Source: Nemertoderma westbladi (taxonomy: Eukaryota; Animalia; Xenacoelomorpha). Taken from it: a stretch of DNA of 64,000 bases. Below, in pieces: positions 1-64,000 of the stretch (its first letter is position 1; each line of letters opens with the position of its first letter). The translations under genes and the position numbers were made by a program. Where the stretch lies: NCBI GenBank assembly GCA_032718475.1, contig JAUCBJ010009110.1:21807-85806 (forward strand), read 5' to 3'. Below the pieces are notes generated by a model. It was not told the DNA's origin and did not search any database. It was given only the letters and a program-made list of their open reading frames with translations.

Positions 1-3000
1 ACCACCAATTAATGATCTATCCTCTTTTACTGTAGACCAGTCTGCTCGTGGTTGTTGTGTATGCTGCTCCACTTGTGTTCTGGAATATTTTATCCTCTTT
101 TAATCGAACCACCAATTAATGATCTATCCTCTTTTACTGTAGACCAGTCTGCTCGTGGTTGTTGTGTATGCTGCGCCACTTGTGTTCTGGAATATTTTAT
201 CCTCTTCTAATCGAACCCCAATTAATGATCTATCCTCTTTTACTGTAGACCAGTCTGCTCGTGGTTGTTGTGTATGCTGCTCCACTTGTGTTCTGGAATA
301 TTTTATCCTCTATTAACAGAATCACCAATTAATGATCTATCCTCTTTTACTGTAGACCAGTCTGCTCGTGGTTGTTGTGTATGCTGCGCCACTTTTGTTC
401 TGGAATATTTTATCCTCTATTAATAGAATCACCAATTAATGATCTATCCTCTTTTACTGTAGACCAGTCTGCTCGTGGTTGTTGTGTATGCTGCACCACT
501 TGTGTTCTGGAATATTTTATCCTCCTTTAATCGAACCACCAATTAATGATCTATCCTCTTTTACTGTAGACCAGTCTGCTCGTGGTTGTTGTGTATGCTG
601 CGCCACTTTTGTTCTGGAATATTTTATCCTCTATTAATAGAATCACCAATTAATGATCTATCCTCTTTTACTGTAGACCAGTCTGCTCGTGGTTGTTGTG
701 TATGCTGCACCACTTGTGTTCTGGAATATTTTATCCTCCTTTAATCGAACCACCAATTAATGATCTATCCTCTTTTACAGTAGACCAGTCTGCTCGTGGT
801 TGTTGTGTATGCTGCTCCACTTGTGTTCTGGAATATTTTATCCTCTTTTAATCGAACCACCAATTAATTATATATCCTCTGTTACTGTAGACCAGTCGGC
901 TCGTGGTTGTTGTGTATGCTGCTCCACTTGTGTTCTGGAATATTTTATCCTCTTTTAATCGAACCACCAATTAATTATATATCCTCTGTTACTGTAGACC
1001 AGTCTGCTCGTGGTTGTTGTGTATGCTGCTCCACTTGTGTTCTGGAATATTTTATCCTCTTTTAATCGAACCACCAATTAATGATCTATCCTCTTTTACT
1101 GTAGACCAGTCTGCTCGTGGTTGTTGTGTATGCTGCGCCACTTTTGTTCTGGAATATTTTATCCTCTTTTAATCGAACCACCAATTAATGATCTATCCTC
1201 TTTTACTGTAGACCAGTCTGCTCGTGGTTGTTGTGTATGCTGCTCCACTTGTGTTCTGGAATATTTTATCCTCTTTTAATCGAACCACCAATTAATGATC
1301 TATCCTCATTTACTGTATACCAGTCGGCTTGTGGTTGTTGTGTATGCTGCGCCTCTTGTGTTCTGGAATATTTTATCCTCTTTTAATCGAACCACCAATT
1401 AATGATCTATCCTCTTTTACTGTAGACCAGTCTGCTCGTGGTTGTTGTGTATGCCGCTCCACTTGTGTTCTGGAATATTTTATCCTCTTTTAATCGAACC
1501 ACCAATTAATGATCTATCCTCTTTTACTGTAGACCAGTCTGCTCGTGGTTGTTGTGTATGCTGCGTCACTTTTGTTCTGGAATATTTTATCCTCTTTTAA
1601 TCGAACCACCAATTAATGATCTATCCTCTTTTACTGTAGACCAGTCTGCTCGTGGTTGTTGTGTATGCTGCGCCACTTTTGTTCTGGAATATTTTATCCT
1701 CTTTTAATCGAACCACCAATTAATGATCTATCCTCTTTTACTGTAGACCAGTCTGCTCGTGGTTGTTGTGTATGCTGCGCCACTTGTGTTCTGGAATATT
1801 TTATCCTCTTTTAATCGAACCACCAATTAATGATCTATCCTCTTTTACTGTAGACCAGCCTGCTCGTGGTTGTTGTGTATGCTGCGCCACTTGTGTTCTG
1901 GAATATTTTATCCTCTTTTAATCGAACCACCAATTAATGATCTATCCTCTTTTACTGTAGACCAGTCTGCTCGTGGTTGTTGTGTATGCTGCGCCACTTG
2001 TGTTCTGGAATATTTTATCCTCTTTTAATCGAACCACCAATTAATGATCTATCCTCTTTTACTGTAGACCAGCCTTCTCGTGGTTGTTGTGTATGCTGCG
2101 CCACTTGTGTTCTGGAATATTTTATCCTCTTTTAATCGAACCACCAATTAATGATCTATCCTCTTTTACTGTAGACCAGTCTGCTCGTGGTTGTTGTGTA
2201 TGCTGCTCCACTTGTGTTCTGGAATATTTTATCCTCTTTTAATCGAACCACCAATTAATGATCTATCCTCTTTTACTGTAGACCAGTCTGCTCGTGGTTG
2301 TTGTGTATGCTGCGCCACTTTTGTTCTGGAATATTTTATCCTCTATTAATAGAATCACCAATTAATGATCTATCCTCTTTTACTGTAGACGAGTCTGCTC
2401 GTGGTTGTTGTGTATGCTGCACCACTTGTGTTCTGGAATATTTTATCCTCCTTTAATCGAACCACCAATTAATGATCTATCCTCTTTTACTGTAGACCAG
2501 TCTGCTCGTGGTTGTTGTGTATGCTGCTCCACTTGTGTTCTGGAATATTTTATCCTCTTTTAATCGAACCACCAATTAATGAGCTATCCTCTTTTACTGT
2601 AGACCAGTCTGCTCGTGGTTGTTGTGTATGCTGCTCCACTTGTGTTCTGGAATATTTTATCCTCTTTTAATCGAACCACCAATTAATGAGCTATCCTCTT
2701 TTACTGTAGACCAGTCTGCTCGTGGTTGTTGTGTATGCTGCTCCAATTGTGTTCTGGAATATTTTATCCTCTTTTAATCGAACCACCAATTAATGATCTA
2801 TCCTCTTTTACTGTAGACCAGTCTGCTCGTGGTTGTTGTGTATGCTGCGCCACTTTTGTTCTGGAATATTTTATCCTCTTTTAATCGAACCACCAATTAA
2901 TGATCTATCCTCTTTTACTGTAGACCAGTCTGCTCGTGGTTGTTGTGTATGCTGCGCCACTTTTGTTCTGGAATATTTTATCCTCTTTTAATCGAACCAC

Positions 3001-6000
3001 CAATTAATGATCTATCCTCTTTTACTGTAGACCAGTCTGCTCGTGGTTGTTGTGTATGCTGCGCCACTTGTGTTCTGGAATATTTTATCCTCTTTTAATC
3101 GAACCACCAATTAATGATCTATCCTCTTTTACTGTAGACCAGCCTGCTCGTGGTTGTTGTGTATGCTGCGCCACTTGTGTTCTGGAATATTTTATCCTCT
3201 TTTAATCGAACCACCAATTAATGATCTATCCTCTTTTACTGTAGACCAGTCTGCTCGTGGTTGTTGTGTATGCTGCGCCACTTGTGTTCTGGAATATTTT
3301 ATCCTCTTTTAATCGAACCACCAATTAATGATCTATCCTCTTTTACTGTAGACCAGCCTGCTCGTGGTTGTTGTGTATGCTGCGCCACTTGTGTTCTGGA
3401 ATATTTTATCCTCTTTTAATCGAACCACCAATTAATGATCTATCCTCTTTTACTGTAGACCAGTCTGCTCGTGGTTGTTGTGTATGCTGCTCCACTTGTG
3501 TTCTGGAATATATTATCCTCTTTTAATCGAACCACCAATTAATGATCTATCCTCTTTTACTGTAGACCAGTCTGCTCGTGGTTGTTGTGTATGCTGCGCC
3601 ACTTTTGTTCTGGAATATTTTATCCTCTATTAATAGAATCACCAATTAATGATCTATCCTCTTTTACTGTAGACCAGTCTGCTCGTGGTTGTTGTGTATG
3701 CTGCACCACTTGTGTTCTGGAATATTTTATCCTCCTTTAATCGAACCACCAATTAATGATCTATCCTCTTTTACTGTAGACCAGTCTGCTCGTGGTTGTT
3801 GTGTATGCTACTCCACTTGTGTTCTGGAATATTTTATCCTCTTTTAATCGAACCACCAATTAATGAGCTATCCTCTTTTACTGTAGACCAGTCTGCTCGT
3901 GGTTGTTGTGTATGCTGCTCCACTTGTGTTCTGGAATATTTTATCCTCTTTTAATCGAACCACCAATTAATGAGCTATCCTCTTTTACTGTAGACCAGTC
4001 TGCTCGTGGTTGTTGTGTATGCTGCGCCACTTGTGTTCTGGAATATTTTATCCTCTTTTAATCGAACCACCAATTAATGATCTATCCTCTTTTACTGTAG
4101 ACCAGTCTGCTCGTGGTTGTTGTGTATGCTGCTCCACTTGTGTTCTGGAATATTTTATCCTCTTTTAATCGAACCACCAATTAATGATCTATCCTCTTTT
4201 ACTGTAGACCAGTCTGCTCGTGGTTGTTGTGTATGCTGCACCACTTGTGTTCTGGAATATTTTATCCTCTATTAATAGAATCACCAATTAATGATCTATC
4301 CTCTTTTACTGTAGACCAGTCTGCTCGTGGTTGTTGTGTATGCTGCACCACTTGTGTTCTGGAATATTTTATCCTCTTTTAATCGAACCACCAATTAATG
4401 ATCTATCCTCTTTTACTGTAGACCAATCTGCTCGTGGTTGTTGTGTATGCTGCACCACTTGTGTTCTGGAATATTTTATCCTCTTTTAATCGAACCACCA
4501 ATTAATGATCTATCCTCTTTTACTGTAGACCAGTCTGCTCGTGGTTGTTGTGTATGCTGCGCCACTTGTGTTCTGGAATATTTTATCCTCTTTTAATCGA
4601 ACCACCAATTAATGATCTATCCTCTTTTACTGTAGACCAGTCTGCTCGTGGTTGTTGTGTATGCTGCTCCACTTGTGTTCTGGAATATTTTATCCTCTTT
4701 TAATCGAACCACCAATTAATGATCTATCCTCTTTTACTGTAGACCAGTCTGCTCGTGGTTGTTGTGTATGCTGCGCCACTTGTGTTCTGGAATATTTTAT
4801 CCTCTTTTAATCGAACCACCAATTAATGATCTATCCTCTTTTACTGTAGACCAGTCTGCTCGTGGTTGTTGTGTATGCTGCACCACTTGTGTTCTGGAAT
4901 ATTTTATCCTCTTTTAATCGAACCACCAATTAATGATCTATCCTCTTTTACTGTAGACCAGTCTGCTCGTGGTTGTTGTGTATGCTGCACCACTTGTGTT
5001 CTGGAATATTTTATCCTCTTTTAATCGAACCACCAATTAATGATCTATCCTCTTTTACTGTAGACCAGTCTGCTCGTGGTTGTTGTGTATGCTGCGCCAC
5101 TTGTGTTCTGGAATATTTTATCCTCTTTTAATCGAACCACCAATTAATGATCTATCCTCTTTTACTGTAGACCAGTCTGCTCGTGGTTGTTGTGTATGCT
5201 GCTCCACTTGTGTTCTGGAATATTTTATCCTCTTTTAATCGAACCACCAATTAATGATCTATCCTCTTTTACTGTAGACCAGTCTGCTCGTGGTTGTTGT
5301 GTATGCTGCGCCACTTGTGTTCTGGAATATTTTATCCTCTTTTAATCGAACCACCAATTAATGATCTATCCTCTTTTACTGTAGACCAGTCTGCTCGTGG
5401 TTGTTGTGTATGCTGCTCCACTTGTGTTCTGGAATATTTTATCCTCTTTTAATCGAACCACCAATTAATGATCTATCCTCTTTTACTGTAGACCAGTCTG
5501 CTCGTGGTTGTTGTGTATGCTGCACCACTTGTGTTCTGGAATATTTTATCCTCTATTAATAGAATCACCAATTAATGATCTATCCTCTTTTACTGTAGAC
5601 CAGTCTGCTCGTGGTTGTTGTGTATGCTGCACCACTTGTGTTCTGGAATATTTTATCCTCTTTTAATCGAACCACCAATTAATGATCTATCCTCTTTTAC
5701 TGTAGACCAGTCTGCTCGTGGTTGTTGTGTATGCTGCACCACTTGTGTTGTGGAATATTTTATCCTCCTTTAATCGAACCACCAATTAATGATCTATCCT
5801 CTTTTACTGTAGACCAGTCTGCTCGTGGTTGTTGTGTATGCTGCGCCACTTGTGTTCTGGAATATTTTATCCTCCTTTAATCGAACCACCAATTAATGAT
5901 CTATCCTCTTTTACTGTATACCAGTCTGCTCGTGGTTGTTGTGTATGCTGCTCCACTTGTGTTCTGGAATATTTTATCCTCTTTTAATCGAACCACCAAT

Positions 6001-9000
6001 TAATGATCTATCCTCTTTTACTGTAGACCAGTCTGCTCGTGGTTGTTGTGTATGCTGCGCCACTTGTGTTCTGGAATATTTTATCCTCTTTTAATCGAAC
6101 CACCAATTAATGATCTATCCTCTTTTACTGTAGACCAGTCTGCTCGTGGTTGTTGTGTATGCTGCGCCACTTGTGTTCTGGAATATTTTATCCTCTTTTA
6201 ATCGAACCACCAATTAATGATCTATCCTCTTTTACTGTAGACCAGTCTGCTCGTGGTTGTTGTGTATGCTGCGCCACTTGTGTTCTGGAATATTTTATCC
6301 TCTTTTAATCGAACCACCAATTAATGATCTATCCTCTTTTACTGTAGACCAGTCTGCTCGTGGTTGTTGTGTATGCTGCGCCACTTGTGTTCTGGAATAT
6401 TTTATCCTCTTTTAATCGAACCACCAATTAATGATCTATCCTCTTTTACTGTAGACCAGTCTGCTCGTGGTTGTTGTGTATGCTGCGCCACTTGTGTTCT
6501 GGAATATTTTATCCTCTTTTAATCGAACCACCAATTAATGATCTATCCTCTTTTACTGTAGACCAGTCTGCTCGTGGTTGTTGTGTATGCTGCGCCACTT
6601 GTGTTCTGGAATATTTTATCCTCTTTTAATCGAACCACCAATTAATGATCTATCCTCTTTTACTGTAGACCAGTCTGCTCGTGGTTGTTGTGTATGCTGC
6701 TCCACTTGTGTTCTGGAATATTTTATCCTCTTTTAATCGAACCACCAATTAATGATCTATCCTCTTTTACTGTAGACCAGTCTGCTCGTGGTTGTTGTGT
6801 ATGCTGCGCCACTTTTGTTCTGGAATATTTTATCCTCTATTAATAGAATCACCAATTAATGATCTATCCTCTTTTACTGTAGACCAGTCTGCTCGTGGTT
6901 GTTGTGTATGCTGCACCACTTGTGTTCTGGAATATTTTATCCTCCTTTAATCGAACCACCAATTAATGATCTATCCTCTTTTACTGTAGACCAGTCTGCT
7001 CGTGGTTGTTGTGTATGCTACTCCACTTGTGTTCTGGAATATTTTATCCTCTTTTAATCGAACCACCAATTAATGAGCTATCCTCTTTTACTGTAGACCA
7101 GTCTGCTCGTGGTTGTTGTGTATGCTGCTCCACTTGTGTTCTGGAATATTTTATCCTCTTTTAATCGAACCACCAATTAATGAGCTATCCTCTTTTACTG
7201 TAGACCAGTCTGCTCGTGGTTGTTGTGTATGCTGCGCCACTTGTGTTCTGGAATATTTTATCCTCTTTTAATCGAACCACCAATTAATGATCTATCCTCT
7301 TTTACTGTAGACCAGTCTGCTCGTGGTTGTTGTGTATGCTGCTCCACTTGTGTTCTGGAATATTTTATCCTCTTTTAATCGAACCACCAATTAATGATCT
7401 ATCCTCTTTTACTGTAGACCAGTCTGCTCGTGGTTGTTGTGTATGCTGCACCACTTGTGTTCTGGAATATTTTATCCTCTATTAATAGAATCACCAATTA
7501 ATGATCTATCCTCTTTTACTGTAGACCAGTCTGCTCGTGGTTGTTGTGTATGCTGCACCACTTGTGTTCTGGAATATTTTATCCTCTTTTAATCGAACCA
7601 CCAATTAATGATCTATCCTCTTTTACTGTAGACCAATCTGCTCGTGGTTGTTGTGTATGCTGCACCACTTGTGTTGTGGAATATTTTATCCTCCTTTAAT
7701 CGAACCACCAATTAATGATCTATCCTCTTTTACTGTAGACCAGTCTGCTCGTGGTTGTTGTGTATGCTGCGCCACTTGTGTTCTGGAATATTTTATCCTC
7801 CTTTAATCGAACCACCAATTAATGATCTATCCTCTTTTACTGTATACCAGTCTGCTCGTGGTTGTTGTGTATGCTGCACCACTTGTGTACTGGAATATTT
7901 TATCCTCTTTTAATCGAACCACCAATTAATGATCTATCCTCTTTTACTGTAGACCAGTCTGCTTGTGGTTGTTGTGTATGCTGCGCCACTTGTGTTCTGG
8001 AAAATTTTATCCTCTTTTAATCGAACCACCAATTAATGATCTATCCTCTTTTACTGTAGACCAGTCTGCTCGTGGTTGTTGTGTATGCTGCACCACTTGT
8101 GTTCTGGAATATTTTATCCTCTTTTAATCGAACCACCAATTAATGATCTATCCTCTTTTACTGTAGACCAGTCTGCTCGTGGTTGTTGTGTATGCTGCAC
8201 CACTTGTGTTCTGGAATATTTTATCCTCTTTTAATCGAACCACCAATTAATGATCTATCCTCTTTTACTGTAGACCAGTCTGCTCGTGGTTGTTGTGTAT
8301 GCTGCGCCACTTGTGTTCTGGAATATTTTATCCTCTTTTAATCGAACCACCAATTGATGATCTATCCTCTTTTACTGTATACCAGTCTGCTCGTGGTTGT
8401 TGTGTATGCTGCACCACTTGTGTACTGGAATATTTTATCCTCTTTTAATCGAACCACCAATTAATGATCTATCCTCTTTTACTGTAGACCAGTCTGCTCG
8501 TGGTTGTTGTGTATGCTGCGCCACTTGTGTTCTGGAATATTTTATCCTCTTCTAATCGAACCCCAATTAATGATCTATCCTCTTTTACTGTAGACCAGTC
8601 TGCTCGTGGTTGTTGTGTATGCTGCTCCACTTGTGTTCTGGAATATTTTATCCTCTATTAACAGAATCACCAATTAATGATCTATCCTCTTTTACTGTAG
8701 ACCAGTCTGCTCGTGGTTGTTGTGTATGCTGCGCCACTTTTGTTCTGGAATATTTTATCCTCTATTAATAGAATCACCAATTAATGATCTATCCTCTTTT
8801 ACTGTAGACCAGTCTGCTCGTGGTTGTTGTGTATGCTGCACCACTTGTGTTCTGGAATATTTTATCCTCCTTTAATCGAACCACCAATTAATGATCTATC
8901 CTCTTTTACTGTAGACCAGTCTGCTCGTGGTTGTTGTGTATGCTACTCCACTTGTGTTCTGGAATATTTTATCCTCTTTTAATCGAACCACCAATTAATG

Positions 9001-12000
9001 AGCTATCCTCTTTTACTGTAGACCAGTCTGCTCGTGGTTGTTGTGTATGCTGCTCCACTTGTGTTCTGGAATATTTTATCCTCTTTTAATCGAACCACCA
9101 ATTAATGAGCTATCCTCTTTTACTGTAGACCAGTCTGCTCGTGGTTGTTGTGTATGCTGCGCCACTTGTGTTCTGGAATATTTTATCCTCTTTTAATCGA
9201 ACCACCAATTAATGATCTATCCTCTTTTACTGTAGACCAGTCTGCTCGTGGTTGTTGTGTATGCTGCTCCACTTGTGTTCTGGAATATTTTATCCTCTTT
9301 TAATCGAACCACCAATTAATGATCTATCCTCTTTTACTGTAGACCAGTCTGCTCGTGGTTGTTGTGTATGCTGCACCACTTGTGTTCTGGAATATTTTAT
9401 CCTCTATTAATAGAATCACCAATTAATGATCTATCCTCTTTTACTGTAGACCAGTCTGCTCGTGGTTGTTGTGTATGCTGCACCACTTGTGTTCTGGAAT
9501 ATTTTATCCTCTTTTAATCGAACCACCAATTAATGATCTATCCTCTTTTACTGTAGACCAATCTGCTCGTGGTTGTTGTGTATGCTGCACCACTTGTGTT
9601 GTGGAATATTTTATCCTCCTTTAATCGAACCACCAATTAATGATCTATCCTCTTTTACTGTAGACCAGTCTGCTCGTGGTTGTTGTGTATGCTGCGCCAC
9701 TTGTGTTCTGGAATATTTTATCCTCTTTTAATCGAACCACCAATTAATGATCTATCCTCTTTTACTGTAGACCAGTCTGCTCGTGGTTGTTGTGTATGCT
9801 GCGCCACTTTTGTTCTGGAATATTTTATCCTCTTTTAATCGAACCACCAATTAATGATCTATCCTCTTTTACTGTAGACCAGTCTGCTCGTGGTTGTTGT
9901 GTATGCTGCTCCACTTGTGTTCTGGAATATTTTATCATCTTTTAATCGAACCACCAATTAATGATCTATCCTCTTTTACTGTAGACCAGTCGGCTCGTGG
10001 TTGTTGTGTATGCTGCGCCACTTGTGTTCTGGAATATTTTATCCTCTTTTAATCGAACCACCAATTAATGATCTATCCTCTTTTACTGTAGACCAGTCTG
10101 CTCGTGGTTGTTGTGTATGCTGCTCCACTTGTGTTCTGGAATATTTTATCCTCTTTTAATCGAACCACCAATTAATGATCTATCCTCTTTTACTGTAGAC
10201 CAGTTTGCTCGTGGTTGTTGTGTATGCTGCGCCACTTTTGTTCTGGAATATTTTATCCTCTTTTAATCGAACCACCAATTAATGATCTATCCTCTTTTAC
10301 TGTAGACCAGTCTGCTCGTGGTTGTTGTGTATGCTGCGCCACTTTTGTTCTGGAATATTTTATCCTCTTTTAATCGAACCACCAATTAATGATATATCCT
10401 CTTTTACTGTAGACCAGTCTGCTCGTGGTTGTTGTGTATGCTGCTCCACTTGTGTTCTGGAATATTTTATCCTCTTTTAATCGAACCACCAATTAATGAT
10501 CTATCCTCTTTTACTGTAGACCAGTTTGCTCGTGGTTGTTGTGTATGCTGCGCCACTTTTGTTCTGGAATATTTTATCCTCTTTTAATCGAACCACCAAT
10601 TAATGATCTATCCTCTTTTACTGTAGACCAGTCTGCTCGTGGTTGTTGTGTATGCTGCGCCACTTTTGTTCTGGAATATTTTATCCTCTTTTAATCGAAC
10701 CACCAATTAATGATCTATCCTCTTTTACTGTAGACCAGTCTGCTCGTGGTTGTTGTGTATGCTGCGCCACTTTTGTTCTGGAATATTTTATCCTCTTTTA
10801 ATCGAACCACCAATTAATGATCTATCCTCTTTTACTGTAGACCAGTCTGCTCGTGGTTGTTGTGTATGCTGCGCCACTTGTGTTCTGGAATATTTTATCC
10901 TCTTTTAATCGAACCACCAATTAATGATATATCCTCTGTTACTGTAGACCAGTCTGCTCGTGGTTGTTGTGTATGCTGCGCCACTTTTGTTCTGGAATAT
11001 TTTATCCTCTTTTAATCGAACCACCAATTAATGATCTATCCTCTTTTACTGTAGACCAGTCTGCTCGTGGTTGTTGTGTATGCTGCGCCACTTGTGTTCT
11101 GGAATATTTTATCCTCTTTTAATCGAACCACCAATTAATGATATATCCTCTGTTACTGTAGACCAGTCTGCTCGTGGTTGTTGTGTATGCTGCGCCACTT
11201 GTGTTCTGGAATATTTTATCCTCTTTTAATCGAACCACCAATTAATGATATATCCTCTGTTACTGTAGACAAGTCTGCTCGTGGTTGCTGTGTATGCTGC
11301 GCCACTTGTGTTCTGGAATATTTTATCCTCTTTTAATTGAATAACGAATTAATGATATATTCTCTATTACTGTAGACCAATCTGCTCGTGGTTGTTGTGT
11401 ATGCTGCACGACTTGTGTTCTGGAACATTTTATCCTCTTTTAATTGAATAACCAATTAATGATATATCCTCTGTTATTGTAGACCAGTCTGCTCGTGGTT
11501 GTTGTGTATGTGGCGCCACTTGTGTTCTGGAATATTTTATCCTCCTTTAATAGAACCACCAATTAATGATCTATCCTCTTTTACTGGAGACCAGTCTGCT
11601 CGTGGTTGATGTGTATGCTGCACCACTTGTGTTCTGGAATATTTTATCCTCTTTTAATTGAATAACCAATTAATGATATATCCTCTGTTATTGTAGACCA
11701 GCCTGCTCGTGGTTGTTGTGTATGTGGCGCCACTTGTGTTCTGGAATATTTTATCCTCCTTTAATCGAACCACCAATTAATGATCTATCCTCTTTTAATG
11801 GAGACCAGTCTGCTCGTGGTTGTTTTGTATGCTGCACCACTTGTGTTCTGGAATATTTTATCTTCTTTTAATCGAACCACCAATTAATGATCTATCCTCT
11901 TTTACTGTAGGCCAGTCTGCACGTGGTTGTTGTGTATGCTGCACCACTTGTGATCTGGAATATTTTATCCTCCTTTAATCGAACCACCAATAAATGATCT

Positions 12001-15000
12001 ATCCTCTTTTACTGTAGACCAGTCTGCTCGTGGTTGTTGTGTATGCTGCGCCACTTTTGTTCTGGAATATTTTATCCTCTTTTAATCGAACCACCAATTA
12101 ATGATCTATCCTCTTTTACTGTAGACCAATCTGCTCGTGGTTGTTGTGTATGCTGCACCACTTGTGTTCTGGAATATTTTATCCTCTTTTAATCGAACCA
12201 CCAATTAATGATCTATCCTCTTTTACTGTAGACCAGTCTGCTCGTGGTTGTTGTGTATGCTGCACCACTTGTGTTTTGGAATATTTTATCCTCTTTTAAT
12301 CGAACCACCAATTAATGATCTATCCTCTTTTACTGTAGACCAATCGGCTCGTGGTTGTTGTGTATGCTGCACCACTTGTGTTCTGGAATATTTTATCCTC
12401 TTTTAATCGAACCACCAATTAATGATCTATCCTCTTTTACTGTAGACCAGTCTGCTCGTGGTTGTTGTGTATGCTGCACCACTTGTGTTCTGGAATATTT
12501 TATCCTCTTTTAATCGAACCACCAATTAATGATCTATCCTCTTTTACTGTAGACCAATCGGCTCGTGGTTGTTGTGTATGCTGCACCACTTGTGTTCTGG
12601 AATATTTTATCCTCTTTTAATCGAACCACCAATTAATGATCTATCCTCTTTTACTGTAGACCAATCGGCTCGTGGTTGTTGTGTATGCTGCACCACTTGT
12701 GTTCTGGAATATTTTATCCTCTTTTAATCGAACCACCAATTAATGATCTATCCTCTTTTACTGTAGACCAGTCTGCTCGTGGTTGTTGTGTATGCTGCGC
12801 CACTTTTGTTCTGGAATATTTTATCCTCTATTAATAGAATCACCAATTAATGATCTATCCTCTTTTACTGTAGACCAGTCTGCTCGTGGTTGTTGTGTAT
12901 GCTGCACCACTTGTGTTCTGGAATATTTTATCCTCCTTTAATCGAACCACCAATTAATGATCTATCCTCTTTTACAGTAGACCAGTCTGCTCGTGGTTGT
13001 TGTGTATGCTGCTCCACTTGTGTTCTGGAATATTTTATCCTCTTTTAATCGAACCACCAATTAATTATATATCCTCTGTTACTGTAGACCAGTCGGCTCG
13101 TGGTTGTTGTGTATGCTGCTCCACTTGTGTTCTGGAATATTTTATCCTCTTTTAATCGAACCACCAATTAATTATATATCCTCTGTTACTGTAGACCAGT
13201 CTGCTCGTGGTTGTTGTGTATGCTGCTCCACTTGTGTTCTGGAATATTTTATCCTCTTTTAATCGAACCACCAATTAATGATCTATCCTCTTTTACTGTA
13301 GACCAGTCTGCTCGTGGTTGTTGTGTATGCTGCGCCACTTTTGTTCTGGAATATTTTATCCTCTTTTAATCGAACCACCAATTAATGATCTATCCTCTTT
13401 TACTGTAGACCAGTCTGCTCGTGGTTGTTGTGTATGCTGCTCCACTTGTGTTCTGGAATATTTTATCCTCTTTTAATCGAACCACCAATTAATGATCTAT
13501 CCTCATTTACTGTATACCAGTCGGCTTGTGGTTGTTGTGTATGCTGCGCCTCTTGTGTTCTGGAATATTTTATCCTCTTTTAATCGAACCACCAATTAAT
13601 GATCTATCCTCTTTTACTGTAGACCAGTCTGCTCGTGGTTGTTGTGTATGCCGCTCCACTTGTGTTCTGGAATATTTTATCCTCTTTTAATTGAATAACC
13701 AATTAATGATATATCCTCTGTTATTGTAGACCAGCCTGCTCGTGGTTGTTGTGTATGTGGCGCCACTTGTGTTCTGGAATATTTTATCCTCCTTTAATCG
13801 AACCACCAATTAATGATCTATCCTCTTTTAATGGAGACCAGTCTGCTCGTGGTTGTTTTGTATGCTGCACCACTTGTGTTCTGGAATATTTTATCTTCTT
13901 TTAATCGAACCACCAATTAATGATCTATCCTCTTTTACTGTAGGCCAGTCTGCACGTGGTTGTTGTGTATGCTGCACCACTTGTGATCTGGAATATTTTA
14001 TCCTCCTTTAATCGAACCACCAATAAATGATCTATCCTCTTTTACTGTAGACCAGTCTGCTCGTGGTTGTTGTGTATGCTGCGCCACTTTTGTTCTGGAA
14101 TATTTTATCCTCTTTTAATCGAACCACCAATTAATGATCTATCCTCTTTTACTGTAGACCAATCTGCTCGTGGTTGTTGTGTATGCTGCACCACTTGTGT
14201 TCTGGAATATTTTATCCTCTTTTAATCGAACCACCAATTAATGATCTATCCTCTTTTACTGTAGACCAGTCTGCTCGTGGTTGTTGTGTATGCTGCACCA
14301 CTTGTGTTTTGGAATATTTTATCCTCTTTTAATCGAACCACCAATTAATGATCTATCCTCTTTTACTGTAGACCAATCGGCTCGTGGTTGTTGTGTATGC
14401 TGCACCACTTGTGTTCTGGAATATTTTATCCTCTTTTAATCGAACCACCAATTAATGATCTATCCTCTTTTACTGTAGACCAGTCTGCTCGTGGTTGTTG
14501 TGTATGCTGCACCACTTGTGTTCTGGAATATTTTATCCTCTTTTAATCGAACCACCAATTAATGATCTATCCTCTTTTACTGTAGACCAATCGGCTCGTG
14601 GTTGTTGTGTATGCTGCACCACTTGTGTTCTGGAATATTTTATCCTCTTTTAATCGAACCACCAATTAATGATCTATCCTCTTTTACTGTAGACCAATCG
14701 GCTCGTGGTTGTTGTGTATGCTGCACCACTTGTGTTCTGGAATATTTTATCCTCTTTTAATCGAACCACCAATTAATGATCTATCCTCTTTTACTGTAGA
14801 CCAGTCTGCTCGTGGTTGTTGTGTATGCTGCACCACTTGTGTTCTGGAATATTTTATCCTCTTTTAATCGAACCACCAATTAATGATCTATCCTCTTTTA
14901 CTGTAGACCAATCGGCTCGTGGTTGTTGTGTATGCTGCACCACTTGTGTTCTGGAATATTTTATCCTCTTTTAATCGAACCACCAATTAATGATCTATCC

Positions 15001-18000
15001 TGTTTTACTGTAGACCAATCGGCTCGTGGTTGTTGTGTATGCTGCACCACTTGTGTTCTGGAATATTTTATCATCTTTTAATCGAACCACCAATTAATGA
15101 TCTATCCTCTTTTACTGTAGACCAGTCTGCTCGTGGTTGTTGTGTATGCTGCACCACTTGTGTTCTGGAATATTTTATCCTCTTTTAATCGAACCACCAA
15201 TTAATGATCTATCCTCTTTTGTTGTAGACCAATCGGCTCGTGGTTGTTGTGTATGCTGCACCACTTGTGTTCTGGAATATTTTATCCTCTTTTAATCGAA
15301 CCACCAATTAATGATCTATCCTATTTTACTGTAGACCAGTCTGCTCGTGGTTGTTGTGTATGCTGCAGCACTTGTGTTCTGGAATATTTTATCCTCTTTT
15401 AATCGAACCACCAATTAATGATCTATCCTCTTTTACTGTAGACCAATCTGCTCGTGGTTGTTGTGTATGCTGCACCACTTGTGTTCTGGAATATTTTATC
15501 CTCTTTTAATCGAACCACCAATTAATGATCTATCCTCTTTTACTGTAGACCAGTCTGTTCGTGGTTGTTGTGTATGCTGCACCACTTGTGTTCTGGAATA
15601 TTTTATCCTCTTTTAATCGAACCACCAATTAATGATCTATCCTCTTCTACTGTAGACCAATCGGCTCGTGGTTGTTGTGTATGCTGCACCACTTGTGTTC
15701 TGGAATATTTTATCCTCTTTTAATCGAACCACCAATTAATGATCTATCCTCTTTTACTGTAGACCAATCGGCTCGTGGTTGTTGTGTATGCTGCACCACT
15801 TGTGTTCTGGAATATTTTATCCTCTTTTAATCGAACCACCAATTAATGATCTATCCTCTTTTACTGTAGACCAATCGGCTCGTGGTTGTTGTGTATGCTG
15901 CACCACTTGTGTTCTGGAATATTTTATCCTCTTTTAATCGAACCACCAATTAATGATCTATCCTCTTTTACTGTAGACCAATCGGCTCGTGGTTGTTGTG
16001 TATGCTGCACCACTTGTGTTCTGGAATATTTTATCCTCTTTTAATCGAACCACCAATTAATGATCTATCCTCTTTTACTGTAGACCAATCGGCTCGTGGT
16101 TGTTGTGTATGCTGCACCACTTGTGTTCTGGAATATTTTATCCTCTTTTAATCGAACCACCAATTAATGATCTATCCTCTTTTACTGTAGACCAATCGGC
16201 TCGTGGTTGTTGTGTATGCTGCACCACTTGTGTTCTGGAATATTTTATCCTCTTTTAATCGAACCACCAATTAATGATCTATCCTCTTTTACTGTAGACC
16301 AGTCTGCTCGTGGTTGTTGTGTATGCTGCACCACTTGTGTTCTGGAATATTTTATCCTCTTTTAATCGAACCACCAATTAATGATCTATCCTCTTTTACT
16401 GTAGACCAATCGGCTCGTGGTTGTTGTGTATGCTGCACCACTTGTGTTCTGGAATATTTTATCCTCTTTTAATCGAACCACCAATTAATGATCTATCCTC
16501 TTTTACTGTAGACCAATCGGCTCGTGGTTGTTGTGTATGCTGCACCACTTGTGTTCTGGAATATTTTATCCTCTTTTAATCGAACCACCAATTAATGATC
16601 TATCCTCTTTTACTGTAGACCAGTCTGCTCGTGGTTGTTGTGTATGCTGCACCACTTGTGTTCTGGAATATTTTATCCTCTTTTAATCGAACCACCAATT
16701 AATGATCTATCCTCTTTTACTGTAGACCAATCGGCTCGTGGTTGTTGTGTATGCTGCACCACTTGTGTTCTGGAATATTTTATCCTCTTTTAATCGAACC
16801 ACCAATTAATGATCTATCCTGTTTTACTGTAGACCAATCGGCTCGTGGTTGTTGTGTATGCTGCACCACTTGTGTTCTGGAATATTTTATCATCTTTTAA
16901 TCGAACCACCAATTAATGATCTATCCTCTTTTACTGTAGACCAGTCTGCTCGTGGTTGTTGTGTATGCTGCACCACTTGTGTTCTGGAATATTTTATCCT
17001 CTTTTAATCGAACCACCAATTAATGATCTATCCTCTTTTGTTGTAGACCAATCGGCTCGTGGTTGTTGTGTATGCTGCACCACTTGTGTTCTGGAATATT
17101 TTATCCTCTTTTAATCGAACCACCAATTAATGATCTATCCTATTTTACTGTAGACCAGTCTGCTCGTGGTTGTTGTGTATGCTGCACCACTTGTGTTCTG
17201 GAATATTTTATCCTCTTTTAATCGAACCACCAATTAATGATCTATCCTCTTTTACTGTAGACCAATCTGCTCGTGGTTGTTGTGTATGCTGCACCACTTG
17301 TGTTCTGGAATATTTTATCCTCTTTTAATCGAACCACCAATTAATGATCTATCCTCTTTTACTGTAGACCAGTCTGTTCGTGGTTGTTGTGTATGCTGCA
17401 CCACTTGTGTTCTGGAATATTTTATCCTCTTTTAATCGAACCACCAATTAATGATCTATCCTCTTCTACTGTAGACCAATCGGCTCGTGGTTGTTGTGTA
17501 TGCTGCACCACTTGTGTTCTGGAATATTTTATCCTCTTTTAATCGAACCACCAATTAATGATCTATCCTCTTTTACTGTAGACCAATCGGCTCGTGGTTG
17601 TTGTGTATGCTGCACCACTTGTGTTCTGGAATATTTTATCCTCTTTTAATCGAACCACCAATTAATGATCTATCCTCTTTTACTGTAGACCAATCGGCTC
17701 GTGGTTGTTGTGTATGCTGCACCACTTGTGTTCTGGAATATTTTATCCTCTTTTAATCGAACCACCAATTAATGATCTATCCTCTTTTACTGTAGACCAA
17801 TCGGCTCGTGGTTGTTGTGTATGCTGCACCACTTGTGTTCTGGAATATTTTATCCTCTTTTAATCGAACCACCAATTAATGATCTATCCTCTTTTACTGT
17901 AGACCAATCGGCTCGTGGTTGTTGTGTATGCTGCACCACTTGTGTTCTGGAATATTTTATCCTCTTTTAATCGAACCACCAATTAATGATCTATCCTCTT

Positions 18001-20539
18001 TTACTGTAGACCAATCGGCTCGTGGTTGTTGTGTATGCTGCACCACTTGTGTTCTAGAATATTTTATCCTCTTTTAATCGAACCAGCAATAATGATCTAT
18101 CCTCTTTTACTGTAGACCAATCGGCTCGTGGTTGTTGTGTATGCTGCACCACTTGTGTTCTGGAATATTTTATCCTCTTTTAATCGCACCACCAATTAAT
18201 GATCTATCCTCTTTTACTGTAGACCAATCTGCTCGTGGTTGTTGTGCATGCTGCGCCACTTGTGTTCTGGAATATTTTATCCTCTTTTAATCGAACCACC
18301 AATTAATGATCCATCCTCTTTTACTGTAGACCAGTCTGCTCGTGGTTGTTGTGTATGCTGCACCACTTGTGTTCTGGAATATTTTATCCTCTTTTAATCG
18401 AACCACCAATTAATGATCTATCCTCTTTTACTGTAGACCAGTCTGCTCGTGGTTGTTGTGTATGCTGCACCACTTGTGTTCTGGAATATTTTATCCTCTT
18501 TTAATCGAACCACCAATTAATGATCTACCCTCTTTTACTGTAGACCAATCGGCTCGTGGTTGTTGTGTATGCTGCGCCACTTGTGTTCTGGAATATTTTA
18601 TCCTCTTTTAATCGAACCACCAATTAATGATAAATCCTCTGTTACTGTAGACAAGTCTGCTCGTGGTTGCTGTGTATGCTGCGCCACTTGTGTTCTGGAA
18701 TATTTTATCCTCTTTTAATTGAATAACGAATTAATGATATATTCTCTATTACAGTAGACCAATCTGCTCGTGGTTGATGTGTATGCTGCACCACTTAATT
18801 TCTGGAATATTTTATCCTCTTTTAATTGAATAACCAATTAATGATATATCCTCTGTTATTGTAGACCAGTCTGCTCGTGGTTGTTGTGTATGTGGCGCCA
18901 CTTGTGTTCTGGAATATTTTATCCTCCTTTAATAGAACCACCAATTAATGATCTATCCTCTTTTACTGGAGACCAGTCTGCTCGTGGTTGATGTGTATGC
19001 TTCACCACTTGTGTTCTGGAATATTTTATCCTCTTTTAATTGAATAACCAATTAATGATATATCCTCTGTTATTGTAGACCAGCCTGCTCGTGGTTGTTG
19101 TGTATGTGGCGCCACTTGTGTTCTGGAATATTTTATCCTCCTTTAATCGAACCACAAATTAATGATCTATCCTCTTTTAATGGAGACCAGTCTGCAAGCG
19201 GTTGTTGTGTATGCTGCACCACTTGTGTTCTGGAATATTTTATCTTCTTTTAATCGAACCACCAATTAATGATCTATCCTCTTTTACTGTAGGCCAGTCT
19301 GCACGTGGTTGTTGTGTATGCTGCACCACTTGTGATCTGGAATATTTTATCCTCCTTTAATCGAACCACCAATAAATGATCTATCCTCTTTTACTGTAGA
19401 CCATTCTGCTCGTGGTTGTTGTGTATGCTGCGCCACTTTTGTTCTGGAATATTTTATCCTCTTTTAATCGAACCACCAATTAATGATCTATCCTCTTTTA
19501 CTGTAGACCAATCTGCTCGTGGTTGTTGTGTATGCTGCACCACTTGTGTTCTGGAATATTTTATCCTCTTTTAATCGAACCACCAATTAATGATCTATCC
19601 TCTTTTACTGTAGACCAGTCTGCTCGTGGTTGTTGTGTATGCTGCACCACTTGTGTTCTGGAATATTTTATCCTCTTTTAATCGAACCACCAATTAATGA
19701 TCTATCCTCTTTTACTGTAGACCAATCGGCTCGTGGTTGTTGTTGTATGCTGCACCACTTGTGTTCTGGAATATTTTATCCTCTTTTAATCGAACCACCA
19801 ATTAATGATCTATCCTATTTTACTGTAGACCAGTCTGCTCGTGGTTGTTGTGTATGCTGCACCACTTGTGTTCTGGAATATTTTATCTTCTTTTAATCGA
19901 ACCACCAATTAATGATCTATCCTCTTTTACTGTAGGCCAGTCTGCACGTGGTTGTTGTGTATGCTGCACCACTTGTGATCTGGAATATTTTATCCTCCTT
20001 TAATCGAACCACCAATAAATGATCTATCCTCTTTTACTGTAGACCATTCTGCTCGTGGTTGTTGTGTATGCTGCGCCACTTTTGTTCTGGAATATTTTAT
20101 CCTCTTTTAATCGAACCACCAATTAATGATCTATCCTCTTTTACTGTAGACCAATCTGCTCGTGGTTGTTGTGTATGCTGCACCACTTGTGTTCTGGAAT
20201 ATTTTATCCTCTTTTAATCGAACCACCAATTAATGATCTATCCTCTTTTACTGTAGACCAGTCTGCTCGTGGTTGTTGTGTGTGCTGCACCACTTGTGTT
20301 CTGGAATATTTTATCCTCTTTTAATCGAACCACCAATTAATGATCTATCCTCTTTTACTGTAGACCAATCGGCTCGTGGTTGTTGTTGTATGCTGCACCA
20401 CTTGTGTTCTGGAATATTTTATCCTCTTTTAATCGAACCACCAATTAATGATCTATCCTATTTTACTGTAGACCAGTCTGCTCGTGGTTGTTGTGTATGC
20501 TGCACCACTTGTGTTCTGGAATATTTTATCCTCTTTTAA
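1..20539. repeat. 107-bp tandem satellite, ~192 monomers (runs off the left edge)
   Basis: Monomer accaccaattaatgatctatcctcttttactgtagaccagtctgctcgtggttgttgtgtatgctgcNccacttgtgttctggaatattttatcctcttttaatcga repeats head-to-tail with few substitutions and rare 1-nt indels. It ends abruptly at ...tatcctcttttaa|gtggcag (20539/20540). Confidence 0.98.
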
Positions 20540-21534
20540 GTGGCAGTGGCAGTGCTTTTTTTTAATCACTATTGATTTGCTACCCATATTGGTGGAGGGA
20601 GTTATACTAAATTACATTTAATTTTGTTGTTGATCAATTTATCTTATAATTGATAATGACTTGAATTAAATTTACATTCTTAAATTAAATTCTTAAACTA
20701 AATGTACAATATCTCAGGTCCTATCAAAATAATATTATGAGCGCAATTTTAAAAAATAGTTAATATTGGCAACACGCAAGTGTTTTGAAGATATGCAGAT
20801 AAGTTTGTGTTTAACGCAGGAATTCCTAGACGGACTATCCTTTTATCTAGTAAGTATTGTTGCTTCCCTAACACACTATTTCGTGCTCACTTTTCCAGGA
20901 ATATTTAGTCAAGGAATATGGGGGAAAACTGAAAAAAAAACTTTTACTATAATTAATTTTCTTGGCATACAACCGTCGTGTCACACACTTTTGTTTACTT
21001 AATAATGGCCACAACAATAACACTGAATAAAAAGCCTTTGTCAAACCTATGGCTACGAGTTAAGAATTGTTGTGTGTCCTATTTTTTATACATTAATGTT
21101 ATGATTAGAAATTGAGACAAGAAATCGTAGCCACCTGTCATCATATACTAGTGGTCATATGTTAGAAATAAAACGAAAAACAAATGTATAGATAATGATA
21201 CCTTTATTTTACTGAAATGGGTATAAGTTATTATTAATTTTATTTAGGTGTATTAGTATTTGTAAGTCAATAAATATGGCGTGTCCTGTTGTACCCGGCT
21301 GACTCAATCGCTCCTTAGTTGCTATTGCGGCAAAGAACAAAACAACATTCCTGGAATGCAAAGTATCTGGTCGGCTCTGGATCAAATAACTTTAGAAAGG
21401 TTATTGACAGCTCAAACCACGGGAGGCCATTTCCCAAACCCGGTTTTCCAGACTTCATGGCGCACTAGTTGGCAGCACTTTCCTTTGTCGGTGTTTCAGG
21501 GATTTGAGTGAGTACTTCCAGGTTGAGAAGCAAT

Positions 21535-21660
21535 GTGATTGGCTGGCATCCCGGGTAGCCAATGGTGTATTTCCTTTAAGGATCGCTATTGGCTATTTAG
21601 TTTTAAGACTTAGCAATGACATAAAGGAATTACATTTACATTAACATTCAGTCTATTGCG
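21535..21660 (+). promoter_or_regulatory. Candidate Pol II promoter (three CCAAT/ATTGG boxes plus Inr-like TCAGTC)
   Basis: ATTGG at 21538 and 21588, CCAAT at 21559 and TCAGTC at 21648-21653, at the end of a locally GC-richer patch. Motif evidence only. Confidence 0.3.
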
Positions 21661-22226
21661 TTTCAATAGCATTGTATTTATTGGGCTATTTTGTCTAATA
21701 ATTGTTTAATTTTATTATTTTTGAATTTATTTTATTATTATATTTTCACCATTGATATTCCTCGATTATCTCCAGATTCAACTCGAAGTCAAACGAAATG
21801 CAGAAGGTTAGTTATCGTTGCCATTGCAAGCTCTTGGTACATATGGTAGGCCTACAACTACAACTAACATACCATATGTCAGTATATTAGTAGATCTAAT
21901 TTAGGCGCAATTTGCGCGGCAAATTGGGTGGAAATTTTTAATGAACTTTAAATCAGCACATTATTATTGATCTAGGCTTACCGGGATTGTTAAGTTTTAG
22001 GCCTATAGCTTCTCTAGCATTTAGGCCTGCAATTAAATATAGTGACTGTAATATTAAATTAAGAACAATTTTTATTCATTTTATTCAATTTCGAATTTAG
22101 ATTCAATTTTTATTAGGCCTATGGTTTGTAAATATATTTTTTGAATATAAATGTACATTTATAGCAAAGTTTCCACTGTTAATTGATTGTGAGAGACATG
22201 GCTAGGTCTTATTGAGGGGGTTGGGT

Positions 22227-22634
22227 GCAACCTTCGCCCGCGTACAACATTCGCCCACGTCCAATCTTCACCCTAGTCCAACCTTCGCTCAGGGGAAAAA
22301 CTTCGCCAGCAAAATCTTCGCCCGCGAGCAACGTTCGCCCATTAAGATTTGTGTTAGTAACCATTTCAGTTACCAATTGAGGGAAAGGAGCAGGTTACAA
22401 AGACGGTTTTTTCTAACCAAAACAATAAACGATGTTGTTACCAATTGATGGAAAGGAGCAGGACGCATAGGAGCATAGACGGCTTTTTCTAACCAGAACA
22501 ATAAATTGTTTAGTGGGCGAATGTCGCTCTCGGGCGAAGGTTTCCGCCGGGAGATAGTTGCTCATTTTGAGAGGCGAAGATTGCTCCGGGCGATAATTGG
22601 ACGCGAACGAAGCTTTCTCGTGGGTGAAGTTTGC
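22227..22634. mobile_element. Foldback/MITE-like element with ~120-bp modular inverted arms
   Basis: The left arm (22227-22345) is made of (caa)ccttcgccc-like subrepeats and the right arm (22510-22634) of gggcgaag-like subrepeats. For example, aaaatcttcgcccgcgagcaacgttcgcccattaa is the near reverse complement of ttagtgggcgaatgtcgctctcgggcgaaggtttc. No TSD seen. Confidence 0.65.
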
Positions 22635-23363
22635 TGCGTACTGGTGAGGTGTGCTTTTATATAATCAGCATGGGGCGCACCTACACCTATACATTGTTAC
22701 GCCGCGTACAAGCATAGGCATAAGCATATGGCGATAAGGACTTATAAATATTCCCAAGTTTTGCCATAGGCGATTAGGGATTAGCCAATAGAATGCGAAC
22801 GCCATATATATAATTATAAAATCAAACGTCAAAATCAAACCTATGATTACGTAATGGCACACTCTCTCCCATTTATCAGACAGTTTGCAAAATTATGAGA
22901 GTTTTCAATGAAATCATTTTCAGAAGGTATAAGAAATGCAGTACGGGTATGTAGACTGGTGATAATATCGTAATAATTTTTATTGTCCGTTTAAATCACT
23001 CATGATGTCCTTTTTTGACTTTTTATGTCCTCCAGAAATTTACCGTTAGGTTCCATGCTACCGGTTTTTCTACTGCTGTTCTCTTAGGCTATCAGTACCG
23101 GTAATAGTAAATAGAGCACTATTTTGCAGTACAGCAGTGTTGCTGTATTGTATGTAGGTATAAAGCCCAGAAGCCTATGCTTTAGAAATAATTATACTGT
23201 CTGACTGTATTATACTACATTACAGCATTATATAGCATATGATAGGCCTAATTGCTGAATTGTGATAAAGGAATATGATAAAGGTAATTTATTAATTACG
23301 GTAATTTCAGAATTTTAGAACCGGTACCGGTTATACATAGTTTATTGTTATGTTCATGACATA

Positions 23364-23980
23364 GTTTATTGTTTTGGTTAGAAAATCCCGCCTCTGTAAC
23401 CTGCTCCTTTCCTGATTTGGTAAAGTGACCGTTTATTGTTTTGGTTAGAAAGGCCCGTCGCTGTAACCTGCTCCTTTCCTTCATTTGGTAAAGTGACTGT
23501 TTATTGTTTTGGTTAGAAAATCCCGCGTCTGTAACCTGCTCTTTTCCCTCAATTAGTTAAGTGATCGTTTATTGTTTTGGTTAGAAAATCCCGCCTCTGT
23601 AACCTGCTCTTTTCCCTCAATTAGTTAAGTGATCGTTTATTGTTTTGGTTAGAAAGTCCCGCCTCTACAACCTGCTCCTGTCCCTGATTTTGTAAAGTGA
23701 TCGTTTATTGTTTTGGTTAGAAAAGCCCGCCTCTTTAACCTGCTCCTTTCCCTCAATTGGTAAAAAAGACCATCTGTGTAACCTACTCCTTTCCTTCATT
23801 TTGTAAAGTGATTGTTTATTGTTTTTGTTAGAAAAGCCCGCCTCTTCAACCTGCTCCTTTCTCTAATTTGTAAAAGTGACAGTTTATTGTTTTGGTTAGA
23901 AAGGCCAGCCTCTGTAACATGCTCCTTTCCTTCATTTGGTAAAGTGACTGTTTATTGTTTTGGTTAGAAAATCCGGCCAC
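23364..23980. repeat. ~68-bp tandem repeat, ~9 copies
   Basis: The unit gtttattgttttggttagaaaatcccgcctctgtaacctgctc...gtaaagtga starts at 23364, 23431, 23499, 23567, 23635, 23703 and onward. Two inverted copies lie at 22370-22505. Confidence 0.92.
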
Positions 23981-24619
23981 TCTAATTTTATTAATTATTA
24001 TTAATTATTATATACATTATATTAATAATTATTAATTATTTTGTATCCAGCCCAAAATTATTTTGGAACTATCACTGTTCCACAACTATTATCAAATGAT
24101 AATAAAAATGTAAATAAATATAAATATAAATTATACGAAGCATTAATTGATTTGATTTAATTTATTCGCATTGCAAAAACTTAATCACTCACACTCACTA
24201 CCTTAATTTTACAGATTTAAACAGACGTCGTTTATGGATTGATTTTACTTACGCGAACGCAAACATTCAATGTAGAATCTACAGTATATTTGGTGAGTTT
24301 AAAATGACTATTTGTAATACTATTTTATTTTTATACAATCGATATTGCAATGTTAAAGAGTTAATAATATACTGAAACATAACTTTCAGTTCAATTATTC
24401 TAGGTTAATTTCTGAAGGATTATGCAGAAGCGATAATTACAGTTTTATTCGCTAAAGGTTTTTATTTCCATATATTATCTCTAGAACATTGCAATATTGT
24501 ATTTGAGAATATTGAATGTAATTACATCATGAATTTTTAGCCAATTTTTTTAAGAATCGTGTTCTAATACTACGTATGCTATGCTTATTAATTTTTTTCT
24601 AACGATTAAGTATTTTTAT

Positions 24620-24700
24620 GTCCCATCTTGCGTAACGGTTAAATCCATTGCCATGAATTCATATCCCTCTAGAGGTCGTAGGTTTTACCCCTGCAGGCTG
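24620..24700 (+). other. Possible degenerate tRNA-derived SINE head
   Basis: A-box-like ttgcgtaacggttaa and B-box-like gaggtcgtaggttttacccc at tRNA-like spacing. No cloverleaf. Confidence 0.25.
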
Positions 24701-25195
24701 GCAGGCGGCCACGATAGTTTTCGTTTTGGTATTCAAATGCTTTAAAAGGACTATCCAGATCGCATTTATGTTTTGTTCCCTAAATTGAGTACCAATTATA
24801 TCTGGGGAGTTTAGTTCTGGGGGGACTACACTGTAAATTTTCGGATTCTGGTAGAAATATTGTTGTCTTCATTAATCCGACTGATGCCAAACTTTGAGGT
24901 ATTTTCTAAAATTCTATATCGGATCATAAATTTGTATCTTATATGTATCGGCAATAAAATGCTATTTAAGATTTTCTTTCTATCTTAATTTATAATAAAA
25001 ACATTCTACAAATGTAATTGGAATGGACGTATTGAATACAAATTTAGAGCGAAATAAATTAAATAATTTCACTTAAAATAATTTTCAACAGCAGAAATTT
25101 GCGAAAATACCCAGATAGGCATCAGAAGAATTATTGAAGACAAATATATTGCCTACTAAAACCACACTGGGTGTGAAATTCAATAATTATGTATG

Positions 25196-28100
25196 TGGAG
25201 TGGTATTCAGTGGGCGTTATAGAGATGTTAGAACTCAGTAAATGAGTTTGGGGTGTGGTACTCAGTGGGCGTTATAGAGATGTTAGAACTCAGTAAATGA
25301 GTTTGGGGTTTGGTACTCAGTGGGCGTTATAGAGATGTTAGAACTCAGTAAATGAGTTTGGGGTGTGGTATTCAGTGGGCGTTATAGAGATGTTAGCACT
25401 CAGTAAATGAGTTTGGGGTGTGGTATTCAGTGGGCGTTATAGAGATGTTAGAACTCAGTAAATGAGTTTGGGGTGTGGTATTCAGTGGGCGTTATAGAGA
25501 TGTTAGAACTTACTAAATGAGTTTGGGGTGTGGTATTCAGTGGGCGTTATAGAGATGTTAGAACTCAGTAAATGAGTTTGGGGTGTGGTATTCAGTGGGC
25601 GTTATAGAGATGTTAGAACTCAGTAAATGAGTTTGGGGTGTGGTATTCAGTGGGCGTTATAGAGATGTTAGAACTCAGTAAATGAGTTTGGGATGTGGTA
25701 TTCAGTGGGCGTTATAGAGATGTTTGAACTCAGTAAATGAGTTTGGGGTGTGGTATTCAGTGGGCGTTATAGAGATGTTAGAACTCAGTAAATGAGTTTG
25801 GGGTGTGGTATTCAGTGGGCGTTATAGAGATGTTAGAACTCAGTAAATGAGTTTGGGGTGTGGTATTCAGTGGGCGTTATAGAGATGTTAGAACTCAGTA
25901 AATGAGTTTGGGGTACGGTACTCAGTGGGCGTTATAGAGATGTTAGAACTCCGTAAATGAGTTTGGGGTGTGGTATTCAGTGGGCTTTATAGAGATGTTA
26001 GAACTCAGTAAATGAGTTTGGGGTGTGGTATTCAGTGGGCGTTATAGAGTTGTTAGAACTCAGTAAATGAGTTTGGGGTGTGGTATTCAGTGGGCGTTAT
26101 AGACATCTTAGAACTCAGTAAATGAGTTTGGGGTGTAGTATTCAGTGGGCGTTATAGAGATGTTAGAACTCAGTAAATGAGTTTGGGGTGTGGTATTCAG
26201 TGGACGTTATAGAGATGTTAGAACTCAGTAAATGAGTTTGGGGTCTGGTATTCAGTGGGCGTTATAGACATCTTAGAACTCAGTAAATGAGTTTGGGGTG
26301 TAGTATTCAGTGGGCGTTATAGAGATGTTAGAACTCAGTAAATGAGTTTGGGGTGTGGTATTCAGTGGGCGTTATAGAGATGTTAGAACTCAGTAAATGA
26401 GTTTGGGGTGTGGTATTCAGTGGGCGTTATAGAGATGTTAGAACTCAGTAAATGAGTTTGGGGTGTGGTACTCAGTGGGCGTTATAGAGATGTTAGAACT
26501 CAGTAAATTAGTTTGTGGTGTGGTATTCAGTGGGCGTTATAGAGATGTTAGAACTCAGTAAATGAGTTTGGGGTGTGGTATTCAGTGGGCGTTATAGAGA
26601 TGTTAGAACTCACTAAATGAGTTTGGGGTGTGGTATTCAGTGGGCGTTATAGAGATGTTAGAACTCACTAAATAAGTTTGGGGTGTGGTATTCAGTGGGC
26701 GTTATAGAGATGTTAGCACTCAGTAAATGAGTTTGGGGTGTGGTATTCAGTGGGCGTTATAGAGATGTTAGAACTCAGTAAATGAGTTTGGGGTGTGGTA
26801 TTCAGTGGGCGTTATAGAGATGTTAGAACTCACTAAATGAGTTTGGGGTGTGGTATTCAGTGGGCGTTATAGAGATGTTAGAACTCAGTAAATGAGTTTG
26901 GGGTGTGGTATTCAGTGGGCGTTATAGAGATGTTAGAACTCAGTAAATGAGTTTGGGGTGTGGTATTCAGTGGGCGTTATAGAGATGTTAGAACTCAGTA
27001 AATGAGTTTGGGGTGTGGTATTCAGTGGGCGTTATAGAGATGTTAGAACTCAGTAAATGAGTTTGGGGTGTGGTATTCAGTGGGCGTTATAGAGATGTTA
27101 GAACTCAGTAAACGAGTTTGGGGTACGGTACTCAGTGGGCGTTATAGAGATGTTAGAACTCCGTAAATGAGTTTGGGGTGTGGTATTCAGTGGGCGTTAT
27201 AGAGATGTTAGAACTCAGTAAATGAGTTTGGGGTGTGGTATTCAGTGGGCGTTATAGAGATGTTAGAACTCAGTAAATGAGTTTGGGGTGTGGTATTCAG
27301 TGGGCGTTATAGACATCTTAGAACTCAGTAAATGAGTTTGGGGTGTGGTATTCAGTGGGCGTTATAGAAATGTTAGAACTCAGTAAATGAGTTTGGGGTG
27401 TGGTATTCAGTGGGCGTTATAGAGATGTTAGAACTCAGTAAATGAATTTGGGGTGTGGTATTCAGTGGGCGTTATAGAGATGTTAGAACTCAGTAAATGA
27501 GTTTGGGGTGTGGTACTCAGTGGGCGTTATAGAGATGTTAGAACTCAGTAAATGAGTTTGTGGTGTGGTATTCAGTGGGCGTTATAGAGATGTTAGAACT
27601 CAGTAAATGAGTTTGGGGTGTGGTATTCAGTGGGCGTTATAGAGATGTTAAAACTCAGTAAATGAGTTTGGGGTGTGGTATTCAGTGGGCGTTATAGAGA
27701 TATTATAACTCAGTAAATGAGTTTGGGGTGTGGTATTCAGTGGACGTTATAGAGATGTTAGAACTCAGTAAATGAGTTTGGGGTGTGGTATTCAGTGGGC
27801 GTTATAGAGATATTATAACTCACTAAATGAGTTTGGGGTGTGGTATTCAGTAGGCGTTATAGAGATGTTAGAACTCAGTAAATGAGTTTGGGGTGTGGTA
27901 TTCAGTGGGCGTTATAGAGATGTTAGAACTCAGTAAATGAGTTTGTGGTGTGGTATTCAGTAGGCGTTATAGAGATGTTAGAACTCAGTAAATGAGTTTG
28001 GGGTGTGGTATTCAGTGGGCGTTATAGAGATATTATAACTCACTAAATGAGTTTGGGGTGTGGTATTCAGTAGGCGTTATAGAGATGTTAGAACTCAGTA

Positions 28101-31100
28101 AATGAGTTTGGGGTGTGGTATTCAGTGGGCGTTATAGAGATGTTAAAACTCAGTAAATGAGTTTGGGGTGTGGTATTCAGTGGGCGTTATAGAGATGTTA
28201 GAACTCCGTAAATGAGTTTGGGGTGTGGTATTCAGTGGGCGTTATAGAGATGTTAGAACTCAGTAAATGAGTTTGGGATGTGGTATTCAGTGGACGTTAT
28301 AGAGATGTTAAAACTCAGTAAATGAGTTTGGGGTGTGGTATTCAGTGGGCGTTATAGAGATATTATAACTCACTAAATGAGTTTGGGGTGTGGTATTCAG
28401 TAGGCGTTATAGAGATGTTAGAACTCAGTAAATGAGTTTGGGGTGTGGTATTCAGTGGGCGTTATAGAGATGTTAGAACTCAGTAAATGAGTTTGTGGTG
28501 TGGTATTCAGTAGGCGTTATAGAGATGTTAGAACTCAGTAAATGAGTTTGGGGTGTGGTATTCAGTGGGCGTTATAGAGATGTTAGAACTCACTAAATGA
28601 GTTTGGGGTGTGGTATTCAGTGGGCGTTATAGAGATGTTAGCACTCAGTAAATGAGTTTGGGGTGTGGTATTCAGTGGGCGTTATAGAGATGTTAGAACT
28701 CCGTAAATGAGTTTGGGGTGTGGTATTCAGTGGGCGTTATAGAGATGTTAGAACTCAGTAAATGAGTTTGGGATGTGGTATTCAGTGGACGTTATAGAGA
28801 TGTTAGAACTCAGTAAATGAGTTTGGGGTGTGGTATTCAGTGGGCGTTATAGAGATGTTAGAACTCCGTAAATGAGTTTGGGGTGTGGTATTCAGTGGGC
28901 GTTATAGAGATGTTAGCACTCAGTAAATGAGTTTGGGGTGTGGTATTCAGTGGGCGTTATAGAGATGTTAGAACTCCGTAAATGAGTTTGGGGTGTGGTA
29001 TTCAGTGGGCGTTATAGAGATGTTAGAACTCAGTAAATGAGTTTGGGATGTGGTATTCAGTGGACGTTATAGAGATGTTAGAACTCAGTAAATGAGTTTG
29101 GGGTGTGGTATTCAGTGGGCGTTATAGAGATGTTAGAACTCAGTAAATGAGTTTGTGGTGTGGTATTCAGTAGGCGTTATAGAGATGTTAGAACTCAGTA
29201 AATGAGTTTGGGGTGTGGTATTCAGTGGGCGTTATAGAGATGTTAGAACTCACTAAATGAGTTTGGGGTGTGGTATTCAGTGGGCGTTATAGAGATGTTA
29301 GAACTCACTAAATGAGTTTGGGGTGTGGTATTCAGTGGGCGTTATAGAGATGTTAGCACTCAGTAAATGAGTTTGGGGTGTGGTATTCAGTGGGCGTTAT
29401 AGAGATGTTAGAACTCCGTAAATGAGTTTGGGGTGTGGTATTCAGTGGGCGTTATAGAGATGTTAGAACTCAGTAAATGAGTTTGGGATGTGGTATTCAG
29501 TGGACGTTATAGAGATGTTAGAACTCAGTAAATGAGTTTGGGGTGTGGTATTCAGTGGGCGTTATAGAGATGTTAGAACTCAGTAAATGAGTTTGGGGTG
29601 TGGTATTCAGTGGGCGTAGTAGAGATGTTAGAACTCAGTAAATGAGTTTGGGGTGTGGTATTCAGTGGGCGTTATAGAGATATTATAACTCACTATATGA
29701 GTTTGGGGTGTGGTATTCAGTAGGCGTTATAGAGATGTTAGAACTCAGTAAATGAGTTTGGGGTGTGGTATTCAGTGGGCGTTATAGAGATGTTAGAACT
29801 CAGTAAATGAGTTTGTGGTGTGGTATTCAGTAGGCGTTATAGAGATGTTAGAACTCAGTAAATGAGTTTGGGGTGTGGTATTCAGTGGGCGTTATAGAGA
29901 TGTTAGAACTCAGTAAATGAGTTTGTGGTGTGGTATTCAGTAGGCGTTATAGAGATGTTAGAACTCAGTAAATGAGTTTGGGGTGTGGTATTCAGTGGGC
30001 GTTATAGAGATATTATAACTCACTAAATGAGTTTGGGGTGTGGTATTCAGTAGGCGTTATAGAGATGTTAGAACTCAGTAAATGAGTTTGGGGTGTGGTA
30101 TTCAGTGGGCGTTATAGAGATGTTAAAACTCAGTAAATGAGTTTGGGGTGTGGTATTCAGTGGGCGTTATAGAGATGTTAGAACTCCGTAAATGAGTTTG
30201 GGATGTGGTATTCAGTGGACGTTATAGAGATGTTAAAACTCAGTAAATGAGTTTGGGGTGTGGTATTCAGTGGGCGTTATAGAGATATTATAACTCACTA
30301 AATGAGTTTGGGGTGTGGTATTCAGTAGGCGTTATAGAGATGTTAGAACTCAGTAAATGAGTTTGGGGTGTGGTATTCAGTGGGCGTTATAGAGATGTTA
30401 GAACTCAGTAAATGAGTTTGTGGTGTGGTATTCAGTAGGCGTTATAGAGATGTTAGAACTCAGTAAATGAGTTTGGGGTGTGGTATTCAGTGGGCGTTAT
30501 AGAGATGTTAGAACTCACTAAATGAGTTTGGGGTGTGGTATTCAGTGGGCGTTATAGAGATGTTAGAACTCACTAAATGAGTTTGGGGTGTGGTATTCAG
30601 TGGGCGTTATAGAGATGTTAGCACTCAGTAAATGAGTTTGGGGTGTGGTATTCAGTGGGCGTTATAGAGATGTTAGAACTCCGTAAATGAGTTTGGGGTG
30701 TGGTATTCAGTGGGCGTTATAGAGATGTTAGAACTCAGTAAATGAGTTTGGGATGTGGTATTCAGTGGACGTTATAGAGATGTTAGAACTCAGTAAATGA
30801 GTTTGGGGTGTGGTATTCAGTGGGCGTTATAGAGATGTTAGAACTCCGTAAATGAGTTTGGGGTGTGGTATTCAGTGGGCGTTATAGAGATGTTAGCACT
30901 CAGTAAATGAGTTTGGGGTGTGGTATTCAGTGGGCGTTATAGAGATGTTAGAACTCCGTAAATGAGTTTGGGGTGTGGTATTCAGTGGGCGTTATAGAGA
31001 TGTTAGAACTCAGTAAATGAGTTTGGGATGTGGTATTCAGTGGACGTTATAGAGATGTTAGAACTCAGTAAATGAGTTTGGGGTGTGGTATTCAGTGGGC

Positions 31101-34100
31101 GTTATAGAGATGTTAGAACTCAGTAAATGAGTTTGTGGTGTGGTATTCAGTAGGCGTTATAGAGATGTTAGAACTCAGTAAATGAGTTTGGGGTGTGGTA
31201 TTTAGTGGGCGTTATAGAGATGTTAGAACTCACTAAATGAGTTTGGGGTGTGGTATTCAGTGGGCGTTATAGAGATGTTAGAACTCACTAAATGAGTTTG
31301 GGGTGTGGTATTCAGTGGGCGTTATAGAGATGTTAGCACTCAGTAAATGAGTTTGGGGTGTGGTATTCAGTGGGCGTTATAGAGATGTTAGAACTCCGTA
31401 AATGAGTTTGGGGTGTGGTATTCAGTGGGCGTTATAGAGATGTTAGAACTCAGTAAATGAGTTTGGGATGTGGTATTCAGTGGACGTTATAGAGATGTTA
31501 GAACTCAGTAAATGAGTTTGGGGTGTGGTATTCAGTGGGCGTTATAGAGATGTTAGAACTCAGTAAATGAGTTTGGGGTGTGGTATTCAGTGGGCGTAGT
31601 AGAGATGTTAGAACTCAGTAAATGAGTTTGGGGTACGGTACTCAGTGGGCGTTATAGAGATGTTAGAACTCACTAAATGAGTTTGGGGTGTGGTACTCAG
31701 TGGACGTTATAGAGATGTTAGAACTCAGTAAATTAGTTTGGGGTACGATACTCAGTGGGCGTTATAGAGATGTTAGAACTCAGTAAATGAGTTTGGGGTG
31801 TGGTATTCAGTGGGCGTTATAGAGATGTTAGAACTCACTAAATGAGTTTGGGGTGTGGTATTCAGTGGGCGTTATAGAGATGTTAGAACTCAGTAAATGA
31901 GTTTGGGGTGTGGTATTCAGTGGGTGTTATAGAGATGTTAGAACTCAGTAAATGAGTTTGGGGTGTGGTATTCAGTGGGCGTTATAGAGATGTTAGAACT
32001 CAGTAAATGAGTTTGGGGTGTGGTATTCAGTGGGCGTTATAGAGATGTTAGAACTCAGTAAATGAGTTTGGGGTGTGGTACTCAGTGGGCGTTATAGAGA
32101 TGTTAGAACTCAGTAAATGAGTTTGTGGTGTGGTATTCAGTGGGCGTTATAGAGATGTTAGAACTCAGTAAATGAGTTTGGGGTGTGGTATTCAGTGGGC
32201 GTTATAGAGATGTTAGAACTCAGTAAATGAGTTTGGGGTGTGGTATTCAGTGGGCGTTATAGAGATATTATAACTCAGTAAATGAGTTTGGGGTGTGGTA
32301 TTCAGTGGACGTTATAGAGATGTTAGAACTCAGTAAATGAGTTTGGGGTGTGGTATTCAGTGGGCGTTATAGAGATGTTAGAACTCAGTAAATGAGTTTG
32401 GGGTGTGGTATTCAGTGGGCGTTATAGAGATGTTAGAACTCAGTAAATGAGTTTGGGGTGTGGTATTCAGTGGGCGTTATAGAGATGTTAGAACTCAGTA
32501 AATGAGTTTGGGGTGTGGTATTCAGTGGGCGTTATAGAGATGTTAGAACTCAGTAAACGAGTTTGGGGTACGGTACTCAGTGGGCGTTATAGAGATGTTA
32601 GAACTCCGTAAATGAGTTTGGGGTGTGGTATTCAGTGGGCGTTATAGAGATGTTAGAACTCAGTAAATGAGTTTGGGGTGTGGTATTCAGTGGGCGTTAT
32701 AGAGATGTTAGAACTCAGTAAATGAGTTTGGGGTGTGGTATTCAGTGGGCGTTATAGACATCTTAGAACTCAGTAAATGAGTTTGGGGTGTGGTATTCAG
32801 TGGGCGTTATAGAGATGTTAGAACTCAGTAAATGAGTTTGGGGTGTGGTATTCAGTGGGCGTTATAGAGATGTTAGAACTCAGTAAATGAGTTTGGGGTG
32901 TGGTATTCAGTGGGCGTTATAGAGATGTTAGAACTCAGTAAATGAGTTTGGGGTGTGGTACTCAGTGGGCGTTATAGAGATGTTAGAACTCAGTAAATGA
33001 GTTTGTGGTGTGGTATTCAGTGGGCGTTATAGAGATGTTAGAACTCAGTAAATGAGTTTGGGGTGTGGTATTCAGTGGGCGTTATAGAGATGTTAGAACT
33101 CAGTAAATGAGTTTGGGGTGTGGTATTCAGTGGGCGTTATAGAGATATTATAACTCAGTAAATGAGTTTGGGGTGTGGTATTCAGTGGACGTTATAGAGA
33201 TGTTAGAACTCAGTAAATGAGTTTGGGGTGTGGTATTCAGTGGGCGTTATAGAGATGTTAGAACTCAGTAAATGAGTTTGTGGTGTGGTATTCAGTAGGC
33301 GTTATAGAGATGTTAGAACTCAGTAAATGAGTTTGGGATGTGGTATTCAGTGGGCGTTATAGAGATGTTAGAACTCACTAAATGAGTTTGGGGTGTGGTA
33401 TTCAGTGGGCGTTATAGAGATGTTAGAACTCACTAAATGAGTTTGGGGTGTGGTATTCAGTGGGCGTTATAGAGATGTTAGCACTCAGTAAATGAGTTTG
33501 GGGTGTGGTATTCAGTGGGCGTTATAGAGATGTTAGAACTCCGTAAATGAGTTTGGGGTGTGGTATTCAGTGGGCGTTATAGAGATGTTAGAACTCAGTA
33601 AATGAGTTTGGGATGTGGTATTCAGTGGACGTTATAGAGATGTTAGAACTCAGTAAATGAGTTTGGGGTGTGGTATTCAGTGGGCGTTATAGAGATGTTA
33701 GAACTCAGTAAATGAGTTTGGGATGTGGTATTCAGTGTGCGTTATAGAGATGTTAGAACTCAGTAAATGAGTTTGGGGTACGGTACTCAGTGGGCGTTAT
33801 AGAGATGTTAGAACTCTCTAAATGAGTTTGGGGTGTGGTACTCAGTGGGCGTTATAGAGATGTTAGAACTCAGTAAATTAGTTTGGGGTACGATACTCAG
33901 TGGGCGTTATAGAGATGTTAGAACTCAGTAAATGAGTTTGGGGTGTGGTATTCAGTGGGCGTTATAGAGATGTTAGAACTCACTAAATGAGTTTGGGGTG
34001 TGGTATTCAGTGGGCGTTATAGAGATGTTAGAACTCAGTAAATGAGTTTGGGGTGTGGTATTCAGTGGGCGTTATAGAGATGTTAGAACTCAGTAAATGA

Positions 34101-34806
34101 GTTTGGGGTACGGTACTCAGTGGGCGTTATAGAGATGTTAGAACTCACTAAATGAGTTTGGGGTGTGGTATTCAGTGGGCGTTATAGAGATGTTAGAACT
34201 CACTAAATGAGTTTGGGGTGTGGTATTCAGTGGGCGTTATAGAGATGTTAGAACTCAGTAAATGAGTTTGGGGTGTGGTATTCAGTGGGCGTTATAGAGA
34301 TGTTAGAACTCAGTAAATGAGTTTGGGGTGTGGTATTCAGTGGGCGTTATAGAGATATTAGAACTCAGTAAATGAGTTTGGGGTGTGGTATTCAGTGGGC
34401 GTTATAGAGATGTTAGAACTCACTAAATGAGTTTGGGGTGTGGTACTCAGTGGGCGTTATAGAGATGTTAGAACTCAGTAAATTAGTTTGGGGTACGATA
34501 CTCAGTGGGCGTTATAGAGATGTTAGAACTCAGTAAATGAGTTTTGGGTGTGGTATTCAGTGGGCGTTATAGAGATGTTAGAACTCACTAAATGAGTTTG
34601 GGGTGTTGTATTCAGCGGGCGTTTTAGAGATGTTAGAATTCACTAAATGAGTTTGGGGTGTGGTACTCAGTGGGCGTTATAGAGATGTTAGAACTCAGTA
34701 AATGAGTTTGGGGTGTGGTACTCAGTGGTCGTTATAGAGATGTTAGAACTCAGTAAATGAATTTGGGGTGTGGTACTCAGTGGGCGTTATAGATATGTTC
34801 GTACTC
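25196..34806. repeat. 55-bp tandem minisatellite array, ~175 copies
   Basis: Monomer tggtattcagtgggcgttatagagatgttagaactcagtaaatgagtttggggtg. Phase is kept exactly from 25201 to 34441 (9240 bp = 168 x 55). Confidence 0.98.
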
Positions 34807-35201
34807 TATAGTGGTGAACAGTATCGGCATGTTGAGCATTCATACAGTAGATGGTTAAGAGGTGTGTAATTGTAGCTGTTTAAAATGCTATGAAAATATG
34901 TTTCGTTTACAATTATTATTTGCACAAGATTTTTAACGAACTAATCTTATTCTACAGAATGAAAAATGTTATGTATTGAGATAGAGCTTAAAGAAGAGCA
35001 TACTATGTCGAATAAATAGTGAGTTACCAACTTACAACCAATTAACACTGAATAAGATTTTCAGAGTAATTATCAGGTATGTATAATTTAAAATAACTAT
35101 TATTATGTTATATTGACTTTTAAACTTTCAATTTTCCAATTCTCGAAAAAACCCAGTTCGTATTGGTAAACAAATAATATAATATATCATTGAGTAGTAA
35201 A

Positions 35202-38200
35202 ATGGCTAAAAGAAAACAAAAATGTAGTAAGTGCGGAAGCTCAAAACATAATATTAGAACATGTTCAAAGGGGAAGGGTATAACAGTTACTTTTATGGAA
35301 CAAATGGAACAGGTTGAGCAACCTCATGGGGAGGAAGAAAACCCGGAGGAACGAATGGCAAATGAAGAGGGGCCTCCAGTGGATGAAGAGCCCCAGGAAG
35401 AACAGATTGAACATGGGGAGGGGCATCAAGGGGAGGAACGGATGGATAATGGGGAGGAAGGTCAAGGCATGGAACAGCAACATGAGGAACGGATCGATAA
35501 TGGGGAGGGAGGTCAAGGTGTGGAACAGCAACAGGAGGAACGGATGGATTATGGGGAGGAAGGTCAAGGGGTGGAACAGCCACCGGAGGAACGGGTGGAT
35601 AATGGGGAGGGAGGTCAAGGCGTGGAACAGCAACAGGGGGAACGGATGGATAATGGGGAGGAAGGTCAAGGGGTGGAACAGCCACCGGAGGAACGGGTGG
35701 ATAATGGGGAGGGAGGTCAAGGCGTGGAACAGCAACAGGGGGAACGGATGGATAATGGGGAGGGAGGTCAAGGCGTGGAACAGCAACAGGGGGAACGGAT
35801 GGATAATGGGGAGGAAGGTCAAGGGGTGGAACAGCAACAGGGGGAACGGATGGATAATGGGGAGGAAGGTCAAGGGGTGGAACAGCCACAGGAGGAACGG
35901 ATGGATAATGGTGAGGAACAGCATCAGGAGGAGCAGAGAGAATGGGAGGAGGTTCAACAAAGAGGGGAAAAAAGGGGTCAGGATAGCCAAGGAGGTCAAC
36001 GAAGGAGAAGAAGAGAAGGAACACCTCCGGATATTCAATCAGACCCAGGTACACAACAGGAAGAAACAGCCAGAGAGGGGGGCCAGAACCAGAGTAGGAC
36101 AGGGCCATCAAGAACGCAATTTATTGTACTGCAGGGCTCAAATAATATTCCTCCACAAGAATGGCTAGATACAACCTGTCAATTAAATGGGCTTCATATC
36201 CAACCCAATCAAGGTGGTGGAGATTGTCTATACTACTCTATATTGCAAGGTTTAGACTTGCTTAATTTCAACCGGCACTATACTGTGGCATCCCTACGCA
36301 ACCTCTCTGCTAATGAGATGGCTAGAAACCCTCTCCCATATTCAAACCGTTTCCTTGTACCAACAAATGCTGAAATAGCAGGTATGTATCCACGACCTGC
36401 AAATAATTTTAATAATTTTATTTTGGCAACAAGAGGAGGAGAATGGGGAACCGAATTAAATATAATGTCACTTGCAATTCACCTGCCGGCGTCTATCTGT
36501 TTGATATCAACGGAAACTCGAGGCGTTCTACACTTTGGCAATAGCCCAGACGTTATTTACATTGCCCACTGGCCCGGTCATTTTGCTGCACTCCTACCTG
36601 GAACAGGTAATCATAGTAATTTCATACCGCATACTCAGCACCCTCAGAGTTCCACAGGAAGTTGTCAACCATCAACTTCAAATATCAGACAACAATCCAC
36701 CACTCGAAACCAATCTCAGAATGCAGGTTCTTCATATCATCGTCCACCACCTTGTAATCGAACAGGTACATATGGTAACCTTCCAGAAAGAAGATCACCA
36801 CAGCCAAATACCATAAACCCAAATCATCCACCAAATAATGGTCACACTCAGAACCCTTCAACTCAAGTTCATCCAACTACATCTTCAGTACAACAAAATA
36901 TATCCTCAACAGAACAACCAACTTCAAATCTGACAGCACCAACTACAACTCCATCGGCTGTAAACATGACATTGCTATGTGAATGTTGTCAACGTCATTC
37001 TACTGCTATTTATGACATTCAAGTTGCCATAAGAGGATCTTGTAAAGGAAAGAAATATGGCAGATTAGTGCAGAGAAGACAATACTCACTTCCTGTATGT
37101 TGTGCACAGTGCAATTCCTACTTAAACCAAAATAAAACTGATATACGTAGAAATTGGAATATAATGTGGCCAGCTGTATTAAATTCATGTCTGTCAGCAG
37201 TTTCATTAATGCCAGAAGATAAACATATAGAACTATGGAAACAACTACCAACTAATATACAGGAGATGTGGTCGTCGTTATCTTTACCTCCATCAGGGAT
37301 ACCAATATTTAGAGATTTCACACCACAACTCAGGGAATTCAACCAAGATATTAAAACTAATACATTGGGTGGACTCAGGAAAGCCATGAACAGGGAATGC
37401 TTCCCTGAAGTTAAGTGTCCTCTTGGTTGCTGGCAATGGGTTGATATGTGTAAGTACATACCTTTTATAGATTACCTCGCATATGCCAACATTGTGTCCC
37501 TTCCCAATTCTGATCGAGAGTACTTTCGCTCAGCCAGACCAGACTGGCCAACACTTCCACGCCAATATTTGCTTACATGGACAATAAATCCAGGTGTGGT
37601 CATTGATGATGATAACGGTCTTTCTGTGTTAGTATGCAAAGACCATAAATCAACTAAACAACAAGTGATACATATACAAGAAAACCCTTTTTATGAAGAA
37701 GGTGCTCTTCAGTCATATGAGGTATTTGCACCAACAACACTTACACCAAACATTGTCAGACAGGGACGTCTGAATAAGTGGAATAGCTCCAACTATGTTG
37801 TGAATTGCATTGGGGGTTATCATGGGTTGTCTACATTCACACTTGGTGCTTCTGAATTAGATCTTCCTCCAATTACTCAGCAGCAAGTATTGAGAGAGGG
37901 TTTATGCCTTAAATTTAGGAATGACATTCGAGAGACCTATCTCAACACTACCTGGGGAGGTGCAAGCGGTATAGTAAAATCAAAATTAACTGGTCTCATG
38001 AACAGTGGAAGGACCCCTGAAGGTATCGCTCTTAAGAAATGTCTTGCTGGAGGAAGTTATATGTCCATTTGTGATACATTCCATGCTTGGCAAATAAGTC
38101 GACTTCAGAATGAGAGACAAGAAGCTCAAAGCAGCAACATAAAATATATATTTCAGGCTAAAAGCCTTATATTATCAATTGTCCATCCAATGAATGATGT

Positions 38201-41200
38201 TGGGGCTTTTCCATTTAAAGTAAACATCAATCATATTCATGATTGTCTTGGTATTGCCATTACCACCATCCTTCTATATAACCGAAGGATCCACCAACTT
38301 TGTCTTCAGAAGTATATATCTGAAAATGATAATCTCTTGGGTTGGATACTTGCATCAGTAGCTTCTATATCTGGATTAAATCATCCATCGAGATCCTGCA
38401 ACAAGAATGTTGTCTATACAAAGATATCAACTGATCCTTGTGTATTAACCACCCCAGATGCACCATTTATGGACAAGGTTGTTAATCTACTGCTCCGACT
38501 ATCAACTAAGTCGACACTGCGTACAATGGAGCAAATAGTAAGTCGCACAGAAACTCGTTCAGACTTGTATGATGTGATTATATGTAGGAACTCTTCATCC
38601 CAAGGGATTCAACCAAAAACACGTATTGGCGAATTCAAACTGATGTTTGTATTGACAGAGGATATAGAGGACACAATAATATTTCGGTGGGAGCCAGACA
38701 TGCGGTTTTGGTGTATTGGGAATGGAGGTTCTAGAGTGGCAACTACAGCATGCAATAAATCATCCTGGTTTCATACTTGGCGGCTAGCCATCTACGTAAA
38801 TACAAACACTAATGAACATCGTGATGATACCATCAAAAGATCTCTTGGTGGACAGCGACAGCTCACTTGTGCAAAACACAGCCTATACCTTATAAATGAG
38901 CCCAGAGTATCCAATGCTACATGTTCAGTTGGCAATTGCCGAAAACCAGCAAATCACCGGTGTCCCGATGGAATATTGTCATACCATTGCCTTGTTGCTG
39001 TATGTCTTAAGCATTTCAGATTGTATGCTATTGGAAATGCCTCACCAATCACAATCAGATATCGTCAATCTCCACTATGTAATAACCAACCACTAGAACC
39101 ATGTACTAATCAAGGCGAAATTGACAGTGATGCAGAATTGGAAGATCTCCTTCTAGAAGTCAATATTGACAATAATATTAATAGTGATGAGGAGCATGAT
39201 AATTCTGGTTTTGATATAATTATTCCTGAAAATGCAGATCAAGATTCTGATTGGGAATATCTGGAAGATCTCCAGAACTTCTTAACAGATGAGAACACCT
39301 TACCATCAGGAGATATACCATCTTCCGCTAGTAGCAGGAAGCAAATATTCCATGTTACAGGATCTCAAAGTTTTCCAAGTCACTGTCTCCTCAATGATAT
39401 ATATGGATTGTTACATCGTGATCTTTCTAAGCATCCGGGTGCTAAGAAAGCACAATTGTTAAATGAAATTGTTGCCAAGAATTCTGCACCATCAACATCC
39501 TTGTTATACCTTGAAGGTAATATATTTCCAACAACTTTTTGGTACAATCACTTTGATGCTATTGTGGGTGCGATACCTCATCATATATTTACCGAGATGT
39601 CAACTGCAATTTCAAGACATCATGTCTCATCTAACCAGGATATGCTCACAATTCGATTGCGTGATGGTGACTTATCCACTTCTCATGACTTGAACTATTT
39701 ACATTGGGCTGCAGATGTGCGCATAAATTCCAATTTAAATAAGCGTCCAACTACTGTATTTTTTAATCGTGGTCTAGAATTCCTTGATGAATCCCGTGCA
39801 ACAAAAAGTGATGTCCATGATACACCTCTGGAATTTGAGGAATCAAACAGTAGCAGGGTTGTGAAAGAACTGGCAGCCCTTATTAACAAATATCCCTGGT
39901 CATACTTTTTTACTATAACAGCCAATGAAACTTCAACCATGGGACTTGCACCAATCATTTACAAAATGAAGAATTTCTGTGAGGCCAATGATATGGAATA
40001 TAGTGACATATATGATGCAAATGTATTGCTACTATGTCGGGCATGGGAACGAGTGGCCCAATACATCTTAGACTATATAGAAACTAGTCACGAAGAACGG
40101 CTTGGGCCAGTACAACATATGTTTGCCCGAGCTGAGTTTCAGGACAAAGGTGCGAAGGGAAACAAATGCCATTTCCATGGTGGCATTTCTTTATACCCAG
40201 AACCGATACAGACCACAATGGACCGTGTCACATGTGATCCCGATCGCCTGCCTTTTGGTCCAGATGACTTCCATAAACTTCTACATGCTGGTATTGTCGA
40301 CTCTTGGCAGGACTTCCATGAGGCCAAAAGCATAGTTGAAATGGTCACTGTTCATAACTGTAAGGCAGCGTCAGAACGTTGTCACAAACGCAAGGATAAG
40401 GATGGCAATAAAATCTGCAGAGTACCATCTCATCCCACAAGTTCTTCCAATTGGTTTCAGGAAAAGAAAGACCTTTATTCCAAGGAAATCTACAATATAT
40501 TGGAAGATATTGGACTTGCTAAAAGAGTATTGAATAAAGAGTACCAGCTGGAATGGCAACTGGCACCAAATCTGACTGCAGGCCGTTACCACTATTCCAC
40601 AAGACACCCACCAACTTACTTACCGACTATTGCTGAAATGGCCTTAGCCTTACGAAGTTCATTTAATTGTCAAGTAACAGACCGCAAGTTTTCTAGCTCA
40701 TACTTGTCGAAATATATAGGTGGGGTTGAGGAGAGGAGGCAAGTGAAAGTATATGGCACAAAGAACCCCGATATAGTAAGGACTGAAGTAGGTGACCAAG
40801 AAAATGTAAAAATATCTGGTGTTAGGATAAACCAAGCAATTAAGAAAGATATTGCTTCAAATTCTCGTGAGATTGGAATACCAGAGCTTGCAAGATTTGC
40901 ACTTGGTTATCCTTATACAAGATGTACAGCCGACTTTATCCACATAAGCACTCTTCCTCCTGAATATCGCTCTGCTGTTTGTGCAAAGAAATCGAATGAA
41001 CACATTGAGGGTTCATTTGGCAGCTATATCTCTGGTATCGAATTAAGAAATAATTTACCTCTTTGGCGCCACTTTACTCATAGCCAACAAAGGCTTATTC
41101 GAGAGTATGTATCTTCGGATTATAGATTAGGGAATACTGAGCGATTCAATATTCGTCCACCAGAGATTTGCATATTCAACAAGCTCGTAGACTATCATGA

Positions 41201-43916
41201 AATTTTCATCATAAAGAATAAATTACCATCACATTCTGTTAATGATGACATTCAGCAACAGCCATGGATAGATGGTTATAATAACATTGTTAAACTACGC
41301 AGCTGTTCTATTAACAGGGCGATTGACTTTGTAGAAAAGCAACCCCAGAGAGAAGGCAAGGAAGAAGTGTTAAATCTTCTTAATGAAATACAGGATGAAC
41401 ATGTTGATGGAAATCTCCATAAACGCTTTGTTGCCCAGAGCAAGGAAACTATTGCAGTTATACCGAATATAGGGGCAAATCATCGAATTAAATTTTTATA
41501 TCATATCATATTAACTCTTGGGGAGTTTACTACTGAATTAGATGTTATGGAAGTTGCTTCCTTTCCAATGGCATTCCAGAAAGCAGGTCTAATAGCTGAT
41601 TATAATAATCCTACAAAGGAAGAAGCAAACACCATCCTCAAAAGATATGTAAATGAACAGCTCCAGACTTATTCCTTTGGTGCAAATCAGTTCCAGAAAT
41701 ATTTAAGTAGTGCTAAAAGTGCTATAGATGAGATTCTACTCTCAGGTGGTCGCATATCTGCAGATGTCCCTTCAGTTTCATACATAGCTCTGCGTGACGA
41801 AGCTGCAGAACGAATCCATACTATTGAAAGATCTCGGAAACATTATCTCGTTGAGACCAACCATGGCGATCTTTCCACAAAGATGCAGCTCCCACCAATG
41901 GATGCTTTCATGGAGGCAACATTTGATTATCCCATTAACTGGGATCCACAACTCCCAGTAGCACTACACCAATCAATGCCTTCTCAAGCAGAGCAGAACA
42001 GTGCACTACAAACTATTAAACAAGTTGTCCACCAGTACTTGAATCCATCAACGAACCAGTTGCCTAAGTTTTTATTAATAACTGGACCACCAGGTTGTGG
42101 CAAGACTTTGCTCATTCAAATTGCCACCTTGTATGTTATATCGCGAGGTCTCAACGCTGCTTTACTTTCACTGACAAGTGAACGTTCCAGAACACTAGGC
42201 GGATTTCATATCCATATTGCCTTCCCAGTCCCAACTAGAAGTTTAAAGAGTAGTCACCCTCACATTCTGGCAAGACAAACTATCCAAAGTCTTAAAAAAG
42301 ATCCAATGAAACTACTTCTTCTAAAACGTACAAATGTATTTATCCTGGAAGAAGTAGGACTCATCTCTGCAGAATTTTATGGTGTTCTGGACACAACCAT
42401 GAAGAATATCATGAGTAATGATTTACCATTTGGAGGTAAACTACTTATTATGAATGGTGATCAACACCAGTTACCCCCTATAGATGGCCGTCCTATATTT
42501 ATGTCTACAAATGTTATTACTTCTTTCAAAGTGATTCAGCTGAAACATTATGTCCGTGCTGCATCAGATATTCATCTTCAAAATACTCTGGAATTGATGA
42601 GGCAGACCACCATTCCTCCATCAGAACAAAAACAGATTGTAAATAACATAATGGCTAATGCCAAGTTTGTTACCTCATGGAATGAGGTACCCCAAGAAGC
42701 TGTTAGAATTGTTGGAACAAGGAAAGCAGAGACAAAGGTAGTTAAGGAATTCCTGCAGCGCAAGATCTCTGACCAAAATGTTCGAACTGTCTCCTCCCTT
42801 GCGAAAGATGAAGTACAGCATCACTATGACTGGGCTCCAGCAGGCGCCCATGTGACACTACAACTAAATCGCCACTGTTTAGAGCCAGAGGAATTAATTC
42901 TCTTTGAAGGAGCCGTTACTAGATTAACCCGTAACCATCAACATGGGAACACCCAATACTCCCAAGGCCAAGTTGCAGTGGTTCAGCACATCCCACAACA
43001 ATTCAATGACCAGGCACAGATAACTGTAGCTTTGGTTCCCCCAGGTGTGCGGAATATATTGCCAGTTCAAGCAACTTGGCAAAGAATTTTGCTAGGACGC
43101 ATTACAACTATGCCATCAGTTGTAGGAGTGCAACTTCTTCAAGGTCGAAGAACACAGTATCCCCTACGATACTTTATTGCCAACACAATACACCGAATAA
43201 TGGGTGAAACATGCCCAATAGCGGCGACACAAATATCATCATCAGATCGTATATTTAGATTATGGGAGAGGGAGCAACTTTTGGTACTTATATCGCGGGT
43301 TCCTAGTTTCCAGAATCTGTATTTTGTTGGTCTGAGAGCAGATACACGCATGGCATTAGCTGAAACATTATCACGTGACTCTATGTGGGCTGGCCCTATT
43401 GAAGAACGCCTGACAGCTCTTGACATTCAGAACACCAATCCACAACGTGTTGTAACAGATGAACAACATCCATTGCGACCGTTTTATAGAGATATTCCAG
43501 AATCAGAAACTGGTTATGTGTACATGTTAATATCTACAGCACATCCATCTGTAAGCTATGTAGGGCAAACATCCAGGAGTTTGTTGACTAGACTGCGGGA
43601 ACATAATAGCGGCAATGGCTCCATATTTACAGACCGCACAGAGTTCCATCCTTGGGCTATTTTTGCCTATATATGCCAATTTCCTACAGAGTCGGAAGAG
43701 GAAAGAAATGCACGAAGGTTGGATGTTGAGAGATTCATCCACAGAAATATCCGCCGAAACAGTGGACCCCAATACGTTCTAAATCAATTAATACGTATTG
43801 TTGCGGAATATAATAGAATATATAGAACCTCTTTAGTTGTCCATCAATGCGGATCTCTCTCAAATCCTGCAAGAAGTGGAACTGTTGAGTTTGAGGATGA
43901 TGCACCCGGTGGCTAA
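35202..43916 (+). CDS. Helitron-like RepHel polyprotein (~2900 aa): CCHC knuckle, OTU protease, HUH-Y2 Rep, PIF1-like helicase, GIY-YIG endonuclease
   Basis: Uninterrupted 8.7-kb ORF, with the first ATG at 35202 in aaaATGg context (the track starts at TTG 35190). Motifs: CSKCGSSKHNIRTC; GGGDCLYYSI..WGTELNI..GHF; YFFTITAN..AEFQ..HFH..YLSKY; GPPGCGKT, ILEEVG, GDQHQLPP, TIHRIMGET, LISRV; GYVY..SYVGQT..RLREHNSG. Confidence 0.93.
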   Translation: MAKRKQKCSKCGSSKHNIRTCSKGKGITVTFMEQMEQVEQPHGEEENPEERMANEEGPPVDEEPQEEQIEHGEGHQGEERMDNGEEGQGMEQQHEERIDNGEGGQGVEQQQEERMDYGEEGQGVEQPPEERVDNGEGGQGVEQQQGERMDNGEEGQGVEQPPEERVDNGEGGQGVEQQQGERMDNGEGGQGVEQQQGERMDNGEEGQGVEQQQGERMDNGEEGQGVEQPQEERMDNGEEQHQEEQREWEEVQQRGEKRGQDSQGGQRRRRREGTPPDIQSDPGTQQEETAREGGQNQSRTGPSRTQFIVLQGSNNIPPQEWLDTTCQLNGLHIQPNQGGGDCLYYSILQGLDLLNFNRHYTVASLRNLSANEMARNPLPYSNRFLVPTNAEIAGMYPRPANNFNNFILATRGGEWGTELNIMSLAIHLPASICLISTETRGVLHFGNSPDVIYIAHWPGHFAALLPGTGNHSNFIPHTQHPQSSTGSCQPSTSNIRQQSTTRNQSQNAGSSYHRPPPCNRTGTYGNLPERRSPQPNTINPNHPPNNGHTQNPSTQVHPTTSSVQQNISSTEQPTSNLTAPTTTPSAVNMTLLCECCQRHSTAIYDIQVAIRGSCKGKKYGRLVQRRQYSLPVCCAQCNSYLNQNKTDIRRNWNIMWPAVLNSCLSAVSLMPEDKHIELWKQLPTNIQEMWSSLSLPPSGIPIFRDFTPQLREFNQDIKTNTLGGLRKAMNRECFPEVKCPLGCWQWVDMCKYIPFIDYLAYANIVSLPNSDREYFRSARPDWPTLPRQYLLTWTINPGVVIDDDNGLSVLVCKDHKSTKQQVIHIQENPFYEEGALQSYEVFAPTTLTPNIVRQGRLNKWNSSNYVVNCIGGYHGLSTFTLGASELDLPPITQQQVLREGLCLKFRNDIRETYLNTTWGGASGIVKSKLTGLMNSGRTPEGIALKKCLAGGSYMSICDTFHAWQISRLQNERQEAQSSNIKYIFQAKSLILSIVHPMNDVGAFPFKVNINHIHDCLGIAITTILLYNRRIHQLCLQKYISENDNLLGWILASVASISGLNHPSRSCNKNVVYTKISTDPCVLTTPDAPFMDKVVNLLLRLSTKSTLRTMEQIVSRTETRSDLYDVIICRNSSSQGIQPKTRIGEFKLMFVLTEDIEDTIIFRWEPDMRFWCIGNGGSRVATTACNKSSWFHTWRLAIYVNTNTNEHRDDTIKRSLGGQRQLTCAKHSLYLINEPRVSNATCSVGNCRKPANHRCPDGILSYHCLVAVCLKHFRLYAIGNASPITIRYRQSPLCNNQPLEPCTNQGEIDSDAELEDLLLEVNIDNNINSDEEHDNSGFDIIIPENADQDSDWEYLEDLQNFLTDENTLPSGDIPSSASSRKQIFHVTGSQSFPSHCLLNDIYGLLHRDLSKHPGAKKAQLLNEIVAKNSAPSTSLLYLEGNIFPTTFWYNHFDAIVGAIPHHIFTEMSTAISRHHVSSNQDMLTIRLRDGDLSTSHDLNYLHWAADVRINSNLNKRPTTVFFNRGLEFLDESRATKSDVHDTPLEFEESNSSRVVKELAALINKYPWSYFFTITANETSTMGLAPIIYKMKNFCEANDMEYSDIYDANVLLLCRAWERVAQYILDYIETSHEERLGPVQHMFARAEFQDKGAKGNKCHFHGGISLYPEPIQTTMDRVTCDPDRLPFGPDDFHKLLHAGIVDSWQDFHEAKSIVEMVTVHNCKAASERCHKRKDKDGNKICRVPSHPTSSSNWFQEKKDLYSKEIYNILEDIGLAKRVLNKEYQLEWQLAPNLTAGRYHYSTRHPPTYLPTIAEMALALRSSFNCQVTDRKFSSSYLSKYIGGVEERRQVKVYGTKNPDIVRTEVGDQENVKISGVRINQAIKKDIASNSREIGIPELARFALGYPYTRCTADFIHISTLPPEYRSAVCAKKSNEHIEGSFGSYISGIELRNNLPLWRHFTHSQQRLIREYVSSDYRLGNTERFNIRPPEICIFNKLVDYHEIFIIKNKLPSHSVNDDIQQQPWIDGYNNIVKLRSCSINRAIDFVEKQPQREGKEEVLNLLNEIQDEHVDGNLHKRFVAQSKETIAVIPNIGANHRIKFLYHIILTLGEFTTELDVMEVASFPMAFQKAGLIADYNNPTKEEANTILKRYVNEQLQTYSFGANQFQKYLSSAKSAIDEILLSGGRISADVPSVSYIALRDEAAERIHTIERSRKHYLVETNHGDLSTKMQLPPMDAFMEATFDYPINWDPQLPVALHQSMPSQAEQNSALQTIKQVVHQYLNPSTNQLPKFLLITGPPGCGKTLLIQIATLYVISRGLNAALLSLTSERSRTLGGFHIHIAFPVPTRSLKSSHPHILARQTIQSLKKDPMKLLLLKRTNVFILEEVGLISAEFYGVLDTTMKNIMSNDLPFGGKLLIMNGDQHQLPPIDGRPIFMSTNVITSFKVIQLKHYVRAASDIHLQNTLELMRQTTIPPSEQKQIVNNIMANAKFVTSWNEVPQEAVRIVGTRKAETKVVKEFLQRKISDQNVRTVSSLAKDEVQHHYDWAPAGAHVTLQLNRHCLEPEELILFEGAVTRLTRNHQHGNTQYSQGQVAVVQHIPQQFNDQAQITVALVPPGVRNILPVQATWQRILLGRITTMPSVVGVQLLQGRRTQYPLRYFIANTIHRIMGETCPIAATQISSSDRIFRLWEREQLLVLISRVPSFQNLYFVGLRADTRMALAETLSRDSMWAGPIEERLTALDIQNTNPQRVVTDEQHPLRPFYRDIPESETGYVYMLISTAHPSVSYVGQTSRSLLTRLREHNSGNGSIFTDRTEFHPWAIFAYICQFPTESEEERNARRLDVERFIHRNIRRNSGPQYVLNQLIRIVAEYNRIYRTSLVVHQCGSLSNPARSGTVEFEDDAPGG
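35223..35264 (+). other. CCHC zinc knuckle (CX2CX4HX4C)
   Basis: CSKCGSSKHNIRTC, preceded by a basic KRKQK stretch that may be an NLS. Confidence 0.85.
35436..35917 (+). repeat. In-frame 51-bp coding minisatellite (17-aa ERMDNGEEGQGVEQQQG, ~9.5 copies)
   Basis: Visible in both DNA and protein. It explains the overlapping shadow ORFs at 35265-36168. Confidence 0.95.
36190..36600 (+). other. OTU-family cysteine protease (deubiquitinase-like) domain
   Basis: GGGDCLYYSI (Cys codon at 36225), LR helix, WGTELNIMSLA, and GHF (His codon at 36579) match the OTU layout. OTU domains are established in Helentrons. Confidence 0.85.
39890..40730 (+). other. HUH-Y2 rolling-circle replication initiator (Rep) domain
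   Basis: Motif 1 YFFTIT (39903), motif 2 AEFQ...HFH (40131-40178), a Helitron-like HNC..RC..CRVP segment, and motif 3 YLSKY (40701-40715). Confidence 0.88.
41980..43330 (+). other. PIF1-like superfamily 1B DNA helicase domain
   Basis: Q-motif-like SQAEQ, Walker A GPPGCGKT (42084), Walker B ILEEVG (42348), PFGG..GDQHQLPP, HYVRA, YPLR..ANTIHRIMGET and QLLVLISRV. Confidence 0.92.
43505..43800 (+). other. GIY-YIG endonuclease domain (SLX1/YhbQ-like)
   Basis: GYVYMLISTAHPSVSYVGQTSRSLLTRLREHNSG, then FT...HPW and a candidate catalytic Glu in RRLDVERFIH. Confidence 0.85.
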
Positions 43917-44042
43917 ATTTTATTCATAATAGCTCCAAAATTTACGTTTTAAATTATCACCTGCACCATTCCTCTAGATTCCAAGTAATACCACTATCCC
44001 TACTTCATCTACAATATATTCTCCCATAATTAGCCATTGAGC

Positions 44043-45128
44043 AAGGTGACTTTATTTTGCCCGTTTGTATATAATGCTTTATCAATTTTATCACAATCAA
44101 TTTGCTCTATTTTAACATTTTTCCCTTGTATGAGGTGAGTGTATGTTTGCCCGTACATGTGTACAATGATTTGCTAATTCATACCACAATCCATTTTGCT
44201 CCAATTTCACATTTTGCCATGTATGAGGTGAGTGGATGTTTGCCCATACTTGTGTAGAATGCTTTGCCAATTCATACCACAATCCATTTTGCTCCGCTTT
44301 CATATTTTGCCCAAGTATGAGGTGAGTGTATGTTTGCCAGTACTGGTGTAGAATGCTTTACCAATTATACCGCAATCCATTTGCTCCACTAAATATTTTG
44401 CCATGTATGAAGTGAGTGTATGTTTGCCCGTACTTGTGTACAATGTTTTGCCAATTCATACCACGATCCATTTTGCTCCAATTTAATATTTTGCCAAGTA
44501 TGAGGTGAGTGTATGTTTGCCAGTACTGGTGTAGAATGCTTTACCAATTATACCGCAATCCATTTGCTCCACTAAATATTTTGCCATGTATGAAGTGAGT
44601 GTATGTTTGCCCGTACTTGTGTACAATGTTTTGCCAATTCATACCACAATCCGTTTTGCTCCAATTTCATATTTTGCCAATATGAGGTGAGTGTATGTTT
44701 GCCCGTACATGTGTACAATGTTTTGCCAATTCATACCACAATCCATTTTGCTCCAATTTCACATTTTGCCATGTATGAGGTGAGTGGATGTTTGCCCATA
44801 CTTGTGTAGAATGCTTTGCCATTCATACCACAATCCATTTTGCTCCAATTTCACATTTTGCCATGTATGAGGTGAGTGTATGTTTGCCCGTACTTGTGTA
44901 GATTGTTTTAACAATTCATACCACAATTACTTTTGCTCCACTTTAATATATTTCCCTAGTGCGAAGTAAGTGTATGTTTGCCTGTACTTGTGTAGAATGC
45001 TTTGCCTATTATACCACAATACATTTGCTCCACTTTAACACTAGTACCTAGTACGACGTGAGTGTATGTTTGCCCGTACTAGTGCCAAATAATTTACAAA
45101 ATCATATCACAGTCCGTTTACTCAACAT
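44043..45128. repeat. ~94-bp tandem repeat, ~11 diverged copies, directly 3' of the ORF
   Basis: tatgaggtgagtgtatgtttgcccgtacttgtgtagaatgctttgccaattcataccacaatccattttgctcc... The same family recurs at 50950-63496. Confidence 0.95.
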
Positions 45129-45130
45129 TT

Positions 45131-45390
45131 ATGATCTATCCTCTTTTATCAGTCAGCCGGTGGTTGTTGGTTGTCTATGCAGAGCCTCTTGTGTTCTGGA
45201 ATATTCTATCCTCCTTTATACAAACAAAAATTAATGATCTATCCACTTCTAGACCATTCTGCTCGTGGTTGTTGTGTATGTTGCACCTCTTGTGTTCTGG
45301 AATATTTTATCCTCTTCTAATAGAACCACCCATTAATTTATATATCCTCTTTCAGACCAGTTTTCTTGTGGTTGTTGTGTATGCTGCACC
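45131..45390. repeat. Degenerate monomers of the 107-bp satellite (also at 46458-46738)
   Basis: gctcgtggttgttgtgtatg..cttgtgttctggaatattttatcctctt, in the same orientation as the left array. Confidence 0.9.
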
Positions 45391-47321
45391 TCATTAATTA
45401 CTTAGATCAACTTAAAATATTTTGCCCTAGTGCGGGATGAGTGTAAAGTTTGCCTGTACTTCTTGTGTAGAATGCTTTGCCAATTTATACCTCAACCGTT
45501 TTCTCAACTTTAATGTTTTTCCCTAGTATTTACTATAATTATTAGTTAATTAGATTATATTACCTATATTAAATAAACACATTATTCACATTTAATTATA
45601 TATCCTAATAGGTATGGAATCTTTGACGTACATATTTGTCAAATACATAATATTACATAATATATAATATTGAATAATACATAATTACAATAAATATTTT
45701 ATATTTTAATTAATTTTTATAAAAATTTAAAAGAAAATGTAAAAATTAAGTATTTTGTGTGTAAGTACTACTAACTAGTACTATATGGCAATGATGATTG
45801 ATATCAGATAATGATAATGGACATAATTGAATCAATAATGTCACAATTGTCTTCATATGAAGATTATATATTCTGAGCCATATTGATTACTAATCATTCA
45901 TATATAAAATTACTTACTACTGTAGTTATAAATTATTTAAGAGCAATATCAGTATTTTAGTATTGGTCACCTTCCTGTTAGTTTAATATTCAATTGCCAA
46001 TCATGCAGTTCCTATTTATGCTACTTATAGTTTACTATTATATTTCCTTGCTCGCATTGACCCTATGTTTTATAATACTTCCAATAAAACCATAATAATT
46101 TGTAGGCCTTCTTGTATGCATGTCATTTCTTATGTAATTATTGCCGAATTTGTACGAATATATATTATCCTAGTAAATATATTAAAAAATACAAAAAAAT
46201 GCATATAATAAATCAAGAATAACTAATAAGTAAATAGAATAGATTGCATAGTCAATAAACTTTAATAACAATATATTATAAGTAAAAAACTAATATAAAA
46301 CTGCAATAACAACATAAATGATTAGCTAATTTTGAGTAAATACAAAAAGAAAATCCCACCACCAAGTACGCCATGCTATTTAGTCCACAAACATATTTAG
46401 ATGAAGTATCCTCCTAGCATCACATTGTTCTTAGCCTAACCTAATCCGCATCCCAAACTCGCGGTTGTTGTGTATGCTGCACCTCTTGTGTTCTGGAATA
46501 CTCGCGGTTGTTGTGTATGCTGCGCCACTTGTATTCTGGAATATTTTATCCTCTTTTAGTCGAACAACCTTAATGATCTATACTCTTTTACTGTAGACCA
46601 GTCCGCTCGTGGTTGTTGTGTATGCTGCACCACTTGTGTTCTGGAATATTTTACCCTCTTTTAATCGAACCACCAATTAATTTATATAATATCCTCTTTT
46701 AGACCAGTTTTCTTGTGGTTGTTGTGTATGCTGCACCTAATTAATTACTTAGATCCACTTAAAATAGTGGATTACACTCAGCGGGATGAGTGTAAAGTTT
46801 GCCTGTACTTCTTGTGTAGAATGCTTTTATAGTAATTACTACTATAATTATTATTTAATTAGATTCTATTACCTATATTAAATAAACACATTATTCACAT
46901 TCAATTATATATCCTAATAGTTATGGAATCTTTGCCGTACATATTTGTCAAATACAAAATATTACATAATATATAAAATTGAATAATACTTAATTACAAT
47001 AAATATTTTATATATATTTTAATTAATTTTTACAAAAATTTAAAAGAAATTGAAAAAATTAAGTATTTTGTGTGTAAGTACTACTAACTAGTACTATATG
47101 GCAATGATGATTGATATCAGATAATGATTAATAGACATAATTGAATCAATAATGTCACAATAGTCTTCATATGAAGATTATATATTCTGAGCCATATTGA
47201 TTACTAATACTAATCATTCATATATAAAATTACTTACTACTGTAGTTATAAATTATTTAAGAGCAATATCAGTATTTTAGTATTGGTCACCTTCCTGTTA
47301 GTTTAATATTCAATTGCCAAT
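45261..47321. repeat. ~730-bp direct duplication (45261-46001 and 46605-47321)
   Basis: Both copies run satellite monomers, a 94-bp remnant and an AT-rich tract, ending at caattgccaat. They are highly similar with small indels. Confidence 0.9.
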
Positions 47322-47639
47322 AAGCAATGTAGATTGCATAGTAATTAAAGTATTGTTTTTATATACTATAACTTTCCATTTATTTTATAATTTTGTGGAC
47401 CATAAGGCCGCCTCAAAGTTTCTTTAATTTCTCAACTTTAATCTAATATTATATTCCACTTTCAAGGCAGTAATATTTTAGTGACATGAAGTCATTGTAT
47501 GCTTTCACATATCCGGTTCCGGTACTGGTGATGTTTTTTACATTTTTGTGATAAACATATTGAAAATTATATTCATGCTGCCCGTTTTTATGTGGCAAAA
47601 GAGATTTTATTAATAATCAGCAATATATAATTAATAAAT

Positions 47640-48825
47640 ATTTTTTAGATAACTTATTTCGAGTTCTTAACTAAATAAGTACACTTTAGTATAACTAATC
47701 ATCCTTCTTATTATAGCAATTAAGTTAATTATAGCTCTATTATTCTATACATGGTTGTCAATATTTTTGTTATATACTTATTATTTCTACTGCCTATATT
47801 AACCAACTGTATAAAATAGAGGAAACTTTATTATACCTATTATAGCGCAGCTCTTTATATCAATAACTATTTGTAATTTATATTTTCATCACATTAATTC
47901 AGATACCCGTTTCAAGCAAAACCTTTAAAATGATTAATATAATTTCAGATTTTTGTGAAATTACAATTGCTATGGCCGAATATAAATGCACCCATTTATA
48001 TTTAATGTCAAATGCTATGTAAATAGCAAATATTGAACATAATCCTATGTTGTTGAAATATATATCCGTTATTTTCATATTATATGATCAAATATTATAT
48101 TATTAGAAAAAAAAAAACAAGGAAAGTATTATATTATTATTGGGGTGCACCTAGATATTGGTGATCAGGGTGCACTTTGCAATATGCAGGGTTATTATCG
48201 GGGTGCATTGTGGTTGTAACATTCATTTCATTTAATTTCTTGTGACAGGTGGGTGGGAGTGGTTATGGGGTAGTGGCAATGCACCTAGCGATGTTAACCT
48301 TGTCAGATCGTGGCAAGTCATATTATATATCAGAATAAATGACATACTGGATGCTCTCTATGTTATTAAACATTACTTTACTCAAAATCCATTTCTGCTA
48401 GGGCCTTTCTTTCTAGATATTGGATTGAAATGTATTTGTATAATTAACAAGAATTACATATCTAAATGTATAAATTTGCATATTATTCAGATATAGCAAT
48501 ATAATATATAATTTCCCTGAAATGTGAAATTATATTCATTATTTTATAGTTCTTGCTTGAAACGGGTATCTGAATTGATATGATAAATATATAAAAGTCA
48601 AATATTAATTTATATATTTAGCTACACTACAATATATATAATAAAGTTATCTTTATTTTCTACGTTTGGTTATTATAGGCGATAATTATAATATGTGTAT
48701 AACAAAAAGATTATCAGTCATTATAGTATCATATAGCTATATTTCAGTTAATTGTTATATTAATTTTGATGATTTATTTCATTTCATACTGATTTAGTTA
48801 AGAACTCAAAATACGGTGTCTATGA
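47640..48825. repeat. Long diverged inverted repeat (~370-bp arms, ~450-bp spacer)
   Basis: aattcagatacccgtttcaagcaa (~47896) is the exact reverse complement of ttgcttgaaacgggtatctgaatt (~48553). gagttcttaactaaat (~47661) pairs with atttagttaagaactc (~48792). Confidence 0.85.
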
Positions 48826-51558
48826 AGTTCCACTTAAATTTTTCTGCTATGTCAGCTTTGTATGTGATAATTTTTTGACAGCTTTAATAAACATTGTATA
48901 TATTGATTCCAATAACATCATGCCAGAATGTGAAATGAGGCACCTTCCTCACCCAGGCGCGGCGCGGAGTCACGCTGTACTCCTTGTTTTACTCACAGGC
49001 GCGGTTCATTGATCCTTTACTGATTCACTGTAGCGGAATTCTTACAAAATTCATAAAACGTATTATATCTATGTCTATATTTAAAGTGGTTAGCATTATT
49101 GCAATATTCTTTGTATATATTATCTACTCGAGTAAACGGTACGTTACAAAATTTATCTCCCAATCGAAATCAATTTTTAAGCAAAAAAAAAAAATTTAAT
49201 TAAATTATTGTTATTGCATGCATTGTGTGTGAAAATTGTTATCAAAAAAATAGAAATAGAAAATAGAACCAGAAATTGGAAGTCATTTTTAAGCATAATA
49301 TAATATATGTTATATATAAGAGAAATTAATGTAAAATAATACTACATAATAGTGCACATAATAGTACATAATAATAAAAATAATACTAATCATAAATAAA
49401 TATGTATATAGTTTCTGTATATTACAAAAGTTGTTTTAAATGCGGAAAAATATATAAATATTTGTAATCATTTCCTTTTCTATATTCACAGAAATATTGT
49501 GAAAAGAGAAGTATGGTAAAGAATTAAAACTAATATCAGAAAAGATACAAGCATTGCATTGCCTAATCGCTAAAATCTCGATAACATTGTATATAAATAA
49601 ACATGACACAAAATGGCTACGTAAAAATATTTGTTAAATTAGAACCATATAGAATATAGATGCTACTGTACACCAACCCTTTCGTTTTGGGAATTCCCTT
49701 ACCTCTGGCTGTATGACTGATGAACATACCCGGTGTCAATGGAGCTTCTATACTTTTACATGCCTCGATTTAATCTACATTCTAATTTTACAAATTTTCA
49801 TCGCCAATTGTAGTTCATGTACTGTAGTGGTGTAATTTTCTGTAAACTCCTTAGAATTTCAGATACCATTAGTTAGTTATATTTCACAAAAATTTATTTA
49901 AATTACACAATATAACAAAGTATACAATCCTAGTAATAGATGCAAAGTAATCAACTTTTCCCCTGATGAGTTGATTAGTGAAGAAATGTTTGATAGTACT
50001 AGTATGAAATGCTTTAACAATCATACCACAATTCAATTGGATTCAATTCAATTAAAGATATCTTCTATACAATCCACCAATTAATAAATGTTTGTGGTCT
50101 AAAGTATGCTATGATACTTATTAAAATTATTAATGGAATATTGTTATATTAATTGATATTATAAATGTTTCCTATTTCAAGACCAGTCCACTTGAGGTTA
50201 TTGTGTATGCTGTGCCAATTGTGTTCTGGAATATTTTATCCTCTTCTATACAATACACTAATCCTTATGTAATCACTTTCAGGACCATTTACCTGTGGTT
50301 ATTGTGTATGATGGGCCACTTGGATTCTGGAATATTTACGGCATATATCGTAAATTGTCATTTTCGCCACTTTCCTTTCAAATATTGTTCTATAACTTTA
50401 TTGTTTTTATACTGGTAATAAATACATAAGCTTACTTAAATATATATAAATATTCGTAGCATTAAATTAATTAATAATTAATATGTATGTACATAAATAA
50501 ATAATAATAAAAAATAAGCATATAAACATATGATAATAATATATAATATAATATGATACATATGGTAGTAAATACATAAGCTTACTTAAATATATACAAA
50601 TATGGCCAAGTAATGATGTATCCTCTTTTAGACCCAGTCTATTTGTGGTTGTTGTGTATGCTGCGCCACTTGTGTTCTGCAATGTTTTATCCTCAATCGA
50701 ACTATTCTGCGCCATTTGTGTTCTAGAATGTTTTGTCCTCCTTTGAAAATCAGAGCACGGGGTTACGCTATTCTCATGTCTAACCCGGGCGCGGGGTCAT
50801 GCTATTCATCTATCTCACCCGGGCATTTTTTTCAAGATCAGATCACAATGTTTGCCAGTACTAGTCTAGGATACCTTACCAATTATATCGCAATAAAGTT
50901 GCTCAACTTTAAATATAAAGTCCTAGTCCTAGTCCTAGGCCCTAGTCCTAGGTGAGTGTATGTTTGCCCATACAAGTGTAGAACGCTTTACCATTTATAT
51001 AACAATCCATTTGCTCTACTAAATACTTTGCCCTAGTGCGAAATGAGTGAATAGAATGCTTTGCCAATAATTAAAACCACAATCTAATTTCCTATACTTT
51101 ATTATTTTGCCCAAGAATGAGGTGAGTGTATGTTTGCCCGTACTTGAGTATAATGCTTTGCAAATTCATACCATAATCTATTTTGATCCACTTTAATAGT
51201 TTGCCCAAGTATGAGGTGAGTGTATGTTTGCCCGTACTTGAGTAGAATGCTTTGCCAATTCATACCACATACCACAATCTATTTTGATCCACTTTAATAT
51301 TTTGCCCAAGTATGAGGTGAGTGTATGTTTGCCCGTACTTGAGCAGAATGCTTTGCCAATTCATACCACAATCTATTTTGATCCACTTTATTATTTTGCC
51401 CAAGTATGAGGTGAGTGTATGTTTGCCCGTACTTGAGTAGAATGCTTTGCCAATTCATACCACAATCTATTTTGATCCACTTTATTATTTTGCCCAAGTA
51501 TGAGGTGAGTGTATGTTTGCCCGTACTTGAGCAGAATGCTTTGCCAATTCATACCACC

Positions 51559-51772
51559 TGTCTCACCCAGGCGTGGGGTCACGCTATTCACTTGACTTAC
51601 CCGGGCGCGGGGTCTCGCTATTCGCTTGTCTCACCCGGGCTTGGGGTCATGCTGTTCACTTGTCTCACCCGGGCGTGGGGTCACGCTATTCACTTGTCTC
51701 ATCCGGGCGCGGGATCACGCTATCAACTTGTCTTACCCGGGCGCGGGGTCACGCTTTTCACTTTTATCACCC
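51559..51772. repeat. 34-bp GC-rich repeat x6 (blocks also start at 53662, 56260, 58473, 60899, 63497)
   Basis: tgtctcacccgggcgtggggtcacgctattcact starts at 51559, 51593, 51627, 51661, 51695 and 51729. Confidence 0.95.
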
Positions 51773-54700
51773 AAGACCAGTCCACTTGAGGTTATTGTGT
51801 ATGCTGTGCCAATTGTGTTCTGGAATATTTTATCCTCTTATATGCAATCCACCAATCGTAATGTATTCTCTTTCAAGATCAGTCCACATGAGGTTATTGT
51901 GTATGCTGTGCCAATTGTGTTCTGGAATATTTTATCCTCTTCTAAACAATCCACCAATTAATAAATGTTTCCTATTTCAAAACCAGTCCACTTGAGGTTG
52001 TTGTTTATGCTGTGCCTATTGTGTTCTGGAATATTTTATCCTCTTCTATACAATCCACCAATTAATAAATGTTTCCTATTTCAAGACCAGTCCACTTGAG
52101 GTTATTGTGTATGCTGTGCCAATTGTGTTCTGGAATATTTTATCCTCTTCTAAACAATCCACCAATTAATAAATGTTTCCTATTTCAAAACCAGTCCACT
52201 TGAGGTTGTTGTTTATGCTGTGCCTATTGTGTTCTGGAATATTTTATCCTCTTCTATACAATACACTAATCCTTATGTAATCACTTTCAGGACCATTTAC
52301 CTGTGGTTATTGTGTATGATGTGCCACTTGGATTCTGGAATATTTACGGCATATATCGTAAATTGTCATTTTCGCCACTTTCCTTTCAAATATTGTTCTA
52401 TAACTTTATTGTTTTTATACTGGTAATAAATACATAAGCTTACTTAAATATATATAAATATTCGTAGCATTAAATTTATTAATAATTAATATGTATGTAC
52501 ATAAATAAATAATAATAAAAAATAAGCATATAAACTAAACATACCATAAAATAGAAAAGAAATTAATCAATTAAATAAAACCAAAACATGTCATTTGTAT
52601 GACGGTTCGTCAAGGTGTAAAAGTAGTACAAACTACGGTATTTGTGTCCGGCCAAATAATGATGTATCCTCTTTTAGACCCAGTCTACTTGTGGTTGTTG
52701 TGTATGCTACGCCACTTGTGTTCTGGAATGTTTTATCCTCCTTCGAAGTATTATGCGCCATTTGTGTTCTGGAATATTTTGTCCTACTTTGAAAATCAGA
52801 GCACGGGGTTACGCTATTCTCATGTCTAACCCGGGCGCGGGGTCATGCTGTTCATCTATCTCACCCGGGCATTTCTTTCAAGATCAGATCACAATGTTTG
52901 CCAGTACTAGTCTAGGATACTTTACCAATTATATCACATAAAGTTGCTCAACTTTAAATATTTTGCCCTAGTCCTAGGTGAGTGTATATTTGCCCATACA
53001 AGTTTTACCATTTATATAACAATCCATTTGCTCTACTAAATACTTTGCCCTACTGCGAAATGAGTGAATAGAATGCTTTGTCAATAATTAAAACCACAAT
53101 CTAATTTCCTATACTTTATTATTTTGCCCAAGAATGAGGTGAGTGTATGTTTGCCCGTACATGAGTAGAATGCTTTGCCAATTCTACCACAATCTATTTT
53201 AATCCACTTTAATATTTTGCCCAAGTCTGAGGTGAGTGTATGTTTGCCCGTACTTGAGTATAATGCTTTGCCAATTCATACCACAATCTATTTTGATCCA
53301 CTTTAATATTTTGCCCAAGTATGAGGTGAGTGTATGTTTGCCCATACTTGAGTAGAATGCTTTGCCAATTCATACCACAATCTATTTTGATCCACTTTAA
53401 TATTTTGCCCAAGTATGAGGTGAGTGTATGTTTGCCCGTACTTGAGTATAATGCTTTGCAAATTCATACCATAATCTATTTTGATCCACTTTAATAGTTT
53501 GCCCAAGTATGAGGTGAGTGTATGTTTGCCCGTACTTGAGTAGAATGCTTTGCCAATTCATACCACAATCTATTTTGATCCACTTTAATATTTTGCCCAA
53601 GTATGAGGTGAGTGTATGTTTGCCCGTACTTGAGCAGAATGCTTTGCCAATTCATACCACCTGTCTCACCCAGGCGTGTGGTCACGCTATTCACTTGACT
53701 TACCCGGGCGCGGGGTCTCGCTATTCGCTTGTCTCACCCGGGCTTGGGGTCATGCTGTTCACTTGTCTCACCCGGGCGTGGGGTCACGCTATTCACTTGT
53801 CTCATCCGGGCGCGGGATCACGCTATCAACTTGTCTTACCCGGGCGCGGGGTCACGCTTTTCACTTTTATCACCCAAGACCAGTCCACTTGAGGTTATTG
53901 TGTATGCTGTGCCAATTGTGTTCTGGAATATTTTATCCTCTTATATGCAATCCACCAATCGTAATGTATTCTCTTTCAAGATCAGTCCACATGAGGTTAT
54001 TGTGTATGCTGTGCCAATTGTGTTCTGGAATATTTTATCCTCTTCTAAACAATCCACCAATTAATAAATGTTTCCTATTTCAAGACCAGTCCACTTGAGG
54101 TTATTGTGTATGCTGTGCCAATTGTGTTCTGTGATATTTTATCCTCTTATATGCAATCCACCAATCGTAATGTATGCTCTTTCAAAACCAGTCCACATGA
54201 GGTTATTGTGTATGCTGTGCCAATTGTGATCTGTAATATATTTTCCTCTTTTATACAATCCACCAATTAATAAATGTTTCCTATTTCAAGACCAGTCCAC
54301 TTGTTGTTATTGTGTATGCTGTGCCACTTGTGTTCTGGAATATTTTATCCTCTTCTATACAATACATCAATTAATAAATGTTTCATATTTCAAGACCAGT
54401 CCACTTGAGGTTGTTGTGCATGCTGTGCCACTTGTGTTCTGGAATATTTTATCCTCTTCTATACAATACACCAATTAATAAATGTTTCCTATTTCAAGAC
54501 CAGTCAGTCCACTTGAGGTTGTTGTTTATGCTGTGCCTATTGTGTTCTGGAATATTTTATCCTCTTCTATACAATAAACTAATCCTTATGTAATCACTTT
54601 CAGGACCATTTACCTGTGGTTATTGTGTATGATGTGCCACTTGGATTCTGGAATATTTACGGCATATATCGTAAATTGTCATTTTCGCCACTTTCCTTTC

Positions 54701-56766
54701 AAATATTGTTCTATAACTTTATTGTTTTTATACTGGTAATAAATACATAAGCTTACTTAAATATATATAAATATTCGTAGCATTAAATTTATTAATAATT
54801 AATATGTATGTACATAAATAAATAATAATAAAAAATAAGCATATAAACTAAACATACCATAAAATAGAAAAGAAATTAATCAATTAAATAAAACCAAAAC
54901 ATGTCATTTGTATGACGGTTCGTCAAGGTGTAAAAGTAGTACAAACTACGGTATTTGTGTCCGGCCAAATAATGATGTATCCTCTTTTAGACCCAGTCTA
55001 CTACTTGTGGTTGTTGTGTATGCTACGCCACTTGTGTTCTGGAATGTTTTATCCTCCTTCGAAGTATTATGCGCCATTTGTGTTCTGGAATATTTTGTCC
55101 TACTTTGAAAATCAGAGCACGGGGTTACGCTATTCTCATGTCTAACCCGGGCGCGGGGTCATGCTGTTCATCTATCTCACCCGGGCATTTCTTTCAAGAT
55201 CAGATCACAATGTTTGCCAGTACTAGTCTAGGATACTTTACCAATTATATCACATAAAGTTGCTCAACTTTAAATATTTTGCCCTAGTCCTAGGTGAGTG
55301 TATGTTTGCCCATACAAGTTTTACCATTTATATAACAATCCATTTGCTCTACTAAATACTTTGCCCTACTGCGAAATGAGTGAATAGAATGCTTTGCCAA
55401 TAATTAAAACCACAATCTAATTTCCTATACTTTATTATTTTGCCCAAGAATGAGGTGAGTGTATGTTTGCCCGTACTTGAGTAGAATGCTTTGCCAATTC
55501 TACCACAATCTATTTTAATCCACTTTAATATTTTGCCCAAGTCTGAGGTGAGTGTATGTTTGCCCGTAATGGAGTATAATGCTTTGCCAATTCATACCAC
55601 AATCTATTTTGATCCACTTTAATATTTTGCCCAAGTATGAGGTGAGTGTATGTTTGCCCATACTTGAGTAGAATGCTTTGCCAATTCATACCACAATCTA
55701 TTTTGATCCACTTTAATATTTTGCCCAAGTATGAGGTGAGTGTATGTTTGCCCGTACTTGAGTAGAATGCTTTGCCAATTCATACCACAATCTATTTTGA
55801 TCCACTTTAATAGTTTGCCCAAGTATGAGGTGAGTGTATGTTTGCCCGTACTTGAGTAGAATGCTTTGCCAATTCATACCACAATCTATTTTGATCCACT
55901 TTAATATTTGGCCCAAGTATGAGGTGAGTGTTTGTTTGCCCGTACTTGAGTAGAATGCTTTGCCAATTCATACCACAATCTATTTTGATCCCCTTTAATA
56001 TTTTGCCCAAGTATGAGGTGAGTGTATGTTTGCCCGTACTTGAGTAGAATGCTTTGCCAATTCATACCACAATCTATTTTGATCCACTTTAATATTTGGC
56101 CCAAGTATGAGGTGAGTGTTTGTTTACCCGTACTTGAGTAGAATGCTTTGCCAATTCATACCACAATCTATTTTAATCCACTTTAATATTTTTCCCAAGT
56201 ATGAGGTGAGTGTATGTTTGCCCGTACTTGAGCAGAATGCTTTGCCAATTCATACCACCTGTCTCACCCAGGCGTGGGGTCACGCTATTCACTTGACTTA
56301 CCCGGGCGCGGGGTCTCGCTATTCGCTTGTCTCACCCAGGCTTGGGGTCATGCTGTTCACTTGTATCACCCGGGCGTGGGGTCACGCTATTCACTTGTCT
56401 CATCCGGGCGCGGGATCACGCTATTAACTTGTCTTACCCGGGCGCGGGGTCACGCTTTTCACTTTTATCACCCAAGACCAGTCCACTTGAGGTTATTGTG
56501 TATGCTGTGCCAATTGTGTTCTGGAATATTTTATCCTCTTCTAAACAATCCACCAATTAATAAATGTTTCCTATTTCAAGACCAGTCCACTTGAGGTTAT
56601 TGTGTATGCTGTGCCAATTGTGTTCTGTGATATTTTATCCTCTTATATGCAATCCACCAATCGTAATGTATGCTCTTTCAAAACCAGTCCAATTGAGGTT
56701 ATTGTGTAGGCTGTGCCAATTGTGATCTGTAATATATTTTCCTCTTTTATACAATCCACCAATTAA

Positions 56767-56866
56767 NNNNNNNNNNNNNNNNNNNNNNNNNNNNNNNNNN
56801 NNNNNNNNNNNNNNNNNNNNNNNNNNNNNNNNNNNNNNNNNNNNNNNNNNNNNNNNNNNNNNNNNN
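56767..56866. other. Assembly gap (100 N placeholder)
   Basis: A run of exactly 100 n. Confidence 0.99.
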
Positions 56867-59800
56867 ACAATACACCAATTAATAAATGTTTCCTATTTCA
56901 AGACCAGTCAGTCCACTTGAGGTTGTTGTTTATGCTGTGCCTATTGTGTTCTGGAATATTTTATCCTCTTCTATACAATACACTAATCCTTATGTAATCA
57001 CTTTCAGGACCATTTACCTGTGGTTATTGTGTATGATGTGCCACTTGGATTCTGGAATATTTACGGCATATATCGTAAATTGTCATTTTCGCCACTTTCC
57101 TTTCAAATATTGTTCTATAACTTTATTGTTTTTATACTGGTAATAAATACATAAGCTTACTTAAATATATATAAATATTCGTAGCATTAAATTTATTAAT
57201 AATTAATATGTATGTACATAAATAAATAATAATAAAAAATAAGCATATAAACTAAACATACCATAAAATAGAAAAGAAATTAATCAATTAAATAAAACCA
57301 AAACATGTCATTTGTATGACGGTTCGTCAAGGTGTAAAAGTAGTACAAACTACGGTATTTGTGTCCGGCCAAATAATGATGTATCCTCTTTTAGACCCAG
57401 TCTACTTGTGGTTGTTGTGTATGCTACGCCACTTGTGTTCTGGAATGTTTTATCCTCCTTCGAAGTATTATGCGCCATTTGTGTTCTGGAATATTTTGTC
57501 CTACTTTGAAAATCAGAGCACGGGGTTACGCTATTCTCATGTCTAACCCGGGCGCGGGGTCATGCTGTTCATCTATCTCACCCGGGCATTTCTTTCAAGA
57601 TCAGATCACAATGTTTGCCAGTACTAGTCTAGGATACTTTACCAATTATATCACATAAAGTTGCTCAACTTTAAATATTTTGCCCTAGTCCTAGGTGAGT
57701 GTATGTTTGCCCATACAAGTTTTACCATTTATATAACAATCCATTTGCTCTACTAAATACTTTGCCCTACTGCGAAATGAGTGAATAGAATGCTTTGCCA
57801 ATAATTAAAACCACAATCTAATTTCCTATACTTTATTATTTTGCCCAAGAATGAGGTGAGTGTATGTTTGCCCGTACTTGAGTAGAATGCTTTGCCAATT
57901 CTACCACAATCTATTTTAATCCACTTTAATATTTTGCCCAAGTCTGAGGTGAGTGTATGTTTGACCGTAATTGAGTATAATGCTTTGCCAATTCATACCA
58001 CAATCTATTTTGATCCAGTTTAATATTTTGCCCAAGTATGAGGTGAGTGTATGTTTGCCCATACTTGAGTAGAATGCTTTGCCAATTCATACCACAATCT
58101 ATTTTGATCCACTTTAATATTTTGCCCAAGTATGAGGTGAGTGTATGTTTGCCCGTACTTGAGTAGAATGCTTTGCCAATTCATACCACAATCTATTTTG
58201 ATCCACTTTAATAGTTTGCCCAAGTATGAGGTGAGTGTATGTTTGCCCGTACTTGAGTAGAATGCTTTGCCAATTCATACCACAATATATTTTGATCCAC
58301 TTTAATATTTGGCCCAAGTATGAGGTGAGTGTATGTTTGCCCGTACTTGAGTAGAATGCTTTGCCAATTCATACCACAATATATTTTGATCCACTTTAAT
58401 ATTTTGCCCAAGTATGAGGTGAGTGTATGTTTGCCCGTACTTGTGTAGAATTCTTTGCCAATTCATACCACCTGTCTCACCCAGGCGTGGGGTCACGCTA
58501 TTCACTTGACTTACCCGGGTGCGGGGTCTCGCTATTCGCTTGTCTCACCCGGGCTTGGGGTCATGCTGTTCACTTGTCTCACCCGGGCGTGGGGTCACGC
58601 TATTCACTTGTCTCATCCGGGCGCGGGATCACGCTATTAACTTGTCTTACCCGGGCGCGGGGTCACGCTTTTCACTTTTGTCACCCAAGACCAGTCCACT
58701 TGAGGTTATTGTGTATGCTGTGCCACTTCTGTTCTGGAATATTTTATCCTCTTCTAAACAATCCACCAATTAATAAATGTTTCCTATTTCAAGACCAGTC
58801 CACTTGAGGTTATTGTGTATGCTGTGCCAATTGTGTTCTGGAATATTTTATCCTCTTATATGCAATCCACCAATCGTAATGTATTCTCTTTCAAGATCAG
58901 TCCACATGAGGTTATTGTGTATGCTGTGCCAATTGTGTTCTGGAATATTTTATCCTCTTCTAAACAATCCACCAATTAATAAATGTTTCCTATTTCAAGA
59001 CCAGTCCACTTGAGGTTATTGTGTATGCTGTGCCAATTGTGTTCTGTGATATTTTATCCTCTTATATGCAATCCACCAATCGTAATGTATGCTCTTTCAA
59101 AACCAGTCCAATTGAGGTTATTGTGTATGCTGTGCCAATTGTGATCTGTAATATATTTTCCTCTTTTATACAATCCACCAATTAATAAATGTTTCCTATT
59201 TCAAGATCAGTCCACTTGTTGTTATTGTGTATGCTGTGCCACTTGTGTTCTGGAATATTTTATCCTCTTCTATACAATACACCAATTAATAAATGTTTCC
59301 TATCTCAAGACCAGTCAGTCCACTTGAGGTTGTTGTGTATGCTGTGCCACTTGTGTTCTGGAATATTTTATCCACTTCTATACAATACACCAATTAATAA
59401 ATGTTTCCTATTTCAAGACCAGTCAGTCCACTTGAGGTTGTTGTTTATGCTGTGCCTATTGTGTTCTGGAATATTTTATCCTCTTCTATACAATACACTA
59501 ATCCTTATGTAATCACTGTCAGGACCATTTACCTGTGGTTATTGTGTATGATGTGCCACTTGGATTCTGGAATATTTACGGCATATATCGTAAATTGTCA
59601 TTTTCGCCACTTTCCTTTCAAATATTGTTCTATAACTTTATTGTTTTTATACTGGTAATAAATACATAAGCTTACTTAAATATATATAAATATTCGTAGC
59701 ATTAAATTTATTAATAATTAATATGTATGTACATAAATAAATAATAATAAAAAATAAGCATATAAACTAAACATACCATAAAATAGAAAAGAAATTAATC

Positions 59801-62800
59801 AATTAAATAAATAAAACCAAAACATGTCATTTGTATGACGGTTCGTCAAGGTGTAAAAGTAGTACAAACTACGGTATTTGTGTCCGGCCAAATAATGATG
59901 TATCCTCTTCTAGACCCAGTCTACTTGTGGTTGTTGTGTATGCTACGCCACTTGTGTTCTGGAATGTTTTATCCTCCTTCGAAGTATTATGCGCCATTTG
60001 TGTTCTGGAATATTTTGTCCTACTTTGAAAATCAGAGCACGGGGTTACGCTATTCTCATGTCTAACCCGGGCGCGGGGTCATGCTGTTCATCTATCTCAC
60101 CCGGGCATTTCTTTCAAGATCAGATCACAATGTTTGCCAGTACTAGTCTAGGATACTTTACCAATTATATCACATAAAGTTGCTCAACTTTAAATATTTT
60201 GCCCTAGTCCTAGGTGAGTGTATGTTTGCCCATACAAGTTTTACCATTTATATAACAATCCATTTGCTCTACTAAATACTTTGCCCTACTGCGAAATGAG
60301 TGAATAGAATGCTTTGCCAATAATTAAAATCACAATCTAATTTCCTATACTTTATTATTTTGCCCAAGTATGAGGTGAGTGTATGTTTGCCCGTACTTGA
60401 GTAGAATGCTTTGCCAATTCATACCACAATCTATTTTGATCCACTTTAATATTTTGCCCAAGTATGAGGTGAGTGTATGTTTGCCCGTACTTGAGTAGAA
60501 TGCTTTGCCAATTCATACCACAATCTATTTTGATCCACTTTAATATTTTGCCCAAGTATGAGGTGAGTGTATGTTTGCCCATACTTGAGTAGAATGCTTT
60601 GCCAATTCATACCACAATCTATTTTGATCCACTTTAATATTTTGCCCAAGTATGAGGTGAGTGTATGTTTGCCCGTACTTGAGTATAATGCTTTGCAAAT
60701 TCATACCATAATCTATTTTGATCCACTTTAATAGTTTGCCCAAGTATGAGGTGAGTGTATGTTTGCCCGTACTTGAGTAGAATGCTTTGCCAATTCATAC
60801 CACAATCTATTTTGATCCACTTTAATATTTTGCCCAAGTATGAGGTGAGTGTATGTTTGCCCGTACTTGAGCAGAATGCTTTGCCAATTCATACCACCTG
60901 TCTCACCCAGGCGTGTGGTCACGCTATTCACTTGACTTACCCGGGCGCGGGGTCTCGCTATTCGCTTGTCTCACCCGGGCTTGGGGTCATGCTGTTCACT
61001 TGTCTCACCCGGGCGTGGGGTCACGCTATTCACTTGTCTCATCCGGGCGCGGGATCACGCTATCAACTTGTCTTACCCGGGCGCGGGGTCACGCTTTTCA
61101 CTTTTATCACCCAAGACCAGTCCACTTGAGGTTATTGTGTATGCTGTGCCAATTGTGTTCTGGAATATTTTATCCTCTTATATGCAATCCACCAATCGTA
61201 ATGTATTCTCTTTCAAGATCAGTCCACATGAGGTTATTGTGTATGCTGTGCCAATTGTGTTCTGGAATATTTTATCCTCTTCTAAACAATCCACCAATTA
61301 ATAAATGTTTCCTATTTCAAGACCAGTCCACTTGAGGTTATTGTGTATGCTGTGCCAATTGTGTTCTGTGATATTTTATCCTCTTATATGCAATCCACCA
61401 ATCGTAATGTATGCTCTTTCAAAACCAGTCCACATGAGGTTATTGTGTATGCTGTGCCAATTGTGATCTGTAATATATTTTCCTCTTTTATACAATCCAC
61501 CAATTAATAAATGTTTCCTATTTCAAGACCAGTCCACTTGTTGTTATTGTGTATGCTGTGCCACTTGTGTTCTGGAATATTTTATCCTCTTCTATACAAT
61601 ACACCAATTAATAAATGTTTCATATTTCAAGACCAGTCCACTTGAGGTTGTTGTGCATGCTGTGCCACTTGTGTTCTGGAATATTTTATCCTCTTCTATA
61701 CAATACACCAATTAATAAATGTTTCCTATTTCAAGACCAGTCAGTCCACTTGAGGTTGTTGTTTATGCTGTGCCTATTGTGTTCTGGAATATTTTATCCT
61801 CTTCTATACAATAAACTAATCCTTATGTAATCACTTTCAGGACCATTTACCTGTGGTTATTGTGTATGATGTGCCACTTGGATTCTGGAATATTTACGGC
61901 ATATATCGTAAATTGTCATTTTCGCCACTTTCCTTTCAAATATTGTTCTATAACTTTATTGTTTTTATACTGGTAATAAATACATAAGCTTACTTAAATA
62001 TATATAAATATTCGTAGCATTAAATTTATTAATAATTAATATGTATGTACATAAATAAATAATAATAAAAAATAAGCATATAAACTAAACATACCATAAA
62101 ATAGAAAAGAAATTAATCAATTAAATAAAACCAAAACATGTCATTTGTATGACGGTTCGTCAAGGTGTAAAAGTAGTACAAACTACGGTATTTGTGTCCG
62201 GCCAAATAATGATGTATCCTCTTTTAGACCCAGTCTACTACTTGTGGTTGTTGTGTATGCTACGCCACTTGTGTTCTGGAATGTTTTATCCTCCTTCGAA
62301 GTATTATGCGCCATTTGTGTTCTGGAATATTTTGTCCTACTTTGAAAATCAGAGCACGGGGTTACGCTATTCTCATGTCTAACCCGGGCGCGGGGTCATG
62401 CTGTTCATCTATCTCACCCGGGCATTTCTTTCAAGATCAGATCACAATGTTTGCCAGTACTAGTCTAGGATACTTTACCAATTATATCACATAAAGTTGC
62501 TCAACTTTAAATATTTTGCCCTAGTCCTAGGTGAGTGTATGTTTGCCCATACAAGTTTTACCATTTATATAACAATCCATTTGCTCTACTAAATACTTTG
62601 CCCTACTGCGAAATGAGTGAATAGAATGCTTTGCCAATAATTAAAACCACAATCTAATTTCCTATACTTTATTATTTTGCCCAAGAATGAGGTGAGTGTA
62701 TGTTTGCCCGTACTTGAGTAGAATGCTTTGCCAATTCTACCACAATCTATTTTAATCCACTTTAATATTTTGCCCAAGTCTGAGGTGAGTGTATGTTTGC

Positions 62801-64000
62801 CCGTAATGGAGTATAATGCTTTGCCAATTCATACCACAATCTATTTTGATCCACTTTAATATTTTGCCCAAGTATGAGGTGAGTGTATGTTTGCCCATAC
62901 TTGAGTAGAATGCTTTGCCAATTCATACCACAATCTATTTTGATCCACTTTAATATTTTGCCCAAGTATGAGGTGAGTGTATGTTTGCCCGTACTTGAGT
63001 AGAATGCTTTGCCAATTCATACCACAATCTATTTTGATCCACTTTAATAGTTTGCCCAAGTATGAGGTGAGTGTATGTTTGCCCGTACTTGAGTAGAATG
63101 CTTTGCCAATTCATACCACAATCTATTTTGATCCACTTTAATATTTGGCCCAAGTATGAGGTGAGTGTTTGTTTGCCCGTACTTGAGTAGAATGCTTTGC
63201 CAATTCATACCACAATCTATTTTGATCCCCTTTAATATTTTGCCCAAGTATGAGGTGAGTGTATGTTTGCCCGTACTTGAGTAGAATGCTTTGCCAATTC
63301 ATACCACAATCTATTTTGATCCACTTTAATATTTGGCCCAAGTATGAGGTGAGTGTTTGTTTACCCGTACTTGAGTAGAATGCTTTGCCAATTCATACCA
63401 CAATCTATTTTAATCCACTTTAATATTTTTCCCAAGTATGAGGTGAGTGTATGTTTGCCCGTACTTGAGCAGAATGCTTTGCCAATTCATACCACCTGTC
63501 TCACCCAGGCGTGGGGTCACGCTATTCACTTGACTTACCCGGGCGCGGGGTCTCGCTATTCGCTTGTCTCACCCAGGCTTGGGGTCATGCTGTTCACTTG
63601 TATCACCCGGGCGTGGGGTCACGCTATTCACTTGTCTCATCCGGGCGCGGGATCACGCTATTAACTTGTCTTACCCGGGCGCGGGGTCACGCTTTTCACT
63701 TTTATCACCCAAGACCAGTCCACTTGAGGTTATTGTGTATGCTGTGCCAATTGTGTTCTGGAATATTTTATCCTCTTCTAAACAATCCACCAATTAATAA
63801 ATGTTTCCTATTTCAAGACCAGTCCACTTGAGGTTATTGTGTATGCTGTGCCAATTGTGTTCTGTGATATTTTATCCTCTTATATGCAATCCACCAATCG
63901 TAATGTATGCTCTTTCAAAACCAGTCCAATTGAGGTTATTGTGTAGGCTGTGCCAATTGTGATCTGTAATATATTTTCCTCTTTTATACAATCCACCAAT

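Follow-up and report, generated by a model that had tools for sequence, protein, structure and literature searches.

The window analysed here, a 64,000-nucleotide stretch of Nemertoderma westbladi contig JAUCBJ010009110.1, carries on its plus strand (35202..43916) one intronless ORF that encodes a 2,904-aa RepHel-GIY-YIG transposase and has its only stop codon at the end. Between 34000 and 45000 this was the only ATG-started ORF of more than 300 aa, and no remaining stop-to-stop frame across the 64-kb window exceeded 294 aa; the probability of a stop-free run of 2,904 codons arising by chance at the local composition is about 10^-82. An earlier note on this DNA had described an intact 8.7-kb intronless frame and had assigned positions to the knuckle, OTU, Rep, PIF1 and GIY-YIG motifs; both were borne out, the frame by the ORF scan and the motifs by their recovery at those positions. 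A Rep followed by a PIF1 helicase within one transposase, the hallmark of the Helitron-like superfamily, is present in the ORF, which is almost certainly the transposase of a Helitron-like element.

The HUH-Y2 Rep endonuclease (39909..40715, plus strand) was recognised by motif 1 at aa 1570-1575, motif 2 (E1645-F-Q...H1657-x-H1659) and motif 3 (Y1834-x-x-K-Y1838). The Pfam model Helitron_like_N scored 18.1 bits (E 0.003), under its curated cut-off. EFQ..HxH was kept in 73 and YxxKY in 80 of the 87 top matches with a whole Rep, and at E<=0.001 Foldseek matched the predicted Rep fold to Helraiser (7LCC) alone, and weakly so (E 2.7e-6, TM 0.32). The PIF1-family SF1B helicase (42069..43316, plus strand) reached 57 bits in Pfam against a cut-off of 25.9 (aa 2273-2455), with Walker A at 2295 and Walker B at 2383. 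Its predicted fold matched Pif1 7bil with Z 26 and Helraiser 7lcc with Z 20.7. By sequence, too, the helicase family profile matched 7LCC best; the single-sequence match to that chain (38 bits) covered about 210 aa of helicase only.

Several further modules precede the Rep, all on the plus strand. Motif reading placed a CCHC zinc knuckle (CX2CX4HX4C) at aa 8-21 (35223..35264); it was found in 9 other family proteins examined, 7 of them from Styela, and is rare elsewhere in the family. It is followed by a 51-bp in-frame tandem repeat of 9.5 copies (35432..35918) encoding an acidic, Q/E/G-rich 17-aa unit, a region for which a 342-bp-shorter form was present in two sequencing runs. The OTU-like cysteine protease domain (36213..36587), with C342 and H460, scored 20.8 bits in Pfam (E 6e-4), under the curated cut-off; the domain exceeded the cut-off in Styela P0005 and also in P0028, and was present in 5 of the 56 top matches containing the N-terminal conserved domain. 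The earlier note had listed OTU and knuckle in the architecture, which is right for the window protein and not for the family: both are patchy local add-ons rather than traits of the GIY-YIG RepHel family. The family alignment also defined a family-specific Cys-rich conserved domain (36978..38057), where each of C593, C596, C634, C637, C739, C743, C812 and H824 is kept by 85% or more of the 46 rows. It had no Pfam match and no usable protein-atlas match, and it is not DUF6570 (hhalign probability 1.3%). From its cysteine positions, a second Cys cluster at aa 1223-1268 (38868..39005) is likely a zinc-binding module.

The C-terminal GIY-YIG domain and its fusion to the transposase

The ORF ends in an SLX1-like GIY-YIG nuclease domain (43512..43751, plus strand), which scored 32.9 bits in Pfam against a cut-off of 22.6 (aa 2771-2833) and has the catalytic-type residues Y2774, Y2786, G2788, R2797, H2801 and E2843 intact. 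Pfam, profile and predicted fold together upheld the earlier reading of this part as GIY-YIG. When the family GIY-YIG profile was compared with the PDB, Slx1/HIGLE chains scored 35-44 bits versus 22 for a UPF0213 protein, and the model tail superposed on 6seh (rmsd 2.1) and on 7wme (rmsd 2.9) with Z 10.3, the Z being that of a 678-residue model in which the domain lies within a larger fragment. As predicted from these PDB comparisons, the nuclease domain is of the SLX1 subtype, with Slx1/HIGLE as its nearest solved relatives. Y14, Y26, G28, R36 and H40 of 4xlg align to Y2774, Y2786, G2788, R2797 and H2801, and E2843 would, by its spacing, be the counterpart of Slx1 E79. Slx1 is a cutter of branched DNA with E79 as a catalytic residue (PMC6902002). 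The window domain has the fold, the catalytic-type residues and the HN-G-G..T..PW..GF signature in common with SLX1 and At-HIGLE, whereas here it is fused to a transposase. In the alignment, neither the Slx1 branch-binding residues K21/R22 nor Slx1 R35 (residue roles from PMC6902002) have counterparts, and neither a RING domain nor an SLX4-type partner was detected for the window protein; SLX1 specificity therefore cannot be assumed.

We searched for the family with aa 1560-2759, a query that leaves out GIY-YIG, and obtained 316 clusters at E<=1e-30. Among the best 150 of these 316, 129 include the end of the helicase, and in 113 it is followed by 90 aa or more. The family HMM found GIY-YIG after the helicase in 109 of those 113 top matches; Pfam independently found it in 12/12, and in 15 of 18 hand-picked members. 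These results demonstrate that the RepHel-GIY-YIG fusion is a family trait. The linker between helicase and GIY-YIG is short (47-94 aa, median 53, n=120) and the identities of the two domains are correlated (Spearman 0.47; a value reached by none of 2,000 permutations), suggesting that the fusion arose once and long ago. Family lineages are only about 25-45% identical. Styela has several paralogs, five loci being on record here, and broken relatives are present in metagenome contigs. Two pattern scans of IMG/VR gave no relative, the Reps brought up from viral contigs by a motif scan were all short and phage-type (10 of the 31 were used as outgroup), and the sole match in plasmid sequences was a 141-aa helicase stretch. 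An opposite-strand ORF of locus L002, considered as RPA, had neither a Pfam nor a PDB match to support it, and the long ORF of L003 had no Pfam match.

The full set Y, G, R, H and E is kept in 78 of 107 family members, and 27 of the 107, spread across several lineages, retain no more than one of R/H/E. This catalytic loss required at least 5 changes on a 64-row tree. The 27 degenerate members keep the flanking Y/S/N/P/GF scaffold, and many keep the HUH, YxxKY and Walker motifs. Since catalytic residues have been lost in these members, cutting is not needed in every lineage, and the nuclease is probably an accessory rather than a required enzyme.

Copies, selection and flanking satellites

In two samples the contig depth over the ORF was about 4-5x the depth of the unique flank, contig depth not being a copy count, and copies in the reads were 90-99% alike. 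Among 26 ORF variants, which come from 40 listed of 663, 15 were synonymous versus 22% expected (p 8e-5; p 0.008 at 33%). The reads thus suggest several copies under purifying selection. Sequencing run X5, which has the same species label, contained next to none of the stretch, and this is no proof of absence. Among RNA data sets no carrier of the stretch came up, which has no bearing on expression.

The ORF lies among tandem repeats. Upstream, a 107-bp satellite of 192 copies (1..20539) is 80-89% like repeats of the element's 3' flank. A 55-bp satellite of 175 copies (25200..34806) ends 395 bp before the ATG and may be the element's 5' internal array; DNA at single-copy depth directly adjoins it on the left. 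Downstream, 43917..49100 has an ORF-like read depth and probably lies inside the element. The repeat scan resolved in this 3' flank a 92-bp repeat in 11 copies (44044-45084), 103-107-bp repeats and an 850-bp partial duplication (45170-46001 / 46510-47321). Beyond it, 50161..64000 consists of ORF-less head-to-tail units of 2.0-2.5 kb with six spacer copies and repeats of 94, 34 and 104 bp. Those of 94 and 104 bp have relatives in the 3' flank, and the whole could be a non-autonomous derivative. For the 34-bp repeat, a link to 48,948-48,959 comes down to a 12-bp match and is not claimed. Rfam gave no match between 20000 and 54000.

HLE1 elements have 5'-TC and 3' hairpin-CTRR ends and an A/T target, and HLE2 elements broadly have terminal inverted repeats that are short and asymmetric, together with a TT target. 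Hairpin and repeat scans located neither TC...CTRR ends nor short terminal inverted repeats, and no convincing terminus emerged from the inverted-repeat, hairpin and telomere-repeat scans, read joints or loose ends. A depth drop at 49.1-49.7 kb was not taken as the right end because it coincides with stretches skipped as repeats. Neither an empty site, a polymorphic insertion nor a circle junction was found in the window and read data. As for the recent activity proposed earlier, the copies do look recent and under selection, judging from depth and variants; given no termini, empty site, circle junction or RNA, we only infer mobility itself.

Placement among Helitron-like elements

In Rep and helicase trees, a check that the earlier note had proposed, the family formed a branch separate from the HLE1 and Helentron references, with support of 93/95 for Rep and 100/99 for the helicase. 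The HLE1 references comprised 4 helicases and 10 Reps that we labelled HLE1 from a motif; the HLE2 references were all Helentron-type, at least 45% identical to one seed, with subgroups a, c and d and proto-Helentrons outside the sample. On the HLE1/HLE2 models the family scored a median of 14/15 bits for Rep and 40/49 bits for the helicase; for comparison, HLE1 versus HLE2 cross-scores were 33-58 and 95-105 bits. The AP (EEP) endonuclease was found in none of 185 family proteins, and the same model matched 107 of 141 references; Pfam showed none in the window protein either. DUF6570 was likewise absent from all 185, with no Pfam match either, versus 90 of 141 references, and GIY-YIG was found in none of the 141 reference proteins. 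The family is very probably a clade distinct from HLE1 and Helentrons. The trees, the cross-scores and the lack of EEP in 185 proteins bear out the earlier suggestion of a distinct rolling-circle lineage that recruited a second nuclease independently. The element is not a Helentron with one nuclease swapped, because it has no DUF6570 and its distance to the Helentron references is roughly that to the HLE1 references; the wording that GIY-YIG stands "instead of" the Helentron AP endonuclease, read as a simple swap, accordingly did not hold. By AU test, the family as sister to HLE2 was not rejected (p 0.16), nor as sister to HLE1 (p 0.40).

The family may already be catalogued, as the HelenSM92 group, an unclassified HELIANO cluster, the Paramecium clade or a Repbase family, and we consider this unlikely while giving it real weight. 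HELIANO describes GIY-YIG captured by the HLE2 family HelenSM92 of Sphagnum magellanicum, a single-family capture in which the terminal inverted repeats are short and the sites TT, and it also reports at least 4 extra clusters, besides unclassified elements from 19 genomes, sponges and polychaetes among them (PMC11417382). HelenSM92 and the window element are both Helitron-like with GIY-YIG, as compared by description only. The third Helitron-like clade, from Paramecium, with ORFs of 3,052-3,592 aa and satellites around the ORF (PMC13085455), resembles the window locus, and the AU tests permit a sister position to HLE2. Against this, GIY appears in HELIANO in one main-text mention and one supplement figure legend (PMC11417382), so its Table S11 does not count GIY-YIG as a stably carried domain; Styela is absent from the text and supplement examined; and the family lacks DUF6570, the HLE2 marker of HELIANO (PMC11417382). 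GIY has 0 mentions in the Paramecium main text and supplements examined (PMC13085455), and one short coding stretch of its Fig. S7C, compared by eye, reads R-Y..R-P-x-x-L-E like the Helentron references, where the GIY-YIG RepHel family has F-x-x-R-P-P-E-L. A literature search, made outside Repbase, Dfam and subscription journals, found no published account of a GIY-YIG RepHel clade. The family is distinct from the sampled references, as the earlier note had supposed. Its novelty is not clean, GIY-YIG in a Helitron-like family having already been mentioned once (PMC11417382). It is probably a major uncatalogued Helitron clade, with HelenSM92 and the Paramecium clade compared by description. The question of cataloguing concerns novelty, and either answer is compatible with a nuclease that processes branched DNA.

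Proposed role of the nuclease and comparison with known systems

In Helraiser, a tyrosine of Rep nicks one strand at the 5' end and remains attached; the helicase strips that strand away, its ends close into a circle, and the strand is moved into the target (PMC5876387). By homology, the Rep of the window element would nick the 5' end with its tyrosine kept bound, and the helicase would peel off a strand whose ends are joined into a circle before transfer into the target. The GIY-YIG domain may then trim a flap or junction, either where the strand inserts or on rolling-circle products, and other Helitrons would leave this task to host enzymes; such a role would explain how catalytic residues could be lost in several sub-lineages with the fold kept. 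We favour, with moderate confidence, an autonomous rolling-circle transposase of a large, distinct clade with an extra domain that cuts branched or flapped DNA; for the role in branched-DNA processing itself, the case is evenly balanced.

In Penelope elements, GIY-YIG has a nicking and insertion-preference role. A GIY-YIG domain that nicks DNA of the target or donor and so decides where insertion is preferred would suit its position right after the helicase, which is that of the Helentron AP endonuclease (PMC4067079), and the fact that the window protein does not conserve the Slx1 branch-binding residues. Its nearest solved relatives are, however, structure-selective enzymes, the domain has no obvious sequence-recognition extension, and Helraiser Rep can transfer a strand without a second nuclease (PMC5876387), so we regard this role as improbable. 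A domain that is retained chiefly to bind DNA or to cap the helicase structurally, without catalysis and with cutting incidental, is less probable again: it would account for the 27 of 107 members with a scaffold but no catalytic set and for the repeated losses on the 64-row tree, but 78 members keep the whole Y, G, R, H, E set in lineages only about 25-45% identical, and such retention requires prolonged selection for catalysis. That the ORF is instead a host gene by domestication, or the replicase of a virus or plasmid, as the long intact frame, purifying selection, lack of ends and run X5 might suggest, is very improbable given the multi-copy depth, copies 90-99% alike, Styela paralogs, broken metagenome relatives, the lack of an IMG/VR relative in two pattern scans, a plasmid match of 141 aa only and the setting in satellite DNA.

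On the favoured reading of a branched-DNA-processing transposase, we tentatively propose a further major rolling-circle clade beside HLE1, HLE2 and the Paramecium group, ranging from tunicates to diatom-type protists, whose SLX1-like nuclease would be ancestral and would process the element's own transposition intermediates; such a clade would be missed by current Helitron models and would seed large arrays of satellites and tandem derivatives devoid of ORFs in its host. The locus bears on how Helitrons complete their strand-transfer products and on what a second nuclease does for those that have one. An independent second fusion, at the same position and of a nuclease with branched-DNA-cutting relatives, makes the matter testable, and sub-lineages with live and dead active sites are natural controls. 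Because the family scores only about 14 bits on HLE1/HLE2 Rep models and the window copy stays below the Helitron_like_N cut-off, annotation tools likely either miss the family or mistake its members for Pif1 or GIY-YIG genes of the host. With hundreds of clusters at 50% identity, the family may make up a sizeable share of eukaryotic mobile DNA that lacks annotation.

Among known systems, HLE1 and Helraiser (7LCC) have an HUH-Y2 Rep and then PIF1 in the same order as the window protein, which is about twice as long and has the extra Cys-rich domain and GIY-YIG. The Paramecium clade is much like the window locus in its very long ORF, satellite wrapping and ORF-less derivatives sharing satellites. 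It differs, as compared by description, in inserting in telomeric repeats and in that no GIY-YIG is mentioned (PMC13085455); the window has no tandem TTAGGG, CCCTAA or TTAGG arrays and one CCTAA pair, the ciliate C4A2 repeat lying outside the scan. Helentrons (HLE2 subgroup b) combine Rep, PIF1 and a fused second nuclease in one ORF, as here, and likewise have an upstream OTU in some members and internal tandem repeats. Their AP endonuclease lies right behind the helicase, and target nicking is still a hypothesis for it (PMC4067079). They differ in having an EEP nuclease and DUF6570 versus an SLX1-like GIY-YIG, and the two stand on separate branches with very low cross-scores.

A single long frame with a GIY-YIG tail

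The frame at 35202-43916 (+) is a single one of 2,904 codons with zero internal stops, and the chance of a stop-free run of this length is about 10^-82 on composition alone. In Pfam, the window protein matched PIF1 (57 bits) and GIY-YIG (32.9 bits) above the curated cut-offs, and OTU (20.8 bits) and Helitron_like_N (18.1 bits) under them. These results bear out the earlier note, which had described one long intronless ORF encoding RepHel (HUH-Y2 Rep and PIF1 helicase) plus GIY-YIG; its residue positions for the CCHC knuckle, OTU Cys/His, Rep HxH and YxxKY, Walker A/B and GIY-YIG were all as placed. An in-frame 51-bp repeat (35432-35918) differs in length between copies or alleles, and one contig skips 342 bp there (two runs).

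AlphaFold models computed on family alignments were of high confidence, with a mean pLDDT of 92.9 for the helicase plus tail and 79.7 for the Rep region. Structure comparison showed that the helicase model resembles Pif1 proteins and the Helraiser transposase 7LCC, which was also the sole Foldseek match of the Rep model at E<=0.001, a weak one (E 2.7e-6, TM 0.32).

The C-terminal tail is a GIY-YIG, in agreement with the Pfam score and with the note's assignment, and by profile and predicted fold it is of the SLX1 type. A profile of 73 sequences gave 35-44 bits for Slx1 and At-HIGLE chains, against 22 bits for a bacterial UPF0213 protein. We then searched 48,161 chains by structure; among the top 50 rows, the only tail-centred matches were Slx1 6seh (Z 10.3, rmsd 2.1, 104 residues), HIGLE 7wme (Z 10.3) and Slx1 7cq2 (Z 9.7). 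Y2774, Y2786, G2788, R2797 and H2801 align with Y14, Y26, G28, R36 and H40 of 4xlg, and spacing suggests that E2843 is the counterpart of E79, given as the catalytic residue of Slx1 in the available text of PMC6902002. The same text names K21/R22 and R35 of Slx1 as DNA-binding residues; because these have no equivalents in the window protein in the 4xlg alignment, SLX1's exact specificity should not be assumed for it.

The fusion across the family

An initial search yielded 12 full-length relatives (27-45% identity), among them five proteins of Styela clava; Pfam GIY-YIG was found in all 12 at E<0.01, above cut-off in 10. To avoid circularity, the second query (aa 1560-2759) ended before GIY-YIG. 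Against 1.84 billion cluster representatives, it gave 823 clusters at E<=1e-10, 316 of which reached E<=1e-30. Among the best 150 of these 823, to which the domain counts apply, the helicase end was present in 129 and at least 90 aa followed it in 113; a family HMM, whose training alignment included 2 of the 150 tested proteins, placed GIY-YIG behind the helicase in 109 of the 113, which makes the fusion a family trait. Pfam detected GIY-YIG in 15 of 18 members hand-picked for spread (13 above cut-off), the misses being one degenerate copy, one protein stopping just past the helicase and one without the domain.

The linker between helicase and GIY-YIG measured 47-94 aa (median 53, n=120). In a set of 64 proteins, the pairwise identities of the two domains were correlated (Spearman 0.47, a value reached by none of 2,000 permutations). 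The pattern fits one old fusion passed on together with the helicase. Y, G, R, H and E were all kept in 78 of 107 aligned tails, the window copy being of this intact type, and 27 retained one or none of R, H and E. A FastTree of the 64 rows in which Rep and helicase are complete, including 13 degenerate ones, required at least five changes of state; many degenerate members retained the HUH, YxxKY and Walker motifs. The nuclease is conserved across the family yet not universal.

Most family members are metagenome or Logan proteins, and named hosts are few: Styela clava and one atlas cluster (four members of known phylum, mostly diatoms). An upstream Cys-rich domain of ~360 aa, common to the family, had no match in Pfam or the atlas. 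The CCHC knuckle occurs in nine other fetched proteins, and OTU in 5 of 56 top hits holding the N-terminal conserved domain, just 9 of which have at least 200 residues upstream of it. After GIY-YIG, one family member (P0101, aa 2483-2661) carries an Ulp1/C48 domain (Pfam, 41 bits) and another (P0045, aa 2335-2375) a weak Pfam OTU match, so protease domains were acquired more than once. At two metagenome loci, a split RepHel-GIY-YIG gene is closely followed downstream by a long opposite-strand ORF (L002, 7170-8834 (-); L003, 10967-13324 (-)); neither ORF matched Pfam, and that of L002 also had no PDB match.

Repeats, copies and a proposed mechanism

The frame is flanked by a 55-bp satellite (175 copies), whose end lies 395 bp upstream of the ATG, and by a 92-bp array that begins 127 bp past the stop. 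The 3' flank has repeat families in common with a 107-bp satellite (1-20539) and with ORF-less tandem units of 2.0-2.5 kb from 50.1 kb onward. It also holds a 360-bp, 75%-complementary inverted repeat (47646-48822), possibly an ancient foldback or MITE that inserted there and travels with the element.

The stretch was present in three DNA runs from two samples, one of which may be the assembly's source. Contig depth on the ORF was ~120-160 (run X1) and 78-113 (X2), compared with 25-36 (X1) and 11-30 (X2) in the unique DNA of 20.6-25.2 kb, and ORF-like depth spanned ~34.8 kb to ~49.1 kb. Since this depth is not copy number, it is read only as several copies of the element. Among the 40 of 663 variant rows listed, 15 of 26 ORF variants were synonymous, against 22% expected, with no stops. 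No terminus or target site was found for the putatively mobile element; no RNA carrying the stretch was found, which has no bearing on expression. Another run with the same species label, X5, contained almost nothing of the element or its satellites (33500-51500), possibly through mislabelling, library type or true absence. Within 22181-24061, a 68-bp repeat forms an inverted array pair (22370-22505 and 23364-23985) with summed read-contig depth up to 10^5-10^6, and is therefore regarded as a separate, extremely abundant host repeat family.

By homology to Helraiser, for which these steps have been described (PMC5876387), the Rep tyrosine would nick the element's top strand, the helicase would peel that strand away, and its ends would be closed into a circle before transfer to a target. 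We propose that the GIY-YIG, ~50 residues behind the helicase, trims flaps or junctions at insertion or on rolling-circle products; repeated loss of catalysis would be expected if host nucleases are able to take its place. Possibly it nicks target DNA instead, as has been hypothesised of the AP endonuclease in Helentrons (PMC4067079, available text), or it may have a non-catalytic role. The element may carry or amplify the satellites and ORF-less units, as shared repeats and the Paramecium precedent suggest.

Relation to known Helitrons

In the available text of the HELIANO paper (PMC11417382), GIY-YIG was captured in one Sphagnum HLE2 family, HelenSM92, with no position given and the domain absent from the list of stably carried ones; elements of 19 genomes were left unclassified. 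Work from 2026 describes a third Helitron clade in Paramecium, whose ORFs measure 9-10 kb and have satellites around them; its available text does not mention GIY-YIG (PMC13085455). Both were compared with the family by their descriptions. The available texts of PMC6431247, PMC12910113, PMC3627910, PMC10288648 and PMC8788227 describe no RepHel-GIY-YIG fusion. The novelty of the family turns on its sequence relation to HelenSM92, the Paramecium clade and Repbase/Dfam entries.

We assembled 120 Helentron-type proteins with Pfam DUF6570 and/or AP-endonuclease labels, a single HLE2 subgroup, and 21 open frames from MAG contigs, picked and labelled as HLE1 by what we take to be the canonical Helitron motif. 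These 21 contigs (L035-L055), filed in bacterial genome records, most likely stem from eukaryotic DNA that contaminated the MAG bins; several frames reach 1,400-1,600 aa. Phage-type Reps without helicase (L004-L034), which have the EFQxRGxPHxH motif in common with Helitron Reps, served solely as outgroup. The helicase tree was built from 24 of 100 eligible family rows, 12 of 81 HLE2 rows and 4 HLE1 rows; each group formed one side of a branch with support of 100/99 or better. In the Rep tree (20 family, 10 HLE2, 10 HLE1 and 10 phage rows), the family had 93/95 and HLE1+HLE2 only 90/64. The groups were gathered by separate searches, and long branches meet at the outgroup. AU tests rejected neither a family sister to HLE2 (p 0.16) nor one sister to HLE1 (p 0.40). 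The distinct lineage proposed earlier holds as separate branches relative to HLE1 and Helentron-type references, with both sister placements allowed.

Family median scores on the HLE2/HLE1 models were 15/14 bits (Rep) and 49/40 bits (helicase), against 33-58 and 95-105 bits between HLE1 and HLE2. By these scores, the family is about equally distant from HLE1 and HLE2, and farther than those are from each other. The AP-endonuclease and DUF6570 models matched 107 and 90 of the 141 references and none of 185 family-side proteins (a set that includes three unrelated cluster members of 36 aa), and the GIY-YIG model matched none of the 141. The element probably stands for a large, old, little-described Helitron-like clade with a built-in SLX1-type nuclease.
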